Shown here: positions 1 to 64,000 of the stretch, piece after piece
Layout of the letters: every line of letters starts with the position of its first letter
Position numbering within the stretch: position 1 is the stretch's first letter
Assembly (NCBI GenBank): GCA_964619405.1
Contig: CAZUCF010000004.1
Location: forward strand, 4,689 to 68,688
Length of the DNA stretch: 64,000 nt
From: an uncultured archaeon
GTDB lineage: Archaea > Iainarchaeota > Iainarchaeia > Iainarchaeales > JAAZKV01
Reading direction: 5' to 3'
The notes under the pieces: model-generated
The model's database searches: none
Seen by the model: the letters and a program-made list of their open reading frames with translations, nothing else
Told to the model about the DNA's origin: nothing
Position numbers and translations under genes: made by a program

Positions 1-232
1 TGTTAATCTGGTTTTGTTTGGTTTTATTTTTTTTATTAAGTTTATTTTTACTTTTTGGTTTAATTTAAGTATTTTTTTGTTCGAGTAATTTTGTTTTTTG
101 TTTTAAGTTAATTATTTTTTTGTTAATTGTAAGTATTTTTTTATTGGGTTAAGTTTTGTTTTTATCTTCATTTAGTTTTTTTTAATTTTTTTATTGGTTT
201 AATAATATTTTTTTTGTAATTATTTTTTCACT

Positions 233-244
233 AAAATTAATATA
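233..244 (+). promoter_or_regulatory. Candidate TATA box of the pilin-like operon
   Basis: AAAATTAATATA centred about 28 nt upstream of the ATG at 267, with no GGTG Shine-Dalgarno in between. This fits a leaderless or short-leader archaeal transcript. Pattern-based only. Confidence 0.3.
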
Positions 245-266
245 CTTCTTTTACCTATTTAGAATT

Positions 267-836
267 ATGTTTTTGAATACAAGAGCCCAAGTTAATTCTC
301 CTTTTGAATTGCTTGTTGCTATAATAATAATGAGTTTTGTAATAATTATTGGTGCTCAAATGATTGCGAGTGCTAATGACCAAGTTTGTTTGGCTAGTGT
401 TGATAAAGCTATGAGTGAGTTTCAATCCAAGTTAGAGGATACTGCTGCGTACAGGACTTCAAACAAGTTTGATTTTAGGCCTGTTACTAATAGTTGTTAT
501 AATGAGAATAAATCAATAATGAAGATTGAGGCTATAAAAGATAATAGTAAGCGGTGTGGTGCTGTTTGTGGTAGAGCAATTGATTCTTGTTTTATATTTA
601 CTTTTAATGCTCCTGATGTTGCTGGTGGTTTTAAACAAAAGTGTTTGAACTTGCCTGCTTACACGAGTTTTATTAGTGATGGTTCTCTTTGTCCTACTAC
701 TGGAGAATTTGATGGGTATACTGCGATTGATCCTACTGGTGTTCAAGTAATTATTTATTCTGGAACATATGTTTTGAGGAATATTGCTCCTGCTGGCAAA
801 ACATATCCTGAGATTTGTACTTATTGGAAGAGATAG
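267..836 (+). CDS. Archaeal type IV pilin-like protein (class III signal peptide), Cys-rich
   Basis: N-terminus MFLNTRA|QVNSPFELLVAIIIMSFVIIIG: a short basic leader, A|Q junction, then a hydrophobic helix, as in archaeal prepilins. The mature part has 9 Cys. First gene of a tightly packed 4-gene operon. Confidence 0.6.
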   Translation: MFLNTRAQVNSPFELLVAIIIMSFVIIIGAQMIASANDQVCLASVDKAMSEFQSKLEDTAAYRTSNKFDFRPVTNSCYNENKSIMKIEAIKDNSKRCGAVCGRAIDSCFIFTFNAPDVAGGFKQKCLNLPAYTSFISDGSLCPTTGEFDGYTAIDPTGVQVIIYSGTYVLRNIAPAGKTYPEICTYWKR

Positions 837-857
837 TTTTTGTAGAAAGGTGTTTTT

Positions 858-1643
858 ATGTTGGGTTTTATTTTGAGTAAAATGCAAATGCTTCTTTTTG
901 CTACTGGAATATTTATTGTCGTTCTAATGTTTTTGAATTTTGTTTCGGGAATGGATTTAAGGAATGTTACTTCTAGTATGCTTGAATTAAATTCTCAAAT
1001 GATTTCTGGGCAGTTATCTAGTGAGCATGTTTGTTCTTTTCAAACAGCAACTATTCCAGAATTCTTTAATTATGGTTTAACTAGTAATAGATTGTATTAT
1101 GAACTAAATTTTTCCAGGGTTGATTTTGTTGATTATCAAAAATTGATTCTTTCTGTAAACGAATATAATAAAACAAATATTCTTGATGCTAAGAGTGTTA
1201 ATGTTTTCGGTAATATTGTTCTTATTGATCCGAGTTTTATTGCTTCTAGTGATCCTATTACGAGTAGTATGGTTGGGTTAGAAAAAATTTCTCTTTATCC
1301 GAGACAAGCATTAAAAGGGCAGGCTGTTGCACCGCCAAATGCTTTTGTTGCATTAAAAGAAGTTAATGGTGATAATTTGAGTTTGTATGTTATTCCTTGT
1401 ACTACTCTTGCAAAATCTTTTACTGATTCTTCTGGGAAAGTTTTTTCTTCAAATAATTGTGAGGAAAATGTTTTGAAGGTTGGTTGTTATTTGTTGAAAA
1501 AAGAGAAAGGCAATCCTGTTCCAAATGATAAATTAAGTACTTGTTTTTCAATTACAAATGAAATAATACAAGGTTTGGAAGGGACTACTCAATCAAGAAG
1601 TTTTTCTTGGAGTGATTGTTTAAATCACGGGTATGTTAGTTGA
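858..1643 (+). CDS. Pilus-operon protein with N-terminal hydrophobic anchor (possible minor pilin)
   Basis: GGTG Shine-Dalgarno 5 nt before the ATG. N-terminus LSKMQMLLFATGIFIVVLMFLNFV is a single hydrophobic helix, and the rest is predicted extracellular. No recognisable family motif. Confidence 0.4.
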   Translation: MLGFILSKMQMLLFATGIFIVVLMFLNFVSGMDLRNVTSSMLELNSQMISGQLSSEHVCSFQTATIPEFFNYGLTSNRLYYELNFSRVDFVDYQKLILSVNEYNKTNILDAKSVNVFGNIVLIDPSFIASSDPITSSMVGLEKISLYPRQALKGQAVAPPNAFVALKEVNGDNLSLYVIPCTTLAKSFTDSSGKVFSSNNCEENVLKVGCYLLKKEKGNPVPNDKLSTCFSITNEIIQGLEGTTQSRSFSWSDCLNHGYVS

Positions 1644-1655
1644 TTGGTGAATTAA

Positions 1656-2228
1656 ATGTTTTGTGAAAAAGGTTTTATTGGGGCTATTGGAGATGATTTG
1701 CCTTCTTTGATACCGATTATTATTGCATTGTTATTATTTTTTACTATTTTTTCAATTACTCTTAATACTTATAATGAAAAAAATGCTCTTTTAAGAAAAA
1801 ATATTTCTTTAATGAATATTTCAAGAGAATTAAAAGGAAACTCATTAATTTATAGTGTTGAACAATTTTCTGCAAATTGTGATAAAATAAAATTTAATAA
1901 ATATGGTGAAAATTTTATGGTTGCTATTTATTCGAACGAAACTATTGCTGAAATGTTTCAAGAGGGGAAAAACTTTTTAGATGATTTCAAAGAAGTTGAT
2001 CCAGAGTATCCTGAAGACAATACCAATTTTTTGAAAAGCGGGAATGATTTAATGGTTGAAGAAGCATTTTTTTGTTATTACCAAAAAATTGGTGGGCGCC
2101 AAATTAGTGATAAAAGAATTAGTTATCTTACAAGATTTTACCCTGTTGCTGTTCAAGAAAAAGTTTCTATTGAAGGAATTGATTATTTAATTATTTCTCC
2201 TGGAATAATGGTGATGGTGATTTGGTGA
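1656..2228 (+). CDS. Pilin-like protein with class III-type signal (KG|F)
   Basis: MFCEKG|FIGAIGDDLPSLIPIIIALLLFFTIF: basic residue plus Gly, then a hydrophobic helix. Overlaps the next gene by 7 nt, suggesting an operon. Confidence 0.45.
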   Translation: MFCEKGFIGAIGDDLPSLIPIIIALLLFFTIFSITLNTYNEKNALLRKNISLMNISRELKGNSLIYSVEQFSANCDKIKFNKYGENFMVAIYSNETIAEMFQEGKNFLDDFKEVDPEYPEDNTNFLKSGNDLMVEEAFFCYYQKIGGRQISDKRISYLTRFYPVAVQEKVSIEGIDYLIISPGIMVMVIW

Positions 2229-2953
2229 ATTGTAAAGGACAAGCTGCTCTAGTTGACTCAATTTTTTTTCTTACAATTGTTTCAATAGTTTGCACTACAT
2301 TATTTTTTTTTGCGATAAATTATGGGTTGTCAACAGAATCACAAATAAATTCTTTTTATTCAAAAGATTTTTCTAGTGATTTATTAAAAGTTATTACTTA
2401 TGTTAGTATTCCTAGGGATGAACAAACTATTGGTGAATCACAATTAACAGGTATTTTTCAGAGTGATTATTTGCTTGCTTTAATAAAAGAAGATTATTCT
2501 GATAAAAGAAAAATGTCTCCTTTGACAACAAAAGCAATTGTTAGAACGCTTGATAGTGTTGTAAAACCTTTTGATGCTTCAATAGATTATGCTTTTTTTT
2601 TGACGAGCGAGAGTGATAATGAATATTTGTTTTTGTTGCTTGCTACGCATGAATGTTCAAATTGGGTTGAAAATACATCCGGAAATCTTGTTTGTGATGT
2701 TGTTCAAAGAAAATATTTTTATTGCGAGCCCACAAACCAAAAAATTTTGGAAGAAAGAATTTTTCCTAAATTAAATAGGGTCGATAATTCAGTTGGGAAA
2801 ATAACTCTTTCAGAATCTGAGCGATCCGATTCACAAGGAAGGCCGTTTATTATTGGTTTTAGTGGTTGGATTGTTGTTGATATTCCTGAATTAAAACAAG
2901 ATTTTTTGTTGAGTGATAATGATTTTAATTGTGAATTAACTATGCCAAACTAA
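2222..2953 (+). CDS. Pilin-like protein with class III signal peptide (KG|Q)
   Basis: MVNCKG|QAALVDSIFFLTIVSIVCTTLFFFA is a canonical KGQ prepilin junction plus hydrophobic helix. Confidence 0.55.
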   Translation: MVNCKGQAALVDSIFFLTIVSIVCTTLFFFAINYGLSTESQINSFYSKDFSSDLLKVITYVSIPRDEQTIGESQLTGIFQSDYLLALIKEDYSDKRKMSPLTTKAIVRTLDSVVKPFDASIDYAFFLTSESDNEYLFLLLATHECSNWVENTSGNLVCDVVQRKYFYCEPTNQKILEERIFPKLNRVDNSVGKITLSESERSDSQGRPFIIGFSGWIVVDIPELKQDFLLSDNDFNCELTMPN

Positions 2954-3014
2954 AATAATATTCTAAAATAAGTTTTGTTTTTATTAAATATTTTTTTTAT
3001 TTTTTTGTTTTGAA

Positions 3015-3785
3015 TTAATTTTTTGTTCCACATTTCGGGCAAACACTTTTTTTGTCTTTCGCGCAATTCTTACAAAAAGCAGTTCCGCATTTTGAACAAT
3101 AAATTATTTTTTCTGTTGGTTTCCCACAATGAGGGCAAGTTTTTTCATCAAAATCGCTAATACTTTTTATTTCGTTATCATTATCAAAATCATTTTCGGT
3201 ATCATCTAAATCTAACCCTAGGTCAAATTCATCCTTTCCTTGTTTTTTTTCGTCAGAAAATAATTCTTTTATATTACTTGATAGTATTGGTGCATTTTCT
3301 TGTATGTCGCTTTGATATGTGTTTTGTTGAGGGCTTGTTTGTTCTTTCCTTTTTTCTCGCATTTGTCGTCTTTTTTCTCTTCCATTCAAATTTTCTTTTG
3401 ATTCATAATTTTCGTTCATGTTGCCTTCTACTGAAAGCATTTCTGGGTTGTTTTTGAATTGAGTGTATAAAGAATCAGCCATTTGTTCTGCTTCTTTTTT
3501 GTTTGGTAGTCTTTTGTTTTGTTTTTTGAATTTCTCTACTTCTAATAAAGCTAGTTTTTGTTCTAAATTTAATTGCTCAATTTTCTTCAATTCTTGTAAA
3601 TTTTTTTCATCAATATTCACATCTTCATAAGCCATAGTGGGTAATTTTGTATCAGCATATTTTAAAGAATTATCCATTGGATTAATTTGGTTTTTATTAT
3701 TTGAATTGTATTGTTCATAGCTATTTTCATTATTTTTTTCTTGTCTATTAAATCTTTTCATTCGCCTTGGAACTTTTTCAGCCAT
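3015..3785 (-). CDS. Low-complexity charged protein with C-terminal double zinc ribbon
   Basis: C-terminus CPHCGKPTEKIIYCSKCGTAFCKNCAKDKKSVCPKCG has four CxxC pairs. The remainder is K/E/N/Q-rich with an acidic patch. Overlaps the upstream gene by 8 nt. Confidence 0.5.
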   Translation of the reverse strand: MAEKVPRRMKRFNRQEKNNENSYEQYNSNNKNQINPMDNSLKYADTKLPTMAYEDVNIDEKNLQELKKIEQLNLEQKLALLEVEKFKKQNKRLPNKKEAEQMADSLYTQFKNNPEMLSVEGNMNENYESKENLNGREKRRQMREKRKEQTSPQQNTYQSDIQENAPILSSNIKELFSDEKKQGKDEFDLGLDLDDTENDFDNDNEIKSISDFDEKTCPHCGKPTEKIIYCSKCGTAFCKNCAKDKKSVCPKCGTKN

Positions 3786-4437
3786 CTAAATCATCAATCC
3801 CTATTTCTTCTAATTCTTTTTCATTAATTTCGTCTTCGTAATCCTTTTTTTTATTGTTCTTTTTATCTATTTGTATTGCAAAACTTTTTAATTTTTTAAG
3901 AGCAGCATTTTTATCTTGTTCTTTTGTTTCTCCTTTTATTTCAATTGTTTTTGCTCTTAAACTTTCAATAATATTAGTCTTTTTTTCTTTAAAAATCTGT
4001 TTGTTAATTTTATTTGTATTTAAAAAGCCATTTTTTATATCTTGTTGTTCAGGTTTTGAGTTAAATTTATTTTTTACCAAATTTTCTTTTTCTGTTGCCT
4101 TTAAAATTTTTTTTGGAATGTATGTTGATTTTTTTTCTTTTATTAATTCAACATCATCAACAAAACCTGATTTTTTCCTTATTACAAAAAAAATTGTGAA
4201 CAATATTATATAAACAATACTTGATGATACAAAAAATAATCTATCAAAAACTATTAGTGATAGAACCATTCCTGGGAAAAATATTAGTAATCCAAAAGCA
4301 TACCCGTAACTAATTTTTTCAATAATACTTGAGTCTTGTTTTTGTGGCATGATTAATCTTAGTAATGAATACCCCAGAGAAAAACTTCCTATTAATGCAA
4401 ACCCATATAATATTGCAATCATTTGTCCACCAATCAA
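3778..4437 (-). CDS. Membrane protein (about 3 N-terminal TM helices) with Lys/Glu-rich cytoplasmic tail
   Basis: Hydrophobic N-terminal 90 aa, then a charged coiled-coil-like tail. Translationally coupled to the zinc-ribbon gene. Confidence 0.4.
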   Translation of the reverse strand: MIGGQMIAILYGFALIGSFSLGYSLLRLIMPQKQDSSIIEKISYGYAFGLLIFFPGMVLSLIVFDRLFFVSSSIVYIILFTIFFVIRKKSGFVDDVELIKEKKSTYIPKKILKATEKENLVKNKFNSKPEQQDIKNGFLNTNKINKQIFKEKKTNIIESLRAKTIEIKGETKEQDKNAALKKLKSFAIQIDKKNNKKKDYEDEINEKELEEIGIDDLDG

Positions 4438-4836
4438 ATAACAAATTAAGAACTTATAATACTAACGGTAAAACCTTTTTTAGAAGATTGTTTTTCATAA
4501 TTATTTTTTGTTATTGCCAATTTTTTGTTTCAATTTAAAAAAATGTTTTTTTGTTATAATTTAGATTAAATTTTTTTTGTTTTAATTGTTTTTTTGTTTT
4601 AATTGTTTTTTTGTTTTATTAATTTTATAATTTTTTGAGTTAATTGTCGTTTTGCTTTTTTTTAATATTTTTTAATTGTTTTTTGTGATGTTTTTTAATA
4701 GTTTTTTTTGATATTGTTTAATTGTTTTAATTATTTTGATTAAATTTGAGATTTTTTTTATTGATATTAATTACATTTATTTTGCTAATTTGCAAAAGAT
4801 TATTATACTCTAAATGCATTAATTTTACTGGTTAGA

Positions 4837-5448
4837 ATGGATTTTTTTGGTTTGTTTTTAGGCATAATAGACTTTCTAAAATTTCTTATTCCTGTATCAA
4901 TAATTGCTTTCATTTTTTTCAAAATATTTTCAAGATTTAAGCAAAAACTTATTGATAGGTTTGATTTATCTTGGGTGAAATCATGCTTAATAATAAATTT
5001 GTCATTAATTTTTGTAATAATTTTTTGTTTTTACATTTATTTTATTTTTGTTGGTGCGAGTATTGCGCCTATAACCGAACCAGAATTAAGTTATAATTTT
5101 TTTGAATCTCTTTTGATGATTGGTTTAGCATTAATAAGGATTCTTGTGGTAACAATAATTCTTTCTCTTGCGTTATTGTTTTTTGAATTTTTTTCAAGCA
5201 TAATAATTGTTTTTCAAAAAGAAAAGGATTATTCTGATACATTAAAAGAATTGGTGGGTGTTTTTTCTTCAACAGCTTTTTTCTTGTTTTTATTATTCTT
5301 TGTTTTTAATTGGGTGCCTTTAGGATTATTTATTTATATTTTTTATGGTTTTGTTGGGGAATTACCAATGTTGGCAAGTTTCATAAATTTTGGTTCATTT
5401 GATTTTGCCCAATCAATTATTAATATGTTAAATTCAATTATTATTTAG
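4837..5448 (+). CDS. Polytopic membrane protein, unknown function
   Basis: Several long hydrophobic segments. No GxGD or other aspartyl prepilin peptidase motif is visible. Confidence 0.4.
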   Translation: MDFFGLFLGIIDFLKFLIPVSIIAFIFFKIFSRFKQKLIDRFDLSWVKSCLIINLSLIFVIIFCFYIYFIFVGASIAPITEPELSYNFFESLLMIGLALIRILVVTIILSLALLFFEFFSSIIIVFQKEKDYSDTLKELVGVFSSTAFFLFLLFFVFNWVPLGLFIYIFYGFVGELPMLASFINFGSFDFAQSIINMLNSIII

Positions 5449-5511
5449 TATTATGGGTTATTTGGAGAATTATATTTTGTAGTAGAAAATTGTGTTTTAT
5501 AAGGTGTGTTT

Positions 5512-8500
5512 ATGAATAAATTTTTTGAAGGATTTTTGATTGGATTCATTCTATTAATATTGCTTTCAAGCAATCCTTCTCTCGCTTATTCTGTTCAAAA
5601 TAATTCATTTCAAAATGATAATTTTAATGAGACAAATATAAATAATGTGTGTAATGCGAATGAGAAAATCTTTTTTGAAGATGTTTTAACAAGTTCTCAA
5701 ACTAATTCTCAAAATGATGCTTCTCAAAATGATGTTTCTCAAAATGATGCTTCTCAAAATGATGCTTCTCAAAATGATGCTTCTCAAAATAATGTTTCTC
5801 AAAATGATGCTTCTCAAAACAATTCAGCTGGTTTTAGTTGTGATGTTTCTTTTCTTACTCCTGCTGAAGCGAAAGCAATAATGAATCTAACAAAAGAAAA
5901 TTTTCAGGGTAGTGAAATTAGTGATGATAAAAATGAGAAAGCAACTGGAATTGATTTGAATGACTTGAAATTAATTGGCCAAGACAATGATGGTAAAACA
6001 GCTGTTGCACAATCAGCGCCTTCTAAAGCAGCTTCTTCTGATAGATTTAGTTTTCTTGCTGGGCGAACTATTGACGGGCCGTTTGGTGTTGGCTTGGTTT
6101 TAGAAGACACTTTGAGGGTTGGCAGGTGTAATGATTTAACTCAAGAGAATTGTCGTGTTTATGGTAATGGTTTGGCTTATAGGACATCAGGAAAAGGTGT
6201 TGATAACATGCTTATTGATACTTCCCAAAAATTTACTGATTTAGTAAAACAAGGTGTTACTGGTGTTAGTGAAGAAGAAGTTGTTAAAATGCAGAACACT
6301 GTTTATAATGCTAATGATTTAAAAGTTCAGGCAGTTCAATTGTCTCCGACAGAACAAATACAAAATTCTTTTAGAACAGAGCAATATGTTGCAAAGAGTG
6401 CTACTAATTGTAATAATTCTTCTTGTATTATTTCAAGTTACTCTGCTTTTGACAAATTGTTTAACCAATGGTTTTCAACTGATATTGTTGTATCAAGTTT
6501 TGGCCCTGCTTTATTGCATTCAGCTGGGCGATGGTTGAATTTAACAAGTATTGGTCCGGGTGGTGGTGCTGAAAACAAGGTAATGAAATTTTTGAATGAA
6601 AAGGTTTTTAGAGCGGGTAGAAATGCTATTGGGGATGTTCCTTCTGCTGTTTTGGGGAGACAAAGAATTGATAGTTACCAACAATTAGTTAAAAAGAATG
6701 GTTTTGGAGATATTTTTACTGAGTTTACTGTTGGTGGTAAAGCATTTTCTTCTGGTGCTGGTGGTTACACCGATGCTTTGTTGAAACCAGATAGTCCTAT
6801 CTTCAAATTAACTGCTGACCAAAAAAAAGATTTTTTTAGAGCATTACAAGATATTAAGGCTTATGCTAATGTTAGTGCAAAACAAATGGATGCTGCAAAA
6901 GAAGCTTTTTTAGCAACTACAAAAACAAGTGATGATTTAGTTGATTACGCGAAAACAGTTGCAAAACAAATTAAGAGTTGGGATGATGTTACTTTCCTTG
7001 ATTTCCCAGCTTGGATTCAAAAGAACCCTGAACTAACTGGCTTACAAGGTTTTGCAGTAAAAAAAGCTGGTTTCGCTGATGCTACTGGTTTTGTTGATAT
7101 TACTTCTTCTCAACCATTTAATTTTACTAAAGGAATTCTTGCTCCGTTCTCAGAAAATGGACACTGGGATGCTTATGCTGGTGCAACATCAAGTTTTAAT
7201 TACCAATATGAAATAGGAACTGCTTTGGGTGCAACAGGGCACAAGGGAATAAAATTATTTAAACCAACTCCATCAAAATTAGAGGTTGCGGGAGCAAATG
7301 TTACTGACTTACATTCTTACCTAGCAAAATTAGGAGACTCATTGTACACTGTTAATGTTCCTGGCGTAGGACAAATGCCATTAAACGCTTCAACAATAGA
7401 ATATATTAGAAGTGCTCCTGGAGTACTAGGCAATATTGATATTTATTCTTCGCAATACACTTATGTGAGAGATTTAATGCCAGAAGATTTTGCTAACATC
7501 ATTACTAATGGGAGAATTGTTGGTAGACCAAACACTGCTCTAACAAATTACACTGATTTGGATGCTGGTTTGAGACAATACCCTGAATTCGTTTCAAGAC
7601 ACGCTCTTGGCCCACTAGACGCTGTTTTCGCAAAAGAAAATAAATTACTCCAAGATTATTTTACTTTGAAAGCAAATACAAGTGCTTTTTACAAGGTTGC
7701 TTTGGGCCCAACAATGCTTTGGAATGTTAAAAGGGGTTTTGGTGATGAAAGGTTTTCTGCTTACATGCTCCCTGATTCTTGGACTACAATGACTATTAAC
7801 CAAGGTGTTGACGAAGTCTACAATACTTCTTTCACGGATTTTTATGCTAACGAGGGTTCTGACCAAGGAGAATTATTATCAAAAGTAATGAATAATATAA
7901 TATTTTTTCCAAACACTGTTGTGAAAGCAGCTGCTGACACAGTGTCACCACAAATAGGTGACAAGTTAAGAGCTTTTTCAGGAGAATATGGTTTGAACTC
8001 AATAATGCGTGACGAAGTAAAAAACATTGCTTTTTACTCTCACAATGAGAATTGTTCTGGTTGTAGGCTAGCAATTAATAATTCTCAAAGTAATTTGAGG
8101 TTTGATGTTTATGCGCCAGTTAATATTAAATCGTTTATTGTTGAAGCAGCTGATTCTGAAACAGTTAAAGAAGATGGTTCAACAATAATTTTTTATACGC
8201 ATGGTTCTAACGTAAAAGGTTCTACTGGTGACATAGCAGGGCAAGAAATTAATTTGTCTCAAGCGAGAAGAGAGGGAACTACTTGTGAACAAGTTCTTAG
8301 GGAAAACAATCTTGGTTGGACAGGGAAATTCACTGGCTTTGCTTTAGCAAGCACTGAATCACTAGCCTATTTTATTAACCCTGGTTTTGGAATGTTAATG
8401 TCGGGAGCACAACAAATAATGATTACGCCAAAATTACAGGATTGTGTTGATGACAAAGAAGGTTATTATGTTCACTTTTATGCTCCACCTTTAACAGAAC

Positions 8501-10146
8501 AAGCAACGGGAAAAACAAAAGAAGTTCTTTCGAATGAGAGCGTTACAACAACTCTTGCTGATTTGAGTAAATCAGTTGATGATTTTGCTGCAAAAAATAA
8601 TCCTGTTTCTGATTCAATTGGAAAAATAAAAGAAGAATTTGATAATTTTGCGAACCAAGCAACTCAATCAAATATTTTGCAAGCAACAATAGAATTGTTG
8701 CCACCATCAAGCGGTAGTATAATAGGACAAGAAATATTTTATATTTGGTTTAAAGACAACATGCTTCCAACAGCATTAAAAACAGAGGGAGTATCAGTAA
8801 CAAAAGATGGTAATGTTTCTGTGACAAAAGATTATGCTAATGGTGATTTACTAATAAATGGAAAAGTTGTTGTTGATAACAAAAAAGAAATTGTTGGTTT
8901 GATAACACAAGATAACAGGATTCCCGCAGAAGTTGTTCCAAAAACAGTTTCAACAGCATCAATGCCAAATAATTCAGAAATTGTTTTTGAATTAAATGCT
9001 CTTGGAGAACTAAGAGTGCGAGAAGAACAAGTAAAAAAATGTGTTCAAGAAGCAATAAAAAAACAATCAGGAATAACTTATACTGGTGACGAGCTAACAC
9101 AAGTGTTCGGTGATTTAAAATCTATTAACACTCAAAAATATGGGAGTGTTTTTGCTAAAGACAAAAAGATTTATTTGGAGGGAGAGGTTCCTGCTTACGG
9201 TACACTTAATTCAAGATTTATTATAGATGGTTATTGGAATTCAAGATTAGTTGAAGACGCAAACAAAGCTATTGACTCTGGAAAATTTATTGGAATGGCT
9301 TTCGAACACGGTTCAATAGTATTGAATCCAGAAACAAATGAAATAGTTATTTGGTTAAGACAACATAAAGAAGCCGTTCTAACATCAAAAGATGTTTCTG
9401 GTTTGAAAGCAAAATTAACATCCATAACAGACCCTGAAACAGAGTGCGAACAACCAGCAATAGATTTAGAAGCACAAGGCTACCCAAATGATGAATTAGG
9501 TTTGAGAAGAGTTGAAAATTTCAATACATCAATGGAACATTTAGGTCCATTCACACAATTCACTACTCCTGACAAAATATTTGAGTTTTACGCAAAAGTA
9601 AATCCTGAAACTGGTGAATGCCAAGATTACTTTAGGGTAATAGATAAGAAAACAGGAAAGGTTCTTGTTGACTCACCAATTATTGGTGGGCTAACACAAG
9701 ACGCTGATGGAAAAATAAAATTCCAAACAGCAGACGGAAAAACACACACTTTAGAATTCAGTGCTGACAATGGGATACCAAAACTAAGTTACAATGGCGG
9801 GCCAGCAGAAACACTTGCAACGGCACAAGGGCCAAACGGTTCTTTCTGGTTTGATCCTAATACAGGACAATGGTATCCTGAAAACGGAATGCAGATACCA
9901 TTAAACCAAGCATTCAAAGACCAAGGAGCATTTTATGGTGTTGACAAAGAAGGAAATGTTAATGGTGTCCCTGGAAACCCAATGACATTTAACATTGGCC
10001 AACAAGGAGATAGCGGCTTCAATATTCCTTCTATGCCAGAAACAATTTCGAGTTTGTTTTTGTTCATATCATTATTTTTAATAATTTCTTTTGTTATAAC
10101 ACAAAAAAATGTTAAAATTAAAAAAACGAAAATTAGAAAAAAATAA
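5512..10146 (+). CDS. Giant secreted, C-terminally membrane-anchored surface protein (S-layer or major envelope protein candidate), 1544 aa
   Basis: GGTG Shine-Dalgarno at 5503-5506, then ATG at 5512 (the ORF track starts at GTG 5506). Sec-type signal LLSSNPSLA|YS. SQND(A/V) pentapeptide array. C-terminus PSMPETISSLFLFISLFLIISFVITQKNVKIKKTKIRKK is motif, TM helix and basic tail. No antisense ORF of comparable length. Confidence 0.6.
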   Translation: MNKFFEGFLIGFILLILLSSNPSLAYSVQNNSFQNDNFNETNINNVCNANEKIFFEDVLTSSQTNSQNDASQNDVSQNDASQNDASQNDASQNNVSQNDASQNNSAGFSCDVSFLTPAEAKAIMNLTKENFQGSEISDDKNEKATGIDLNDLKLIGQDNDGKTAVAQSAPSKAASSDRFSFLAGRTIDGPFGVGLVLEDTLRVGRCNDLTQENCRVYGNGLAYRTSGKGVDNMLIDTSQKFTDLVKQGVTGVSEEEVVKMQNTVYNANDLKVQAVQLSPTEQIQNSFRTEQYVAKSATNCNNSSCIISSYSAFDKLFNQWFSTDIVVSSFGPALLHSAGRWLNLTSIGPGGGAENKVMKFLNEKVFRAGRNAIGDVPSAVLGRQRIDSYQQLVKKNGFGDIFTEFTVGGKAFSSGAGGYTDALLKPDSPIFKLTADQKKDFFRALQDIKAYANVSAKQMDAAKEAFLATTKTSDDLVDYAKTVAKQIKSWDDVTFLDFPAWIQKNPELTGLQGFAVKKAGFADATGFVDITSSQPFNFTKGILAPFSENGHWDAYAGATSSFNYQYEIGTALGATGHKGIKLFKPTPSKLEVAGANVTDLHSYLAKLGDSLYTVNVPGVGQMPLNASTIEYIRSAPGVLGNIDIYSSQYTYVRDLMPEDFANIITNGRIVGRPNTALTNYTDLDAGLRQYPEFVSRHALGPLDAVFAKENKLLQDYFTLKANTSAFYKVALGPTMLWNVKRGFGDERFSAYMLPDSWTTMTINQGVDEVYNTSFTDFYANEGSDQGELLSKVMNNIIFFPNTVVKAAADTVSPQIGDKLRAFSGEYGLNSIMRDEVKNIAFYSHNENCSGCRLAINNSQSNLRFDVYAPVNIKSFIVEAADSETVKEDGSTIIFYTHGSNVKGSTGDIAGQEINLSQARREGTTCEQVLRENNLGWTGKFTGFALASTESLAYFINPGFGMLMSGAQQIMITPKLQDCVDDKEGYYVHFYAPPLTEQATGKTKEVLSNESVTTTLADLSKSVDDFAAKNNPVSDSIGKIKEEFDNFANQATQSNILQATIELLPPSSGSIIGQEIFYIWFKDNMLPTALKTEGVSVTKDGNVSVTKDYANGDLLINGKVVVDNKKEIVGLITQDNRIPAEVVPKTVSTASMPNNSEIVFELNALGELRVREEQVKKCVQEAIKKQSGITYTGDELTQVFGDLKSINTQKYGSVFAKDKKIYLEGEVPAYGTLNSRFIIDGYWNSRLVEDANKAIDSGKFIGMAFEHGSIVLNPETNEIVIWLRQHKEAVLTSKDVSGLKAKLTSITDPETECEQPAIDLEAQGYPNDELGLRRVENFNTSMEHLGPFTQFTTPDKIFEFYAKVNPETGECQDYFRVIDKKTGKVLVDSPIIGGLTQDADGKIKFQTADGKTHTLEFSADNGIPKLSYNGGPAETLATAQGPNGSFWFDPNTGQWYPENGMQIPLNQAFKDQGAFYGVDKEGNVNGVPGNPMTFNIGQQGDSGFNIPSMPETISSLFLFISLFLIISFVITQKNVKIKKTKIRKK
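5695..5823 (+). repeat. In-frame 15-bp tandem repeat (about 8.5 copies) encoding SQND(A/V)
   Basis: TCTCAAAATGATGCT repeated head to tail with point variants (GTT, AAT). Confidence 0.9.
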
Positions 10147-10388
10147 AATCAAAAAATATTTGTAATCTTTTTAAAATTATTAAAAGTGATAATAATTTCA
10201 TTATTTTTAGAATTATTAATATAATATTTGTATTATTTTTAAAATTATTAAGAATTATTTAATTCAATCTTAAAATTATTAATAAATAATAATTTTTTTT
10301 ACAATAATTAGAAGTTATTATTTTTTTAAAATCTTTTTATTAATTTATTTAATTTATTTTGAAAATATTTTTTCGAAACAAAACAACA

Positions 10389-11141
10389 TTATGTATACAT
10401 TGGTGTTCCGCGTATCATTTCTGGTTCGTCAACCATTTTTTTCTGTGCTTCCAATGTTTTCAAATGCTGGCTAATAGCATTTTCAAGTTCTCTTGCTTCT
10501 TTTAATAATGGTTTAACATCAATACAAACATTAATGAGCTTGCAAAAAGCTTTAACAATTTCTGCAGCAGCATAATAATCAGCATTATTTTTTGCGTTCC
10601 CAATTAAACAAAAAGCTATAATAGAATTGTCTTTTAAATAAAGCATCATCATTGCTGTTACCCCTGATGTTATCCCATTGTTTATTAATTCAAGATTATT
10701 CTTTTTAATTATTTTTTTGGATTGTTCATCACTCGCAAAAGCATAAACGCTTTTACCATCGGGAGTCTTTATTCCTGATGTTGCTATAACTTGTTTTATC
10801 TTCTTTTTTTTCACCCACTCAACAATTTCTTTGGCCATAATACTTGCAATACTATTTGGTATTATTTGTTCTGAAATTAGGATAACTGCTTTGTATTTTT
10901 TGTTTGCGTAAATTCTTACAGGGTGCATTGGCACACCATTATTAATTCTAATTATTGGTGAAAAAAGAGTTGAATTAATATACCCTATTTGTTCAAAACC
11001 CAATTTTTCTGACAAATATCTTGCACCGATTGTTCCTGCGAGTCCAACATCAGGAAAACCTTCTATCAAAGTAAAACCAGTTAAATTAATTTTTGTGTTT
11101 TCAACAAAATTAAAAAAACTTTTTAATTCTTTTTCACTCAT
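10389..11141 (-). CDS. PAC2-family proteasome assembly chaperone-like protein (PbaA-like)
   Basis: N-terminus LTGFTLIEGFPDVGLAGTIGARYL is typical of the PAC2/COG1938 family. The C-terminus ends in ...TPMYT, which fits a hydrophobic-Tyr-X (HbYX) motif. Confidence 0.6.
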   Translation of the reverse strand: MSEKELKSFFNFVENTKINLTGFTLIEGFPDVGLAGTIGARYLSEKLGFEQIGYINSTLFSPIIRINNGVPMHPVRIYANKKYKAVILISEQIIPNSIASIMAKEIVEWVKKKKIKQVIATSGIKTPDGKSVYAFASDEQSKKIIKKNNLELINNGITSGVTAMMMLYLKDNSIIAFCLIGNAKNNADYYAAAEIVKAFCKLINVCIDVKPLLKEARELENAISQHLKTLEAQKKMVDEPEMIRGTPMYT

Positions 11142-11287
11142 TAATACACCAACCGAATCATTACTAACATTTCAACTATCATATTATTGTTTTTACTTGA
11201 ATTGTTTCAAACAAAATTATTTTATTAAATTTATTTTGTTAAACAAATTATAATACAACAATTTTAAGTTTTAAGTTATTAATAAAC

Positions 11288-12229
11288 TTAACCCATATTT
11301 TGTGCGAGAAAAAAACAAGTGAATGCTATTGGCACTATTATTAAAGCGTAAACCCAGAATTGTTTTTTATTACCTTCTTGTAAACCAAGAAAAAAACTGC
11401 TTAGTAATGCAAATTCAAAAATATATATTGTTGTTCCGAGTGAAGCAAGAGAAAAGATTTCTTTTCGTTCAATAGCACTCAAGCCAATTTCAAATCCTTC
11501 AGCAAAATTAAAATTGAATCCTGTTACCAAACCAATAATTATTCCAAGAATGCTTGGAACGATTAATGCTGATGATAATAACAAAGTGTATTTTGTTACA
11601 AGCATTACTGCTTGTTGTTCTCTAATAATTGCATTATTTTCCATTAAATCCTCTGAAATTTCTCTTAAAAAGTTAGACATTTCAGAACCGTTTTCGTAAC
11701 ATTGGATGAATACATCAATTATCCTATTGACAGTTTTACTATTATTCATTTTTTTTATTTTGTTTAAAGATTCTTTTACGCTTGAACCGTTTTTTATCTC
11801 AATATTTGCTCTTTCAAAATCTTCTCTTATCAAAGGAATTTCAATTTCACTCATTTTTTCAATATTTTTTATTATAGAATTTTCATCGCAAAAAACACTT
11901 ACTTCGAGTAAGAACTCTGGAATCATTGATTCTTTCTTTTTTTTTCGTTTCTCAAAAAAAATATCTTGCCATAAATAATTCAAAAAAAATGGTGAAAAAA
12001 ATAATAGTCCTGAAACAAAAATAGTTTTGTTTAATTCTATGCCCGTATAAAAAAGAATTATCATTGAAATAATTGTTACAAATAAACCTTCTATTATACA
12101 AAAATAAATAAATTTGTTTATTTTTTCAAATCTTGAATTATTGAGTATTAATTTGTTTTTAAAGAGTTCCATTTTTTCGTTTCCAAGAATATATTGAAAA
12201 ATATTTTCAAAAAGTTTTGTTGCATCCAT
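11288..12229 (-). CDS. Type IV filament platform protein, TadC/FlaJ-like (T2SS-F domain)
   Basis: Polytopic membrane protein with a cytoplasmic helical domain between TM blocks. Last gene of the ATPase-platform-platform operon, 1-nt gap to the previous gene. Confidence 0.6.
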   Translation of the reverse strand: MDATKLFENIFQYILGNEKMELFKNKLILNNSRFEKINKFIYFCIIEGLFVTIISMIILFYTGIELNKTIFVSGLLFFSPFFLNYLWQDIFFEKRKKKKESMIPEFLLEVSVFCDENSIIKNIEKMSEIEIPLIREDFERANIEIKNGSSVKESLNKIKKMNNSKTVNRIIDVFIQCYENGSEMSNFLREISEDLMENNAIIREQQAVMLVTKYTLLLSSALIVPSILGIIIGLVTGFNFNFAEGFEIGLSAIERKEIFSLASLGTTIYIFEFALLSSFFLGLQEGNKKQFWVYALIIVPIAFTCFFLAQNMG

Positions 12230-12230
12230 A

Positions 12231-13175
12231 TTATTGCCTCAAAAATAATGGTGTTTTTGAATTAATTGATAATAAAACAATTAAATCTATTGAAGGAAAA
12301 CCAATAACCATTATCAAAAAAATTTGTATTGCATTGAATTGTATTTCCATAAAGTAACTGCCAATTAGAATAAAACTCGCGAACATTGCGGGTACAATCG
12401 CTGACACTGCTATGAAAACAAGTGCAAAGACTATTAGTTTTCCACCAAATTCCTTGCTTTCTATTCTTTGTCTTAACAATAATTCGTCAGCAAACTTCTT
12501 CAAACCAAAAGTATCATTGCCATGTTGATAAATATTATACAAATTACTATTAGTTCTTTTAATATTCAAAGAATTAAATTTTTTGTTCATTGTTGTTAAA
12601 GCATCTTTGAATGACAAACCATTCTCAACAAGTCTTATAATTATTCCATATTCTTTTGCTGTAACATTGTCTTCCATAGAACATTTTTTTATTGCGCTCA
12701 TTAAATCTTTCCCAACTTTTAATTCGGTAACAAGATTCATCAAGAAAAAGCTAAGATTCACTTCAACTTTTTTAGTGTATTTTTTGTGTTTTAATATTGG
12801 AATATTTATTGCAATTAAAAATATTATTGTGAAAAAACCAAACATTATTCCAAAACTCAAAAGAATATTGTGTGTGTAAAGCCAACCAAACAATAAAATA
12901 AATAATGAAGAAATAATTGTGTAAGAAAAACATTTCTTTTTGTATTCTTCAAAATCTTTTTTTCGCAAATCAGCTTTTTTAACAGTGTTATCTTCCAAAA
13001 AAGATTTTTCTGAAATCTTTTTGAAAAAATTTTTTGAATTATTTTTTTTATTATTTGCGCTTTGTTGGTTTTGGACATGATTATTTGTTTCAGTATTATT
13101 TGTTTCAGTATTATTTGTTTCAGTATTATTTGTTTTAGTATTATTTGTTTTTATAAATTCTTTTCCAATTTTCAT
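12231..13175 (-). CDS. Type IV filament platform protein, TadB/FlaJ-like, with N-terminal (TNNTE)n repeat
   Basis: Same architecture as 11288..12229. The ATG at 13175 overlaps the ATPase stop as ATGA; the ORF track offers an alternative start at 13190. Confidence 0.6.
   Translation of the reverse strand: MKIGKEFIKTNNTKTNNTETNNTETNNTETNNHVQNQQSANNKKNNSKNFFKKISEKSFLEDNTVKKADLRKKDFEEYKKKCFSYTIISSLFILLFGWLYTHNILLSFGIMFGFFTIIFLIAINIPILKHKKYTKKVEVNLSFFLMNLVTELKVGKDLMSAIKKCSMEDNVTAKEYGIIIRLVENGLSFKDALTTMNKKFNSLNIKRTNSNLYNIYQHGNDTFGLKKFADELLLRQRIESKEFGGKLIVFALVFIAVSAIVPAMFASFILIGSYFMEIQFNAIQIFLIMVIGFPSIDLIVLLSINSKTPLFLRQ
13078..13152 (-). repeat. In-frame 15-bp tandem repeat (4-5 copies) encoding TNNTE
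   Basis: CAGTATTATTTGTTT repeated on the + strand. Confidence 0.9.
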
Positions 13176-14593
13176 ATTACTTCTCCGCATGATAATTCAA
13201 AAAATTCTCTAAAAGAAATACTATTACTCATTTTTTCTAAAACTTTTTCTTTTTTCCTCAAAATTTTTTCATAATCTTTTTTGTTACAAGAAAAAGTTTG
13301 CATTATTTTTTCACTTAACCTCAAAGATTCGTTTGTTTTTTCTAAACAATTTGTTTTGTGATTAAAACAAAATAATTTTAACAATTTCAAAGAATTATTT
13401 TGTTCTTGTTGTTCTTTAAAAACTTCACAAATTTCAACTACTTTTCTTTCTTCTCTCCTCAAACCAGTTTTCGCGTTAATACGAGTAATTCTTTTTTGAA
13501 CTAATATTAAATCAAGTGATTTTAAAGCATTTTTTTCAATTCCAAAAGAATTTAATCTTTGAAAAGCTTCTTCGGAATTTTCTGCGTGAAAAGTAGCATA
13601 ACTTCCTTTTGCTTGTCCAGCAAGCATTGTGTTGATAAAAGATTTTGCTTCATCCTTGCTTCTTACTTCGCCAACAATTACTCTATCTGGTCTCATTCTA
13701 AAAGTGTTTTCAATTAATTTTTCTAAACCAATATTTAGGTTTTCTGCTGTATTCAATTTTACTATGTGCTCTTGTGGTAAAACAATTTCTGGTGTTTCTT
13801 CTACAACTACAATTCTCTCGTCTTTTGGTAGGAAACAAAACAATGAGTTGAGAGTAGTTGTTTTTCCTGAACCAGTGTTACCGCAAACAAGTATTGATGA
13901 TGATGTTTGCATTACTAACCACAAAAAAGCCATTGCTTTTGCATTAATAGTACCAAAATCAATTATATTTAATGGTGTTAAAGGGTTTTCCTTAAATTTT
14001 CTTATTGTCGCGTTTATTCCTGTGAAAGCGATTGGATCCATTGAAGCATTTAACCTTGAACCGTTATTCAAAGTTGCATTAAGAATTGGGTTATTAAAAC
14101 TTAGTTGTCTTCCTAATGGGGAAGAAATCCTGTTGATTATTGTTTTTATTTTTTCGTCAGAGTTAAAATAAATGTTGCTTGTTAGCCAACCAAAAATATT
14201 GTGGTAGAGCATTATTGGTTTGTTTTTTCCATTTATAACAATTTCTTCAAAATCAGGATCATTCAACAATGGTTCTAAAATACTATTTCCTATTGTTTCC
14301 CACTCTAAAACAAGAGACATTTTTTCTCTTTGGTCTTTTCTCAAAAGAACATAATTTTCTAGACAAAAATCTTTTATTAGAAAATAAATATCTGACTTGT
14401 TCTTAATTATTTTTTTTGTTTCCTTTATTTCTTTTAATATTTCTGAAAAAAACTTTTTTTCTTTGTCATTGAATAAAGGAAAGTCTAATAAAAAGTAATT
14501 CTTCTCACGTTTTTTTACTATTTCCCCGCTAGAACTCTTACTAACTTTTTTTGAATAATCAATGCTTGAAATAAAAAAACCTATTTCTTTCAT
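13172..14593 (-). CDS. FlaI/TadA/VirB11-type secretion ATPase (type IV filament assembly ATPase)
   Basis: Walker A GNTGSGKTTTLNSL, Walker B-like RIVVVEETPEI, and MRPDRVIVGEVR, which is typical of type II/IV secretion NTPases. Confidence 0.85.
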   Translation of the reverse strand: MKEIGFFISSIDYSKKVSKSSSGEIVKKREKNYFLLDFPLFNDKEKKFFSEILKEIKETKKIIKNKSDIYFLIKDFCLENYVLLRKDQREKMSLVLEWETIGNSILEPLLNDPDFEEIVINGKNKPIMLYHNIFGWLTSNIYFNSDEKIKTIINRISSPLGRQLSFNNPILNATLNNGSRLNASMDPIAFTGINATIRKFKENPLTPLNIIDFGTINAKAMAFLWLVMQTSSSILVCGNTGSGKTTTLNSLFCFLPKDERIVVVEETPEIVLPQEHIVKLNTAENLNIGLEKLIENTFRMRPDRVIVGEVRSKDEAKSFINTMLAGQAKGSYATFHAENSEEAFQRLNSFGIEKNALKSLDLILVQKRITRINAKTGLRREERKVVEICEVFKEQQEQNNSLKLLKLFCFNHKTNCLEKTNESLRLSEKIMQTFSCNKKDYEKILRKKEKVLEKMSNSISFREFFELSCGEVI

Positions 14594-14797
14594 TTGAATT
14601 AATAAAAATTTTTTTGTTTAAAAAACAAGATTATGTTTTAGACAATCAACGAATTTTTGTTCTTGTTTTTGATGGGTTTTTTTGAAAAAGTTGGTTTTCC
14701 AAACCCTTTATTATTATATATTACTTTGTTTAACATTCTTTCGGGTTATCACCCCGATTTCTAAGTTATAGGTAAAGGCAAGAAAAAGGCAAAGGAG

Positions 14798-14829
14798 GAA
14801 AGAAAGCATCTTTTTAATCGCTTTCTTTC
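14798..14829 (-). terminator. Perfect 10-bp hairpin downstream of the adhesin gene
   Basis: GAAAGAAAGC, 12-nt loop, GCTTTCTTTC. Lies about 130 nt downstream of the stop at 14959 on the - strand and is followed there by a T-rich tract. Confidence 0.3.
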
Positions 14830-14958
14830 TTCTGAAAGAATTGTTTACTTTTTTATTATAATTTATTTGATTTTTTTATTATTTTTTATTTAATTTTTGT
14901 ATTATTTTTTATTTGATTTTTTTGATTTAATATTTTTGTTGTTTTTATTAACTTTTTT

Positions 14959-16629
14959 TTATTCTATTTGACAAGTAAAATCTGGAATGTACTCTAAAGA
15001 TAAAGGCGATTCATAATTAAAAGCTTGGCAAGAATTTACTTGGCTAACATCCCAACCACTAAGGTCTTGGTTAAAAAATGTTGAAAAAGCAAACATTGTT
15101 GTCATGTCTGTTACTTTGCTTACATTCCAGTCACCAATATTTTGGTTGAAATAAGTGTTAAATGAAAACATTGAATTCATAGACATTACTGAACTTACAT
15201 CCCAATTAGATATGTTTGCATTGAATTGAGAATAATAAAACATATAATCCATTGATTTAACTAAACTTACATTCCAATCATTTATTGGCTGATTAAAAGC
15301 TGAATTCGCAAACATTGTATCCATGTATTCTACTGAACTTACATTCCAATTATTAATTGGTTGATTAAATGAAGCTAGTCTAAACATAAGAGTCATATCG
15401 GTTACATTACTTACATCCCAATTGTTAATATCTTTATTAAAAGAGGCTTCTTGGAACATTTCAAGCATGGTTGTTACATTACTTACATCCCATGAACCAA
15501 TTTCTTGATTGAAAACAGATCCAAAAAACATTGCAGTCATATCTGTTACTTTGCTTACATTCCAATCATTTATTGGTTGATTAAAAAAATCATTGCCTTG
15601 AAATAATCTCCCCATATCGATTACATTGCTTACATCCCATAAACCAATATCTTGATTAAATTCACTATAAGAAAACATTCCGTGCATGGTTGTTACATTG
15701 CTAGTATCCCAATTACTTATGTCTTGATTAAAATAACTCTGGTAAAACATAAAATCCATGTCAGTAACATTTTGTGAGGTTTCATCAAAAAAATCTTGAG
15801 AACTAAAATTTGAAACAACTGTTCGCGTGAACATTTGGTTTGCTGATGTAATGCCAGTTACACTATTGCTTATTGGAGTAAAAATATCACTTAATAATTG
15901 GGGTGTGCAATCATAACTTTCATCTCCAAAAGATATTCTACTTGCTTGTCCTCTTAAAGAAATATTGTAATCTCCTGCTGAAGGATATGTTTTTGATCTA
16001 GTTGAACTACCATCTACTAAATTCTCCCAACCATTTCCTAAACCCCAATTTATTTGCATTCCAACTGCATCATCAATAAAGAATTTAAAGTCTTGATTTT
16101 CTCCAGTAGTCGTTATTTGGAATGTAAATGGAATTATTGGTTCTATTGGTGTTTTTGTTGTTGTTATTTCTGTTTGGCAGTTAACTGTTATTGTTTGGGT
16201 TATTTTTTTTGTTAGGCCGTGTTGTGTTGTGTATTCTATTTGGAAGTTGCATGTTTTTTTTGTTTGTCCTGTTTCGCATTGGCATAAGTTGTTTATGTTT
16301 ATTAGTTCTGTGTTTCCTTGTACCCATTGTTCGTTATCGTATTCTTGTGTTCCTTCTTCTGTTGTTATTTTTGTTAGTGTGAGTGTTTCTCCTGAATTGT
16401 TTTTTAGGTTTAGTATTCCTTCTGTTTCGTAATCAGCGATTGCATCTATAATGCTTATTCCGCTTGAGCCTATTGTTCCTTTGAGTTGTTCGTTTGTGTT
16501 AAGTATTTGTGTTTGGTCGAATAGGTTTGTTGATAGGTTTGCTACTATTAAACCGATTACTACTATTATTGCTATTACTATTAAGTATTCTGTTGTGCCC
16601 TATGCTTTTTTAAAATAATAATTTTTCAT
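14959..16629 (-). pseudogene. Class III signal peptide + DUF285/BspA-type repeat adhesin, interrupted by an in-frame TAG at codon 10
   Basis: My translation from ATG 16629 gives MKNYYFKKA-TAG-GTTEYLIVIAIIVVIGLIVANLS... This frame runs open for 180 codons with no ATG/GTG/TTG into the ORF-track ORF (Met at 16059). About 11 copies of the 26-residue unit FNQxIxxWDVSxVTxMxxMF follow (DUF285, bacterial surface protein 26-residue repeat). Confidence 0.65.
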
Positions 16630-16664
16630 TATAATAATTATGTAATTATCTTTTATTAATTTTC

Positions 16665-17006
16665 CTACCAAGTAATTTTGTCGTCAATTTTTATTTTTTT
16701 GTTTTTACCATTAGGCATTTCAATAAAATATTTTGCTGGTTTTTTAGGAGTATAATTTGGCATGAATGGTTGTAATGTTACCTTATCAACAACTATTTTT
16801 TCTTTATTTAAAAAAATAATATCTATTGGGAAGAAAACAAATATCATGTGAACTGAACTACTTATTCTACTCTCTGATTGGTTTTCAAAAATTAATGCGT
16901 AATTAAATTTTTTTGCATCCTCAAACATTAGGCCTTTCATTCTTTCCCAAGAAGTTTTTGTTAGTCTTGTTCGCAAGCCAATGCTTTTACCATTTATTTT
17001 TAACAT
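16665..17006 (-). CDS. DUF192 family protein
   Basis: KGLMFE..., HMIFVFFPIDIIFL..., AKYFIEMPNG match the DUF192/COG1430 pattern. Confidence 0.6.
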   Translation of the reverse strand: MLKINGKSIGLRTRLTKTSWERMKGLMFEDAKKFNYALIFENQSESRISSSVHMIFVFFPIDIIFLNKEKIVVDKVTLQPFMPNYTPKKPAKYFIEMPNGKNKKIKIDDKITW

Positions 17007-17016
17007 TTTTAATCAA

Positions 17017-17202
17017 CTATTTTAACAAGTCTAATGATGGAACTTTTATTTCTTCAAGAATTTTTTTGGTTTTCGTTGGGTTACTCTCAATATTATTAAA
17101 CCTTTTTTTTTCTAATTCTTTAGTCATCTCATCTATTTCAACCATTTTTTTTCTTAGGTTAGAAATTATTGCTCCAATTTCTTTTTCATTGCTTGAATCC
17201 AT
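17017..17202 (-). CDS. Small charged coiled-coil protein, hypothetical
   Basis: 61-aa K/E-rich ORF 10 nt upstream of DUF192. No family motif recognised. Confidence 0.3.
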   Translation of the reverse strand: MDSSNEKEIGAIISNLRKKMVEIDEMTKELEKKRFNNIESNPTKTKKILEEIKVPSLDLLK

Positions 17203-17239
17203 GTATATATTACTTCTTTTCTAATTAAAAACTTTTAGT

Positions 17240-17290
17240 GCGGCCAGTTTTGCCAGCCAGTTTTGCCAGCCAGTTTTGTCAGCCAGTTTC
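17240..17290 (+). repeat. 13-bp tandem repeat GCCAGCCAGTTTT (about 4 copies) in a GC-richer intergenic island
   Basis: GCGGCCAGTTTT GCCAGCCAGTTTT GCCAGCCAGTTTT GTCAGCCAGTTTC. The GC content stands out against the AT-rich surroundings. Confidence 0.85.
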
Positions 17291-17377
17291 GTCTAGGCGA
17301 ACGAGAGCGAGTTAATTGTTATTAACTCACTTTAATTATTTTTGATTAGTTTTCACTTAGAATATTATTTTAATAAT

Positions 17378-17414
17378 ATTATTTTAATACTTCTCCTGTT
17401 TCATTACTCCAAAA
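17378..17414 (-). other. Degenerate duplicate of the 3' end of ogg (last 11 codons plus stop)
   Basis: 17381-17414 aligns to 17646-17679 with 3 mismatches in 34 bp. The - strand reads FWSNETGEVLK-stop, the same as the C-terminus of 17644..18273. Confidence 0.8.
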
Positions 17415-17448
17415 GGCTCCTTTCGCCGAAACTTTTCAAAAAAGTTTC

Positions 17449-17569
17449 ATCAAAATTTTGCTAGCTTTTATTAAAAGCTGTGTCGGAGCGAGTCAGGGTA
17501 CTTTCAGTACCCTTGATTTTTTTGTTTTAAACTTTTTTTTATCAAAATTTTGCTAGCTTTTATTAAAAG
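17449..17569 (+). repeat. Two identical 29-bp direct repeats separated by 63 bp
   Basis: ATCAAAATTTTGCTAGCTTTTATTAAAAG occurs at 17449-17477 and 17541-17569. Each copy contains the internal palindrome GCTTTTATTAAAAGC. Confidence 0.85.
17495..17523 (+). terminator. Hairpin plus T7 run (intrinsic-terminator-like) with no annotated + strand gene upstream
   Basis: AGGGTAC, TTTCA, GTACCCT, then TGATTTTTTT. Confidence 0.35.
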
Positions 17570-17643
17570 TCATACTATAACAAAGTACTTACTAATTGTT
17601 AAATCAATTAACAGAATACAAATGTTAAGGTAGTGTAGAAAGA

Positions 17644-18273
17644 TTATTTTAGTACTTCTCCAGTCTCATTACTCCAAAAAATTAGATCTAGTTCAGTAAA
17701 ATTAATATTGTTTTTTTCACAAAAATTTTTCATTAAATTTTCTATTTCCTCGTATTTTTTCTTGTTAAGATTTTTTGGAATTTCTTTTATTACATTACAT
17801 TTAACCAAATTTTTTAGTATGTGCCTGTCAAGGATAGCAACGTCTTCAAAAAAACCAATGTTTCTCAAAAAGTGGCTTGCTTCTTTCATTCCAAAACCAT
17901 TGACATTTTTTATTAAGAATTCGCGACATTTAATTGGTTTTTCTAAAATTCCTTCGTTAATTAAAATTTTTTTTAATTTTTCTTTTGGAAATTGGGTTTG
18001 TATTAATTCTAATCGCCTAGCCTTTGTTATGTAGAATCTTATGTTTTTTAAATACTTTTCTTTTTCTTTTGCTTTGCCTTTAAATAATAAATTATTTTCT
18101 TTTAAAGCATTAATACATTTAGTTGCTCCTTTTGCAGAACTTTGTGGTGTTAGAATACAATAACACATTTCTTCAAAAATTTTTTCTTCGTCTTTCCAAA
18201 CAGATTTATAACTTCTAAGCGCTTTTTTAACTTCTTTTTGAATTTTGGGTTTAGCAAAACAAATATTATTCAT
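17644..18273 (-). CDS. ogg: 8-oxoguanine DNA glycosylase/AP lyase, archaeal Ogg2 type (HhH-GPD)
   Basis: CILTPQSSAK, VNGFGMKEASHFLRNIG (helix-hairpin-helix with catalytic Lys) and AILDRH (catalytic Asp). Confidence 0.8.
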   Translation of the reverse strand: MNNICFAKPKIQKEVKKALRSYKSVWKDEEKIFEEMCYCILTPQSSAKGATKCINALKENNLLFKGKAKEKEKYLKNIRFYITKARRLELIQTQFPKEKLKKILINEGILEKPIKCREFLIKNVNGFGMKEASHFLRNIGFFEDVAILDRHILKNLVKCNVIKEIPKNLNKKKYEEIENLMKNFCEKNNINFTELDLIFWSNETGEVLK

Positions 18274-18276
18274 TTT

Positions 18277-18798
18277 TTAACCCATAATCAATTCATCAGT
18301 GTTATAAATATTTTCAACATATTCTTCAAACAATTTAACATGTGTTTGTTCAAAATCAGCTAACTCTGAGAAAAAAAAACTAACTTTTCCTTTTGTCTTC
18401 TCGCTTGCTTTTCTGTAAAAATCCTCTGCTTTTTTTTCTCTCCACAAAGCAAATAACAAAGAAGTCATTTCGTCTTTTCCAGCAGGAATAGAACGTATTT
18501 CTGGAGCAGTATTTCTTGGAAAATTAAATTCTTTTATTTCTGCATTATTCTCTATTTCGGATTTTAATTCTAAGATTTTGTTCAAGTGCATTTCCTCTTC
18601 TTTTACCATGAAAGCAAAAAATGATTCAAGTTCATTACCCTTATTTTTTTCTAATTCTTTTAAATAAAAATCTCCGCTTGTTCTCTCAACATGCTCGGCC
18701 AAATTCAATGCATTAATAATGCTCTCTTTTGAATCAGAGTCCAATTTGTTTATTACTTCTAAAATTTCTTTGCTTTGTATAAAATCCATTTTTCGCAC
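18277..18798 (-). CDS. Rubrerythrin/ferritin-like diiron protein
   Basis: Two E...ExxH pairs (EEMH; EQTH) in a four-helix-like layout. Separated from ogg by 3 nt. Confidence 0.55.
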   Translation of the reverse strand: MRKMDFIQSKEILEVINKLDSDSKESIINALNLAEHVERTSGDFYLKELEKNKGNELESFFAFMVKEEEMHLNKILELKSEIENNAEIKEFNFPRNTAPEIRSIPAGKDEMTSLLFALWREKKAEDFYRKASEKTKGKVSFFFSELADFEQTHVKLFEEYVENIYNTDELIMG

Positions 18799-18918
18799 CT
18801 TCTATAATTAACCTTTATTAGAATCCTTTTTTATTTGTTTTTATCTTTAAAAAATTATAAAAAAGAGTAGAGTTGATTTATTATTAAATTTTTAGTTAAA
18901 ATTTTTTTATTCTGTTTT

Positions 18919-21030
18919 TCATTTTAGTATTGGGTAATTGTCGTTTACTCTCATCCAGTCATTTACAAAGTTCCAATCGTTTTCTGGGTTAGAATTGTGT
19001 TGCATTGGAACATTGTAATCTCCATCAATTTTTGGGAAGAAAGCATCTGGTTCTGAATTATCATTATTTTTTCCAAAGCAATTATTACAATTTCCGTTTC
19101 CACAACAAACAGTTTGGTTTGTTCTAGTAATATCCCAATAACAATTTGTTATGTTTGAATCTGTTGTATTGGATCCAGTAATTCCTCCTTTTTCATAGTC
19201 TCCAGTAATGTTTCCACTAGCATATGAGTTTGTTATGTTTGAATCTGAATTGTATCCTGTTATTCCTCCAATCCAAAGTTTTCCATTTGTAATTCCTGTT
19301 GTATATGCGTTTGTTATAAGTGAATTAAAATTGGCTCCTGTTATTCCCCCGATATAATTTTCTCCGGTTGTGTTTCCTGTTGTATACAAATTTTTTATTG
19401 TTGGGTAATAAGTAGGAAGGTGTGGATTTGTTATTCGTAGATTGTATCCTATTATTCCTCCAACATAGTTTAATCCGTTTGTATCTCCAGCGGTATGTGA
19501 ATTTGTTATTGATGCGTTGTTATTGTAACCAGTTATTCCTCCGACATAAGTTTCTCCGTTTGTTTTTCCTATGGTAAATGAGTTTGTTATTGTTGAATTA
19601 TCATTTCTACCAGTTATTCCTCCGACATTTTCTGTTCCTGTTGTGTTTCCTGTTGTATATGAATCTGTTGTCATTGAAGCATAAGCAATTCCTGTTATTC
19701 CTCCGGTATAAGTTTCTCCGGTCGTGTTTCCTGTTGTATATGAATTTGTTATTGTTGATACAAAAGAATAGCCGGTTATTCCTCCGACAGCTTCTGTTCC
19801 GGTTGTGTTTCCTGTTGTTTGCGAGTTTGTTATGTTTGAATCATAATCAAATCCTATTATTCCTCCGGTATAAGTTTTTCCGGTTGTGTTTCCTGTTGTT
19901 TGCGAGTTTGTTATTGTTGAATTAGCATTGTAACCTATTATTCCACCAGTATAATGTTTTCCAAATATATTATTGTCTGTTAATTTTAATTTATCTATTT
20001 TTGCATTGCTTGTAACACCAATTAATCCAATAAAATTTTCGTCTGGTCTGTTGATGTATAATTTTTGTATTGCAAAATTGTTTCCATTCAAAGTTCCGTT
20101 AAATGCAAATTGCATATTTCCTCCATTTGTTGAAATACAGGATTCATTTAATCCGCAATTTCCAATTGGTTCCCAACCTAAACCATTATTCCATTCTCTT
20201 GTTGGAGTAGCATCAATATTATTCATTAAAATATAATTTCCATTTAGTTTTTCTCTCACTCTGTTAAGGTCGTGTAAATTATATATTTCTATTAAATCAT
20301 TTATTACAAAATATTTTTGTGTTCCTTCAAAAAGATTATTGTTGGAATCTTGGCATTGGATATTCCAATTGTGTGTTCCATTTGAAAATGTTTCAACGTT
20401 TTGTTCAAAAAAGTTTTCCTCGTTTTTTCGTATGTTATAATTAGAATCTATCCAATTGTCATTAATAAGTAAACCACAATAGTTTATTTCAGTATTACTT
20501 TGTGGTTTGTAAATAAAAGTTATTATTCCTGTTGAGTATTCGTCGTTGTTAGGAGTTAATAATGTAATAATATTTGCAAAAATTAATTTATTCACATCAA
20601 AATATTTTTGTGTTCCTTCGAACCAATTATTGTTTGAATCTTGGCATTTAATATTCCAATTGTATGTTCCATTTGAAAATGTTTCAACGTTTTGTTCAAA
20701 AAAGTTTTCCTCGTTTTTTCTTATGTTATCATTAGAATCTATTGGTTGGCCATCAATAATTAAGTTGCATAAATTTATTTCGGTATTACTTTGTGGTTTG
20801 TAAACAAAAGTTATTGTTCCTGCAGAGTATTCGTCGTTGTCAGGAGTCAATAATACAATGTTATTCTCATTTTCCAAATTTAATTTATCGCCTATTGTTT
20901 GTGTTATTGACGTCATAAGGTTTGTTGGAAAAAGAGATACTATTGTAACGACACCAATTATTCCAACTATTATTAACAAGTACTCTATTGCTACTTGTGC
21001 AAAAAGTTTTTCATTGTTCAATGTTTTCAT
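18919..21030 (-). CDS. Class III signal peptide + duplicated Ig-like domain + GLUG-motif repeat adhesin-like protein
   Basis: N-terminus MKTLNNEKLFA|QVAIEYLLIIVGIIGVVTIV is a prepilin-type signal. Two domains of about 90 aa are near-identical. More than 10 repeats of TNSxTTGNTTGxxYTGGI(T/I)G follow (GLUG-like). Confidence 0.7.
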   Translation of the reverse strand: MKTLNNEKLFAQVAIEYLLIIVGIIGVVTIVSLFPTNLMTSITQTIGDKLNLENENNIVLLTPDNDEYSAGTITFVYKPQSNTEINLCNLIIDGQPIDSNDNIRKNEENFFEQNVETFSNGTYNWNIKCQDSNNNWFEGTQKYFDVNKLIFANIITLLTPNNDEYSTGIITFIYKPQSNTEINYCGLLINDNWIDSNYNIRKNEENFFEQNVETFSNGTHNWNIQCQDSNNNLFEGTQKYFVINDLIEIYNLHDLNRVREKLNGNYILMNNIDATPTREWNNGLGWEPIGNCGLNESCISTNGGNMQFAFNGTLNGNNFAIQKLYINRPDENFIGLIGVTSNAKIDKLKLTDNNIFGKHYTGGIIGYNANSTITNSQTTGNTTGKTYTGGIIGFDYDSNITNSQTTGNTTGTEAVGGITGYSFVSTITNSYTTGNTTGETYTGGITGIAYASMTTDSYTTGNTTGTENVGGITGRNDNSTITNSFTIGKTNGETYVGGITGYNNNASITNSHTAGDTNGLNYVGGIIGYNLRITNPHLPTYYPTIKNLYTTGNTTGENYIGGITGANFNSLITNAYTTGITNGKLWIGGITGYNSDSNITNSYASGNITGDYEKGGITGSNTTDSNITNCYWDITRTNQTVCCGNGNCNNCFGKNNDNSEPDAFFPKIDGDYNVPMQHNSNPENDWNFVNDWMRVNDNYPILK
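20304..20868 (-). repeat. Intragenic tandem duplication (two units of about 280 bp) encoding near-identical domains
   Basis: LLTPDNDEYSAGTITFVYKPQSNTEIN...GTYNWNIKCQDSNNNWFEGTQKYF compared with LLTPNNDEYSTGIITFIYKPQSNTEIN...GTHNWNIQCQDSNNNLFEGTQKYF. Long identical DNA runs are visible, for example around 20380-20440 and 20660-20720. Confidence 0.85.
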
Positions 21031-21177
21031 TGTAAGTTTATTGTTTTTTCTTTTATTTAAACTATTCTACAAATTGTTTTTGAAAAAATTATTGATTAAC
21101 AAAATTTAATTTTAATACCAATCAACACTTTTTTAAATAATTTCAATGAATTTATTATTAGAAAAAAGGTTTTTTTT

Positions 21178-21873
21178 ATGTTAGAATCAATTGCTTTTAT
21201 TCCTGATGGTAATAGGCGTTTTGCTAAACAAGCCAACATTTCTTTGTTAGAGAGTTATTCTTTGGGAACCGAAAAAGCTTGGTCTGTTTTAAATTGGTTA
21301 ACACAATATCCTTCTATTAGGGTTGGAACATTTTACACTTTTTCTCTAAAAAATTTTCAAAGATCTGGTTTAGAACTAAAATTGTTAATGAAAATTTTTG
21401 AGAGAGAATTAGACAAAATTAAAAACCAAAAAATCTTGCAAGAAAAAGGTATTTCATTAAAATTCATTGGGCGCAAGGAACAATTTCCAAACAAAATCCA
21501 ACAAAAAATGAAGGAAACAGAAAAATATACTTCTCAATTCAAAGAAAGAACAATTAATCTTGCTTTAGGTTATGATGGTCAAACAGAGATAATTGATGCT
21601 GCCCAAAAATTTGCTATTGATGTTAAAAAAGGAAAGATTCTTCCAGAAACCCTTTCAACAGAATCATTCAAAAAATATCTTTACTCTGATTTCAAAGAAC
21701 CTGACATAATAGTTAGAACATCAAACGAGAAAAGATTATCTGGTTTTCTAACATACCAATCAGCTTACTCTGAACTAGCTTTTATTGATAAATATTGGCC
21801 AGAAATACAACAATCAGATATTGACAAAATAATAATTGATTATAATGATAGGCAGAGACGATTTGGAAAATAA
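21178..21873 (+). CDS. uppS: cis-prenyltransferase (undecaprenyl/dolichyl-type diphosphate synthase)
   Basis: IAFIPDGNRRFA and RTSNEKRLSGFLTYQSAYSELAFIDKYWPE are signatures of the UppS family. Confidence 0.85.
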   Translation: MLESIAFIPDGNRRFAKQANISLLESYSLGTEKAWSVLNWLTQYPSIRVGTFYTFSLKNFQRSGLELKLLMKIFERELDKIKNQKILQEKGISLKFIGRKEQFPNKIQQKMKETEKYTSQFKERTINLALGYDGQTEIIDAAQKFAIDVKKGKILPETLSTESFKKYLYSDFKEPDIIVRTSNEKRLSGFLTYQSAYSELAFIDKYWPEIQQSDIDKIIIDYNDRQRRFGK

Positions 21874-21925
21874 TTTTTTTAACAATACTATTATTATAAT
21901 TATTATGCCTAATTTTTTATGTTAA

Positions 21926-21998
21926 AGCCCTGTCGTCTAGTGGCCAAGGATATCCGGTTCTGGGCCGGGTGACCCCAGTTCAAATCTGGGCAGGGCTA
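21926..21998 (+). tRNA. tRNA-Gln (anticodon CUG), 73 nt, no encoded CCA
   Basis: Hand-folded cloverleaf. Acceptor AGCCCTG/CAGGGCT, D arm GTCT/GGAT, anticodon arm TCCGG-TTCTGGG-CCGGG, T arm CCCAG-TTCAAAT-CTGGG, discriminator A. Confidence 0.9.
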
Positions 21999-22721
21999 TT
22001 TCTTGCATTTAACATACCAATCCCACGGTTCTTTTTCACTTGGAAAATACCTTTGCCCTGCTTGGAACCAGTCTTTCCACTTGTACCTTACTTTGCTTAC
22101 CTCTATTTCCTTAAAACCTGTTTTCTCAAATCGATGTAATATTTCGAACCTGTAAAACGCTTTTTGTTTTTCGCCTTCAAAATTAATTGTCCCATTAAAG
22201 AAATCAATCTTGTTTTTTTTAAAAAATTCTTTTCTTGGTATTTTTAATCCCAAAGCTTTTTTTTCGTTAGCAATCATTTCTTGGTAAATATAAGATTCTA
22301 TTGATGGTAAAATACAAATGAGTGTTCCATTTTCTTTTAATAATTCAAAAGTGTTTTCAATCATTTTATTTAATTTTATTTGATTTGGTTCTAGCAAAGA
22401 GTTAACAGCTATTACTACATCAAAAATATTTTTTTCGTTTAAATCAATAATGTTTTTTACTTCAAAAAAAACATTTTTTAATTCAGCATTTTTTTTCATT
22501 GCTTTCTCAATCATTTTTTCAGAGTAATCCCACGCGTGAACCTCATCAAAATTTTTGCTCAGAAAAGGTATTATTTCTCCTATCCCACAACCTAATTCAA
22601 CAATTTTGCCATTAAAACTTTGTAGATCATCAAACAATGGATTACTCAAAGAATTTTTTAGTGGGCTTATCACATCATCATAATAATTTTCAGCACTGTT
22701 ATTCCAATTATTATTACTCAT
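21996..22721 (-). CDS. Class I SAM-dependent methyltransferase
   Basis: Motif I VELGCGIGE and a typical downstream acidic loop. The TAG stop overlaps the tRNA 3' end by 3 nt on the opposite strand. Confidence 0.6.
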   Translation of the reverse strand: MSNNNWNNSAENYYDDVISPLKNSLSNPLFDDLQSFNGKIVELGCGIGEIIPFLSKNFDEVHAWDYSEKMIEKAMKKNAELKNVFFEVKNIIDLNEKNIFDVVIAVNSLLEPNQIKLNKMIENTFELLKENGTLICILPSIESYIYQEMIANEKKALGLKIPRKEFFKKNKIDFFNGTINFEGEKQKAFYRFEILHRFEKTGFKEIEVSKVRYKWKDWFQAGQRYFPSEKEPWDWYVKCKK

Positions 22722-22842
22722 TAAAATATAAAATGCCTTTTCATATAAAAACTTTTTTTATTTATATAAGTTTAATAAAAAAATTAGATTTAATAATTCT
22801 AAGCAAAACAATTTTTTAGTTTGCTTTATTTTTTTTGTTTTA

Positions 22843-22889
22843 TATTTTTTATTAATATAATATTTTTTATTAATATAATATTTTTTATT
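22843..22889. repeat. 18-bp AT-only tandem repeat (about 2.5 copies)
   Basis: TATTTTTTATTAATATAA x2 plus a partial copy, between two - strand genes. Confidence 0.7.
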
Positions 22890-22916
22890 TTAAAACTTTT
22901 CATTATTTTATTTTTT

Positions 22917-24059
22917 TTAGCTTCTTGCTATTCCTAAAAGTGTTTTTGCCATGAACCAATAAGCAGGTTTTTTTGCTAGTTTTCCAACAAATTTGCTTGG
23001 CTCGTCCATGTTGCCTTCTTGTTCCAAAAATTCTTCAATACCCTTGGCTTTTAGTTTCTCAAACAATTTGTCTATCTCATTATTATCCAAGCTATTAGCA
23101 TATTTTCTTATCTTCCAATGCATTTTCAATTCTTTGTTAACATTAGACAATCTTTTTTCGTAATCACTTAATTTAGCCTTCTTTTTTATTGTGTCAGCAA
23201 TTGTTTCCCCAAGAATGTTCCCTGCTTTCATTCCGAAAACAATTCCTCCCCCTGTACTTGCTTTTACTTGGAAGGCCGCGTCTCCAACGAGAGCAATATT
23301 ATCTTTTTGTATTTCTTCTAATGGTAAACCATATGGTATTAATGATGATTTTGTTGAAAAAACTTTTGCATCAGGAATTTTTTGTGTTATAAATTCTTTA
23401 AAATTAGTTGTAATGTTTTCTCCAAGAATGTTTCCCAAACCAATTCTTGCTTTTTTTTCATTAATGGGGATAACCCATGCAAAAAAACCTTTTGCGAAAT
23501 CACCCAAGTATAATTGCGCGTATTCTTTTTCAAAGTTTCCTATACAATTAGCTTGTATTGTGTGAACAAAATTTTCTCTTGTTGTTCTTAAACCAATTAA
23601 ATGTCTAACCGTTGAGTTTACTCCGTCTGCTCCAACAATGTACTCTGCTTTACGCATTTCTCCTCTTTCATTAGATTGAACAAACAAAGTGTTTTTTCTA
23701 ATATCTAAGAGCTTTGTGTTTGTTGAAACATGAATATTCTTGTTCCTTGCTATTTTTAATAATTCTAAATCAAATTTTTTTCTATCAACAACATATGCTA
23801 CTGTGTTTGGTCGAGTTACTTTTAATTCAACTCCGCTTGGAGAAAAAATTTTTGCTCCCCTGATTTTGTTTTGTATTACTTCATCCAAACCAAGTTTGTA
23901 TTCGTCTAAACCAGTTTTTGATATTAATCCTGAACAATTTTCAGGAGTCCCTACTTGTTCATGTTCTTCTAAAACAATAGAATCAAAGCCCTCTTCTTTT
24001 AATTTTATTGCTGTTGCCAATCCAGCTGGTCCCGCACCAATAATTGCTACAGTATTCAT
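22917..24059 (-). CDS. Geranylgeranyl reductase family flavoprotein
   Basis: VAIIGAGPAGLATAIKL...LEE (FAD dinucleotide fold) and GADGVNSTVR. Size and layout match archaeal digeranylgeranylglycerophospholipid reductases. Confidence 0.8.
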   Translation of the reverse strand: MNTVAIIGAGPAGLATAIKLKEEGFDSIVLEEHEQVGTPENCSGLISKTGLDEYKLGLDEVIQNKIRGAKIFSPSGVELKVTRPNTVAYVVDRKKFDLELLKIARNKNIHVSTNTKLLDIRKNTLFVQSNERGEMRKAEYIVGADGVNSTVRHLIGLRTTRENFVHTIQANCIGNFEKEYAQLYLGDFAKGFFAWVIPINEKKARIGLGNILGENITTNFKEFITQKIPDAKVFSTKSSLIPYGLPLEEIQKDNIALVGDAAFQVKASTGGGIVFGMKAGNILGETIADTIKKKAKLSDYEKRLSNVNKELKMHWKIRKYANSLDNNEIDKLFEKLKAKGIEEFLEQEGNMDEPSKFVGKLAKKPAYWFMAKTLLGIARS

Positions 24060-24137
24060 ATTATAGAATTAGTTTGTTTAATCTTATTAAATTATCTTAA
24101 TTATTAAAAAGCATTTTTTTCAATGATTTGTTATAAA

Positions 24138-26717
24138 TTATTTTTTGTATTTCCAATTAACTCTTTTTTCTTTTGGTTTGAATAACTTGCTTTTAACTTT
24201 TTCAACAGGATTGTTTTTTCCCAAACCATTCTTTTTTCCAACAACAACAATTCCTACTATGCCAATTATAACAATTAAAAGTATTACAATTATTACTATT
24301 ATTATTGTCCAATCAGCTCTTGACAATTCTACTTTTTCATCAGCATTAATTATTATTGGTGGGCTTTTATATTCGTTTATCAAATTTGATTCTAAAATAT
24401 CATTTGCTTTTTCTTCGCTAACATCAAAACTATAATAAATTTTTGTAGTTTCTCTTGGCACAATAAATTCTATTATTGGATCGTCTTCAATAATACTAAA
24501 TTCTATGTTTGAAAATATTTTTGATGCGCTATCAACAAGCTCTTTTGGGATTATTTCAATTATTTTATAATCTTGGCCTTCAAGATTAAAACTAATTTCT
24601 ATTTGTACTTTGTAGGCTTCACCAATCTTTATTATTGATAATTTTCTTGTGGCATTTCCATTCAAAATATTATTTTTTGCTTGTTCTAATTGTTCTTGTG
24701 TTAAACCCGTTCCTGAAAAATAAAATCCAATATTATCTTTTTCAAAATTATAATCATCGCTTCCAACATTACTAAAAACAATGCTTGCATTTATATTATT
24801 GTAAATTGTTTTGGCTTCATCTGCTTTTGTTTTTGAATTATTATTAATTATTTGTTCTGCTTCTTTTAACAAATTGTCTGCTCTTTCTTTTTCACTTAAC
24901 AAATTATTGTCTAATTTTAATCCTCTGTCAGAATAATATTTTATTAAATCTTCAACAATGATTTTTCTTGCTTTTGCATCATTAATTGCTTTTAATATTT
25001 GTTGTTCTTCTGTAAGAGTATTTTCTATTGTAATGTTGATTGTTTTGCTTGCTTGGTTTCCTGCTTCATCAATTGCTGTCACTTTTAACAAGTGTGTTCC
25101 GTTAACTATTTTTGTTGTGTCTAAATTAAAATAATATTTTGTTCCACTTTTCATTGAATTATATTTTACTCCGTTTAATTCGAATTCAACAGTTTTAATA
25201 GTTCTATTATCAGTTATTGTTGCAGAAATTTCTTTTGTTTCTTTTAATGTTGAATCAATGCTATTCCATTGTATTGTTGGTGATTCGTTGTCAATGTAAA
25301 TGGTTTTTGTTTTTGTTTCAACATTTTTTGCTATACACTGGAATTCAATCCTCTCATTATTTCCACTCACACTAAAATTTTCTTCAATATAAGATGTGTC
25401 ATCTTCTTCATCACTCAAATTTTGTGTTGTTTCCCAACCACTATCATAATACCTGTATTTGATTCTTGCATCATCAACATCTTCTTCCCAACTACAACTT
25501 ATTAATAAATTGTCTCCGGTTTTAGCATTTTCTATGCTTGTTCCGTTTCTCTTAATAGTTAAATCGCATGAACATGATTGTGGTGTTCCGTTAATAGTTG
25601 AACTAAAAGCACTTTCATTTCCAGCATTATCAATTGTTGTTACTTTGAATGCGTAACTCGTTCCATTTGTTAGGCCGGTAATTGTTTTGTTTGTGTTGCT
25701 TGTTGTAGCATAAAATTCTCCATTTTTATATACTTTGTATTCTTTGTTTCCTGATAAATTATCTGCTGTTGGTGCACTCCAACTAAGAATAATTTCGGTA
25801 TTGCCTGATTCAATACTCAATCCTGTTGGTGCGCTTGGTAAAGTATTATCATATTTTACATCTACTTGTGAAATATTACTTATTTTTCCAACTTTGTCTT
25901 CTAATTTTACATAAATTGTTTTTGTTCCATCGCTTGTATTACAATCATTTCCTGTTGTAATGTTGAATGTATTAACCGAATCTGATGTGTGTGTTATTTC
26001 TGTCCAAGTATCATCATTGTTACAAGAAAAATACCATTTGCTCGGATTAGTTTCTATTTTTGTTATATTGAATGTTGGTGTTTCATTGTTAGTATAATTT
26101 GTTCCTGTTGTCAAACTACTTATTTGTGGTGCAATAGTGTCAACAATAAAAGAAATTGTTTGTGTTGATTTATTTCCTAAAATATCATTAGCATCTACTG
26201 TGAGGGTATTTGTGCCTTCATTAAAATCCATATTGATTGTTTGAGGACTTGAAGTTAAAACAAATTTTTGATTATTTAGTTGGTATGAATTGGAATCAAT
26301 TCCTGAATCATCATCAAGTGTTATTGTTACGTTAATTCTATTTGTATAATAATAATTTCCATCAGATATATTTTCAATAATTATTGTTGGGCTAGTCGTA
26401 TCCAAAATAATTGAATCTGTAACTTTTGAATAGATATTATTTCTTTCAATGTGCAATGATATTATTTTTTCTCCATCCTCGCCAATAAGTGTTGAAGTCT
26501 CGTCATGAGTTCCAGTTAAAACAGGTGTCCAAGTACATCCAGAATTTGAATCTGAATAATTAACACAAATATTTGAATCAGCATCTAAAACAAGTTGTAG
26601 ACTAATACTAGTGTTTGAAGTGCGAGCTTCACCCGAATTAATAGTTATGCTGTCTGCAGCAAAAACGCCCCCAATAATAAAAAAAAGTAAAAATAATACT
26701 AAAATTTTGTTTTTCAA
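24138..26717 (-). CDS. Secreted surface protein with Ig-like/FN3 domains and C-terminal TM anchor
   Basis: Sec signal ...GGVFA|ADS. FN3-like block PSAPTGLSIESGNTEIILSWSAP...YKVYKNG...YAFKVTTIDNAGNES. C-terminal TM helix and a Lys-rich tail. Confidence 0.7.
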   Translation of the reverse strand: MKNKILVLFLLFFIIGGVFAADSITINSGEARTSNTSISLQLVLDADSNICVNYSDSNSGCTWTPVLTGTHDETSTLIGEDGEKIISLHIERNNIYSKVTDSIILDTTSPTIIIENISDGNYYYTNRINVTITLDDDSGIDSNSYQLNNQKFVLTSSPQTINMDFNEGTNTLTVDANDILGNKSTQTISFIVDTIAPQISSLTTGTNYTNNETPTFNITKIETNPSKWYFSCNNDDTWTEITHTSDSVNTFNITTGNDCNTSDGTKTIYVKLEDKVGKISNISQVDVKYDNTLPSAPTGLSIESGNTEIILSWSAPTADNLSGNKEYKVYKNGEFYATTSNTNKTITGLTNGTSYAFKVTTIDNAGNESAFSSTINGTPQSCSCDLTIKRNGTSIENAKTGDNLLISCSWEEDVDDARIKYRYYDSGWETTQNLSDEEDDTSYIEENFSVSGNNERIEFQCIAKNVETKTKTIYIDNESPTIQWNSIDSTLKETKEISATITDNRTIKTVEFELNGVKYNSMKSGTKYYFNLDTTKIVNGTHLLKVTAIDEAGNQASKTINITIENTLTEEQQILKAINDAKARKIIVEDLIKYYSDRGLKLDNNLLSEKERADNLLKEAEQIINNNSKTKADEAKTIYNNINASIVFSNVGSDDYNFEKDNIGFYFSGTGLTQEQLEQAKNNILNGNATRKLSIIKIGEAYKVQIEISFNLEGQDYKIIEIIPKELVDSASKIFSNIEFSIIEDDPIIEFIVPRETTKIYYSFDVSEEKANDILESNLINEYKSPPIIINADEKVELSRADWTIIIVIIVILLIVIIGIVGIVVVGKKNGLGKNNPVEKVKSKLFKPKEKRVNWKYKK

Positions 26718-27093
26718 TCAAACACCCATAAAATTTAAACTTAATAATTTTTGAAAGAAAGAGTTTTTATACTTTGTGAAAACTTTTTTTGAAAAATATT
26801 TGGTTTTGAGATGATTTATTGAATTATGTATGTGTTTGTCTTCTATTAAATTTTTTAAAACCAATTTTTTTGTTTTCTTTTGCTAGCAATAATAGTTTTT
26901 CCCTTGCGTTCAACATTTTAACTTTTTTTCTAACAAATCAATGTTTTTTTCTATAAATAAAACAATTTGAATCATATTTAATCAATAATGGTTTGTATAA
27001 TTAAAGTTTTAATTATGTTTTTTTAATGACCTTTTTCAAACCACTTTGTTTGCACCACTACAATTATAATACTCTAATAACATTATTTGTTTT

Positions 27094-27585
27094 ATGTTAT
27101 TGAATATTCTTTGGCTTGTATTACTTACTTTTGTTCCTACTTTAGAGTTAAGGTGGAGTATTCCTATTGGTATTTATTCTGGTGTAATAGAAACTCCTTT
27201 TTTTACTTTCACTGGTTTTGGAATGAACCCTGTACAAGTATTATTAATTTGTATTCTTGCGAACATATTGTTAGGCCCAATAGCCTATTTTTTTGCTACT
27301 AGGATAGTATTCTTTTTTACTAGGATTAGTTTCATAAAAAAATTGTATGATTGGTGGTGTTCTAAGTTGTTAAAGAAAAAGGATTTTGTTGACAAGTATG
27401 GCATATTAGCAATAATTTTTTTTGTTGGAATGCCTTTACCTGGTTCTGGCTCGTGGGGCGGAGCTTTTTCGGCTTCAATATTAAACATCAGATTCAGAGA
27501 TTATTTGATTGGTAATACTATTGGTGTTATTATTGCAGGAACAATAATATTTTTGTTAACAATGGGTATTTTTTCTTTTATTTAG
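27094..27585 (+). CDS. Small membrane protein, putative small multidrug export family (COG2426-like)
   Basis: LELRWSIPIGIY near the N-terminus, 4-5 TM segments, GMPLPGSGSWGG loop. Confidence 0.45.
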   Translation: MLLNILWLVLLTFVPTLELRWSIPIGIYSGVIETPFFTFTGFGMNPVQVLLICILANILLGPIAYFFATRIVFFFTRISFIKKLYDWWCSKLLKKKDFVDKYGILAIIFFVGMPLPGSGSWGGAFSASILNIRFRDYLIGNTIGVIIAGTIIFLLTMGIFSFI

Positions 27586-27609
27586 TTTAAATTAGTCTTT
27601 CTTTTATTT

Positions 27610-27717
27610 AAATTATTTTATTTTTATAAATTATTTTATGTTTGTAAATTATTTTATGTTTGTAAATTATTTTATGTTTATAAATTATTTTATTTTTATA
27701 AATTATTTTATTTTAAT
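27610..27717. repeat. 18-bp tandem repeat, about 6 copies, in a convergent intergenic region
   Basis: AAATTATTTTAT(G/T)TTT(G/A)T repeated. The last copy overlaps the radical SAM stop codon (27703-27705). Confidence 0.85.
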
Positions 27718-28914
27718 TTTACATTCTATTTCATTATTAATATTTTTTCCTTCAACATATTTTTTGTGTAAGTTTTCTAAAGTATTAACATCTAATTCTT
27801 CTAAAAATTTCATAAAACAATCTCGTCTGTGACATGATGGTGAACAAAATTTGCAATCATCATCTGGTAATTTTGAAACTGTTTCTAATCTTTCTTTGTT
27901 AAGCCATAATTCTTTTAATGGTTTTTCTAGAATATTTCCAAAATGTTTTACTCCTTGGTAAGTTCTGTGTCCGCAAACATATAAATTACAATCTGGCCCA
28001 ATGCATGCCCAAAAATTATGATTATAACATTTTTTTCCTCTTGAATAAAAAGCATTATTTTCTTTTTGATCAGCCGAATCAAGGTCTTCATCAGAGTAAG
28101 CAAACCAAACCCTAAATTTTTCGTTTTCTAATTCTTTTGCTTTTTGTTTTTGTTCTTGAATTTCTTTTATTATTGGTTTTATTGTTTCAGGGTAAGCGAA
28201 ATCAACCCTAAATATTATGTTGTCGGCTCCTGTTTCTTTAACTTTTTTTGTTGCTTCAAATATTTCCATGTGGTTTTGTTGTCCTATAACATAGCTCACA
28301 TCTATTCTCAAGTTACTTTTTGTTTTATCTCTTTTTTTGGATAATTCTTTTAAATTATTTATTGTTCTTTCAAAGCCATCCACTTTTTTTAAGTCAAAAA
28401 AAGTTTCTTTTGTTCCTGCATCAAGACTCAAATTTATTTTATCTGCTTTTAAAACATAATCAAGATATTTTTTTCCTTCTTTTGAATTTTTATCTAACCA
28501 TAAACCATTTGTGTATAATATAACTTTTTTCCCTATGTCCTTGAAAATTTTTATTCCATAAATAGTGTCTGGGTTTAATAATGGTTCGCCTGTTGTTCCA
28601 CAAAATTTAACGGTTTCAATTGTTAAACCATTAATTTCAAATTCATTAATTCTTTGAGCTATTTTTTCCATTGCTTTTTTATCCATTATATTTGGAAGTC
28701 TTTCATTTGTTAAAGCTAAACCAAAACAATGTTTGCATTTTAGATTGCAAATTGATGTTGGTTGTAATTCTATTTCATATGGAGCAGGGTTATTTCCGTT
28801 TAATACATCTTTTACTATTGTGTAATGATCATTAAACAATTGTTTTTCATAATCAAATGGGGCTTCATTTCTTTTAAATAGTTTTACAAAATTTTCTTCT
28901 ACATTTTTTTCCAT
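27703..28914 (-). CDS. Radical SAM enzyme with Cys-rich C-terminal extension (possible auxiliary Fe-S, SPASM/twitch-like)
   Basis: CNLKCKHC (CX3CX2C) after QPTSI. The C-terminus carries CYNHNFWACIGPDCNLYVCGH and CKFCSPSCHRRDC. Confidence 0.75.
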   Translation of the reverse strand: MEKNVEENFVKLFKRNEAPFDYEKQLFNDHYTIVKDVLNGNNPAPYEIELQPTSICNLKCKHCFGLALTNERLPNIMDKKAMEKIAQRINEFEINGLTIETVKFCGTTGEPLLNPDTIYGIKIFKDIGKKVILYTNGLWLDKNSKEGKKYLDYVLKADKINLSLDAGTKETFFDLKKVDGFERTINNLKELSKKRDKTKSNLRIDVSYVIGQQNHMEIFEATKKVKETGADNIIFRVDFAYPETIKPIIKEIQEQKQKAKELENEKFRVWFAYSDEDLDSADQKENNAFYSRGKKCYNHNFWACIGPDCNLYVCGHRTYQGVKHFGNILEKPLKELWLNKERLETVSKLPDDDCKFCSPSCHRRDCFMKFLEELDVNTLENLHKKYVEGKNINNEIECKIKIK

Positions 28915-29107
28915 TTAATTTATGTAGTGTTCTTTTTTAGTTTTATAAATTGTCAATATTTTTCAATATACTCAAATTGAGTAATATATAGTATATCAAA
29001 AAATATATTATATATTTTAATTAAAACCTTTTAGTATATAACCAGCAATATTTGGTATAGTGTATATATTGATAAGCCGTTTAAATATATCTGAATATAT
29101 TATTATT

Positions 29108-30106
29108 ATGAAAAGAAAAATAATAAGGCAAGGTCATAATACTTTGACTGTTACTCTTCCAAGTGATTGGGTAAAAAAACTAAATATTAAGTCAGGTGAT
29201 GAGGTAGATGTTTTTGAGGATTCAGGTAGTTTAGTAATAAATGGTAAGCAAAATGGTGAACATGATGTTGTTACATTAGATATAAATGGTTTGAGAGTCC
29301 CAATGCTTTGGCGTTTTTTTCAATCAATTTATCGTGAAGGTTATAATGAAATAAGAATTATTTTTGATCCTAGTAAAAAAGATTATGAGGGTGCTTTTAA
29401 TTATTATTCTAGTCAGTTTGAGTATAAGCGTTTTGGCGAAAAGCCAGTAAAAAAATCTGCTTTAGATATGATTCACGAACTAGTACATAGATTTATTGGT
29501 GTTGAAGTTATAGATACTGGGAAAGATTATTGTGTTGTAAGAGAAATGGGTGAATTAAGTGCGAAAGAGTTTGATAATTCGCTTAGAAGAATTTTTTTGC
29601 TTTTAATTGATTTGTTTGACAAAGTTATTAATGCGATGAAGCAAAATGATGTTGGGGATATTTCAATTTGTAAGACTATTCATTTAATGGATATTAATAT
29701 TGATAGATTTATTGATTATTGTTGTAGAATAAATAATAAAATTTGTGATTCTAGTTTTCAAAAAAACAAGCCTTTAATGTTTTCTACTTTGTTTTTATTA
29801 GAAATTTTAGGTGATGAATTCAAATATGTTGCAAATCATATGGCTCGTTCTAAATCAAAGGTAAAAGATGTTGTTCCTTTTGCGGAAAGAACAAAAAAAC
29901 ATTTTGAGAATTATTATAATTTGTTTTATAAGTTTGATAAAAAAGGGGTTATTGAATTTGGTGAAGAAGATTTTAGAATCTATAATGAACATTTTAATTG
30001 GAAAGAATCAAATAACAAGGATGCAAGAAGTATAACAAGGCATTTCATGCAAATAAGTAAATTTACTTTTTGTTTAATGGAATTACGAATTGAGATGGAA
30101 TATTAA
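29108..30106 (+). CDS. AbrB/SpoVT-domain + PhoU-like domain regulator
   Basis: MKRKIIRQGHNTLTVTLPSDWVKKLNIKSGDEVDV is a swapped-hairpin AbrB-like domain, followed by a helical PhoU-like region. The ORF track starts 16 codons earlier (29060). Confidence 0.55.
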   Translation: MKRKIIRQGHNTLTVTLPSDWVKKLNIKSGDEVDVFEDSGSLVINGKQNGEHDVVTLDINGLRVPMLWRFFQSIYREGYNEIRIIFDPSKKDYEGAFNYYSSQFEYKRFGEKPVKKSALDMIHELVHRFIGVEVIDTGKDYCVVREMGELSAKEFDNSLRRIFLLLIDLFDKVINAMKQNDVGDISICKTIHLMDINIDRFIDYCCRINNKICDSSFQKNKPLMFSTLFLLEILGDEFKYVANHMARSKSKVKDVVPFAERTKKHFENYYNLFYKFDKKGVIEFGEEDFRIYNEHFNWKESNNKDARSITRHFMQISKFTFCLMELRIEMEY

Positions 30107-30192
30107 TAAAAAATTATTTTAATATTTTTAAATAGTTAATTTTGTTTTCAATAATTTTTTTATTCATATTAATTGTTTTAGTTTTTTGAAAT

Positions 30193-31185
30193 TTATTTAT
30201 TATTTAAAATTGTTTCTAAATACTCCAAAAAAGTTGTTGCATAACAACCTTTTTTTAATTCAAATTCTAAAAAGAAATTATTTTTTTTAATAGTTTTTTT
30301 TATTTTTAGTTTGTTTGCGTTAAAATATGTTTCTCTTTCCAATTTTTTTAAACCAAGTTTTTTTTCAAACTCGTTTACTTCTATTGTTAATTTGTTTTTA
30401 ATATTCCTTGAAGCTTTTTTTCCTTTTAAATTGTTTTTCACAAAAAACAAGATATTTTTGTGTAGAAGTTCATTCCATTTTTTTGCTTGAACTGCTTTCA
30501 ACATTTGTTTCAAACTTTTTTTTTCTGTTAACAAAAAAGCTTTTTCAAAATCAACTTCTTTTTTTAACAATTCAAAAATAGGTTTTTTTGATTCAGGAAT
30601 AACTTCACTATTAATTAGTTTTTCCCATTTGCCCCAATAATCATTTATTTCTTTTTTTATTTCACTACTTTTTTTAGTATCATAATCACTTTTTTCTGTT
30701 AGAAAAAATTTCAAAGCTTTTTCAAAATCTTTTGTTTCAATTAATTCTGAAAATTCTTCTATTCTCTTGTCAAACCTTTGTTTTCCAAAATAATTTGTTA
30801 TAAATTCTTTTTTCCAATTAATTTTTTTAATTTTTTTTAGTTCTTCTTCATTTAATTCAACAAGAATCCTAAATTTGTTTCCATTATGTTTTCCAATATA
30901 AATTCTCTCATCGCTTCTTCCTTTGTAAGTAATATTCAATTCGTTTTCAACAATATTATCTATAGCATTTTTAGTACAAAACCATTGTTTTGTGCTAGCA
31001 TTCTTATCTTTTACGCCATTAAAACAAGCATCTCTTGGAATTCTTTTCAATAATTGTTTGTGGCTCAAACCTTTTTTTTCTACAATATAATACAAGTATT
31101 TTCCTTCTTGCCCAATTGTTGGTTTAAAAATTTCTTCTACAAAAAAAGTTTTAGCATTTAAAAAATATTTCATTTTAATCAACAA
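30193..31185 (-). CDS. truD: tRNA pseudouridine synthase TruD/Pus7 family
   Basis: GVKDKNASTKQWF matches the catalytic GxKDxxAxTxQ motif. NYFGKQRFD is also present. Confidence 0.75.
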   Translation of the reverse strand: MLIKMKYFLNAKTFFVEEIFKPTIGQEGKYLYYIVEKKGLSHKQLLKRIPRDACFNGVKDKNASTKQWFCTKNAIDNIVENELNITYKGRSDERIYIGKHNGNKFRILVELNEEELKKIKKINWKKEFITNYFGKQRFDKRIEEFSELIETKDFEKALKFFLTEKSDYDTKKSSEIKKEINDYWGKWEKLINSEVIPESKKPIFELLKKEVDFEKAFLLTEKKSLKQMLKAVQAKKWNELLHKNILFFVKNNLKGKKASRNIKNKLTIEVNEFEKKLGLKKLERETYFNANKLKIKKTIKKNNFFLEFELKKGCYATTFLEYLETILNNK

Positions 31186-31194
31186 TTTTTTTAT

Positions 31195-31935
31195 TTAAAA
31201 TTCTTTGTCTATTTCTTCTAAACTTTTCAAAATAATTTTTTTTACTTTTTCAGAATTATTCTTCATTCTTTCTAATACTATTTCAAATGTAACATCTTCT
31301 TCTCCTTCTTTCCAACAATCATAATCAGTAATAAGATTGATTACTTGATAAGGAATCTTTGCTTCTTTTGCCAAACAAACTTCTGGCACAGTAGTCATAT
31401 TAACTAAATCAGCTCCCCAACTTCTAAACAAATTACTTTCTGCTTTTGTTGAAAACCTTGGCCCTTCAATAGTAATAGTTATTGTTTCAGAACTATATTC
31501 TATTCCTAATTCAACACATTTTTTTTCTAAGATTTTTCTTAATTTTTTGTCAAATGGTTCTCCCATTGCTTCATGAATAACATTTCCTTCTTTAGTAAAA
31601 CTAGTTTCTCTTTTTTTTGTCATGTCAATAAATTGGTTTGGAAAACTAATTGTTTCTGGTGCTAATTCTTCTTTCAAAGAACCACAAGCACTAGTAGCAA
31701 TAATTATTCTTGCTTTTAATTCTTTTAAAGCAAAAATGTTTGCTCTGTAATTAATCATGCTTGGACTCAGTTCATGCTTGTAACCATGCCTTGACATTAT
31801 TACTACATCAATTCCATTAATTTTTCCTTTTTTTATTGGACTATGTTTTCCAAAAGGTGTTTCAATAATAACTTCTTCTGCTTCTTTTAACAAGTCAGGA
31901 TTCTCTAATCCAGAACCACCAATAATAGCAATCAT
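31195..31935 (-). CDS. mtnP: S-methyl-5'-thioadenosine (or purine nucleoside) phosphorylase
   Basis: IAIIGGSGL, SRHGYKHELSPSMINYRANIFALK, IEGPRFSTKAESNLFRSWGADLVNMTTVPE. Confidence 0.8.
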   Translation of the reverse strand: MIAIIGGSGLENPDLLKEAEEVIIETPFGKHSPIKKGKINGIDVVIMSRHGYKHELSPSMINYRANIFALKELKARIIIATSACGSLKEELAPETISFPNQFIDMTKKRETSFTKEGNVIHEAMGEPFDKKLRKILEKKCVELGIEYSSETITITIEGPRFSTKAESNLFRSWGADLVNMTTVPEVCLAKEAKIPYQVINLITDYDCWKEGEEDVTFEIVLERMKNNSEKVKKIILKSLEEIDKEF

Positions 31936-31995
31936 AATATCACAATTAATTTGTAATAGATTTACTTTTTATTTGTTTTTAATTTACAACATTAT

Positions 31996-33099
31996 ATGAA
32001 TGTTAATGGAAAACAGTATAGAACAATTTGGTTAAATGATTCTAATGAATTACAAATAATTGACCAACGATTTCTACCACACGAATTTGTAATTGAAACA
32101 TTAAATAATTTAGAAGAAGTAGTAATTGCAATAAAGGATATGCATGTTCGTGGAGCAGGTTTAATAGGGGCAACAGCAGGATATGGAATGTTTATTGCAA
32201 CACAAAATGCTCCAAAAACTTCTTTGTCAGAATTTGATTCTTTCATAAAAAAAGCTGGTGAAAAATTATGTGCAACAAGACCAACAGCAGTAAACCTTGC
32301 TTGGGCTGTTGACAGACAATTAAATGCAATTAATAAAATAGAAACAATTGAAGAAAAAATTATTGTAGCAAAAAAAGAAGCAATTATTATTGCTAATGAA
32401 GACGCAGATTATTGTAAAAGAATTGGTGAACACGGAGTAAAAATAATTGAAGAATTATATGAAAAAAAACAAGATACAATAAATATTCTTACTCATTGTA
32501 ATGCTGGTTGGCTTGCTTTCGTTGATTATGGTTCAGCAACTTCTCCAATTTACAAGGCACAAGAAAAAGGTATTCCAATAAAAGTTTGGGTTGATGAAAC
32601 AAGGCCAAGAAACCAAGGAGCTTCTCTCACAGCATGGGAATTATTACAACAAAAAATTCCTCACAAAATAATTGTTGATAATGTTGGAGGCCACTTAATG
32701 CAAAATGGTTTAGTTGATTTGTGCATTGTTGGTACTGACAGAACAACAAGCAATGGTGATGTCGCAAACAAGATTGGAACTTATTTGAAAGCTTTGGCAG
32801 CAAAAGACAATAATATTCCTTTTTATGTTGCTCTTCCATCATCAACTTTTGATTTTAGTTTAGAATCAGGAAAAGATATTCCTATTGAAGAGAGAAGTGA
32901 AGAAGAAGTAAAATATGTTCAAGGATTATTAAACGAAAAAATTGAGCGTGTTTTAATTACTCCAAAAGGTTCGAGTGCAACAAATTATGGTTTTGATGTT
33001 ACACCTAATAGATTAATAACTGGTTTGATAACAGAAAGAGGGGTTTGTAAAGCAAGTAAAAAAAGTATTTTAGAATTGTTTTCAGAACAAAAAAAATAA
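31996..33099 (+). CDS. mtnA: Methylthioribose-1-phosphate isomerase family (MtnA / eIF2B-related)
   Basis: LQIIDQRFLPHE, MHVRGAGLIGATAGYG, RPTAVNLAWA, THCNAGWLA, VDETRPRNQGASLTAWEL, VGTDRTTSNGDVANKIGTY. Confidence 0.75.
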   Translation: MNVNGKQYRTIWLNDSNELQIIDQRFLPHEFVIETLNNLEEVVIAIKDMHVRGAGLIGATAGYGMFIATQNAPKTSLSEFDSFIKKAGEKLCATRPTAVNLAWAVDRQLNAINKIETIEEKIIVAKKEAIIIANEDADYCKRIGEHGVKIIEELYEKKQDTINILTHCNAGWLAFVDYGSATSPIYKAQEKGIPIKVWVDETRPRNQGASLTAWELLQQKIPHKIIVDNVGGHLMQNGLVDLCIVGTDRTTSNGDVANKIGTYLKALAAKDNNIPFYVALPSSTFDFSLESGKDIPIEERSEEEVKYVQGLLNEKIERVLITPKGSSATNYGFDVTPNRLITGLITERGVCKASKKSILELFSEQKK

Positions 33100-33127
33100 T
33101 TATTAAAGATTTTTTAAAGGTTTTTTT

Positions 33128-33727
33128 ATGAATGAAGGTTATATTAAATTTAATTGTAATTTAATAGAGAAAAAGCCTCTTCCAAAAGAAGAATTAGTTG
33201 ATTTATTGAAGTGGAGGCAAAAATTATTTTTTTTAGGCTTGATTGGTGCTTACCCAAACGGAATTGGTTTTGGAAACATCAGCAAACGCTACAATCAAAA
33301 CAAATTTATTATAACTGGTTCTGCTACCGGTCAATTAAAAGAGTTGGGTGAAGAACACTTTGTTCTTGTAATAGAACATGATTTTGAAAAAAATTTTCTT
33401 TCTTGTGAGGGGAAAATAAATGCGTCTTCTGAATCATTGTCTCACGCAGCGATTTATGATTCTACTAATGTAAATGCAGTAATGCATGTTCACAACAAAA
33501 AGCTTTGGGATTATTTAATGAGAGAATTGCCTTTCACCTCCAAAGAAATAGAATATGGTACACCAGAAATGGCTAATGCAATAAAAAAAGTTATTGCTAA
33601 CCCAATGATTTCAAAAGAAAAGATTTTTGCAATGGGGGGTCACGAAGAAGGAGTGATTTGTTTTGGAGAAAACTTGGGTGAAGCGGGGGAAAGATTGTTG
33701 AAGTGGTTTGGAAAGATTAAATCTTAG
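33128..33727 (+). CDS. Class II aldolase/adducin-fold protein (MtnB or Ald2-like)
   Basis: GNISKR, ITGSATG, SSESLSHAAIYD, VMHVHN and a later GGHEEG. The spacing of the metal-binding His residues is typical of class II aldolases. Confidence 0.65.
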   Translation: MNEGYIKFNCNLIEKKPLPKEELVDLLKWRQKLFFLGLIGAYPNGIGFGNISKRYNQNKFIITGSATGQLKELGEEHFVLVIEHDFEKNFLSCEGKINASSESLSHAAIYDSTNVNAVMHVHNKKLWDYLMRELPFTSKEIEYGTPEMANAIKKVIANPMISKEKIFAMGGHEEGVICFGENLGEAGERLLKWFGKIKS

Positions 33728-33772
33728 CAAAATTTTTTTATTGTTTTAATTTTTTTGATTAATTCAATTTTT

Positions 33773-34564
33773 TTATTCAAACCCAATTTCTTTTGTTTTC
33801 ACTTTTTTTAGTTTGGTTTGTTTTTCTTCTTCTTCTTCTTTCTCAAGAACTAGTCTAATGAATGAGCCTGTTTGAGTAAGATTAATAGTCATTATTTTTT
33901 CTTTAACCCGCGTTCTTATCAAGTCCAATTCTTTCATTTTTTTCAAGTGATAAAAAAGCCATGCTTTAGTGGTTTTCATTTCGTCCCTATTAATTTTTCT
34001 CCCCTCTCTCAAAGCAAACTCTCTGGTTAGTTGTGTAAAAGTTTTTTCTTTATCATCTAATAGTAAGATAATTTTTTTTTGTGTCTTGTTTGGTTTAATT
34101 ATTTTTCTAAGATTTATTGTTGGCAAGTCAACTATTCCCCTTGCGCCCTTAGTAATTATTTCACATGGATGAGTATACTCTTTAGGAATAACATAGAATA
34201 ATTCAATAGGATAGTATTGTGAGGCCATTGACATAGCCATCTTCATAATCGTTGTCCCAGAACTAATGTTTACTGTGATTTCATCAAAAAGTTTAATATT
34301 TTCTTCTAGTAAATTAACCGTTCTTCTCAAGCAAGAATTAATATCGTGGTAATCAAAATAAATTATTTCGTAGTCAACAATATTTTTTATTGATTCGCCA
34401 ACCTCTTCAGCAAGAGAAGTTGTTTTTTCCCCCCATTTCGCGTTAGGAGCTTTTTTTGGGTCAGATGAAACAAAAATAATTTTGTTTGGTGACTTTTGTT
34501 TTATGCCATAAATTAGCCTATCTTTTTCCCAGCCAGCGAGAATAATTTGTAATCTTCTAACCAT
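33773..34564 (-). CDS. Csa3/CARF-like Rossmann domain + C-terminal winged-helix regulator
   Basis: N-terminus LQIILAGWEKDRLIYGIK...KIIFVSS and NISSGTTIMKMAM resemble the Csa3/HFX_2341-type ligand-binding domain. The C-terminus FTQLTREF...LFYHLKKMKELDLIRT is wHTH-like. Weak, by-eye assignment. Confidence 0.4.
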   Translation of the reverse strand: MVRRLQIILAGWEKDRLIYGIKQKSPNKIIFVSSDPKKAPNAKWGEKTTSLAEEVGESIKNIVDYEIIYFDYHDINSCLRRTVNLLEENIKLFDEITVNISSGTTIMKMAMSMASQYYPIELFYVIPKEYTHPCEIITKGARGIVDLPTINLRKIIKPNKTQKKIILLLDDKEKTFTQLTREFALREGRKINRDEMKTTKAWLFYHLKKMKELDLIRTRVKEKIMTINLTQTGSFIRLVLEKEEEEEKQTKLKKVKTKEIGFE

Positions 34565-34686
34565 ATCAAACCAATTAAGTGATTTTTACCACAAAAAACG
34601 TATTTAAAAAAGTTTAAATATGTATTGATTTTTTTAAGTATATTAAATTTTTTTTAAATAAGGTTTTTATATTCCTTACAAACAAT

Positions 34687-35013
34687 ATGTTTATGCTATG
34701 TATTAGTTCTTTGGAGAAAAACCCTAGTGAAAAAGTTTTTCAAAAAAAAGACTTAATTTTTTACATTGTCGCTTACTATCCCGGATTAAATTGTTCTCAA
34801 ATAACAAGATTATTAAGAAAAAAATTTTCTCTCTCAATAACAAATCAAGGAGTCTACAAACTATTAAGCGAATTAATTGTTGCTGAGATTCTAGAAAAAA
34901 ATAAATTAAAATATTTTGTTAATCATGATTGGATCTTGGTGACAGAAAAAAACCTTGAGATAATAAAAAATAGGGAACAAATAGTTGAAGAAAAAGAAGT
35001 ATTATTAGTTTAA
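34687..35013 (+). CDS. Small winged-helix DNA-binding protein, hypothetical
   Basis: GLNCSQITRLLRKKFSLSITNQGVYKLLSELIVAEILEK resembles a wHTH recognition region. Confidence 0.35.
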   Translation: MFMLCISSLEKNPSEKVFQKKDLIFYIVAYYPGLNCSQITRLLRKKFSLSITNQGVYKLLSELIVAEILEKNKLKYFVNHDWILVTEKNLEIIKNREQIVEEKEVLLV

Positions 35014-35559
35014 TTATTCTCCCTCAAAATCAACTATAGAAAATGCTTTTCCTTTACCCAAAAAATCGTTTATTTTTTTTGTTCCACCTAACTCTGGCAA
35101 GTCAATTACAAAAGCACACTCCTCTATTTGAGCACCAACTTTTTGTAATAGTTTACAAGCCGCAAGAGCAGTACCACCAGTAGCAATTAAATCATCTAAA
35201 ATTAAAACTCTGTCTCCTTCTTTTAAAGAATCCTTGTGTATTTCTATAACATCTTTTCCATATTCTAAATCGTATTCTTCGCTTATTACTTCGCTTGGAA
35301 GCTTTCCTTTTTTTCTAATGGGAATAAAACCCACTCCCAACCTATGAGCGAGTATTCCCCCAATAATAAATCCTCTTGACTCTATCCCTACAACATAATC
35401 AATTCCCTTGCCCTTATACCTCTCTTCAAAAACACTAATAACCTCATTCAAACCATCCTTGTCTTTTAACAAAGTAGTAATATCACGAAACATTATTCCT
35501 TCTTTTGGAAAATTAGGAATAGTTCTAATCTTACTTTTAATTAAATCATTCATAAACAA
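35014..35559 (-). CDS. apt: Adenine phosphoribosyltransferase
   Basis: [21 protein letters not shown] and the PRPP motif [13 protein letters not shown]. Confidence 0.85.
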
Positions 35560-35668
35560 ATTGAACTAAATAGTATTTTTATTTGTTTTGATTTTTTTAC
35601 AAATTAAAATTTTAGTTAATTGACGAAAAACAAGTCAAACTTATATTCTATTTAATTTTGTTTTTCTT

Positions 35669-36082
35669 ATGAATTATTATGTTGACTCTTGCGTGTGGAT
35701 AGATTTTTTGGAAAATAGAAAAAGTGGATTAATCCCTATTGGAGAATTTGCTTTTGTATTTTTTAAAAAATGTAAGCAAACTAAAAGCAAAATTTATTTT
35801 TCTAATTTAGTTTTCAAAGAAATATCTAAATATTTATCAAAAGAAAAAATAAATTTTTTTTTAAATGATTTTTCTGAGATTATTGTGTTTGTTGAATATT
35901 CAAAAGAACAAATTAGTTTAGCCAAAAAGTTATCTAATGAATTAGAGTCAATTCATTTTTCTGATGCGCTTCATGCGGTAATTGCTAAAGAAAATGATTG
36001 TGTTCTAATAACACGGGATAATCATTTTGATGAATTATCTTTTTTTGTTGAAGTATGTTTGCCCGAAGAAGTTTTGGGTTAA
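35669..36082 (+). CDS. PIN-domain nuclease (VapC-like toxin)
   Basis: N-terminal YYVDSCVWIDF (first acidic residue), a central acidic residue in EISKYL, and DALHAVIAKE...ITRDNHF. Confidence 0.65.
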   Translation: MNYYVDSCVWIDFLENRKSGLIPIGEFAFVFFKKCKQTKSKIYFSNLVFKEISKYLSKEKINFFLNDFSEIIVFVEYSKEQISLAKKLSNELESIHFSDALHAVIAKENDCVLITRDNHFDELSFFVEVCLPEEVLG

Positions 36083-36363
36083 TTACTTTTTTCATATTCG
36101 TTTAGTATTTTATTAGCAACCTGTTCTTTTGTTTTTCTGAATTCTTCATCACTCATTTCTCTTGTTTTTCCTTTAAATGCGCCTTTCATGTTTAACAATT
36201 TATCCCATTGTTCTTTTCTTTTTTGTTCTAACTCATAACTAGAAATGTTTTTTCTAATTGCTTCTCTAATAAACTCTGTTTTTGTTGAAAAACCAAATTC
36301 TTTCATTAAAGAAGAAATCTTTTTGTTTATGTTTTCATCAATCTTCAAACTAATGGTTTCCAT
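36079..36363 (-). CDS. Ribbon-helix-helix (CopG-like) antitoxin-type protein
   Basis: METISLKIDENINKKISSLMKEFGFSTKTEFIREAIRKNI has the beta-alpha-alpha RHH pattern. Convergent with the PIN gene, with a 4-nt overlap. Confidence 0.55.
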   Translation of the reverse strand: METISLKIDENINKKISSLMKEFGFSTKTEFIREAIRKNISSYELEQKRKEQWDKLLNMKGAFKGKTREMSDEEFRKTKEQVANKILNEYEKSN

Positions 36364-36464
36364 AATACTATGTAATACTAAGTAATATATAAAAATGCTT
36401 GTTTTTTGTGGTTTTGTTTTTTGTGACGCGTTTTCTTTAAAAACAAATTCATCTTACTTTTATC

Positions 36465-37463
36465 ATGAAAAAAGCAATTGTTACTGGGGTAACAGGACAA
36501 GATGGTTCTTATTTAGCAGAATTATTATTGGATAAGGGGTATGAGGTCCATGGAATAATGCGTCGTTCTAGTTCATTTAATACCGAGAGGGTGGATCACT
36601 TGTATATTGACCCACACAAAAACACAAAATTCAAATTACATTTTGGTGATTTATCAGATTCAAGTTCTATTGGTTCATTAGTAAGAGAGGTTCAGCCAGA
36701 CGAGTTCTATAATTTGGGTGCCCAATCCCATGTAAGAGTAAGTTTTGATATTCCAGAATACACTAGTGATATTACTGGTTTAGGTGTTCTAAGATGTCTA
36801 GAAGCAATAAAACAATTTTCTCCTCACACAAAATTCTATCAGGCATCTAGTTCAGAAATGTTTGGAAAAGTTGTTGAGGTGCCTCAAAATGAGAATACTC
36901 CTTTTTATCCTCGGAGCCCGTATGGTTGTGCAAAAGTTTATGGTTATTGGATAACAAAAAATTATCGTGAAAGTTATGGTATGCATACCAGTAATGGGAT
37001 TCTTTTCAATCATGAGTCTCCAAGGAGAGGAGAAACCTTTGTTACTAGAAAAATAACAATGGCTCTTGCAAAAATCAAACTAGGTTTACAAGACAAACTT
37101 TATTTAGGTAATTTGGATGCGAAAAGAGATTGGGGTCATGCTCGTGATTACGTGGAAGCAATGTATTTAATGCTTCAACAACCACAAGGAGATGATTATG
37201 TTATTGCTACAGGTGAAACTCACTCTGTAAAAGAATTTTTAGAAGAAGCCTTTTCTTATTTGAAATTAAACTATCAAGATTATGTTGAAATTGATAAAAA
37301 ATATTTTCGTCCAGCAGAAGTGGATTTATTGTTAGGGGATTCTTCAAAGGCCCAAGCAAAATTAAATTGGAAATCCAAAATCACTTTTAAAGAATTGGTA
37401 AAAGAAATGGTGCAAGAAGACATAAAAAAAGCAGAAACCCTCTATTATGGGACAAAGAACTAG
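36465..37463 (+). CDS. gmd: GDP-mannose 4,6-dehydratase (copy 1)
   Basis: [68 protein letters not shown]-like CTTTAAAAAC lies about 27 nt upstream of the ATG. Confidence 0.9.
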
Positions 37464-37511
37464 TTTTTTTAAAAACAACAATTTAAAAATATTTAGCCCG
37501 CTATATATATT

Positions 37512-37724
37512 ATGGCTATTTTAAGTTCTGATGTTACTGTTCAAATGGTTAAATGGGCGGATAATAAAATAAAAAGTGGATTATATAAAAGTAAAAGCGA
37601 ACTTGTTAGGGAATTGTTTAGAGAAAAAATGCTTATGGATGATGATGCTTATTTACTTTCTCAAAAATCTCTAGAAAAAATCTGGGAAGATGAAGATGAT
37701 TCTTACTGGGAAAGCTTCTTGTGA
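37512..37724 (+). CDS. Small antitoxin-like protein upstream of MazF
   Basis: 70-aa ORF 6 nt upstream of the MazF-like gene, with an acidic C-terminus (EDEDDSYWESF). Assigned by position. Confidence 0.45.
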   Translation: MAILSSDVTVQMVKWADNKIKSGLYKSKSELVRELFREKMLMDDDAYLLSQKSLEKIWEDEDDSYWESFL

Positions 37725-37730
37725 TTAATC

Positions 37731-38063
37731 ATGGAACTTATTAATTTAGAACAACGTGAAATAATTATTGTAAGATATCCTTTTACTGATCCACGCGATT
37801 ATAAAATAAGACCAGCATTAATAATTTCTAATAGTAATTTTAACAAACGATTTGATCCTTTAATTTGTCCGATAACTACAAAAAAGAATTTTGGGAATTT
37901 TTTGATAAATAATGATTTAGAAAAAGGGAATCTGGAAAAAACAAGCTTTGTTAATACAAAAGTTATTTCTACCATTCATCCTGAATTAATATTAAAATCA
38001 ATTGGGAAATTAAAACCCAGTATTTTTGAAGAAATTAAAACAAATTTGATTAAAAATTTGTGA
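37731..38063 (+). CDS. MazF/PemK-family endoribonuclease toxin
   Basis: REIIIVRYPFTDPRDYKIRPALIISNSNFNKRFDPLICPITTK follows the PemK/MazF N-terminal pattern. Confidence 0.7.
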   Translation: MELINLEQREIIIVRYPFTDPRDYKIRPALIISNSNFNKRFDPLICPITTKKNFGNFLINNDLEKGNLEKTSFVNTKVISTIHPELILKSIGKLKPSIFEEIKTNLIKNL

Positions 38064-38092
38064 TTTTTATTATTAGTTTTTTTTTAAATTTA

Positions 38093-38224
38093 TTATTGAT
38101 ATTTTATAAATTCTTCTTCATTTATTTTTGCTAATTTTAGAATTCCTTTTAAAGTACCTATTTTTAGTTCGGGATGATTTGGCAGGATAGTTCCAATACT
38201 TGAATCAATTAAATTTCTTTCCAT
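38093..38224 (-). pseudogene. HicA-like toxin remnant (43 codons)
   Basis: My translation is MERNLIDSSIGTILPNHPELKIGTLKGILKLAKINEEEFIKYQ. The C-terminal half matches the HicA pattern (P.H...L..GTL..IL...I..EEF). The N-terminal GSH catalytic region is missing or degenerate, and no HicB is nearby. Confidence 0.35.
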
Positions 38225-38323
38225 AAAACCACTAAATAAATATGCCAAAACGATATATGAATATTTCTATTTATTTGGGATCAAACCAATAGTAATTAAA
38301 AATCAATTTATTCTATTCTTCTT

Positions 38324-39259
38324 ATGCAAGAAATAAATTTAGCAAATAAAAGAATCACTATTACTGGTGCTCACGGCTTCTTAGGAAAACATTTAGTTAG
38401 CGAATTTAAAAAAAATGGAATTACTAATTTATTCCTGCCAACTAGCAAAGAATATGATTTAGTTGAAAAAGAATCGTGTGAAGAAATAGCTAAAGAAAGT
38501 GACATAATAATTCATTTAGCAGCAAAAGTTGGTGGAATCCTTGCTAACAAAGAAAATCCTGCTACTTTTTTTTATGATAATTTAATGATGGGTGTACAAT
38601 TAATTGAACAAGCTCGTTTAAACAATGTTGAAAAATTTGTTGCATTAGGAACAGTTTGTGCTTACCCAAAATTTACTCCCATTCCATTTAAAGAAGAAGA
38701 TTTGTGGAAGGGTTATCCTGAGGAAACCAATGCGCCTTATGGTTTAGCAAAAAAAATGTTGTTAGTTCAATTACAAGCCTATAAAGAACAATATGATTTC
38801 AACGGAATTTATTTACTTCCAGTTAACTTGTATGGTCCAGGAGATAATTTTGATTTAACAAGTTCTCATGTAATTCCTGCCCTCATCAGAAAGTTTGTTG
38901 AAGCAAGAGAAAAAAATTCTCCAAAAGTAGAAATTTGGGGTACTGGTTCTGCTTCAAGAGAATTTTTATATGTAAAAGATGCTGCTCACGCAATTTTCCT
39001 TGCAACAAAAAACTATAACAAAACAGACCCAGTAAACCTTGGTTCTGGCTCAGAAATAACTATTAAAGATTTAGCCGAAAAAATCAAAACCCTAACTGGT
39101 TATAACGGAGAAATTGTTTTTGATTCTTCTAAACCCGATGGCCAACCTCGCAGATGCTTAGACACTTCAAAAGCCGAAAAAGAATTTGGTTTTAAAGCCC
39201 AAACAAGCTTTGATTCTGGTTTAAAAGAAACTATAAAATGGTGGGAAGAGAATTGTTGA
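38324..39259 (+). CDS. fcl: GDP-L-fucose synthase (GDP-4-keto-6-deoxymannose 3,5-epimerase/4-reductase) or the related ColC-type reductase
   Basis: [45 protein letters not shown] and a C-terminal pattern typical of Fcl/WcaG. Confidence 0.8.
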
Positions 39260-39261
39260 AA

Positions 39262-40013
39262 TTATTTCTCTAATCTGTATATAATATTAGTATTATTTTT
39301 GTGAGCGGCTTCATATCCTAAAAACTCTAAAAAAATTTGACTATTCTTGTTTTGTTTTCCACTTGTGTGTGGCACAGTTTCAATACAAATTATAGTTGGT
39401 TTAAAATTTTTTCCAATCATTTGATTCTAGTACTTCCATGTCAAATCCTTCAGTGTCAATTGAAAAGAAATCAATTTTTTTGTTTTTAGCATATTTTTCA
39501 AGAACTTTTTTTAATGGCAATGTTTTAACTTTTCTTTCTCTAATAAATTTGTATCCTTCTTTTATGTAAGATTTCATTTCTTTTTTTTGAGAATGTTGAT
39601 AACATATCCGGTTCCATTTCATAGAATGTTAAATTTCCTTCTTTTTTTGAAATCCCAATATTCAAGTTTATGTCTCTTTTTCTTTGTTCTAAAAATAATT
39701 TGTACCCTCTAATATTTGGTTCAATGTTTATTCCACTCCAACCTTTATCATAAAATCTTTTAGTATTGTTAAAACCAATTGGATTATTTGCTCCAACATC
39801 CACATAAAAACCATTTTTTTTATTTTTTAATAATGAATCTATTAGCATGTCTTCTCTATGTTGGCTGTATGAACCAAAAATAGTTAGAAAAGAATATTTA
39901 GTATTATATAATTTTCTAAGAAAAGCGTTTTGTGCGATCAACAAACTCAAAAAGTTTTTTATTTGCATATTAATGAAAACAAATAATTTGTTTTTAAATG
40001 TGAGTAATCGCAA
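39262..40013 (-). pseudogene. FkbM-family methyltransferase broken by two homopolymer frameshifts
   Basis: Three consecutive frames read through one protein. They are ...GFYVDVGANNPIGF...NIEPN...LTFYEMEPDMLSTFSKK / EMKSYIKEGY...IDFFSIDTEGFDMEVLESNDWK / NFKPTIICIETVPHTSGK...IIYRLEK. The shifts occur at an A8 run (39581-39588) and an A6T4 run (39403-39412). Confidence 0.7.
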
Positions 40014-40062
40014 TTCAATTCATACTGATACTATTTAAATATAAAATTATCTTATTATTGGT

Positions 40063-41412
40063 ATGAAAGAAAAAATAAAAACAGTTATTCCAAAAAAAAT
40101 TAGGCGTAAATTTACAAACAGACCAGTTTTACAAAAAATAGTAAAAAATATTGGTTGGTTAACTGGTGAAAGAATATTAGAGTTATTAGTTGCATTAACG
40201 GTGGGAATTTGGGTTGCACGTTATTTGGGTCCTAGTGATTATGGATTAATGAGTTTTGCGATTGCTTTTTGTTCATTATTTTCTCCGTTCATTAATCTTG
40301 GACTTGATACTATTTTACATAGGGAACTTGTTGATAAACCAGAAAAAAGTAATATTTTACTTGGAACAGTTTTTAGGATAAAATTCTTTTCAAGTATTGT
40401 TGTGGGTTTAGTAATGTTATTAATAATTTTTTTAATAAAACCAAGCGATTTTTTATTATTTTCAATGATTGGAGTATTTGCTCTTGGAAATATAGTTAAT
40501 ACTTTTGGAGGGATGGGTACTTATTTTCATGCAAAAATAGAATCAAATAAAGTGGTAAAATCATCAAGTATTGCATTAATTTTGAGTAATATTTTGAAAA
40601 TTTTCTTTATTTTATTTAATTTTTCAGTTTTTTATTTTGTAATAGCTTCTTTGATTAATACAATATTAATAATGTTAATTCAAACAATTTATTATTTCAA
40701 AGAAAAACAATCAATATTCAAATGGAAATTTGATTTAAAATTAGTAAAAAAAATGTTGTTAATGAGTTGGCCATTATTGTTTTCTGCTTTATTTGCAGTT
40801 ATTTATTTGAAAATTGATCAAGTAATGATTGGATTACTGCTTTCTGAATATGAAGTTGGAATTTATTCTGTTGCAGTAAGAATAAGCGAGATTGGATTTT
40901 TTTTACCAGGGGCAATTGCTGGTTCTTTATTTCCTGTTTTAATGGGGTCTAAAAAAATTTCTAAAGAAAAATATTTTGCAAGATTACAAAAAATGTTTGA
41001 TTTATTTACTTGGCTTCCTTTTTTAATAATTATTCCAATATTCTTTTTTTCTAGTTTTATTATAATTTTTTTATATGGGGCAGAGTTTGCTTTTGCTGGG
41101 ATAGTTCTTTCTATTCTAATATGGGTTCTTTTAGCTATTTTTGTTAAAGCTGGAGTAGATAATTTTATTAGTACTGAAAAATTATTCAAAATTAGTTTAT
41201 ATTCATCTATTATGGGAGCAACAATAAATATTATCGCAAATTTAATTTTGATTCCAACTTTTGGAATTGTTGGTGCTGCGTTTGCAACAATCATTTCTTA
41301 CTTTTTTGTTGCTTATTTTAGTAATTTATTCTTCAAAGAAACAAGGTTTTTATTTAAAATGCAATTAAAATCATTTAATTTAGTGAGGGTTATAAATGAA
41401 ATCAGAAAATAG
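40063..41412 (+). CDS. Wzx-type oligosaccharide flippase (MOP superfamily)
   Basis: KNIGWLTGERILELLVALTVGIWVARYLGPSDYG at the N-terminus and about 12 TM segments. Confidence 0.7.
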   Translation: MKEKIKTVIPKKIRRKFTNRPVLQKIVKNIGWLTGERILELLVALTVGIWVARYLGPSDYGLMSFAIAFCSLFSPFINLGLDTILHRELVDKPEKSNILLGTVFRIKFFSSIVVGLVMLLIIFLIKPSDFLLFSMIGVFALGNIVNTFGGMGTYFHAKIESNKVVKSSSIALILSNILKIFFILFNFSVFYFVIASLINTILIMLIQTIYYFKEKQSIFKWKFDLKLVKKMLLMSWPLLFSALFAVIYLKIDQVMIGLLLSEYEVGIYSVAVRISEIGFFLPGAIAGSLFPVLMGSKKISKEKYFARLQKMFDLFTWLPFLIIIPIFFFSSFIIIFLYGAEFAFAGIVLSILIWVLLAIFVKAGVDNFISTEKLFKISLYSSIMGATINIIANLILIPTFGIVGAAFATIISYFFVAYFSNLFFKETRFLFKMQLKSFNLVRVINEIRK

Positions 41413-42298
41413 TGAAGCTCTACCAATAATTTTTGTTCACAAAGGAGATTCTTTTTATTTAAAATATGCTTTAGAAAGTGCAAAAAAATTTAACCCAAAA
41501 TCAAGAATAATTTTGCTTGGTGATAATGTAACAATTTATCCTGGTTTTGTTGAATATTATGAAATGAATAAATTTGACAAATATTCAAAATTTTTAGAAA
41601 AAAATTATGTTCATTTGAATACTTCAAACCCTGAAATTGAAATGTTTTGTATTAAAAGATGGTTAGTTTTGCTTGATTTTGTTGAAAAACAAAAATTGAA
41701 AAAATTGTTTACTTGTGATTCTGATGTCCTATTATTTCAAAACATTACTGAAGATTCAAAAAATTATGAAAAATTTGATTTTCTTTTAGCAAATGGGAAT
41801 AGTGCTGGACTCACATTTATTAACAAAATAAAAGTTCTTGAACAATACAAAAACATTGTTTTTGACTTTTATAAAAATAAAGCTAAAAAAAATAATAAAA
41901 ACATTAGAATAACTGATATGAGTTTTTGGAAACAATTAAATGATTCTAAAAAGTTTAAGGTTGGAGAAGCAACAAAAATAATTGATAATGCATTTTATGA
42001 TTTTGGTTTTTTGTCTCAAAATTATTATTATGGAAAAAATAATTATGGCATAAAAAAATTAGTGTTCAAAAATGGACTTCCATTTGGAGAAATAAACAAT
42101 TCTTTAGTTAGGTTAAAGGTAATTCACTTTCAAGGTCCAACAAAGTTTTATATGAAAGATTTTTTACAAGGAAAAAACAATATTTTTATTGAATTAAAAG
42201 TAAAATCTTTGATTTGGTTCAGAGACAATTTTAGTGGAAAAATGTCTAATAATACTCGAATTAAAATAAAGCAGTTTATGGTAAAATTTGGTGTTTAG
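41396..42298 (+). CDS. Putative GT-A-type glycosyltransferase (DxD), family unclear
   Basis: LPIIFVHKGDSFYL..., CDSDVLLF (DxD-like). Sits inside the glycan cluster and overlaps the flippase gene by 17 nt. Confidence 0.3.
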   Translation: MKSENSEALPIIFVHKGDSFYLKYALESAKKFNPKSRIILLGDNVTIYPGFVEYYEMNKFDKYSKFLEKNYVHLNTSNPEIEMFCIKRWLVLLDFVEKQKLKKLFTCDSDVLLFQNITEDSKNYEKFDFLLANGNSAGLTFINKIKVLEQYKNIVFDFYKNKAKKNNKNIRITDMSFWKQLNDSKKFKVGEATKIIDNAFYDFGFLSQNYYYGKNNYGIKKLVFKNGLPFGEINNSLVRLKVIHFQGPTKFYMKDFLQGKNNIFIELKVKSLIWFRDNFSGKMSNNTRIKIKQFMVKFGV

Positions 42299-42306
42299 GT
42301 GTTGAA

Positions 42307-43416
42307 TTGAATAATTTAAAAGAAATTTATTTATTTTTTAATAATCTAAAATTGGAACTTTATAAAGTAAATTATATTCAAAAATTTGTTGGAAACTTCC
42401 CTAATAAAAAAAGGTTTTTTCCAGAATATGCAAATAAAACTAATTCAAAAATATTTTTTTTAGAAAATAAAGGGGGTATAATAAAAAAGCCGAGTACAAG
42501 TGAAAAAAAGATTCATGAAAAATTTCCAAAAAAGTATAAAGTGCCTAATAAACAAGTTTTTGTTGGTTTAATTAAAAATGCACGAATATTATCAAAAAAT
42601 GCTAACATTATAACAGAAGATAAAATTGATATTAACGAAGATATTTCTTCTTTGTCTGAAAGTATGACTTCTTATGAAAATTATTTAGTTTTGCCAAAAA
42701 TTAAAACAATTGATTCAAGAGTTTTAACAATTAGTAATTCAGAAAACTATTTTCACTGGATGTTTGAAATCCTGCCAAGATTACATTTTATTAAAAAAAC
42801 TGGTTTGAAAACAGATTATTACTTACTTCCAAGTAATAAGCAATTCCAAAAAGATTCAATTAAAGCTCTAAAAATTCCAGAAAAAAAAATTATTAATTTA
42901 AATGAAAAAACACACATAAAAACAAAAGAAGTATTATTTTCTTCAATGCCAAGTTATTCAGGAAATCCAACTCCTGAAATTTGTAGTTTTGTTAGAAAAC
43001 TGTTTTTAAAAAAATATGACAAAAAAAAGTATAAAAAATATGAAAAAATTTATGTTTGTAGAGGTAATGTAAAATATAGAAAAGTTTCAAACGAAAAAGA
43101 AGTAATTAGTTTTTTAGAAAAAAAAGGTTTTGTTTCTGTTAAAATGGATGGTTTATCAGTATTTGAACAAGCAAGAATATTCAATTCAGCAAAAATAATT
43201 ATTGCACCACATGGCGCGGCCCTAACCAACCTAGTTTTTTGTAAAAAAGGAACAAAAGTGATTGAACTTTTTAACCCAGATTATGTTAATGTTTGTTTTT
43301 GGACCATTGCAAACAATATTAATATTAAATATTTTTATGTTTTTGGTGAACGACAAATAGGCATTAAGCAGAATATGTTAATTAATATTTGTGTTTTTGA
43401 TAAAATATTTACTTAA
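42307..43416 (+). CDS. Glycosyltransferase family 61 / DUF563
   Basis: ENYFHWMFEILPRL and IIAPHGAALTNLVFC. TTG start according to the ORF track. Confidence 0.65.
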   Translation: MNNLKEIYLFFNNLKLELYKVNYIQKFVGNFPNKKRFFPEYANKTNSKIFFLENKGGIIKKPSTSEKKIHEKFPKKYKVPNKQVFVGLIKNARILSKNANIITEDKIDINEDISSLSESMTSYENYLVLPKIKTIDSRVLTISNSENYFHWMFEILPRLHFIKKTGLKTDYYLLPSNKQFQKDSIKALKIPEKKIINLNEKTHIKTKEVLFSSMPSYSGNPTPEICSFVRKLFLKKYDKKKYKKYEKIYVCRGNVKYRKVSNEKEVISFLEKKGFVSVKMDGLSVFEQARIFNSAKIIIAPHGAALTNLVFCKKGTKVIELFNPDYVNVCFWTIANNINIKYFYVFGERQIGIKQNMLINICVFDKIFT

Positions 43417-43488
43417 TTGTAATAAAAAACATTTTTAAATAAAAAAGGTTTAATTATTTTAAGATTTTTTTAATTTTTGGGTTAGGAA

Positions 43489-44061
43489 GTGTTTTGTTTG
43501 GATTATAAATATTTTAGAACTGTTGTTATTAGTCAAATAAAAGCGGTTGTTACTCAAAGAATTAATCCAATTGAGCTATTTATGAAACCAATCAATCCAA
43601 TTTGGATGAATTTAAAAATGCAAAAATGGTTTGATAATAATCTAAAAAAAGATATGCGTGTTTTTGAATATGGTAGTGGAAATTCAAGCAAATATATTGC
43701 ATCTAAAGTAAAAGAAATAATTTGTGTCGAAGACAGTGAAAAATGGTATGCATTTAACAAAAAGGGTGCTCCAAAAAACATGAAAATAATTTTGGCTAAA
43801 AATAAAATGGATTATGTTAATAATATAAAAAATAAAGGACTTTTTGATATTATTATTGTTGATGGGAATTATAGAAAAGAATGTTTTGAATCTGCTTTGA
43901 AAAGATTGAAAGTAGGTGGTTATTTAGTTTTTGATAATTTAGAAAGGCCTGAAAACTTAACTATATTTAATTCTATTAATGGTTCAAAAAAGTTATTTAA
44001 TGGTCTAATTCCTGGTCAAGGTGGATATTGTAAAACTGGAATTTATGTGAATCAAGAGTAA
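43489..44061 (+). CDS. Class I methyltransferase-like protein
   Basis: VFEYGSGNSSKYIA (motif I-like), IIIVDGNYRKEC, VGGYLVFDN. Confidence 0.4.
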   Translation: MFCLDYKYFRTVVISQIKAVVTQRINPIELFMKPINPIWMNLKMQKWFDNNLKKDMRVFEYGSGNSSKYIASKVKEIICVEDSEKWYAFNKKGAPKNMKIILAKNKMDYVNNIKNKGLFDIIIVDGNYRKECFESALKRLKVGGYLVFDNLERPENLTIFNSINGSKKLFNGLIPGQGGYCKTGIYVNQE

Positions 44062-44112
44062 TTAGATATCTAATTGCTTGGTTGTATCAAAACCTTTTTA
44101 TTTTGATTTTGA

Positions 44113-45279
44113 TTGATATTTGTTATGATTAAGTTGATGAAAAACACTTTTTTTAATGAGGCCTTAACTAAAAAGAATTTGGCCAATTTTATTGTTGGTT
44201 CTGAAAAGTTGAGTATGGGCCAGAAATGTTTTGAGTTTGAAGAAAAATTTTCTAAGTATCAAGGTAGAAAATATGCTGTTTTTGTTAATAATGGTAGTTC
44301 AGCAAATTTAGGGCTTATACAAAGTTTGATTAATCTTGGAAGGTTAAAAAAAGGTGATAAAGTTGGGTTTTCTTCAATTACTTGGGCGACAAATGTTATG
44401 CCTTTAATCCAATTAGGTTTAGAACCTATTCCAATAGATGTATCTGAAAAGAATCTTAATGTGGATATAGTTAATATTCAAAATTTAAAAGAAGATATTA
44501 AAGTTTTGTTTTTAACAAATCTTCTTGGTTTTTCTGGAAAAATTGATAAAATAAAAGAGTTTTGTGAAAAAAAAGGTATTATTTTGTTAGAAGATAATTG
44601 TGAGTCTCTTGGTAGTATTGTTGTTGGAGACAAATTAGGTAATTTTGGTTTAGCAAGCACATTTTCTTTTTTTGTTGGACACCATCTTTCAACAATAGAA
44701 GGTGGAATGGTTTGTACTGATGATTTTGATTTGTATAACATGCTTTTAATGGTGAGAGCACATGGTTGGACTAGGGATGTGGATGAAAAAACTGAAGAAG
44801 TTTTAAAGAAAAAATATTCAATTAATGATTTTTACAATCAATACACATTTTATTATAATGCTTATAATTTAAGACCAACAGAGATAAATGGTTTTTTAGG
44901 TTTAGAACAAATGAAATATGTAGAAAAAATTCACGAGGTTAGAAATAATAATTTCAAAAAATTTGAAAACGCGATTAAAAATAATGACGATTTTTTGAAA
45001 TTAGATTTTTCGCACATGGATTTTATTTCTAATTTTGCTTATCCATTAATTTGTAAAAATAAAACAATTTTAGAAAAATATTTGGAAAAGTTTTCAAATG
45101 TTGAAATAAGACCGATTGTTGGTGGGAGTATGGTAGAGCAACCATTTTTCGGGAACAAAAAATATTCTTGTCCAATAGCTAAAAAAATTCATGAGCTTGG
45201 TTTTTATATTCCAAACAATCCTGATTTAAATAAAGAAGAAATTGATTTTATGTGTAATATATTAGGTGATAAGAATTAG
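44113..45279 (+). CDS. ColD/RfbH-like sugar 3-dehydratase of the DegT/DnrJ/EryC1 fold (His replaces the Schiff-base Lys)
   Basis: GSSANL, STFSFFVGHHLSTIEGGMVCTDD (HH where aminotransferases carry K), RAHGWTRD. Confidence 0.6.
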   Translation: MIFVMIKLMKNTFFNEALTKKNLANFIVGSEKLSMGQKCFEFEEKFSKYQGRKYAVFVNNGSSANLGLIQSLINLGRLKKGDKVGFSSITWATNVMPLIQLGLEPIPIDVSEKNLNVDIVNIQNLKEDIKVLFLTNLLGFSGKIDKIKEFCEKKGIILLEDNCESLGSIVVGDKLGNFGLASTFSFFVGHHLSTIEGGMVCTDDFDLYNMLLMVRAHGWTRDVDEKTEEVLKKKYSINDFYNQYTFYYNAYNLRPTEINGFLGLEQMKYVEKIHEVRNNNFKKFENAIKNNDDFLKLDFSHMDFISNFAYPLICKNKTILEKYLEKFSNVEIRPIVGGSMVEQPFFGNKKYSCPIAKKIHELGFYIPNNPDLNKEEIDFMCNILGDKN

Positions 45280-45718
45280 TTCAAAATTTATTCCTGAATG
45301 TAAATACAAAATAATTATGGAAAATGTTCCAATAATATGTGTTGATTTGTTAGTAAAATATAACGATACATATTTGTTAATGTTAAGAAAAAATAATCCT
45401 ATTAAAGGAAAATATTGGATGCCGGGTGGCAGAGTTTATAAAAATGAATCTCTTGGAAAAGCAGTTAAAAGAAAATGTTTAGAAGAATGTGGTGTTAAAG
45501 TAAAAAATTATAAAAAAGTCGGTGTCATTGAATATATTAAAGAAGAAGCTCCATTTAATAATATTAAATCAGGAATTCATGTAGTAAGTATTGTTTATGA
45601 GATTTTAATAGATTCTAAAAATATTTTAATGGATTCCCAACACGATGATTATAAATGGGTGTCTTTTGAAAATTTTCCAAAAAAGTTAAAAGAAATGTTG
45701 AAAGGTTTTAATTTATGA
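45266..45718 (+). CDS. Nudix hydrolase, GDP-mannose mannosyl hydrolase (Gmm/WcaH)-like
   Basis: PGGRVYKNESLGKAVKRKCLEECGV is a Nudix box of the Gmm type. Overlaps both neighbouring genes. Confidence 0.55.
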   Translation: MIRISSKFIPECKYKIIMENVPIICVDLLVKYNDTYLLMLRKNNPIKGKYWMPGGRVYKNESLGKAVKRKCLEECGVKVKNYKKVGVIEYIKEEAPFNNIKSGIHVVSIVYEILIDSKNILMDSQHDDYKWVSFENFPKKLKEMLKGFNL

Positions 45719-46806
45719 TTCCACAGATTTTACCATGGATTGATGAAGAAGAAGTAAAAGAAGTTTCTGAGGCTGTTAAATCAACTTGGGTTACTGAAGC
45801 AAACAAAACAAAGAAATTTGAAGAAATGTTTAAGGAGTTAACTCAAACAAAGTATGCCCATGCTTTTTCTAATGGAACAGTAACCCTTTTTACTGCTTTA
45901 AAAGTATTAAATATTGGAAAGGGTGATGAAGTTATTACGCCAAGTTTTACATTTATTGCTTCAATTAATCCAATAATCATTGCTGGTGCAAATCCTATTT
46001 TAATTGATATTGATAAAGATACATTTTGTATTGATTACAAACTTATTGAAGAAAAAATTACGCCTAATACAAAAGCGATTATGCCTGTTCATTTATATGG
46101 ACAATCAGCTGATATGCCAAAAATAATGAAAATAGCTAAGAAACACGGTTTGCATGTTATTGAAGATGCTGCTCAAGCTGTTGGAGTAAAATTCAATGGA
46201 AAACATGCTGGCACTTTTGGAGACTATGGTAGTTTTTCTTTTTATGGTAATAAAACAATAACCACTGGTGAAGGTGGAATGTTAGTTACAAATAACAAAA
46301 AATTGTCTGATTTAGCATATCGTTATAAAAATCATGGGCGTTTAAAAAAAGGTGTTTTTATTCATGATTCAATAGGAATGAATTTTAGTTTTACTGAAAT
46401 GCAAGCTGCATTAGGAATAACTCAGCTTAAAAAATTAGAAAAAATAATTGATAAAAAAAATAAAATTCGTGAATATTATATAAAAGAGCTTTCTGAAATA
46501 AAAGAAATAAATTTTCCAAAAATTAATCCACGTTGTGAACCAGTTCATTGGTTTACTAACATAATGATTCCAAGTGCAAAAAAACTTTCTGAATTTTTGT
46601 TGAAAAAAGAAATTCAAACAAGACGATTTTTTTATCCAATATACAAACAACCATGTTATAAAAATTTTAATTTTAACAAAAATTTTCCAAATTCTGAATA
46701 TGCATATAATTGTGGTTTGTCATTACCGTCATCATATAATTTAACTGATAATGAATTAGAAAAAATTTGTTTTGAAATAAAGAAATTTTATTCAAATAAA
46801 AAATAA
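45715..46806 (+). CDS. DegT-family PLP sugar aminotransferase, GDP-perosamine synthase-like
   Basis: FSNGTVTLFTAL, HVIEDAAQAVG, FSFYGNKTITTGEGGML (Lys retained). Confidence 0.65.
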   Translation: MIPQILPWIDEEEVKEVSEAVKSTWVTEANKTKKFEEMFKELTQTKYAHAFSNGTVTLFTALKVLNIGKGDEVITPSFTFIASINPIIIAGANPILIDIDKDTFCIDYKLIEEKITPNTKAIMPVHLYGQSADMPKIMKIAKKHGLHVIEDAAQAVGVKFNGKHAGTFGDYGSFSFYGNKTITTGEGGMLVTNNKKLSDLAYRYKNHGRLKKGVFIHDSIGMNFSFTEMQAALGITQLKKLEKIIDKKNKIREYYIKELSEIKEINFPKINPRCEPVHWFTNIMIPSAKKLSEFLLKKEIQTRRFFYPIYKQPCYKNFNFNKNFPNSEYAYNCGLSLPSSYNLTDNELEKICFEIKKFYSNKK

Positions 46807-46875
46807 TAAAATAATTTTTTTGAAAATCATTATTGTACCTACTTATATTTAAATAATTTGTATAACTAATAATTT

Positions 46876-47883
46876 ATGGTTAAAAAGAAAGCAATTATAA
46901 CAGGGGTTACAGGGCAAGATGGTTCTTATTTAGCTGAATTGCTTCTTGAAAAAGGTTATGAAGTTCATGCTATTGTAAGAAGATCCAGTGTTTTTAACAC
47001 ATCTAGAATTGATCATCTTCATAATTATTTGAATGAAAAAGACTTTGTTACACATTATGGTGATTTGAGTGATTCAGCTTCTCTTGGAAAAATTGTGCGA
47101 GAAATACAACCAGATGAATTCTATAATTTAGGTGCACAATCCCATGTAAGAATAAGTTTTGATGTTCCAGAATATACTTTGGATACTGATGCAGTTGGAG
47201 TTGCGAGATGTCTTGAAGCAATAAAAGCTTATTCACCGCACACAAAATTTTATCAAGCATCAAGTAGTGAAATGTTTGGAAAAGTTTCTGAAATACCTCA
47301 AAAAGAAACAACTTCTTTTTATCCAAGAAGCCCATATGGTTGTGCAAAAGTTTGCGCTTATTGGCTTACACGAAATTATCGCGAAGCATATGGAATTCAC
47401 GCTTCTAACGGAATACTATTTAATCATGAGTCTCCGCGAAGAGGAGAAAATTTTGTTACAAGAAAAATAACTTTGTCTTTAGCAAGAATGAAATTTGGTT
47501 TACAAAAAGAATTATGTTTGGGAAATTTAGATGCTAAGAGAGATTGGGGTTATGCAAAAGAATATGTTGAAGCAATGTGGTTAATGCTACAACAGAAAGA
47601 ACCGGGTGATTATGTAATATCAACAGGAGAAACACACTCGGTTCAAGAATTTCTTGATGTTGCAGCGGATTATATTGGCATTGATTTGAAAGGGAAAATA
47701 AAAGTTGACCAAAAATATATGCGACCAACAGAAGTAGATTTATTACTTGGTGATTCAACAAAAGCAAGAACGAAACTAGGTTGGGAACCAAAAACAACTT
47801 TTAAAGAATTAGTAAAAATAATGGTTGATAGTGATGTTAACTTAGTTGAAAAAGAAGTTTATGGTATAAATGGAAAAAAATAA
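46876..47883 (+). CDS. gmd: GDP-mannose 4,6-dehydratase (copy 2)
   Basis: Carries the same signature set as copy 1. By eye, roughly two-thirds to three-quarters of residues are identical to 36465..37463. Confidence 0.9.
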
Positions 47884-47891
47884 TTAATTCT

Positions 47892-48698
47892 TTATATTTT
47901 AAAAAATATATTTTTGTGCTTTTTATTACTTGCTGAAAAATATAAATTGTGTCTGTCATTATAAAAAGTCTCATAAATAATAACTTTTTTAAAAAATAAT
48001 TTTAACATTTTTTCAATTTCATTTCTATTTTTACAATCAACACCAATTATTACATTACCCGAAAAAATACCATTTTTATTCAAAGCAATTTTTATTTTTT
48101 TGAATAATTCTTTTGTTTCATTATTATTGAAATGTTGTAGTACTGCATCCATAATTATATTATCAAATTTTCCTTTTGGGAGTTCTTTTTTCAAATCCAT
48201 TATATAATATTCTATGTTTTTATGATTATTTTTTGATTTAGCTTTTGCAATTGCATTTTTGTCTATGTCTATACCTATTATCTTTTTTGCATTGAATGAG
48301 TAAAAATTTCGTGTATTAAAACCATCACCGCAAGCCAAATCTAAAACTAGACTATTTTTTTTTATTAATAGATTGTTAAATATGCCTCTTTCAAGCCACA
48401 TAGGATTTCTATTATTTATCCATGTATAGCATAGGTTGTTGTATCTATCAATGAATTTGGGTTCGGGGGGGCACCATTCAACAAAATATTTTAGTTTATG
48501 GCAGAAAAAGTTTATTTTAAAAGTACTTACTGAAAAGAACTCTATTATGGGCAAAATCCAAAAACGGTTTATTGATACTACTTTTTTAATATTTTTTTTT
48601 ATCATATTATCACGCGATAGACCATAACTAATTAATGTTTCTTTGTTTTTTAAATTAACTATTGAATAAAAGCAATTTTCATATAAGTTTTTTATCAA
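47892..48698 (-). CDS. Class I SAM-dependent methyltransferase
   Basis: LVLDLACGDGFNT (motif I), IIGIDIDKNAI, IIMDAVLQHF. Confidence 0.6.
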   Translation of the reverse strand: MIKNLYENCFYSIVNLKNKETLISYGLSRDNMIKKNIKKVVSINRFWILPIIEFFSVSTFKINFFCHKLKYFVEWCPPEPKFIDRYNNLCYTWINNRNPMWLERGIFNNLLIKKNSLVLDLACGDGFNTRNFYSFNAKKIIGIDIDKNAIAKAKSKNNHKNIEYYIMDLKKELPKGKFDNIIMDAVLQHFNNNETKELFKKIKIALNKNGIFSGNVIIGVDCKNRNEIEKMLKLFFKKVIIYETFYNDRHNLYFSASNKKHKNIFFKI

Positions 48699-48732
48699 AA
48701 CCTTTTTATTTTGAATTAAGACGGTTTAATAT

Positions 48733-49647
48733 ATGTCTGAAGCTTTTGCGCCAATTGTACTTTTTGTTTATTCTAGATTAGATCACACAAAAAAAACAGT
48801 TGAAGCATTAAACAAAAATTCTTTGGCTAAAAAAACAAATCTTTTTATTTTTTCTGATGGTCCAAAAAGACAGTCTGATAAAAAAGATGTTGAAAAAGTT
48901 AGAAATTATTTAAAAAAAATCAATGGTTTTAAATCAGTTAAGATTTTTGAAAGCAAAAAAAATAAGGGGTTAGCCAATTCAATAATTTTTGGAGTAACAA
49001 AAATAGTTAATAAATATGGCAAAGTAATTGTTGTTGAAGATGATATTTTAACATCAAAATATTTTTTAGAATTTATGAATAATTCTTTAAATTTTTATAA
49101 AAATAATTCAAAAGTAATTAGTGTTTCAGGTTACGTTTACCCAATAAAAAATCTCCCAGAAAACTTTTTTCTTAAAAAGACTGAGTGTTGGGGTTGGGCT
49201 ACTTGGAAAAGAGGTTGGGATTTATTTGAAAAAGATGGTTCAAAATTATTAAAACAAATTGAAGAAAAAAATTTACTTAAAGAATTTGATTTTGAAAATT
49301 CTTATGATTATTCTAAAATGTTAAAAGATCAAATTGCTGGTAAAAATAGTTCTTGGGCTATAAGATGGTATGCATCTGCTTTTTTAAATAATAAATTAAC
49401 TTTTTATTCTGGAAAGACATTGACACAAAATATTGGTGTTGATGGTACTGGTACGCATGGTGGGCGAGTAAATGTTTATAATTCAAAATTGTCTGATAAA
49501 TCAATTAAAATAGTTGATATTCCTATTCAAGAAGATTTAATTGTTAGAAAAAAATTTACAAATTATTTTAAAAAGATTCATTTTAGAATTTTTAAAGTTT
49601 ATATTCTTATAAAATCTTCAATTTGTGGATTAATTGGTTTTCAATAG
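48733..49647 (+). CDS. GT-A fold glycosyltransferase (GT2/GNT-I-like)
   Basis: APIVLFVYSRLDHTKKTVEAL, FIFSDGP, VIVVEDDIL (acidic DxD-equivalent). Confidence 0.5.
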   Translation: MSEAFAPIVLFVYSRLDHTKKTVEALNKNSLAKKTNLFIFSDGPKRQSDKKDVEKVRNYLKKINGFKSVKIFESKKNKGLANSIIFGVTKIVNKYGKVIVVEDDILTSKYFLEFMNNSLNFYKNNSKVISVSGYVYPIKNLPENFFLKKTECWGWATWKRGWDLFEKDGSKLLKQIEEKNLLKEFDFENSYDYSKMLKDQIAGKNSSWAIRWYASAFLNNKLTFYSGKTLTQNIGVDGTGTHGGRVNVYNSKLSDKSIKIVDIPIQEDLIVRKKFTNYFKKIHFRIFKVYILIKSSICGLIGFQ

Positions 49648-49715
49648 TTTTAAATAGTAATTAAAATTTATTCTTGTAGGAGATTATTGAATTAAGGTTA
49701 TGATTTTTTTTAATA

Positions 49716-50897
49716 TTGTGTTATGGTGGTATAATGAAGATTGGTATTTTTTTAAATGATTCAAATATCCCGATTTCTGGTGGAGCTTTTACCCAAAGAG
49801 AAGCTATTATTGAAGCAATAATGAAAAAGAAGTCTAGTCATGAGATATTTTATTTTTTTTATGGGAGAAAGCCAACTGATAAAGTTTCAAAAAATTGTGT
49901 TTATCTAAAAGGAAAAATATTTTCTTGGTTGTGTAAAAAAATTTATTATGTTACTGGGTTTCAATTTTTTAAAAATATTATGCCATTAAACATTTCTCTT
50001 AAAAAAAATAAAATTGATTTATTATATTTTGTTGAACCAAATCCACAACCAGTTGTTGTACCATATATTTCTACTGTTTGGGATATTTTTCATCTTTTTG
50101 CACCATATTTTCCAGAAATAATTAATAATGAAGAATGGGAAAAAAGAGAATTAATGTATCAACGCTCATTAAGAAAATCTAGTTATGTTATAACGAGCAC
50201 ACAAGTTGGTAAAAATGACATATCAAAATATTATTCTGTTCCAAAAGAAAAAATAATGGTTATAAAGTCACCAATTATTGACTTTTTTTATAATTCTCCA
50301 AAAAAAGAAATTGATGTTAGAAAAAAATATTCTATTTCAAAAGATTATTTTTTGTATCCTGCGCAATTGTGGGCCCATAAAAATCATGTCCAAATTATTC
50401 AAGCAATTAGTTACATTAAAAAGTCGAAAAATAAAGAAGTTCATATTGTTTTAGTTGGTTCAGACAAAGGTAATAAAGAATATTTAGAAAAAATGGCAGA
50501 AAAAGAAAGCGTTTCTAACCAAATTCATTTTCTTGGTTTTGTTCCAACTGAAGATTTGTTTTATTTATACAAAAATGCTTTTGGTGCGATTTATTTGTCT
50601 TTTCTTAATGTTGAAGGTTTGCCACCTGCTGAAGCACAAGTAATTGGTTGTCCTGTTATTGTAACGAACAACCCTGCGTTAAGAGAACAACTTGGCAATG
50701 CAGCATTGTTTGTTAATCCACTTGATTGTAAAGAGTTAGCAAGTTTAATGTTAAATTTAATTAATAATAAAAAGTTAAGATTTGATTTAATTAGAAAAGG
50801 AAAAATAATTTCTAAAGAATTCCAAAAAGAAAAATTTGTTGAAAAACTATTTGAAATATTTGATGAATTTGCTGAACTGAGAAAAAGGTGGGATTAA
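49716..50897 (+). CDS. GT4-family (GT-B) glycosyltransferase
   Basis: C-terminal EGLPPAEAQVIGCPVIVTN (EX7E-type motif). MKIGIFLND at 49734 is the more likely start. Confidence 0.7.
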   Translation: MCYGGIMKIGIFLNDSNIPISGGAFTQREAIIEAIMKKKSSHEIFYFFYGRKPTDKVSKNCVYLKGKIFSWLCKKIYYVTGFQFFKNIMPLNISLKKNKIDLLYFVEPNPQPVVVPYISTVWDIFHLFAPYFPEIINNEEWEKRELMYQRSLRKSSYVITSTQVGKNDISKYYSVPKEKIMVIKSPIIDFFYNSPKKEIDVRKKYSISKDYFLYPAQLWAHKNHVQIIQAISYIKKSKNKEVHIVLVGSDKGNKEYLEKMAEKESVSNQIHFLGFVPTEDLFYLYKNAFGAIYLSFLNVEGLPPAEAQVIGCPVIVTNNPALREQLGNAALFVNPLDCKELASLMLNLINNKKLRFDLIRKGKIISKEFQKEKFVEKLFEIFDEFAELRKRWD

Positions 50898-50898
50898 A

Positions 50899-51663
50899 AT
50901 TATAAAAAATCCAAAAATCTCAATTATCACTGTTTGTTTTAATGCTGAAAAAACAGTTGAAAATACAATAAAATCTGTTCTTTCTCAAAGTTACAAGAAT
51001 ATTGAATATATTATTGTTGATGGCCTTTCAAGTGATAATACTTTGGAGATTGTTGGGAAGTATAAGTATAGAATAGCAAGAATTGTTTCGGAAAAAGATA
51101 AAGGGTTATATGATGCAATGAATAAGGGAGTAAAACTAGCTAAAGGTGAAATAATTTATTTTTTGAATGCAGATGATGTGCTAGTTGACAAACATATTAT
51201 TAGAGAAGTAATGGAAGAATTTGAAAAGGATAACAAATTAGATTTGATTTTTGGTGATGTTGAATTTTTTTATCCAAAAGAAAATAAAACAATAAGAATT
51301 TCAAGAAATTTTTCAAAAAAAGATTTGCAAAATGGTTTTATGATTCCTCACCAAGGTTCTTTTGTAAAAAAGAAATGGTTACAAAAACACCCTTTTAATT
51401 TGAAATACAAGTCTAGCGCAGATTTTGACTTTTTTTGTAATATTTCAAAAGAAAACATTAAAGTAAAAAAATTAAACAAAATAATTGCAAAAATGGTTGT
51501 GGGTGGAGTAAGTTCTGGAAGCATTTCTTACAAAGAAACAGAAGAAGTAATAAGAAAACACTTTGGAGAATTCTATTATTACAAAATAAAAGCAAAGCAC
51601 TTTATTTATAGTATAATAAAAAAGATTCTAAAAATAATAAAAATAAATTATCACAAAGGATGA
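50899..51663 (+). CDS. GT2-family glycosyltransferase lacking a canonical start codon
   Basis: The frame is open from 50881. It reads KISIITVCFNAEKTVENTIKSVLSQSYKNIEYIIVDGLSSDNT, then DKGLYDAMNKG and FLNADD. There is no ATG/GTG/TTG before TTG 51043, which lies inside the conserved domain. GGTGG Shine-Dalgarno at 50887-50891 is followed by ATT (50893, 50899) and ATA (50902). Confidence 0.6.
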   Translation: MIKNPKISIITVCFNAEKTVENTIKSVLSQSYKNIEYIIVDGLSSDNTLEIVGKYKYRIARIVSEKDKGLYDAMNKGVKLAKGEIIYFLNADDVLVDKHIIREVMEEFEKDNKLDLIFGDVEFFYPKENKTIRISRNFSKKDLQNGFMIPHQGSFVKKKWLQKHPFNLKYKSSADFDFFCNISKENIKVKKLNKIIAKMVVGGVSSGSISYKETEEVIRKHFGEFYYYKIKAKHFIYSIIKKILKIIKINYHKG

Positions 51664-51740
51664 AAAAAACAGTGTTTTTATAGTTTTATTTTTTTTGTTG
51701 GGTAGTTTTAAGTTTTAATTATTTTTTTTAAGTAATTTTA

Positions 51741-52196
51741 TTATTTAATTATTTTATCAATTTCTTTAACCAATTTATTTTTCTTATTAATTTTAACTGG
51801 CCTTAAATCTTTTAATAATTTTAATAGTTCTTTTTCATTTGTAGTCCATTTTACATTATATTTTTTTTCAAATGCTTCACAAATTTCTGTTTGGTGATCA
51901 TCAACTGCTTCACCAAACTTTTTTAACCTTGGAAACAAAATAAATTTTTTCTCCAAAGAAATTAAATCAATTATGCTTCCTACTCCAGCATGACTAATAA
52001 TCACATCAGACCAAACAATTTTTTTGTTGATTTCATGAGAACTAAGTATTTTTGAATAATTAATGTTTTTTGGTTTTAATGAACTATCGCCAATTTGAGC
52101 AAAAACTTCAAAACCTTTGAGAGAATCTATTGCTTTAATTAGTCTATCAAATGGGTAAGTTGAACCAACCATTACAAAAATCTTTTTTTTATTCAT
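51741..52196 (-). CDS. Alg13/PssE/Cps14G-like glycosyltransferase C-terminal (catalytic) subunit
   Basis: IFVMVGSTYPFDRLI and SHAGVGSI match the Glyco_tran_28_C pattern. Confidence 0.65.
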   Translation of the reverse strand: MNKKKIFVMVGSTYPFDRLIKAIDSLKGFEVFAQIGDSSLKPKNINYSKILSSHEINKKIVWSDVIISHAGVGSIIDLISLEKKFILFPRLKKFGEAVDDHQTEICEAFEKKYNVKWTTNEKELLKLLKDLRPVKINKKNKLVKEIDKIIK

Positions 52197-52198
52197 GT

Positions 52199-52642
52199 TT
52201 AATCAATTATTGAACCAATATATTTTGCTTTTGGAAAAAACTCAAGTCCTTCTTTCCATTGTACAAAAAAATAATCGCATTTTCCATAAATAAGTTTTCC
52301 ACATAAAGAAGGAGAATTTATTCTAGCCAAAGATTCAATATAAATTGTTTTTATTCCAAGATAATGTCCTATTAATAGAGCAGGATAACCTATCTCCGCA
52401 CCAGTACTTATTATTACGCTAGGCCTCTCCTTAATAATTATGTAGAAGCTTTGTAGGAAACTAATAATGAATCTAAAATGATTTCTTCTTGTTGGTAAAA
52501 TAAAATATTTTTTTGCTTTCAAATCTAATGCATTTATTCTTTTGTCTGTTATGAAAAAATGTTCTTTTCCTTTCCAAACTTTCTCTAGTTGTAAAGCTTC
52601 AGTTAAGTGCCCTCCAGCAGAACAAGCAATGCATATTTTCAT
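52199..52642 (-). CDS. Alg14/PssD/Cps14F-like subunit
   Basis: MKICIACSAGGHLTEALQL and STGAEIGYPALL. Lies 2 nt upstream of the Alg13-like gene. Confidence 0.65.
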   Translation of the reverse strand: MKICIACSAGGHLTEALQLEKVWKGKEHFFITDKRINALDLKAKKYFILPTRRNHFRFIISFLQSFYIIIKERPSVIISTGAEIGYPALLIGHYLGIKTIYIESLARINSPSLCGKLIYGKCDYFFVQWKEGLEFFPKAKYIGSIID

Positions 52643-52663
52643 ATTAATAAGATGTTTTTAGTG

Positions 52664-52684
52664 GTTTTTAATTTATTGGTTTAA
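52664..52684 (-). promoter_or_regulatory. Promoter cassette copy 1 (identical 21-mer, 21 nt upstream of the Alg14-like ATG)
   Basis: The - strand reads TTAAACCAATAAATTAAAAAC, containing the TATA-like AATAAATTAAAAA. An identical copy lies at 55002-55022 with identical spacing to the GT10 ATG. Confidence 0.45.
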
Positions 52685-52818
52685 AACTAATATTTTGTTA
52701 GTTTGAAAATAAAGTGTGTATTACTATTGCATAATATTGTGCATTACTAATACATGCATAAAAAAGTAGAATCAACCAAACATATACTTTTTTATATGTT
52801 TCGTTAATTATACTATTT

Positions 52819-53454
52819 ATGAATATTCCTTTACAAAAGTTGTTAAAAAAGCAATCCCAAGTTGAACTTGCTTTTTTACAAGATGAAGCACTTGAAATAG
52901 TACATTCTTTGGATGAAAATGCTGTGTTTCACGGTGGCACTTGTATTTGGCGTTGTTATAATGGAAAAAGGTTTTCTGAGGATCTTGATTTTTATTCTTC
53001 AAAAAAATTTGAAGAAAAGGATTTTTTTATTGAAGTAAAAAAAAGAGGATTGTTTTTAACAAAATTCAGAAAAACGGATAATAGTGTTTATTCTAAAATA
53101 AGTTCTAATAGAGTAGAATGCTCTATTGAATTTGCTTTACGAAAAAAGAAAGGCATGTTACTTGATTATATTAGGGCTGATGGAAATATTAATGGTGTTT
53201 TTGGTTTATCAAAAGAGGACTTAATTATTGAAAAAGCAAATGCTTTTTCTAATAGAAAATTAGTTAGGGATATATATGATGTTTATTTTTTAACGGCAAA
53301 TTGTGATATTAAAAAAATTTCTTTTGATTTAAAAAAAATAATTGAAAATTGGTCTGAACCCGTTGATGAGAAAAATCTAAAAGCATTAATTTATTTGGGG
53401 GTAACTCCAAATTATAATCAAATGTTGCAAACCATAAAGAGGCGTCTTTTATGA
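52819..53454 (+). CDS. AbiEii/AbiGii-family nucleotidyltransferase toxin
   Basis: FHGGTCIWRCYNGKRFSEDLDFY matches the GGTaL...R.S.DiDf pattern. TATA-like TTTTTATATG lies about 27 nt upstream. Confidence 0.65.
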   Translation: MNIPLQKLLKKQSQVELAFLQDEALEIVHSLDENAVFHGGTCIWRCYNGKRFSEDLDFYSSKKFEEKDFFIEVKKRGLFLTKFRKTDNSVYSKISSNRVECSIEFALRKKKGMLLDYIRADGNINGVFGLSKEDLIIEKANAFSNRKLVRDIYDVYFLTANCDIKKISFDLKKIIENWSEPVDEKNLKALIYLGVTPNYNQMLQTIKRRLL

Positions 53455-54029
53455 AGTATGTTAAAGATTTTTTTGAAAAGTTTTCTAAAAAAGCCTTTTT
53501 TTCAACAAGGGATGTCAAATTATTTTTAACAAACAAGGGCGCAACTAAATCATATGTGAGTGTTTTTTTAAATAATCTTGTTAAACAAAATAGGGTATTT
53601 AGAATTTCGCATGGTTTTTATTCTTTTGAAAAGAAAATTGATGCTGTTGAGAAAAACTTTTTCCCAGCATACCATGGTTTACAAGATGCATTAACAATTC
53701 ATAATTTGTGGACACAACAATCAAATATTATATTAATAACTCCAAAAAAATTTCGTTCTGGTGAAAGAATTGTTTCTGAAAATAAATTAATTTTAAAAAG
53801 AATTAATAGAAAAATGTTTTTTGGTTTTGAATCAATTAAAATAATTGATTCGTGGATACTCGTTTCTGATATTGAAAAAACATTAATTGATTTTGTTTAT
53901 TTTAATGAACCAATTGATAAAGAAACACTTCAAAATCTAAAAAAAAGAATCGATAAGAAAAAGTTAAAGAAATATTTAGAATTAGTTAATAAGAAACACG
54001 TAGTAAAAATACTTGCATTAATCAAATAA
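53451..54029 (+). CDS. AbiEi-family antitoxin/transcriptional regulator
   Basis: FSTRDVKLFLTNKGATKSYVSVFLNNLVKQNRVFRISHGFYSF resembles the AbiEi N-terminal wHTH. ATGA overlap with the upstream gene. Confidence 0.6.
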   Translation: MKYVKDFFEKFSKKAFFSTRDVKLFLTNKGATKSYVSVFLNNLVKQNRVFRISHGFYSFEKKIDAVEKNFFPAYHGLQDALTIHNLWTQQSNIILITPKKFRSGERIVSENKLILKRINRKMFFGFESIKIIDSWILVSDIEKTLIDFVYFNEPIDKETLQNLKKRIDKKKLKKYLELVNKKHVVKILALIK

Positions 54030-54032
54030 AAT

Positions 54033-54980
54033 TTATTCTAAAATTCTTTCAAATTGCTTTTCTATTCTCTTTAAATTCATCCACTTATTTAATTTATTTC
54101 CTTTTAACCATGGTTCATTTAACATTTTCAAATACTTTTTATTGTTAGTATCAAGGTCAATTACAACATCAACCACTTTTTTCAAATCATTATAATCATG
54201 ATAATTAACAAAACTCTTTGTGTTAAAATCGCGAGAAATCTCTGGGTTACCGAAATAAATGGGAATACTGTTTGCTAGCATTGAGTGATAGATTTTTTCT
54301 GTGGTATAACCTATTCCAAGAGAATTTTCAAATGCTATAGAGAACTTGTATTCCTTTTGATAATTGATTATTGCTTTTCTCCAATTACCTATGTGTCTAG
54401 AAAGAAGAGAAGAAATAGAGTAATTTCTTGTTAATCCTTCTATTTTTTGAATCATTTTAGTTGTTTTCACGAGTTTTGATGAGGGCAATGGCTTACAATT
54501 ATTCATGCTTTTTCCTGGAGCATCAATTCGCTTATATTGTCCTAGCTCATTAAACAAAGCAATCCTTTCAGGAGCGTTTTTTGAGTAAATATAATTACAA
54601 AACTTTGTTTTTGAAGCAAGAATTTTTTTAGGATTATAATTTTTTGGTTTCAACAAGTTTTCTCCAGCACCAAAATAAACATATAATGGTAACCTCAAAT
54701 ATTTTTCATTTTTAATTTTTTCCTCATAATTAAAACCAAATGCATAATCACATTTTTTCATATCAATTCTAACATTTTCTCCTGTCCAAAAAACTTTTGT
54801 TCCACTAAATTCAACAGGTGGAATTTTTCCAATATTTTTCCCATCAACAAAACAAGAAAAGAATAATACTTCAGCTTCTTCCTCAGAAACTATTTTGCAA
54901 TCAAATTTCTTCAAAGTATTTCTAAAAAAATCGTCTTCTTTGTTTTCTCGCGGCCAATACTTAAAACAAATTTTTTTCAT
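54033..54980 (-). CDS. GT10-family alpha-1,3(/4)-fucosyltransferase
   Basis: FWTGENV and FSIAFENSLGIGYTTEKIYHSM match the FxxxFENSxxxxYxTEK motif of GT10. YFGNPEI is also present. Confidence 0.75.
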   Translation of the reverse strand: MKKICFKYWPRENKEDDFFRNTLKKFDCKIVSEEEAEVLFFSCFVDGKNIGKIPPVEFSGTKVFWTGENVRIDMKKCDYAFGFNYEEKIKNEKYLRLPLYVYFGAGENLLKPKNYNPKKILASKTKFCNYIYSKNAPERIALFNELGQYKRIDAPGKSMNNCKPLPSSKLVKTTKMIQKIEGLTRNYSISSLLSRHIGNWRKAIINYQKEYKFSIAFENSLGIGYTTEKIYHSMLANSIPIYFGNPEISRDFNTKSFVNYHDYNDLKKVVDVVIDLDTNNKKYLKMLNEPWLKGNKLNKWMNLKRIEKQFERILE

Positions 54981-55001
54981 AATAATTGAATGTTATTTGA
55001 A

Positions 55002-55022
55002 GTTTTTAATTTATTGGTTTAA
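55002..55022 (-). promoter_or_regulatory. Promoter cassette copy 2 (21 nt upstream of the GT10 ATG)
   Basis: Identical to 52664-52684. Overlaps the stop codon of the MazF-like frame (55011-55013). Confidence 0.45.
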
Positions 55023-55354
55023 TAGTAAATTTATTTCGTTTATTGATTCGTTTAGTATTTTGTTATTTGTTATTCCAATTTGGCTTATAATTATTTTTTT
55101 ACTAATAGGCATTATTTTGTCTATTCTAATATAACTTTTTTGGGCTATTTGTCCTTCTGTAATATCTTCGTGGTCTATTTTTATTGAATATTCATTTTTT
55201 TGTTTTGTTGTTATTGGTGCGACAACAATATCTTCTTTTGTTTTATTATAATAATTATTTGATAGTATTATTGCTGGTCGGACTTTTGTGGCGCTAAAAT
55301 CAGAGTGTGGGCAAGGAAAAAGAATTATTTCTTTTTGTAAGTATTCTTTTTCAT
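55011..55354 (-). pseudogene. MazF/PemK-like toxin paralog requiring a -1 frame change after codon 8
   Basis: Not in the ORF track. The frame is open from 55370 to 55011 and reads ...YLQKEIILFPCPHSDFSATKVRPAIILSNNYYNKTKEDIVVAPITTK...LLLNQ. This is clearly paralogous to 37731..38063. The only suitably placed ATG (55352-55354, with an AGGGT Shine-Dalgarno-like motif upstream) is in the antitoxin frame. That ATG is followed by ATGAAAAAG and CAAAAAG runs. Confidence 0.6.
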
Positions 55355-55672
55355 TATTTTTACCCTTTCTTTATCATCTTCGCCAGCATAAAATTCTTTT
55401 AGTGAATTCATGTTATGTTTGTTTAGATCACTAAAGTCATCTGACATATTCAATTTGCCTTCTTTTATAAGTTTTTTTAATAATTCGTTGATTGCCGTTT
55501 TGTTGTAATCGTTTTGTTCTATTGCTTTTGTTACTTTTTTTGTTATTTTTATTGTTTCAATTCTTTTTTTTAAAAATGCCCTAGTTTCTTCCGACCAATT
55601 CACTTCCTTAAATTTGTTCATTTCTTTTTTCATGTCTTTTGGAATAGACAAAGTTAAAGTTACACTATTCAT
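55325..55672 (-). CDS. RHH-type antitoxin-like protein
   Basis: MNSVTLTLSIPKDMKKEMNKFKEVNWSEETRAFLKKRIE has the beta-strand plus two-helix RHH pattern. Its 3' end overlaps the MazF-like frame. Confidence 0.5.
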   Translation of the reverse strand: MNSVTLTLSIPKDMKKEMNKFKEVNWSEETRAFLKKRIETIKITKKVTKAIEQNDYNKTAINELLKKLIKEGKLNMSDDFSDLNKHNMNSLKEFYAGEDDKERVKIMKKNTYKKK

Positions 55673-55735
55673 ACTAAATACACTAATATTAGTGTATTAT
55701 TTTAAATATATGGTTTTTAGAATTGAGTTTAAATA

Positions 55736-55969
55736 TCAAAATATTTTGTCGTGATGATCAAAATCTTTGAATATTATTGTTTCTTTTGTTAGTTTGAAAA
55801 TAAGCACCAAAATTTTGTCTATATTAGCTCTTTTATATTCTTGTAATGGTTTTCTCAAATTTTTAAAATGATTTATTTCGTCATAATTTAAAAGTATTAT
55901 TTGTTCGACTTTTTTTCTTAGTTTTTTTATTCTATCAGACATTTTTTTATTTTCTGTTAAAAATTTCAA
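55736..55969 (-). CDS. Hypothetical small protein
   Basis: 77-aa ORF with no recognised motif. Confidence 0.25.
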   Translation of the reverse strand: MKFLTENKKMSDRIKKLRKKVEQIILLNYDEINHFKNLRKPLQEYKRANIDKILVLIFKLTKETIIFKDFDHHDKIF

Positions 55970-56020
55970 TTATTAGCATAATGCCGCCAGTCAAAATTTT
56001 GAAGATTCTTTTTTCTATTA

Positions 56021-56398
56021 TTAATTTGAAGTTTTTATTTCAATCGCTTTGTATTTTGGCATTGCATAAATGGTTTGTTTTATCTTTTTGAGTGTTATTA
56101 ATTCTAAATTATTCAATTGTTTTACATCTCTACTAATAGCCTCTTTTTTTCTCTTTAATTCCAAAGAAATTTTTGACAATGGCTTAGGATTTTTTTTATC
56201 TTGAAACTCAATTAAATAATTAAACAAATCTAACTTAGACGGAGATAATAACTCATTTAATTGTTTAAAAGAATCAAGATAAATGATGTTTTGTGGATGC
56301 TTTTTTGGATTAATTTTTCCATTCAACAAGTCATCAAAATCTTTTTCAAAATTCCCGCCAACAATAATATACAATTTATCACTCTTCATAATAATCAC
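56021..56398 (-). CDS. HVO_A0114/TumA-like winged-helix protein (putative antitoxin)
   Basis: LYIIVGGNFEKDFDDLL...IIYLDSFKQLNELLSPSKLDLFNYLIE...LSKISLELKRKKEAISRDVKQLNNLELI. The architecture resembles this archaeal DNA-binding family. By-eye assignment. Confidence 0.4.
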   Translation of the reverse strand: MIIMKSDKLYIIVGGNFEKDFDDLLNGKINPKKHPQNIIYLDSFKQLNELLSPSKLDLFNYLIEFQDKKNPKPLSKISLELKRKKEAISRDVKQLNNLELITLKKIKQTIYAMPKYKAIEIKTSN

Positions 56399-56443
56399 TT
56401 AACATATATGTTAATTAACCTAAGTGTTAATAAACCCTTTGTT

Positions 56444-56788
56444 TTAAATTTTGTATTTTCTCCTATATTTTTCCAAATACTCTTTCCAATTATTCAAAAT
56501 ATCTTTTTTGTAGAATTGTATTGAAATTGAATTTATTTCACTAGGAAGACAATTTTTTCCCAGACTATTTAATTCTTCAAAATATTTGTGTACATGACAA
56601 ACTCCGTGTTTTCCATCATACTTTATTACCTCATAAACCTTTTCTTTTTTGTAAAAAATAAGTAATAAACAAAAATCCACGGGCTTTTTTTGATTAACAT
56701 CAAAGTTAATGTCTGATATCAAAAAACATTTTGGGCGAATTCCTAAAACCTTTTTTTTCGGCTTTGTAGAAATGATATATAAAGACAT
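56444..56788 (-). CDS. DUF6516/TumE-like protein (putative toxin)
   Basis: IKYDGKHGVCHVHKYFE resembles the YD...H.H.H core of that family. Lies immediately upstream of the wHTH gene. Confidence 0.35.
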   Translation of the reverse strand: MSLYIISTKPKKKVLGIRPKCFLISDINFDVNQKKPVDFCLLLIFYKKEKVYEVIKYDGKHGVCHVHKYFEELNSLGKNCLPSEINSISIQFYKKDILNNWKEYLEKYRRKYKI

Positions 56789-56812
56789 AAATAGAGGGTT
56801 GCCCCTCTATTT
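56789..56812. repeat. Perfect 10-bp-arm palindrome in a 38-bp divergent intergenic region
   Basis: AAATAGAGGG, TTGC, CCCTCTATTT. It abuts the start codon of 56444..56788 and lies 14 nt from the transposase ATG. Confidence 0.8.
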
Positions 56813-56826
56813 ATTGTGATGTCTTT

Positions 56827-57735
56827 ATGAATGATATATACAATGTTAAATTAAATAGTTTCTATCAATTGGTAGAACAGCTTTGTCAATTTGCTGGTGT
56901 GAAAAACACAAATCATTGGCATTCTAAAAAAATGTATGGCAATATCAAACTAACATATCTCGCTTGCAAAATGCAACAACTACAAGCATCTTACAGAAGA
57001 TTTATAGAAATCATTGAACAAGATGGAACACAACACATGTTGTGTTTGAAATGCATCCCCCACTTCACAACTATACAAAAATTTGTGAAACGAACGCCCA
57101 AACATTTGTTTGAACAAATGGTAAGAGCTTGTCGCAAACTCTTAAAACTAAAAAATGTTGTTGGGGCAATTGATGGAACGGGAGTTTCAAACACGAATCC
57201 AAGCCACCATTATCTTAAACGTTGTAAAGAACAAAACAACGAAATAAGCGTGAAAAACTATACAAAAACCATATTTCTCGCAGACATAAATAACAACATT
57301 ATTTTGGATGTTAGAACAACATCAAAACATGAACATGAAACAACGGCATTCAAACCCATGGTCAAACGTTTACAAAAGTGTTTGAAAACAGTGTTAGCAG
57401 ACAAAGGTTATGACTCGATGTCAAACAGAAAAATATGTTGGAATAATGGAATTGATGTTCACATTCCATTTCGAAAATGGAGCGAATCAAGACATCAAGA
57501 GTTTGGAACACCATCTAAAAGAAAAATGGCTGAAAAAAAGTTTGACAAAACTGTTTATAACCAGCGTGCGTTGATTGAATCTGTAAATTCTGCGTTCAAA
57601 CAAACCCTTGGTGGGTTTGTTAGGGCTCGCAGTGCGAGCCAACAACAAAAAAGTGTTGTGTTAAAAACAATAACTTATAACATTGAACACATACAAAGAA
57701 AAATAAGAATAATGTTATTCCTAGAATTCCAATAG
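56827..57735 (+). mobile_element. IS4/IS5-family DDE transposase gene (IS boundaries not identified)
   Basis: IDGTGVS, VLADKGYDS and NQRALIESVNSAFKQ give D, D, E spacing typical of DDE_Tnp_1. The gene looks GC-richer than its neighbours. Confidence 0.7.
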
Positions 57736-57758
57736 GAATTCTACACCGCCTTTTTTTT
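57722..57758 (+). terminator. Hairpin over the transposase stop codon followed by T8
   Basis: TAGAATTCC, AATA, GGAATTCTA, then CACCGCC and TTTTTTTT. Confidence 0.5.
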
Positions 57759-57848
57759 CTTAAACTTTATTATGGTTAATTTATTCATTTAAAAAAGAAT
57801 TTTTTTATTATTTTTAAATGCTTCTGGAGTTTCATGCCGGTGTTATAT

Positions 57849-58823
57849 TTAAAAAAAGAAATAAATCCCAAGAACACTAATACAAATTATCCCTTGTATT
57901 AAAAGTATTGTTGTTGTCAATTGCCATTCTTTCATTGGTTTTAATTTTAATATTAAATGTGTTATTGAACCGCCTTTTGGATTGGCTGATAAAATTCCTT
58001 TTTTGTTTGGGATACCAAAACACTCTGACTTCATTTTGTGCTTTGCTTTTATCAAAAATTCTATGAAAAATAATGCGAATAATAATGCGCCTATTGTTTG
58101 CATGTTCCCAAGAATACTCATTACTGCTAAATTAGCGCCAACCATTAATGTTAAAGAATCTCCACCAAAAATCTTTGCCGGAAACCAATTGTATTTCAAG
58201 AAACCTATTAAAGCACCAATCATTGCTATTCCGAGTATCATTGATGTTGTTTGTCCAGTAATAAAAGCGATTATTGTTAATGTTCCTGTTAAAATAATTC
58301 CTTGCCCTGCTTCCAAACCATTGAAACCAGCGAGCATGTTGAAAGCATTGCTAGCACCAGTAATCGCAATAGGAATTATTATTAGGGAATAAAATATTCC
58401 AAAATCAGTTAAACCAATAAAAGGAACAAACATTGTTGTTTTACCAATACTAATAGCCATTAATGGTAGAGCAGCTAGTATTGGAAACAAAGCGTGTTGC
58501 CATTGTCTTATTCCTTTCTTCCAACCAATAATATCATCAATAAAACCAACAAAAACAATTATTGCTATAGTAGAAAAACCAGCTAACAAGAAATCTAATT
58601 TTAATTCAAAAGCATTTAGGTATGTTGCCAAAAAAATTGCGCTGAAAACACCTAAAGTAAAACCAATGAAAACTATTACTCCGCCTAACTCAGCAACATT
58701 AGGCTTGCTAAATTTGTTCATGTCTTTTCCTAAAAAGTCTTGAGCATGCATCCTCCTAATAAAAGAGGGCAACAAAAAAATTGTTAGAATAAAAGCAATT
58801 ACCATTGGAACAAAATGAAACAT
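57849..58823 (-). CDS. aglH: Dolichyl/polyprenyl-phosphate GlcNAc-1-phosphate transferase (MraY/WecA/AglH family)
   Basis: FIDDIIGWKKG and NAFNMLAGFNGLEAG, with about 10 TM segments. Confidence 0.8.
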   Translation of the reverse strand: MFHFVPMVIAFILTIFLLPSFIRRMHAQDFLGKDMNKFSKPNVAELGGVIVFIGFTLGVFSAIFLATYLNAFELKLDFLLAGFSTIAIIVFVGFIDDIIGWKKGIRQWQHALFPILAALPLMAISIGKTTMFVPFIGLTDFGIFYSLIIIPIAITGASNAFNMLAGFNGLEAGQGIILTGTLTIIAFITGQTTSMILGIAMIGALIGFLKYNWFPAKIFGGDSLTLMVGANLAVMSILGNMQTIGALLFALFFIEFLIKAKHKMKSECFGIPNKKGILSANPKGGSITHLILKLKPMKEWQLTTTILLIQGIICISVLGIYFFF

Positions 58824-58991
58824 GATATAATTAAGCTATTTTTAATTTATAAATATTGTTTTTAGAATATTTTAAACTAATTAATTATTTACTAATTTTT
58901 TTTGAGTTTAACTATTAATTTGTAATTGTTTTTTTTGTATTAATTTGCTTTTAATTTAAGTTAATTTTTTTCTAACTATTTTTTATCAAAA

Positions 58992-61121
58992 TTATTTAAC
59001 TCTGAATATTTTCATTCCATTGTAAGCAAAAACTTCTTCGTAAAATTGTTTTGTTTCCTCTGAATTAAAATAAACTTTTGCTAGATTAGTATTATTATAA
59101 GTTGGTCCCAAAATAATTAACTCGTTTCTATCAGCGTAATAATATACTGGTGTTTGCCCATTATAAAAATCGCTTGGAGTATTCTTCCAATTAGGATTCA
59201 TTGCATTGAATTGTTCTATTGGAACCAAATTTCCTTGGCAATTCATTCCTTGTTCTGTTTTATAACAACTAATTATTCTTGAATCAAAATCATAGTATTT
59301 TCTACCAAGCTCAGAATCAACTTTCTCGTGAAAATAGAATTCAAATGTTGGGCCAGAATTAAAACTACTTGAAGTCAAAAAAATATAATCTGCTCCAATA
59401 TCTTCTTTTGCTATTTGATAACCTCTATTAACATCATTAGTAATGTTGAATTCAGCATAAGCCCTGTTACCAAAACCAGATTCATTCCTATTATCAACAG
59501 AGAATTTTCTTTCAGTTACAAATGCTAGTTGGTGTCCGTCACCCCACCAATTAAAAAATTTCGCGTTCTCATCAGTATTCTCTTTAATCCAATCCATTGT
59601 TTCAATCCAATAAGGACTAGAATTTGCGAATGGGGAAAATTGTGTTAGATACATGTCAGAACCACTCAATCCAATAACAAGTAAGAAACCAAAAACAATC
59701 ATTATTGTTTTTCCTTCTATACCTTTTAGATCGTATTTTTTTAGTAACTCAAATATTATGTAACAAGTTATTGCTGCTCCTGCAACCAAACCCAAACCAA
59801 AAAAGAAAGTGAATTTTAATTTGTACCAAGCCATGAAAAAAGTTATTATCGTCCAAAACCATAATAGTATTTGTGTGTGCGAATCATCTTTTTTGAAAAA
59901 GTAGAGTGTTATTGGAAACAAAAATATTGCTATTATTGGGAAAATTATTAGAGAATTATATTTTATTGAGAAAGAAGAGTTTCCTAAGCTCTCTTCTCCA
60001 ACCATTGAACCGATTCCTTGTCTACCTGTTCCTGAATAAAAAAAATCTGGTTCAACGAAAAAAACCATTAGCATTGCTATTAAACCCAAATAAAGAATTG
60101 CTATTGCTATAATAGGGGCTAATTGTTTAATATCTTTTTTTGAATTATATAAAAAGAAACAAAATCCAACAAAAGCAATTATTATAATTGATATTATTAA
60201 TAAAACAAGTTCAACATTTAACCTTGAAACCTGTGCAATGCTACCAGCTAACGACAAAAACCATACACTAGTATAACCAGTTGAAAAAAAACTATATGTT
60301 GTTGAAACCAAAGTGTATACTCCAAGAGAAACAATTATTTTTACTAAAAAATTAAATGGTTCTGACTTAATAATTTTTTCTTTTGTTTTAGTATTATTAC
60401 CACTAATATACAATAACATCACTATCGCAGAAGGAATTAATATTAATGGTATCAAAACATTTGCTCTCCAAGTAATCGCCATTAAACCAAAAAATATTCC
60501 GGCTAAACCAGAATTAATCAATTCTTTTTTATCCAATGACTTTGTTTTTATTGCTCTTATTAGAAAAACAAATCCTATTACCATCCAAACAAAACCCAAC
60601 GAATCATTTCCTTCGGCACCAGCCATTGTTCTGTAAGCAAAAGCAGGGGTTATTGCTGCGAGGAAAGCTGTTATTAAACCAACTTTTTTACTATTAAAAA
60701 TTTCTTTTGCCAAGAAATACATGCTCACACTTATTATTGCTCCAAATAATATTGGTGCTATTTGAACTGCTAGGGCAACAAGTTCCTTATTATAAAAGCC
60801 GAGTGATAAAACAAAGTAAAAGAATGACATTATGTAATGTTGTAATTCAATTGTTGTGTGAGGAACTCCTCCTTCAACAAAATAATATACATTAGGATCA
60901 ATCTCATTAACATAACCTTGTGTTACTAACTCTTGTGTTATTCTCGCGTGATAATAAGCATCTGGTTCAAACAAATAGTTTCCTTCAAACCTAACAATAT
61001 TACTCCTAATTGACATTGCTAAAAAGAATATTATTATTAAAGCGAAGATTATTTTTCGGTTAACCCAAATTTTCTTTTTGATTTCTTCAACACTCATATT
61101 ATCACAAGATACATATTTCAA
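58992..61121 (-). CDS. aglB: Archaeal oligosaccharyltransferase AglB (STT3 family)
   Basis: N-terminal loop FEPDAYYHARIT, 13 or so TM segments, then a soluble domain with NWWGDGHQLAF at the position of the WWDYG motif. Confidence 0.8.
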   Translation of the reverse strand: MKYVSCDNMSVEEIKKKIWVNRKIIFALIIIFFLAMSIRSNIVRFEGNYLFEPDAYYHARITQELVTQGYVNEIDPNVYYFVEGGVPHTTIELQHYIMSFFYFVLSLGFYNKELVALAVQIAPILFGAIISVSMYFLAKEIFNSKKVGLITAFLAAITPAFAYRTMAGAEGNDSLGFVWMVIGFVFLIRAIKTKSLDKKELINSGLAGIFFGLMAITWRANVLIPLILIPSAIVMLLYISGNNTKTKEKIIKSEPFNFLVKIIVSLGVYTLVSTTYSFFSTGYTSVWFLSLAGSIAQVSRLNVELVLLIISIIIIAFVGFCFFLYNSKKDIKQLAPIIAIAILYLGLIAMLMVFFVEPDFFYSGTGRQGIGSMVGEESLGNSSFSIKYNSLIIFPIIAIFLFPITLYFFKKDDSHTQILLWFWTIITFFMAWYKLKFTFFFGLGLVAGAAITCYIIFELLKKYDLKGIEGKTIMIVFGFLLVIGLSGSDMYLTQFSPFANSSPYWIETMDWIKENTDENAKFFNWWGDGHQLAFVTERKFSVDNRNESGFGNRAYAEFNITNDVNRGYQIAKEDIGADYIFLTSSSFNSGPTFEFYFHEKVDSELGRKYYDFDSRIISCYKTEQGMNCQGNLVPIEQFNAMNPNWKNTPSDFYNGQTPVYYYADRNELIILGPTYNNTNLAKVYFNSEETKQFYEEVFAYNGMKIFRVK

Positions 61122-61258
61122 TTACACAACTATTAAAAATACTAATTACTCAACTTAAAAACAAAAAAACTATTTTTTGTTTTCTTAATAAATTTTTTTT
61201 GACAATTGCCTTTAATAATTATTTTTTTATTATTCAGCTTGCTTTCAATGAAATAAAT

Positions 61259-61471
61259 TTATTCTTCTATTTTAATGCATTGTACTGGGCAAGCATTTGC
61301 TGCGTCCTTACTATTACCAGCATTTTCAACGCTTTTCTCATAAATACCATTTTTTAGTTCAGCGTTTTTTAGTATTGCTTTGTCACCAGTCATCTCCCAA
61401 TTCTCTGGGTCAATTGCTGCACAAGCACCACAACCAATACACTCATCATGTTTTTGAATTATTTTAACCAT
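61259..61471 (-). CDS. Small single-cluster 4Fe-4S ferredoxin
   Basis: GGTGAT Shine-Dalgarno 4 nt before ATG 61471. Sequence MVKIIQKHDECIGCGACAAIDP...ACPVQCIKIEE. The longer ORF-track start at 61561 adds a hydrophobic, probably untranslated extension. Confidence 0.7.
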   Translation of the reverse strand: MVKIIQKHDECIGCGACAAIDPENWEMTGDKAILKNAELKNGIYEKSVENAGNSKDAANACPVQCIKIEE

Positions 61472-61556
61472 TGTTATCACCCAAAAAAGAAGGATTGTTT
61501 TGTTTAAAAATATAACCATTGCAAAAAAATTTTCAAAAAATAAAAAACTATTAACT

Positions 61557-61607
61557 TGCAAACAAAAAAAGATTATTAATTTGAAAACAAAAAAAGATTA
61601 TTAATTT
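61557..61607. repeat. 25-bp tandem duplication upstream of the ferredoxin gene
   Basis: AACAAAAAAAGATTATTAATTT occurs at 61561-61582 and 61586-61607. Confidence 0.8.
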
Positions 61608-61684
61608 AAAACAACAAATTAGAACTTTTTTTGTAGTTTTGAAATTATATTTTTTTGGTTAATATTTATTTTGTTAATTAGCGT

Positions 61685-61969
61685 CTATTTTTCGTGTTCT
61701 ATTTCTTTTGCAAGCATTGTTCCTAAAAAATAATTCCATAACGCATTCAATGTTATGATTATTGGTTGTAAAAGGTTTTCTTTTCCATTAGTATTCAAAA
61801 TTATTGTTGCTGGATTCAAAACAAAGTTGATGAATTCTTGCAAAATCATTGTTGGGATAACAGGCATGATTAAATAAACATATAATTGTGCTATAAAAAA
61901 AACTAGGAAAAACCATTTTATTTTCTTCCAACTTGGTTCAAAAAATTTTTTGAAATTCATTTTCTTCAC
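61685..61969 (-). CDS. Small membrane protein, hypothetical
   Basis: 94 aa with two to three hydrophobic helices. Confidence 0.35.
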   Translation of the reverse strand: MKKMNFKKFFEPSWKKIKWFFLVFFIAQLYVYLIMPVIPTMILQEFINFVLNPATIILNTNGKENLLQPIIITLNALWNYFLGTMLAKEIEHEK

Positions 61970-62010
61970 TCAAATTATAATACTCTTTTCTTTTATTAAA
62001 TACTTGTTTT

Positions 62011-62913
62011 TTAATCAACATTCACAAAACAACCAACACTTCCCCTCATTGTTAAATTCGCTTTAATTCCTTTAGGAGTCACAAATACTTTTACACCATT
62101 TTTTCTTAGTAATTCAATCGTTTGTTTTGCTTGAGAATTTATTATTACTTCTCCTTTGCCTAATTGTAACAAATTTGCTGGATAAAAATATTTTTCTTTT
62201 TCAGGAACAATTATTATTTTAAAACCAATTTGGTTTGAAATGCTTCTAATACTTTTCTCATTTGATTTCAAATAATCAGGGTCAACCAACATTAATTTTT
62301 TTTCAGGAATAGAATTTATGAATGTGTCTAAGTGATCAAATTTTTCTCGCTTCAAACTTGCTTTTCCTTTTTGCCCGTACGGGCTAAACCAATGACCGGG
62401 TAATTCAAACACATTGTACCCTCGTCTTCTTAGCATTTCAAATTCTTCTCTAATTAATTGCGGGGTTTGTCTTGTAAAAGTTTCTTTTAAAGAATTTGAT
62501 ATAATAAGTGTTGGTTTTCCATTTATTTTTCCTAAATTAATTACTCGCCCACCCTCACCAAAGTATCTTTGTAATTCTGGTTTTACTCTTGCCCCCAAAT
62601 CAATTGAAAAATCCTTGTTATAAAATCTTTTATCTAATCTGGTAAAAGCATCTCTTTGCCAATTGTTTTCAAAAGGACTATTTTTATTTATCCTTAATAC
62701 TCTAACAGTTCTACCAAGTTTGTTTGCTTCTTGAACAAAAAGATTTGTATTACTAGCTTCTTTTGGAACAACAACTATAACTTTTTTCCCCATTGAAGCT
62801 AATTGTTTTATTACATGTAATCTTTCTTTATTTGCGATTTGAATAATTCTTCTTCTTTTCTGAGAAGCATTTTTTATGAAAGAAGTTACAAAAGTTTTTT
62901 TGCGTGGTCTCAT
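62011..62913 (-). CDS. Hypothetical protein, possibly of the guanidino-group-modifying (amidinotransferase/deiminase) fold
   Basis: NWQRDAF, FGEGGRV, FDHLDTF and the C-terminal RGSVGCFVNVD resemble the W.RD / H.D / GxxxC catalytic layout. Weak. Confidence 0.3.
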   Translation of the reverse strand: MRPRKKTFVTSFIKNASQKRRRIIQIANKERLHVIKQLASMGKKVIVVVPKEASNTNLFVQEANKLGRTVRVLRINKNSPFENNWQRDAFTRLDKRFYNKDFSIDLGARVKPELQRYFGEGGRVINLGKINGKPTLIISNSLKETFTRQTPQLIREEFEMLRRRGYNVFELPGHWFSPYGQKGKASLKREKFDHLDTFINSIPEKKLMLVDPDYLKSNEKSIRSISNQIGFKIIIVPEKEKYFYPANLLQLGKGEVIINSQAKQTIELLRKNGVKVFVTPKGIKANLTMRGSVGCFVNVD

Positions 62914-62981
62914 AAGTAAGTATAGTTTGCTTTAAAATAAAAATTGTTGTTTTTTAATACAAAAAAGTTTTTTACAAAAAG

Positions 62982-63098
62982 TGAGGCAGCGTTCGACAGG
63001 TTCCACTACAGAGAGCAGTACCAAAGTCACTCCCAGCGAGACTTAACTTCCGGGTTCGGAATGGGTCCGGGTGTTTCCCTCGCGGCATGACCGCCTCA
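62982..63098 (-). rRNA. 5S rRNA (about 117 nt), not linked to 16S/23S in this window
   Basis: The - strand reads UGAGGCGGUCAUGCCGCGAGGGAAACACCCGGACCCAUUCCGAACCCGGAAGUUAAGUCUCGCUGGGAGUGAC...GCUGCCUCA. It has the conserved CCGAACCCGGAAGUUAAG core, and the termini pair as helix I. Confidence 0.9.
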
Positions 63099-63217
63099 TA
63101 ATTATTCCGTGTGTGAGTATTTAAAAAGGTTTCTTTTTCAAAAAAATCCTCTAATTTTTCATTCAATTTTATTATTAAAAAATAGTTTTTGGCCTATTAT
63201 AGGCCAAAATAAAAAAT

Positions 63218-63796
63218 TTACTTCTTTTTAACTTTTTTTTGTTTTACTTCTTTTTTTGCACTTGTTTTTGCTATAACCATTGCTTCAACAATTTTTAACC
63301 CTTTTTTTAGGTGTGCTTCTTTTTTTGCTCCAGCACAAATCATTTTACCATTCTTGAATAACAAAAAAGTTAATTTTGGTTCGTCTAATCTTAGTATTGC
63401 TCCTGGGAATTGTTCTGGTTCGTATTCAACATTATCTAAGTTCATTGCTACTTCAAATAAATCAAGATTCATGTCTAATGAAGCTGTTGCAACAAAATTA
63501 ACTATTTCAAATTCAACATTTCGTTTTACTTTTACATCTGGTTGAACATCGTGAATCATTTTGTTTGCTTTTCTTATTCCTTGTTCTATTTGTTTCTCGC
63601 TACTTGCTCCTGAACAAATGATTTTCCCATTCTTGAACAAAAGCATTGATACTTTTGGTTCCTTTATTTTTAGTATTGCTCCTGGGAATTGTTCTGGCTC
63701 GTACTCAATATTTGGAATACCAACCGCAAGAGAATAAAGATCAAGCATTTGGTCAATAGAAGCAGCTGCTACCATGTTAACAACATTATATTTCAA
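63218..63796 (-). CDS. tbp: TATA-box binding protein
   Basis: Two direct repeats, each containing EYEPEQFPGAIL...LLFKNGK(I/M)ICSGA. TTG start preceded by GGGGTG Shine-Dalgarno. Lys-rich C-terminal tail. Confidence 0.9.
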   Translation of the reverse strand: MKYNVVNMVAAASIDQMLDLYSLAVGIPNIEYEPEQFPGAILKIKEPKVSMLLFKNGKIICSGASSEKQIEQGIRKANKMIHDVQPDVKVKRNVEFEIVNFVATASLDMNLDLFEVAMNLDNVEYEPEQFPGAILRLDEPKLTFLLFKNGKMICAGAKKEAHLKKGLKIVEAMVIAKTSAKKEVKQKKVKKK

Positions 63797-64000
63797 ACTA
63801 ACACCCCACTAAAACCTTTTTTACAGGTTTTTTAAAACAAAAAACTATTTTGGTTTTTTGTCTGGCTAAAAGCGTCGCTTTTAAACCTAATATAAAAACA
63901 ATACGCAAGGTTTAAAAACAAGCTTTTAAAGGATTTTTTTTAATCTAAAAAAGGATTAATGATTAAATAATTTTTTTTGAATTATTATTTATTATTGTTT

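Follow-up and report, generated by a model that had tools for sequence, protein, structure and literature searches.

The principle of equipping a type IV filament machine with pilin-headed binding proteins is already known from bacterial modular pilins, from TadG-type tips and from the archaeal bindosome. Bacterial modular type IV pilins are exemplified by PilB and PilC of Streptococcus sanguinis (Raynaud et al. 2021), and were surveyed in bacteria, archaea not being covered (PMC8179133). Tad/Flp systems possess the minor pilins TadE, TadF and TadG, and the Kil system of Myxococcus bears interchangeable 'adaptable tips' (Herrou et al. 2025, PMC12075869). An Epd-like 'System 1' has been reported in methanogens and some DPANN, and a surface bindosome-like state has been proposed for Sulfolobus sugar-binding proteins with class III signals (bioRxiv 10.64898/2026.04.22.720090). 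Substrates of EppA have a leader of 5-13 aa, Gln at +1 and Glu at +5 (PMC3875500).

Here we analyse a 64-kb stretch of DNA, the window, whose source is a DPANN archaeon (phylum Iainarchaeota) related at genus level to Ca. Iainarchaeum sp. STD2_46. An initial annotation described two giant adhesins with pilin-type starts, not known as a characterised system. At 556 and 703 aa the proteins are mid-sized, and PMC8179133, PMC12075869 and bioRxiv 10.64898/2026.04.22.720090 supply precedents for the concept, of which the archaeal variant would be new. We consider it rather likely that the locus encodes two modular pilin-type proteins together with an Epd/Tad-like type IV filament machine, the cargo being carried on the filament for attachment. 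Its features are:

267-2953, plus strand: four closely spaced ORFs of 189, 261, 190 and 243 aa, all with a hydrophobic segment at the N-terminus
11288-12229, minus strand: platform protein 2, single T2SSF domain, TadC/EpdK-like (T2SSF E=9.7e-8, above cutoff)
12231-13190, minus strand: platform protein 1, single T2SSF domain, TadB/EpdJ-like (T2SSF E=6.9e-5, slightly below cutoff)
13172-14593, minus strand: type IV filament assembly ATPase of archaeal FlaI/GspE2 and TadA/CpaF type (Pfam T2SSE E=6.5e-39)
14959-16629, minus strand: DUF285/PARCEL modular pilin gene, 556 codons, TAG at codon 10 (translation; Pfam DUF285 E=1.4e-80)
14995-15762, minus strand: DUF285/PARCEL repeat solenoid cargo, 10 repeats of about 25 aa (NCBIfam: PARCEL repeat)
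16105-16599, minus strand: pilin-like head module (alignment, HMM, AF2, Foldseek)
16600-16602, minus strand: in-frame TAG at the first mature residue (+1) of the DUF285 protein, Gln in relatives
18919-21030, minus strand: GLUG protein gene, intact ORF of 703 aa with a class III-type leader
19081-20283, minus strand: GLUG beta-helix cargo, about 10 repeats of 27 aa (Pfam Glug E=8e-21; AF2; Foldseek)
20307-20854, minus strand: 291-bp tandem duplication, copies 87% identical (Tandem Repeats Finder)
20998-21030, minus strand: predicted leader peptide of the GLUG protein, 11 residues, cleavage predicted after Ala11

In both proteins a short basic leader, with Ala as its last residue, is followed by a Flp/EppA-type junction (+1 Gln, +5 Glu and +6 Tyr, the +1 codon of the DUF285 gene being TAG) and a hydrophobic alpha-1 helix. 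The GLUG protein, whose translated N-terminus MKTLNNEKLFAQVAIEYLLIIVGIIGVV matches the earlier quotation, has the leader MKTLNNEKLFA, with Phe at -2, ahead of the mature N-terminus QVAIEYLL; its +1 Gln is encoded by CAA at 20995-20997, with Glu at +5 and Tyr at +6. This motif is consistent both with EppA-type substrates (PMC3875500) and with the consensus of the head family described below. The hydrophobic helix leads into two Ig-like repeats and these into a GLUG beta-helix of about 400 aa. The repeats, encoded by the 291-bp duplication, are beta-rich stalk domains of ~97 aa each, located between helix and beta-helix and modelled by AF2 as beta domains at low-to-medium confidence. The same model places the helix at residues 7-32 and the beta-helix at 250-650 with pLDDT above 95, the Foldseek matches of the latter being the IgA1 protease beta-helices 3n6z, 7uvk and 6xja. 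The conserved pilin head is absent from the GLUG protein, which has leader and helix only; the Ig-like stalk showed no relation to the head sandwich (hhalign probability 14%), and the N-terminal 262 aa had no detectable homologs. The GLUG and DUF285 repeat assignments both held in HMM searches; for the 'BspA-type' label of the DUF285 protein, LRR_5 gave no match.

In the DUF285 gene the hydrophobic alpha-1 helix belongs to a head in which it is followed by a beta-sandwich of ~110 aa that contains four conserved Cys, and then by a Thr/Pro linker. Across the family the head spans ~150 aa and comprises Ala or Gly before QGTIEYL, the helix and the beta-sandwich. Searches with its HMM recovered 1300 clusters (50% identity) at E<=1e-3, 187 of them at E<=1e-30, and the head was always N-terminal; this large archaeal family, including the DUF285 protein, is apparently undescribed. 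The AF2 model of the head (pLDDT 78; helix 3-37 and 7 strands) suggests a fold of helix plus beta-sandwich like that of archaeal pilins. The Foldseek top 20 include archaeal type IV pilins, an archaellin and FlaF/G, with the archaeal pilins 8fk7, 8q30, 6nav and 6w8u among the top hits at TM-scores of 0.32-0.49; the best hits are PmoB/AmoB, generic 'TM helix plus sandwich' proteins, and the likeness to pilins is modest. Some family members (126-168 aa) consist of the head alone. Others carry a swappable cargo, which among 97 members was Glug (48), DUF285 (3), SBBP (3), Big_7 (3) or Laminin_G_3 (2), with Kazal, FG-GAP, NHL and Sialidase_N also found; lectin and propeller domains are among the cargoes, and intact homologs with head and DUF285 are P0126, P0156, P0175, P0224 and P0256. 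Genomes have several head-gene loci each, and 27 of 79 scanned loci contain 2-4 head genes within the fetched stretch of at most 10 kb on each side. In one relative (L042) the 1.76-kb DUF285 segment is missing, and two head genes lie at another site. Genes that are multi-copy and often tandem, with position and cargo differing between close relatives, fit a variable adhesin repertoire.

The filament ATPase and two platform proteins annotated at 11288-14593, directly downstream of the DUF285 gene, were confirmed by a T2SSE domain and one T2SSF domain each. The ATPase is 84% identical to that of STD2_46; it matches, below their cutoffs, the NCBIfam models FlaI (E=3.7e-72) and TadA family (E=1.2e-45), and also the PDB entries 2oap (6.6e-52), 4ii7 (FlaI) and 8rkd (CpaF, 2e-43). 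The gene of platform protein 1 overlaps the ATPase gene by 19 bp, and its product has a weak UpsF match. Neither a prepilin peptidase motif nor a small major pilin was found in the 64-kb window. The four supposed pilin-like genes at 267-2953 do exist and have N-terminal hydrophobic segments, but they match no pilin family: none belongs to a Pfam or NCBIfam family or matches PF04021, they are unrelated to the head profile, and 76 related loci contain no homologs. They are possibly minor pilins, and as such candidate members of the apparatus. A closer link between head and machine is seen in a related locus (L078), where a T2SSE ATPase, two T2SSF genes and, after these platforms, a 154-aa head-only pilin lie serially on one strand, with head-plus-cargo genes within about 4 kb of the ATPase end of the operon; L011 is syntenic with it and has three tandem head-plus-GLUG genes. 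The pilus display suggested initially gains from this operon, but loses from the content of the window and from the fact that an ATPase homolog lies within 10 kb in only 5 of 76 related loci, about chance level for 1-Mb genomes. In L001 and L002 the head genes sit among housekeeping genes.

We propose that a class III signal peptidase, with its gene elsewhere in the genome, would cut after Ala or Gly, and that the ATPase/platform machine would pull the helix from the membrane and pack it into the filament core. In the DUF285 protein, helix and beta-sandwich would form a pilin head joined by the Thr/Pro linker to an interchangeable binding cargo, and in the GLUG protein the helix would run straight into the two stalks and the beta-helix. 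Because a cargo of 400-550 aa is too bulky and cannot take a place in the filament shaft, the likely site of such proteins would be the filament tip or a priming position, where the cargo would stand clear of the cell for binding to a host cell or particle. They would probably represent pilin-headed surface-binding proteins of a small-genome archaeon, carried on a pilus or next to it and serving attachment.

A class III signal at both N-termini is well supported by sequence comparison. PF04021 (Class_IIIsignal) was the best Pfam match of both proteins, although both remained under the gathering score of 23.7 (19.0 bits for the GLUG and 21.5 bits for the DUF285 protein). These sub-threshold matches would agree with ordinary Sec signal peptides or signal anchors resembling prepilins by coincidence, a reading we regard as very improbable, given that the conserved block precedes the hydrophobic stretch instead of following it and that no AxA-type site occurs after the helix. 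Moreover, Ala (128) or Gly (23) followed by Q-G-T-I-E-Y-L-V and the helix recurs in 151 of 152 relatives, near-invariant although the leader varies from 4 to 80 aa (median 10); two copies of the junction-plus-helix motif lie in the window, against 0 in 100 shuffles; and relatives pass PF04021, which is matched at E<=1e-3 by 26 of 97 family members and exceeded by the head-only pilin of L078 (26.3 vs 23.7). Lys or Arg at -2 is found in just 40 of 151 relatives, the GLUG protein having Phe, so these junctions would often break the classical FlaFind rule for PibD/FlaK substrates. Leader and junction fit EppA substrates as described (PMC3875500). Proteins processed in this way might also stay at the surface, the alpha-1 helix acting as a membrane anchor or assembling into short bindosome-like pseudopili. 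The bulky cargo, the lack of a globular pilin domain in the GLUG protein, the lack of linkage to ATPase operons in most family genes and the archaeal precedent (bioRxiv 10.64898/2026.04.22.720090) of non-filament binding proteins bearing class III signals speak for such anchoring. It seems rather unlikely to us, as conservation of the head sandwich is strong, as stand-alone proteins of pilin size have it too, one of them within an ATPase/platform operon, and as the invariant +5 Glu and +6 Tyr are traits of Flp/Epd-type filament subunits (PMC3875500).

Display on a filament, the reading we prefer, meets a further difficulty in the DUF285 gene, whose frame reads MKNYYFKKA, a stop and GTTEYLIVIAIIVVIG (14959-16629, minus strand). 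Of the two adhesin genes annotated, that of the GLUG protein is intact, whereas the mature start xGTTEYL of the other concealed a nonsense codon under its 'x'. Among 110 family genes the +1 codon is CAA in 72, CAG in 37 and TAG in this one. TAG is a normal stop in this genome: it ends 13 of the 63 window ORFs that reach 100 aa, among them the neighbouring DUF192 gene at the exact site where the ortholog of a relative has TAA. As assembled, the DUF285 gene is knocked out by one C-to-T change (CAG-to-TAG) at +1, and is a pseudogene or an off allele. Since no in-frame ATG, GTG or TTG follows the TAG before 16059, the callable ORF is a headless one of 366 aa; the TAG precludes a headed protein from the gene as assembled, which counts against our preferred explanation. 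Beyond the TAG, 547 codons are open, the remaining two frames carrying 65 and 48 stops, so any inactivation is recent or not real. This open frame and the single C/T difference from the expected CAG would suit a gene functional in the living organism, with the TAG an assembly or consensus artefact, a minor allele, or read through or recoded. We find this doubtful in view of the stop usage above and of TAG being at +1 in 0 of the 109 other family genes; the only tRNA gene in the window is a tRNA-Gln(CUG), not a suppressor, and the metagenome collection yielded no CAG allele. Substitution errors are also rare in consensus assemblies, which weighs against an artefact.

With respect to their cargo, the two proteins compare with the IgA1 proteases (M26; 6xja, 7uvk, 3n6z), which have a GLUG beta-helix of the same family, and with surface lipoproteins of Mycoplasma and Listeria, which have DUF285/PARCEL repeats of the same family. 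The M26 peptidase domain is absent here, and the anchor is a prepilin-type helix instead of a Sec signal, lipobox, LPXTG or T9SS signal. In layout they recall S. sanguinis PilB/PilC, in which a small N-terminal pilin module and a short linker precede a bulky adhesion module with a predicted pilus-tip site; bacterial modular pilins likewise combine many cargo architectures with one carrier, a design also common in ultrasmall CPR bacteria. Their signal, however, is of the bacterial N_methyl type (IPR012902), with FTLIE after Gly, whereas here QGTIEYL follows Ala in an archaeal junction of PF04021/EppA type; their head is an alpha-beta roll, in contrast to a beta-sandwich known here from sequence and models; and the machine here is an archaeal ATPase with a split platform.

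The Tad/Flp lineage is related to archaeal Epd pili and shares the split platform (TadB/TadC), the CpaF-like ATPase and, in the Flp motif, the +5 Glu and +6 Tyr of the head family. Its large TadG/KilN-type pilins have C-terminal variable domains, and several paralogous sets have been proposed to contact other cells. Tad/Kil are bacterial diderm systems with a secretin and other parts absent here, and three distinct minor pilins make up each heterotrimeric tip, whereas a single conserved head bears the cargo here; leaving aside the unassigned ORFs at 267-2953, no equivalents of TadE/F were identified. The Epd/EppA substrates of Methanococcus maripaludis (DUF361/PF04021; PMC3875500) agree in having a short leader with Gly or Ala as its last residue, +1 Gln and +5 Glu, and in a locus uniting the ATPase with two membrane platform genes, the pilin genes being scattered over the chromosome; no EppA gene was seen in the window. 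In Methanococcus the major pilin is tiny, as are three of the six pilin-like proteins studied (mature length about 55-65 aa), and the pilins have no +6 Tyr (PMC3875500), whereas Tyr6 is invariant in the head family, which adds a conserved sandwich head and a cargo of 300-1400 aa. The archaeal bindosome offers functional non-structural proteins with class III signals, proposed to 'functionalise' a type IV filament machine (bioRxiv 10.64898/2026.04.22.720090). Its cargo is of the ABC-type solute-binding kind and serves nutrient capture; here, by contrast, the cargo is of adhesin type (GLUG beta-helix, DUF285 solenoid, lectins, propellers and Kazal), and a conserved pilin-like sandwich forms part of the head.

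Two large repeat proteins and a filament assembly machine are encoded in the window, and the initial annotation took both proteins to carry archaeal class III prepilin signals and to be a candidate pilus-displayed attachment apparatus.

Genes of the stretch at 11288-21030, in reading order
21030 to 18919, minus strand: GLUG gene, a 703-aa ORF, first in reading order
Between the GLUG ORF and the DUF192 gene, minus strand: rubrerythrin-like gene, then Ogg glycosylase gene
17006 to 16665, minus strand: DUF192 gene, 35 bp upstream of the DUF285 frame
16629 to 14959, minus strand: DUF285 frame, between the DUF192 and ATPase genes
14593 to 13172, minus strand: assembly ATPase, Pfam T2SSE match
13190 to 12231 and 12229 to 11288, minus strand: two platform genes, a single T2SSF domain each

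The filament ATPase and two platform proteins assigned to 11288-14593 (hereafter the machine) were borne out by the T2SSE match and the two single-T2SSF matches, and the DUF285 gene sits 365 bp upstream of the ATPase gene. The solved structures closest to the ATPase were Archaeoglobus GspE2 (2oap, 6.6e-52), Sulfolobus FlaI and Caulobacter CpaF (2e-43), and the TadA family model was matched at 1.2e-45, under the family cutoff. One ATPase with a two-gene platform is the arrangement of the archaeal 'System 1' (Epd type), reported from methanogens, Thermococcales and some DPANN (bioRxiv 10.64898/2026.04.22.720090; PMC3875500), and bacterial TadA/B/C share it. A motif scan of the 64-kb window found no GxGD-type (prepilin) peptidase, and no short Flp-like major pilin was found across the same window.

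Both leaders are basic, terminate in Ala and precede a hydrophobic stretch, i.e. MKNYYFKKA in the DUF285 frame and MKTLNNEKLFA in the GLUG protein, whose intact ORF starts with MKTLNNEKLFAQVAIEYLLIIVGIIGVV. The GLUG protein has both Gln (CAA) at +1 and Glu at +5, while in the DUF285 gene Glu is present at +5 and the +1 codon is TAG. Both window proteins have the Glu-Tyr pair E5-Y6, as do 149 of 151 relatives, and the window contains two instances of the junction-plus-helix motif, against none in 100 shuffles. The class III signals claimed for the two proteins are well supported: PF04021 (Class_IIIsignal) was the top Pfam match for both N-terminal 51-mers, but at 21.5 bits (E = 2.2e-4) for DUF285 and 19.0 bits (E = 1.4e-3) for GLUG both remained below the gathering score of 23.7, so that the case for class III signals rests on the relatives. 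Among the proteins that share the conserved N-terminal pilin-like module of the DUF285 protein (the head, and hence the head family), the gathering score was reached by a pilin of locus L078, from an uncultured archaeon MAG (26.3), and by one other protein (23.7), and 26 of the 97 best members matched PF04021 at E ≤ 1e-3. The junction of this family, Ala (128) or Gly (23) followed by Q-G-T-I-E-Y-L-V, was recovered in 151 of the 152 proteins examined, with 4-80 aa of leader (median 10) ahead of it; the sole exception is an N-terminally truncated protein. A near-invariant block of this sort, placed ahead of a hydrophobic stretch and preceded by leaders of differing length, marks a class III rather than a Sec signal.

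The DUF285 residue initially left as 'x' is an in-frame TAG at 16600-16602, the frame reading MKNYYFKKA, stop, GTTEYLIVIAIIVVIG. TAG is an ordinary stop in the source genome: it terminates 13 of the 63 window ORFs of at least 100 aa, and the DUF192 gene ends in TAG exactly where the ortholog of a close relative has TAA. The window holds one tRNA gene, tRNA-Gln(CUG) at 21926-21998, which shares 3 bp with the end of an opposite-strand methyltransferase ORF (21996-22721) and decodes CAG, from which the TAG of the DUF285 gene apparently arose. Apart from the TAG codon the gene is undamaged, all 547 codons that follow being open and the other two frames holding 65 and 48 stops. No in-frame ATG, GTG or TTG occurs after the TAG before 16059; the only callable ORF is therefore a headless one of 366 aa, and gene callers will overlook the entire head. 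At every head motif of 79 related loci and the window, the +1 codon was CAA (72), CAG (37) or, in the window, TAG (1), a pattern that a single C-to-T transition from CAG would explain. Recoding, or a pyrrolysine-type reading, was rejected, since TAG often ends genes here, at an orthologous position too, and no other gene of the 110 has it at this site; no sign of programmed recoding was found. An exact-pattern scan of metagenome contigs revealed no intact CAG allele, and the full-length DUF285 query retrieved from metagenomes only unrelated, head-less DUF285 repeat proteins. The gene is most likely a very recent pseudogene or an off allele, the alternative being that the TAG is a consensus artefact or a minor variant; a gene that is functional in the real organism seems unlikely.

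With the TAG read as a residue, the DUF285 protein runs from the head (10-165) through the linker TEITTTKTPIEPIIP and a PKD-like stretch into about ten repeats of roughly 25 aa each. The assignment of these repeats was sound, with 267 bits against PF03382 (cutoff 25, E = 1.4e-80) and 90.6 against the NCBIfam PARCEL repeat TIGR02167 (cutoff 30), both above curated cutoffs; the added label 'BspA-type' is not supported, PF13306 LRR_5 (the BspA-type LRR) giving no match at E ≤ 0.01.

Homologs of the GLUG protein are in their majority bacterial and bear Sec or T9SS signals. A number of archaeal homologs, from Ca. Iainarchaeum and unclassified 'archaeon' MAGs, begin with Ala followed by QGTIEYL[IV]I[IL]AI, which is the start of the DUF285 protein of the window and not of its GLUG protein. 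A word-indexed search with the N-terminal 256 aa of the DUF285 protein gave three matches only, a shortage overcome by a profile HMM search, in which a profile built from alignment A1 (11 aligned heads) was searched against 1.84 billion representative proteins. It matched 1300 clusters at E ≤ 1e-3, 707 at E ≤ 1e-10 and 187 at E ≤ 1e-30, N-terminally in essentially all cases and in proteins with a median length of 527 aa. Members of pilin size (126-168 aa) also occur. AlphaFold2 predicted from the head alignment a long helix (3-37) and a seven-strand beta-sandwich (mean pLDDT 78; sandwich 85-92), the arrangement of type IV pilins, whose globular domain is a beta-sandwich in archaea. The top 20 Foldseek matches in the PDB include pili of Pyrobaculum calidifontis, P. 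arsenaticum and Sulfolobus islandicus, the Aap of S. acidocaldarius, a Halobacterium archaellin and FlaF/FlaG. Since the TM-scores to the pilin structures matched (8fk7, 8q30, 6nav, 6w8u) are a modest 0.32-0.49 and PmoB/AmoB, which likewise combine a TM helix with a sandwich, rank highest, the modelled fold is compatible with an archaeal pilin but not proof of one. Of the four small genes at 267-2953 first described as pilin-like, the N-terminal hydrophobic segments were confirmed in each, but they matched no Pfam or NCBIfam family and not PF04021, had no homologs in 76 related loci and proved unrelated to the head in profile comparison.

The GLUG protein is built differently. Its repeats were confirmed by PF07581 at 73.4 bits (cutoff 20.5, E = 8e-21), with about ten units of 27 aa each, and its leader, its junction (Ala followed by QVAIEY) and its helix fit the class III class. 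The 220 residues behind the helix are a 291-bp tandem duplication, which is recent, encoding two Ig-like domains; these do not represent a diverged pilin head, hhalign giving a probability of 14% and no relation to the head sandwich, and a word-indexed homolog search with the N-terminal 262 aa gave no matches. In the AF2 model the helix (7-32) is followed by a poorly defined stalk and by a beta-helix (250-650, pLDDT >95) that is structurally similar to the IgA1 protease GLUG domain; the protein has no peptidase domain. With a helix, an unrelated stalk, a beta-helix and no peptidase, the modelled protein resembles a Flp/Epd pilin helix lacking a globular domain and bearing the stalk and beta-helix as its cargo. 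A type IV pilin architecture can thus be recognized in the DUF285 head, with its helix and sandwich, whereas the GLUG protein contributes a helix only.

Behind the head, the C-terminal binding and repeat domains (the cargo) are interchangeable. Among the 97 best members of the head family, Pfam identified Glug in 48, Peptidase_M26_N in 21 (corresponding to the GLUG-rich region), DUF285, SBBP propellers and Big_7 in three each, Laminin_G_3 and Flg_new in two each, and a Kazal inhibitor, FG-GAP, NHL, Sialidase_N and others in single cases. The head of the DUF285 protein is joined elsewhere to at least 20 other Pfam families; its nearest relative, P0122 (64% identical in the head), has Kazal domains as cargo, and intact proteins combining head and DUF285 repeats also exist (P0126, P0156, P0175, P0224, P0256). 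Genes of the family are currently annotated as 'GLUG motif-containing' or 'hypothetical'. In one head+GLUG protein (P0084; Ca. Iainarchaeum sp., JAQVNZ010000002.1, head in locus L007) the leader carries a junction-like motif three times, MQNNKAQGTIKNFSKKFHQNNSAQGTIGNFLKKFHQKNNAQGTIEYL, with EYL and the helix behind the last copy only, and a similar duplication is found in P0181. At locus L067 (9956-12459), a 238-aa head-only member overlaps by 4 bp a following 596-aa GLUG-like protein with a Sec-like signal, MKREIGIILILLFTIGFVFA, so that head and cargo may also exist as separate neighbours; a secretion-ATPase-like gene lies divergently upstream.

The 76 loci drawn from species-representative genomes are all from archaeal MAGs, those named being Ca. 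Iainarchaeum and Ca. Forterrea (Iainarchaeota, DPANN/Nanobdellati); one 'Planctomycetales' record is a duplicate of an archaeal contig, and the surrounding genes are archaeal housekeeping genes. Several loci occur per genome, e.g. a 946-kb contig and a 314-kb contig have four each, and 27 of 79 scanned loci (the stretch fetched, up to 10 kb on each side) hold two to four head genes. The locus of Ca. Iainarchaeum sp. STD2_46 (L042) is syntenic with the window, its ATPase being 84% identical. In L042 the DUF192 gene is directly followed by the ATPase, whereas the window has an extra 1.76 kb there, holding the DUF285 gene; L042 in turn has two head+cargo genes, for a GLUG protein of 931 aa and a protein of 935 aa, flanked by the genes for geranylgeranyl reductase and UPP synthase, and the differing GLUG gene of the window lies on the opposite side of UPP synthase. 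From these differences in position, the cargo genes are variable insertions in a conserved backbone. A target-site duplication around the 1.76-kb segment was considered and rejected, the apparent 55-bp overlap being A-rich low complexity and not a clear duplication.

Other features of the two loci were recorded alongside. The DUF192 gene (COG1430; window 16665-17006, L042 18858-19208) is 72% identical between them; in L042 the pilus ATPase follows it directly, and in the window the DUF285 gene and then the ATPase lie downstream of it. The geranylgeranyl reductase of L042 (7099-9846) is a 915-aa ORF with an intein (Intein_splicing, E = 1.9e-19, and a LAGLIDADG homing endonuclease), and its window ortholog (22917-24059) has 380 aa and no intein. 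About 440 bp of the window (17203-17643), flanked by a 61-aa ORF and the Ogg gene, have no ORF and no Rfam match; they contain G+C-rich hairpin-like segments, a 13-bp tandem repeat, GCCAGTTTTGCCA, in 3.6 copies (17243-17289) and a direct repeat of about 30 bp, ATCAAAATTTTGCTAGCTTTTATTAAAAG, twice. An HSP20 gene occupies this position in L042, and no HSP20 homolog is found anywhere in the window. A 1546-aa ORF at 5506-10146, with a Sec-like N-terminus, SQNDA-type low-complexity repeats and no Pfam family, has a G+C content of 0.35-0.36 against 0.23-0.28 in its surroundings and is possibly an acquired large surface protein. The 859-aa surface protein at 24138-26717 (Sec-type signal; Big_13, fn3 and Big_7; 57% identity to its L042 counterpart) is a second adhesin-like protein near the locus, conventionally secreted.

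The most telling locus for a link between head and machine is L078, where a T2SSE ATPase, two single-T2SSF genes and a complete 154-aa head-only protein, MDRKA/QGTIEYLVIIAIVVVIALVVV (the slash marking the junction), follow in series on one strand, the last matching the head profile (hhalign 98.5%, E = 3.8e-15) as well as PF04021 at 26.3 bits. Two head+cargo genes, one with a Lcl_C lectin-like domain, lie about 4 kb past the ATPase end of this operon, and the syntenic locus L011 has three head+GLUG genes in tandem. Head genes are thus close to an ATPase in L078, L011, L042 and the window; across the whole survey, however, an ATPase homolog lies within 10 kb of a head gene in just 5 of 76 loci, so the linkage is not general. 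Considering these data together, the window proteins are probably modular class III-signal proteins handled by an Epd/Tad-like machine, which would expose their putative binding cargo outward, most plausibly from the filament tip, as part of a variable adhesin repertoire. The main rival, with which the scarcity of linked ATPase genes is also consistent, holds that the proteins are processed yet stay anchored in the membrane or enter bindosome-like assemblies; in view of L078 we regard it as doubtful. An ordinary Sec signal might be argued from the PF04021 scores of the two N-termini, but given the junction conserved throughout the relatives it is very improbable.

More tentatively, Iainarchaeota might maintain a large, fast-turnover, multi-copy repertoire of modular pilins, combining one Epd/Flp-type head (Ala or Gly before QGTIEYL, and a Cys-stapled sandwich) with interchangeable adhesin, lectin or inhibitor cargo at the tip of a minimal type IV pilus, as a system for host recognition and attachment. 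Strains would then differ in which single copies they had gained, lost or silenced, as the CAG-to-TAG change may illustrate. To our knowledge, the means by which DPANN archaea find and hold hosts or particles are largely unknown, and Iainarchaeota have never been cultured. The head family offers a sequence-defined candidate attachment device, with a conserved head, swappable binding domains and several copies per genome of about 1 Mb, which can be searched, modelled, expressed and tracked in strain-resolved metagenomes.

Full-text literature searches retrieved no paper connecting GLUG, archaea and pilins, and no description of the head family in Iainarchaeota or DPANN. Gln at +1 and Glu at +5 have been reported for EppA substrates (DUF361/PF04021) of Methanococcus maripaludis, and Methanococcus pilins are said to lack the Glu-Tyr pair that belongs to the bacterial Flp motif (PMC3875500); the head family shares the former two residues but adds an invariant +6 Tyr, resulting in Glu-Tyr as in bacterial Flp. 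With the Tad/Flp (type IVc) system the window shares the E5-Y6 junction, the split platform and a TadA/CpaF-type ATPase; RcpA secretin, TadZ, TadD and TadV were absent from the Pfam matches of the roughly 20 annotated ORFs at 267-26717. The organism is archaeal, and its machine is a Tad relative of the archaeal Epd-like kind rather than a Tad system proper. Bacterial modular pilins consist of a pilin module, a linker and a functional module (PMC8179133, a survey without archaea). The DUF285 protein is alike in its N-terminal pilin module, short linker and non-pilus domain, but the N_methyl motif that defines the bacterial set (IPR012902/PF07963) is unmatched in the window proteins, whereas the bacterial GLUG relatives P0043, P0073 and P0083 do match it; by analogy, the window proteins would work like modular pilins while standing outside the bacterial set. 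The principle itself is established, from bacterial modular pilins, from the large TadG/KilN pilins that serve cell-cell contact at Tad-pilus tips (PMC12075869) and from reported archaeal binding proteins with class III signals (bioRxiv 10.64898/2026.04.22.720090). The present family extends the 'modular pilin' principle, documented so far in bacteria, to archaeal Epd-like filaments, and supports the idea that cargo grafted on pilins serves very small cells as a general solution. If the repertoire proposed for Iainarchaeota is real, it would be an archaeal counterpart of the 'adaptable tips' of Myxococcus.

Follow-up and report, generated by a model that had tools for sequence, protein, structure and literature searches.

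Two GDP-mannose-derived sugar modules, one a candidate aminodeoxysugar cassette, in the N-glycosylation locus of a DPANN-type archaeon

The 64,000-nucleotide stretch of DNA analysed here (the window) belongs to the ~1 Mb genome (0.96 Mb, 28% G+C) of a DPANN-type archaeon. Region 36465-47883 is the sugar-supply portion of a conserved archaeal N-glycosylation (agl) locus, which also contains AglH, Alg13/14, several glycosyltransferases, a Wzx flippase and AglB. Two GDP-mannose-derived modules, each self-contained, are present: one comprises Gmd1 and an Fcl-type enzyme, and the other is a ColD-Nudix-aminotransferase-Gmd2 cassette. Genes of the locus, several of which are referred to below by their first coordinate, are as follows:

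36465..37463, +, gmd1, GDP-mannose 4,6-dehydratase of the putative fucose module (TIGR01472, 543 bits)
38324..39259, +, Fcl-type GDP-4-keto-6-deoxymannose 3,5-epimerase/4-reductase (GDP-L-fucose synthase; NF047922 and GMER matches)
40063..41412, +, Wzx/MOP-type flippase (Pfam Polysacc_synt, 1.3e-28)
41396..42298, +, conserved 300-aa protein of the locus core (orthologues in all related loci)
42307..43416, +, GT61-family glycosyltransferase (PF04577, 1.3e-31)
43489..44061, +, class I SAM methyltransferase-like protein preceding the cassette (Methyltransf_24, 6.5e-05, below the gathering score)
44113..45279, +, ColD-type PMP-dependent GDP-4-keto-6-deoxymannose 3-dehydratase (ColD match, PDB 2gms; His signature)
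45266..45718, +, Gmm/WbdI-like Nudix GDP-sugar hydrolase (1rya, 1.3e-13)
45715..46806, +, Lys-type sugar 4-aminotransferase of the perosamine-synthase lineage (PF01041, 3e-115)
46876..47883, +, gmd2, GDP-mannose 4,6-dehydratase of the cassette (TIGR01472, 510 bits)
47892..48698, -, class I SAM methyltransferase, candidate sugar N-/O-methyltransferase (Methyltransf_25/11/31, down to 1e-15)
48733..49647, +, conserved 304-aa GT-A-like protein (NTP_transferase 19 bits, GNT-I 17, GT2 15.6, all weak)
49716..50897, +, GT4-family (Glycos_transf_1) glycosyltransferase (PF00534, 9.6e-27)
51043..51663, +, GT2 glycosyltransferase (PF00535, 5e-10)
51741..52642, -, Alg13-like and Alg14-like pair, second GlcNAc of the chitobiose core (PF04101, 2.4e-14; PF08660, 2.5e-17)
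54033..54980, -, GT10 alpha-1,3-fucosyltransferase-like protein (PF00852, 1.7e-16; FucT_N, 4.8e-14)
57849..58823, -, AglH-type GlcNAc-1-phosphate transferase (PF00953, 2.1e-33)
58992..61121, -, AglB/STT3 oligosaccharyltransferase (PF02516, 2.5e-18)

All six sugar enzymes of the initial annotation were checked and lie where it had placed them: two full-length GDP-mannose 4,6-dehydratases, an Fcl-type epimerase/reductase, a ColD/RfbH-type enzyme (here assigned to the ColD side), a Lys-retaining perosamine-synthase-like aminotransferase and a Gmm/WcaH-like Nudix protein. AglH and AglB, reported from the same neighbourhood, were found downstream at 57849-58823 and 58992-61121. The proposal that the enzymes act on GDP-sugars was also borne out, with gmd no more than 1.5 kb from 44113 homologues in 28 of 81 loci. 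The enzymes are of the GDP-sugar type and both gmd copies are true Gmd, which speaks against the two possibilities raised earlier, that 44113 or 45715 cluster with UDP- or CDP-sugar enzymes or that one gmd copy is a different SDR.

The two Gmd proteins are 70% identical, and both exceed the TIGR01472 cut-off of 415 bits. In a phylogenetic tree, gmd1 clusters with Fcl-adjacent gmd genes of the same-genus genomes G010 and G121, and gmd2 with the cassette gmd genes of G133, G139 and L006 (SH-aLRT 98 in each case). The copies are module-specific paralogues that originated within this archaeal family, and they do not point to additional control of flux. An AT-rich spacer of 69 nt precedes gmd2, and PIN/RHH and MazF toxin-antitoxin genes flank gmd1.

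Among protein families, 38324 scores highest on GDP-L-fucose synthase NF047922, at 304 bits where the curated cut-off is 500, and among solved structures E. coli GMER matches it best (3.5e-66). At the catalytic positions S/T107, C109, Y136, K140 and H179 the protein reads T-C-Y-K-H, and identity to E. coli Fcl (39.6%) is higher than to ColC (35%). Together with Gmd1, this enzyme would provide GDP-L-fucose for the GT10 fucosyltransferase. Gmd and Fcl occur in eight of 17 family genomes, four of which contain neither ColD nor the aminotransferase. The GT10 gene is kept in L004, L006 and G055, the last of which has Gmd, Fcl and FucT and no cassette. In a few CPR genomes, L024 among them, proteins of the same Fcl clade as the window's are encoded next to ColD, and 38324 could additionally reduce the ColD product. 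Archaeal agl clusters (AglB, AglH, Agl24 or Alg13/14-type chitobiose synthesis) serve as a general comparator; as in the window, AglB, AglH, Alg13/Alg14, a flippase and glycosyltransferases lie beside nucleotide-sugar genes (2024 review of archaeal N-glycosylation, PMC11407970). In a search of that review, the sole fucose-type sugar found is 6-C-sulfo-D-fucose, and DPANN are mentioned once, as taxonomy (PMC11407970).

In the cassette, translation of the 44113 frame probably starts at ATG 44125. The protein matches ColD/WbdK best in the PDB (3e-59, versus 2.6e-36 for E1) and is 34% identical to E. coli O111 ColD. Its motif FFVGHHLST has Gly-His-His in place of the aminotransferase Asn-Lys, and the Cys-rich [2Fe-2S] stretch of E1 is absent from the protein. 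On the RfbH profile it scores 186 bits (cut-off 423). It falls in an uncharacterised cross-domain family of very large size (~8000 database matches), whose members often have gmd and fcl on their flanks. Gmd is their commonest neighbour across phyla, and an Fcl-type gene adjoins ColD homologues in 42 of 81 loci. The nearest homologues lie in gmd-colD-fcl triads (L011, L012), and some others are fused to an unrelated SDR.

The Nudix protein best matches GDP-mannose mannosyl hydrolase (1rya) and WbdI of the E. coli O111 colitose cluster (34% identity). Its identity to Gmm and WbdI is 27-34%, it scores 63 bits on the NCBIfam Gmm profile (below the cut-off of 146), and it retains the Gmm catalytic-His motif QHDDYKW with a Nudix box of the form RKxxEE. 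The frame overlaps the end of colD by 14 nt and the start of the aminotransferase gene by 4 nt (ATGA); judging from these overlaps, the three genes appear to be translationally coupled. The aminotransferase retains the Asn-Lys pair (SFYGNKTITTGEGG), shares 41% identity with E. coli O157 RfbE/PerA (261 bits) and matches Caulobacter perosamine synthase (Per) with 228 bits (1.8e-66).

Orthologues of ColD and the aminotransferase were found in four of 17 family genomes, each time together, and this co-occurrence represents about one event because the four genomes are closely related. In a reciprocal test of 80 metagenomic loci encoding 45715 homologues, a GHH-type ColD is directly adjacent in 24, in both gene orders. 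Among the 39 of these loci whose flanks are 1.3 kb or longer on both sides, the number is 14, rising to 21 once other His-type DegT enzymes nearby are included. The aminotransferase and ColD trees contain the same three coupled clades, 45715 sits in clades that are consistently ColD-adjacent, and the distances of the two proteins are correlated (Mantel r 0.71, a value that none of 2000 permutations reached). One large sister clade of aminotransferases, free of ColD, looks like ordinary Per enzymes. Most long-flanked ColD-aminotransferase loci contain an Fcl-type gene; the pair is present without one nearby in loci such as L091, L130, L149 and L150, and L091, on a 9-kb contig that lacks Fcl, carries gmd, colD and the aminotransferase gene as a compact triad.

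The coupling, co-inheritance, recurrence and co-diversification of the pair are better explained by a single serial pathway than by two branches. The preferred reading, to which we give about an even chance, is a serial route from Gmd through ColD to the aminotransferase yielding a GDP-4-amino-3,4,6-trideoxyhexose, the order and the product being what we infer. Gmd2 would form GDP-4-keto-6-deoxymannose, the His-type ColD enzyme would remove the 3-hydroxyl, and the Lys-type aminotransferase would aminate C4 of the resulting GDP-4-keto-3,6-dideoxymannose to give GDP-4-amino-3,4,6-trideoxy-hexose (3-deoxy-perosamine). A neighbouring SAM methyltransferase may methylate the product, and the cassette-confined GT4 may transfer the sugar. 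By analogy with what is assumed for WbdI and Gmm, the Nudix enzyme may trim the GDP-sugar pool. Several points count against the serial route: 45715 has 41-44% identity to a proven perosamine synthase, an Fcl-type gene is at hand in this locus as in most long-flanked loci with the pair, and two sugars of one glycan that are inherited together can also give adjacency and co-diversification.

The initial annotation proposed three independent, parallel fates of the Gmd product, and this we regard as possible but doubtful. The Fcl-like enzyme would lead to GDP-fucose, ColD with the same Fcl-like enzyme acting as ColC to GDP-colitose, and the aminotransferase to GDP-perosamine, so that the glycan would bear two or three distinct GDP-derived deoxysugars. 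The full set of required enzymes is present, and the glycosyltransferases of the locus are numerous enough for several sugars. ColC and Fcl are homologous with all catalytic residues in common, and therefore one enzyme may serve both substrates. Colitose could arise from the ColD product, since an Fcl-type gene occurs in this and most long-flanked ColD-aminotransferase loci, as it does beside the wider ColD family, and the resemblance of the aminotransferase to PerA fits a perosamine branch.

Bacterial precedents also exist. The GDP-L-colitose pathway of E. coli O55/O111 and Yersinia pseudotuberculosis (Gmd, ColD/WbdK, ColC/WbdJ and the Nudix WbdI; in O111, gmd, Nudix, colC and colD) likewise uses Gmd followed by a His-bearing PMP-dependent 3-dehydratase without an Fe-S cluster (PMC8987622), with a Gmm-like Nudix in the cluster and an Fcl-homologous epimerase/reductase available. 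However, the window's ColD is only distantly related to that of E. coli and comes from the large uncharacterised family, a Lys-type aminotransferase stands where a ColC-type gene would adjoin colD, and the genes lie in an archaeal AglB locus, not among O-antigen genes. The E. coli O157 O-antigen cluster (gmd, fcl, per/rfbE, Gmm-like Nudix, manC, manB, perB) similarly brings Gmd, Fcl, a Nudix and an aminotransferase of the perosamine-synthase type together in a single locus, but it has one gmd and no ColD, and its ManC, ManB and N-acetyltransferase PerB are not detectable in the archaeal genome.

Against parallel fates, the sole Fcl/ColC-type gene lies 5 kb from ColD, is tied to gmd1 and the GT10 gene, and is retained in ColD-less relatives, whereas ColD and the aminotransferase never separate in the family and co-diversify across phyla. 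Further, just one glycosyltransferase (GT4) was restricted to cassette-bearing loci among those examined, and a tblastn search of the genome with E. coli PerB found no perosamine N-acyltransferase. Three independent fates are thus poorly supported.

A reversed order, in which the aminotransferase feeds ColD, appears improbable. GDP-perosamine would enter the PLP-form His-type enzyme as an external aldimine and undergo deamination and dehydration to GDP-4-keto-3,6-dideoxymannose, from which the Fcl-type enzyme would form colitose by reduction. On this view the two enzymes would jointly carry out 3-deoxygenation, and the end products would be fucose and colitose. The tight pairing and the frequent Fcl-type SDR in the same loci agree with this order, GDP-perosamine is bound to the cofactor in the ColD variant crystal 3B8X (PMC8987622), and the glutamate half-reaction of a Lys-less ColD would be expected to be slow. 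However, very many gmd-colD-fcl operons, with ColD up to 60% identical to 44113, are free of the aminotransferase, and therefore the dehydratase does not generally need such a partner. The loci with the pair and no nearby Fcl-type gene also argue against this order.

It is about as improbable that one or more of the cassette enzymes act on another sugar or nucleotide (a heptose, a CDP- or dTDP-sugar), or that the Fcl-like enzyme makes, e.g., 6-deoxytalose, such that the named products are wrong. All three tailoring enzymes fall below their equivalog cut-offs (Fcl, RfbH and Gmm profiles), and some ColD homologues carry the fused SDR. The absence of manB and manC from the window, claimed earlier, holds, and in the full 0.96-Mb genome neither the TIGR01479 and PGM_PMM_I profiles nor tblastn with E. 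coli ManC and ManB gave a match; two generic sugar-1-phosphate nucleotidyltransferases are encoded. Yet the enzymes are flanked by two bona fide Gmd genes, Gmd is the top neighbour of this ColD family across phyla, the Fcl Cys/His epimerisation residues are retained, and the GT10 fucosyltransferase is kept in the locus.

For the preferred serial route, the closest parallel is an engineered one. In 2008, Cook and Holden reportedly used Caulobacter GDP-perosamine synthase to make a 'novel trideoxysugar', GDP-4-amino-3,4,6-trideoxy-D-mannose, in vitro, in what is said to have been a test-tube combination of Gmd, ColD and a Per-type aminotransferase. These enzyme types match the proposed route exactly, whereas the three genes of the window form a natural, conserved cassette. 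In the TDP-D-forosamine pathway of Saccharopolyspora spinosa, the SpnQ 3-dehydrase is followed by the SpnR 4-aminotransferase and the SpnS N,N-dimethyltransferase. Here too, PMP-dependent 3-dehydration of a 4-ketosugar precedes C4 transamination, and a SAM methyltransferase is nearby in the window; unlike the window enzymes, those of forosamine synthesis use dTDP-linked 2,6-dideoxy sugars, SpnQ contains an Fe-S cluster and depends on a reductase, and the pathway supplies a secondary metabolite rather than a protein glycan. We know of no natural glycan with a 4-amino-3,4,6-trideoxy sugar, which to our knowledge has been made in the test tube only. If the serial route is true, a widely recurring microbial enzyme pair may make it. 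SpnQ itself has been characterised as a 3-dehydratase (PMC8987622).

The flippase is kept in related loci, and the 300-aa protein at 41396..42298 gave no match in Pfam or NCBIfam. A methyltransferase gene adjoins the cassette in all relatives; the orthologue of 47892, whose PDB matches are generic only, does so in G010 and L004. The 304-aa protein at 48733 has an invariant EDD motif and a Rossmann-like N-terminus in a poor AlphaFold model (pLDDT 52), and is a probable glycosyltransferase, not ManC. The GT4 gene at 49716 was seen only with the cassette among the relatives examined (the window, G010, G133, L004 and L006), and the loci of G102 and G055, which lack the cassette, showed no orthologue.

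The ColD-Nudix-aminotransferase-Gmd2 unit is an accessory, exchangeable cassette. In G102 and G055, the same slot, with the GT2 and 304-aa-protein genes as shared flanks, holds an RmlA-like, RmlB-like, FdtA, DegT and methyltransferase cassette, itself a serial route to one amino-deoxysugar of the dTDP-3-amino-3,6-dideoxyhexose type, in keeping with the serial reading. The elaborate or variable glycan suggested earlier is borne out, with the ColD cassette in four of 17 family genomes and the dTDP-aminosugar cassette in relatives, and the exchangeable aminosugar slot resembles the serotype variation of bacterial O-antigen.

The genes of interest sit in a conserved N-glycosylation locus, which also holds a Wzx flippase, GT61, GT4 and GT2 genes, two conserved proteins of unrecognised family, an Alg13/Alg14 pair, a GT10 fucosyltransferase, AglH and AglB. 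Contigs L004 and L006/L007, whose ColD homologues are 72-74% identical to that of the window, have the same gene order from the Fcl-like gene to AglB. The window's contig (C4) belongs to a genome of 0.96 Mb in 36 contigs (28% G+C, 89% complete), and the named relatives of its proteins are from Nanoarchaeota/Woesearchaeota-type (DPANN) archaea. Family models, PDB matches and signatures agree that the six enzymes listed in the initial annotation are present where it had placed them:

36465-37463, gmd1, a full-length Gmd gene
38324-39259, Fcl-like gene, encoding an extended short-chain dehydrogenase/reductase (SDR)
44113-45279, gene for a ColD-type enzyme of the DegT fold; the family consensus MIKLMK places its start at ATG 44125
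45266-45718, gene for a Nudix protein
45715-46806, gene for a DegT-fold aminotransferase
46876-47883, gmd2, a second full-length Gmd gene

These enzymes had been interpreted as three alternative fates of the Gmd product. The observation is confirmed and the interpretation partly supported: the enzymes for all three fates are there, but in place of three separate branches the family profile and locus maps show two modules, one of gmd1, the Fcl-like gene and GT10, and a cassette of the ColD-type enzyme, the Nudix protein, the aminotransferase and gmd2. Among 17 genomes of the same family, eight have Gmd plus the Fcl-like enzyme; the ColD-type enzyme and the aminotransferase have orthologues in only four (G000, G010, G133 and G139), invariably together. 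A further one, G055, lacks the cassette but has Gmd, Fcl and FucT. That the locus works as two modules rather than three branches, with the cassette enzymes acting in series, is given an even chance here.

Both gmd copies are genuine, as had been claimed, and neither is a different SDR; against a TIGR01472 cut-off of 415 they score 543 (gmd1) and 510 bits (gmd2), and they are 70% identical to each other and 55-59% identical to E. coli Gmd. In the Gmd tree, gmd1 pairs with the Fcl-adjacent copies from G010 and G121 (SH-aLRT 98) and gmd2 with the cassette copies from G133, G139 and L006 (SH-aLRT 98), all of them within a single family-level clade. The paralogues are therefore module-specific and have arisen within this lineage. 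According to the locus maps, the gmd1 orthologue of G010, a member of the same genus, adjoins fcl and no gmd lies 3' of the aminotransferase gene, G139 and L006 have the cassette gmd only, and the window has both copies. Evidently, one gmd copy, either one, is enough.

Among families, GDP-L-fucose synthase (NF047922) fits the Fcl-like protein best by far, though its 304.5 bits fall short of the cut-off, 500; the match to E. coli GMER is at 3.5e-66. The protein retains the catalytic triad of SDRs and, for epimerisation, the Cys109/His179 pair (T-C-Y-K-H at E. coli positions 107, 109, 136, 140 and 179); catalytic residues do not separate Fcl from ColC, because ColC has the same ones. Identity is 39.6% to Fcl and 35% to ColC, and in the Fcl tree the protein falls in a clade distinct from E. 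coli ColC and E. coli Fcl alike. This clade has 13 rows, comprising the window gene, seven genes more than 1.5 kb from a ColD gene, four adjacent to one and one within 1.5 kb. A call between Fcl and ColC by tree was abandoned, since ColD-adjacent Fcl-like genes are intermixed with true Fcl and the window copy lies in a third clade. The gene has the setting of a fucose module: gmd1 is adjacent, and a GT10 FucT is encoded both in this locus and in those of relatives, among them G055, which lacks the cassette. No Fcl/ColC-type gene lies beside the ColD-type gene of the window, the sole one being 5 kb off in the gmd1 module. Gmd1 and the Fcl-like enzyme would supply GDP-L-fucose for use by GT10.

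The ColD-type protein has its best match in ColD/WbdK from E. coli O55 (3e-59), well ahead of E1, which acts on CDP-sugars (2.6e-36). Its FFVGHHLST aligns to FYSHHIAT of ColD, at the position marked by the H188N and H188K variants, so that Gly-His-His stands in place of the aminotransferase Asn-Lys and ColD Ser187 is replaced by Gly. The E1 stretch RDCYCAPGCDNTCKK is aligned to TRDVDEKTEEVLKK, which is Cys-free, i.e. has no [2Fe-2S] motif, and the length is ColD-like (384-388 aa, E1 having 437 aa). His in place of Lys sets ColD apart from DegT aminotransferases, and the absence of the [2Fe-2S] cysteines sets it apart from E1 and from the 3-dehydratase SpnQ (PMC8987622). The ColD-type family spans domains and is very large. 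Of 8000 candidates scored, nearly all matched it, and homologues 45-60% identical to the window protein occur in CPR bacteria, Bacteroidota, Planctomycetota, one Streptomyces isolate and DPANN archaea. Of 81 ColD-family loci, 28 have a gmd gene no more than 1.5 kb away, just as gmd2 shares the cassette here, and 42 have an Fcl-type gene at such a distance, gmd-colD-fcl triads being frequent. To judge from this gene context, the ColD family would normally serve a colitose-type pathway with GDP-linked sugars.

Two other arrangements were seen in this family. In four Nanoarchaeota-type proteins of 650-666 aa (P0087, P0095, P0114 and P0116), an extended SDR of about 270 aa is fused to a ColD-type domain, pointing to a dehydratase-reductase route there; the SDR domain matches no specific family and has no orthologue in the window, and the nearest SDR of the genome (contig C23) is 30% identical. 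In the Peribacteria loci L023, L030, L032 and L072, the ColD-type gene adjoins gmd. L023 additionally has a second SDR gene on the 3' side, Gmd-like (48% identity to Gmd), and the genomes of L023 and L030, the two checked, contain no Fcl-type gene. This arrangement hints at a D-configured GDP-3,6-dideoxyhexose formed via an Rmd-like reductase.

Within the cassette, the colD and Nudix genes overlap by 14 nt, the Nudix and aminotransferase genes overlap in ATGA, and gmd2 follows after a 69-nt AT-rich spacer. The aminotransferase keeps Asn-Lys (SFYGNKTITTGEGG) and is 41% identical to O157 PerA (261 bits; 228 bits to Caulobacter Per). Neither it nor the ColD-type enzyme clusters with UDP- or CDP-sugar enzymes, an outcome that the initial annotation had named as fatal to its reading, and a different substrate for the pathway is judged highly improbable. 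An uncharacterised 'sugar aminotransferase', 7b0m, slightly outscores the Per enzymes; nothing useful was found in the literature, either for PDB entries 7B0D and 7B0M or for colitose or perosamine in archaea. The Nudix protein is closest to GDP-mannose mannosyl hydrolase and to WbdI, from the colitose cluster of E. coli O111. It scores 63 bits against a Gmm cut-off of 146, conserves the catalytic-His motif QHDDYKW and lacks the C-terminal extension, and its Nudix box, RKxxEE, is nearer to the canonical form than is the single-Glu box of Gmm.

The dehydratase-aminotransferase pairing extends well beyond this family. In a sample of 80 metagenomic loci encoding aminotransferase homologues (47-66% identical), a GHH-type ColD homologue is directly adjacent in 24, in either gene order, and within 1 kb in two more; of 39 loci whose flanks reach at least 1.3 kb on both sides, 14 have it adjacent. 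A different DegT with His at the aminotransferase Lys position (AHF or AHL motif) adjoins the aminotransferase in 12 loci, and some His-type partner is present in 21 of the 39 loci with informative flanks. Three coupled clades are common to the aminotransferase and ColD trees (the window family with L091; L157, L159, L059, L156 and L161; and a clade of loci L099-L168 from the metagenome scan), and the distance matrices of the two proteins are correlated (Mantel r 0.71; none of 2000 permutations reached this value). L091 has a compact gmd-colD-aminotransferase triad, the counterpart of the gmd-colD-fcl triads in the nearest ColD relatives, L011 and L012. The persistent adjacency of the aminotransferase to a 3-dehydratase suggests that its substrate may be a 3-deoxy ketosugar instead of GDP-4-keto-6-deoxymannose, which has the 3-OH.

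Among loci L095-L167, aminotransferase homologues without a ColD-type neighbour often adjoin a second, more divergent DegT with His, as at L096:2666-3855, L114:3-1050 and L144:6753-7980 (motif CFSTYVAHFLVTGVGG, in L144 SFYIAHNIQAGELG). It may represent another uncharacterised class of sugar dehydratase, a partner of the same aminotransferase lineage.

In the proposed serial route, Gmd2 would form GDP-4-keto-6-deoxymannose, the His-type enzyme would remove the 3-OH, and the Lys-type enzyme would aminate C4 to give GDP-4-amino-3,4,6-trideoxyhexose (3-deoxy-perosamine). The chemistry is plausible because a perosamine synthase was reportedly used by Cook and Holden in 2008 for a 'novel trideoxysugar', and because in the forosamine pathway the 3-dehydratase SpnQ acts before the aminotransferase SpnR. 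To our knowledge, GDP-4-amino-3,4,6-trideoxyhexose has so far been made in the test tube only. Three features of the locus fit a serial route. A tblastn search with PerB found no PerB-like acetyltransferase in the genome, nor is an acyltransferase family seen among the locus ORFs, known perosamine glycans having an N-acyl- or N-formyltransferase. Methyltransferases flank the cassette, and a SAM methyltransferase adjoins it in every relative examined. Finally, one GT4 gene is confined, among the loci examined, to cassette-bearing ones. While families, signatures, coupling and distribution are observed, we infer the order of reactions, the product and the roles of the Nudix protein, the methyltransferases and GT4. 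The methyltransferase at 47892 matches generic SAM-methyltransferase structures only, and its assignment as a TylM1/DesVI-type sugar N,N-dimethyltransferase is unsupported.

Alternatively, the cassette may feed parallel branches, making colitose and perosamine separately or a mix of as many as four GDP-sugars. This is consistent with the Fcl-type gene, found in most long ColD-aminotransferase loci as well as here, with the identity of all catalytic residues between Fcl and ColC, and with a sister clade of the aminotransferase that is large, lacks ColD, lies beside gmd-fcl and resembles ordinary perosamine synthases. Set beside the coupling of the pair, parallel branches are considered possible but rather doubtful. 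A route to colitose in which the aminotransferase acts first is very unlikely. Whole-genome absence of Fcl was dropped as a criterion, since most genomes with the pair have an Fcl-type gene somewhere and only the small CPR genome of L027 is without one.

The serial route has a counterpart at the same position in relatives. In G102 (L173:1047-6064) and G055 (L176:4495-8823), the stretch between GT2 and the 304-aa protein (48733 in the window) is occupied, instead of the cassette, by genes for RmlB-like, RmlA-like, DegT, FdtA-type ketoisomerase and methyltransferase proteins. Such a set makes up the textbook serial pathway to a dTDP-3-amino-3,6-dideoxyhexose. The position therefore appears to be a serotype-like variable slot supplying one amino-deoxysugar. 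It is tentatively proposed, at somewhat less than an even chance, that the trideoxy aminosugar is natural and widespread, the product of an ancient, co-evolving DegT pair exchanged as a cassette between archaea and bacteria; here it would be placed on AglB N-glycans, perhaps N-methylated, and alternate between strains with the dTDP-3-amino-3,6-dideoxyhexose cassette.

The absence of manB and manC, noted earlier for the window, extends to the genome, in which profile searches found neither ManC (TIGR01479) nor phosphomannomutase (PGM_PMM_I) and tblastn with E. coli ManC and ManB gave no match. The PGM_PMM_I domain is absent from 19 of 21 family genomes, some of them 92-94% complete, and no ManC-type gene was found although Gmd-based pathways are present. 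Two generic sugar-1-phosphate nucleotidyltransferases are encoded elsewhere in the genome, one adjoining an SDR of GDP_Man_Dehyd/Epimerase fold that is possibly an RmlB-type dehydratase. The 304-aa ORF after gmd2 (48733) was rejected as a hidden ManC; none of its weak matches, to NTP_transferase, GNT-I and GT2, stands out, an EDD motif is present, and the protein is more likely a GT-A glycosyltransferase. Its AlphaFold model is poor (pLDDT 52) and unfit for fold search. The lineage thus seems unable to make mannose-1-phosphate or GDP-mannose via known routes, and with phosphomannomutase and ManC missing, GDP-mannose must come from outside or from an unrecognised source. Uptake from a host is possible, and such dependence bears on how these cells feed.

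All the enzyme types, and all pairs of branches, have precedents in E. coli O-antigen clusters: that of O157 contains gmd, fcl, per and a Nudix gene, as in the window, and that of O111 contains gmd, a Nudix gene, colC and colD. What is new is the combination and its setting, namely an archaeal AglB locus with a module-specific Gmd pair and an exchangeable aminosugar slot, and a ColD-type enzyme partnered by an aminotransferase, not a reductase. In a search of a 2024 review of archaeal N-glycosylation, 6-C-sulfo-D-fucose is the sole fucose-type sugar found, and the single mention of DPANN is taxonomic (PMC11407970). Our literature search found no published description of a DPANN archaeal N-glycan; the locus predicts a chitobiose-based one with fucose and a rare amino-deoxysugar, built by chemistry in the style of bacterial O-antigens. 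Exchange of the cassette among close relatives suggests variation of the surface glycan in ultra-small symbionts, with viruses or hosts as possible drivers. The pair, found in about a third of the 80 sampled metagenomic loci, could yield a new natural nucleotide sugar and a function for a large family annotated only as 'DegT aminotransferase'.

Several further features of the locus were recorded. Mobile and addiction elements interrupt the locus at 35669-38063 and 52819-57735 of the window and are absent from L004 and L006. PIN with RHH and MazF genes surround gmd1, an AbiEii module separates the Alg14 and FucT genes, and a DDE transposase gene precedes AglH. Recent insertion of gmd1 along with the toxin-antitoxin genes was ruled out, as its G010 orthologue lies beside fcl without them. 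A 157-aa FkbM-type methyltransferase ORF (39540-40013, minus strand) has a partial domain, its relatives being 221-239 aa long, and may be disrupted by frameshifts in the window. Upstream of the glycan locus, beside apt, an IF-2B-family (MtnA-like) ORF identified by Pfam lies with putative MtnP-like and aldolase-like ORFs (31195-33727), and this trio is conserved beside gmd1 in G010.
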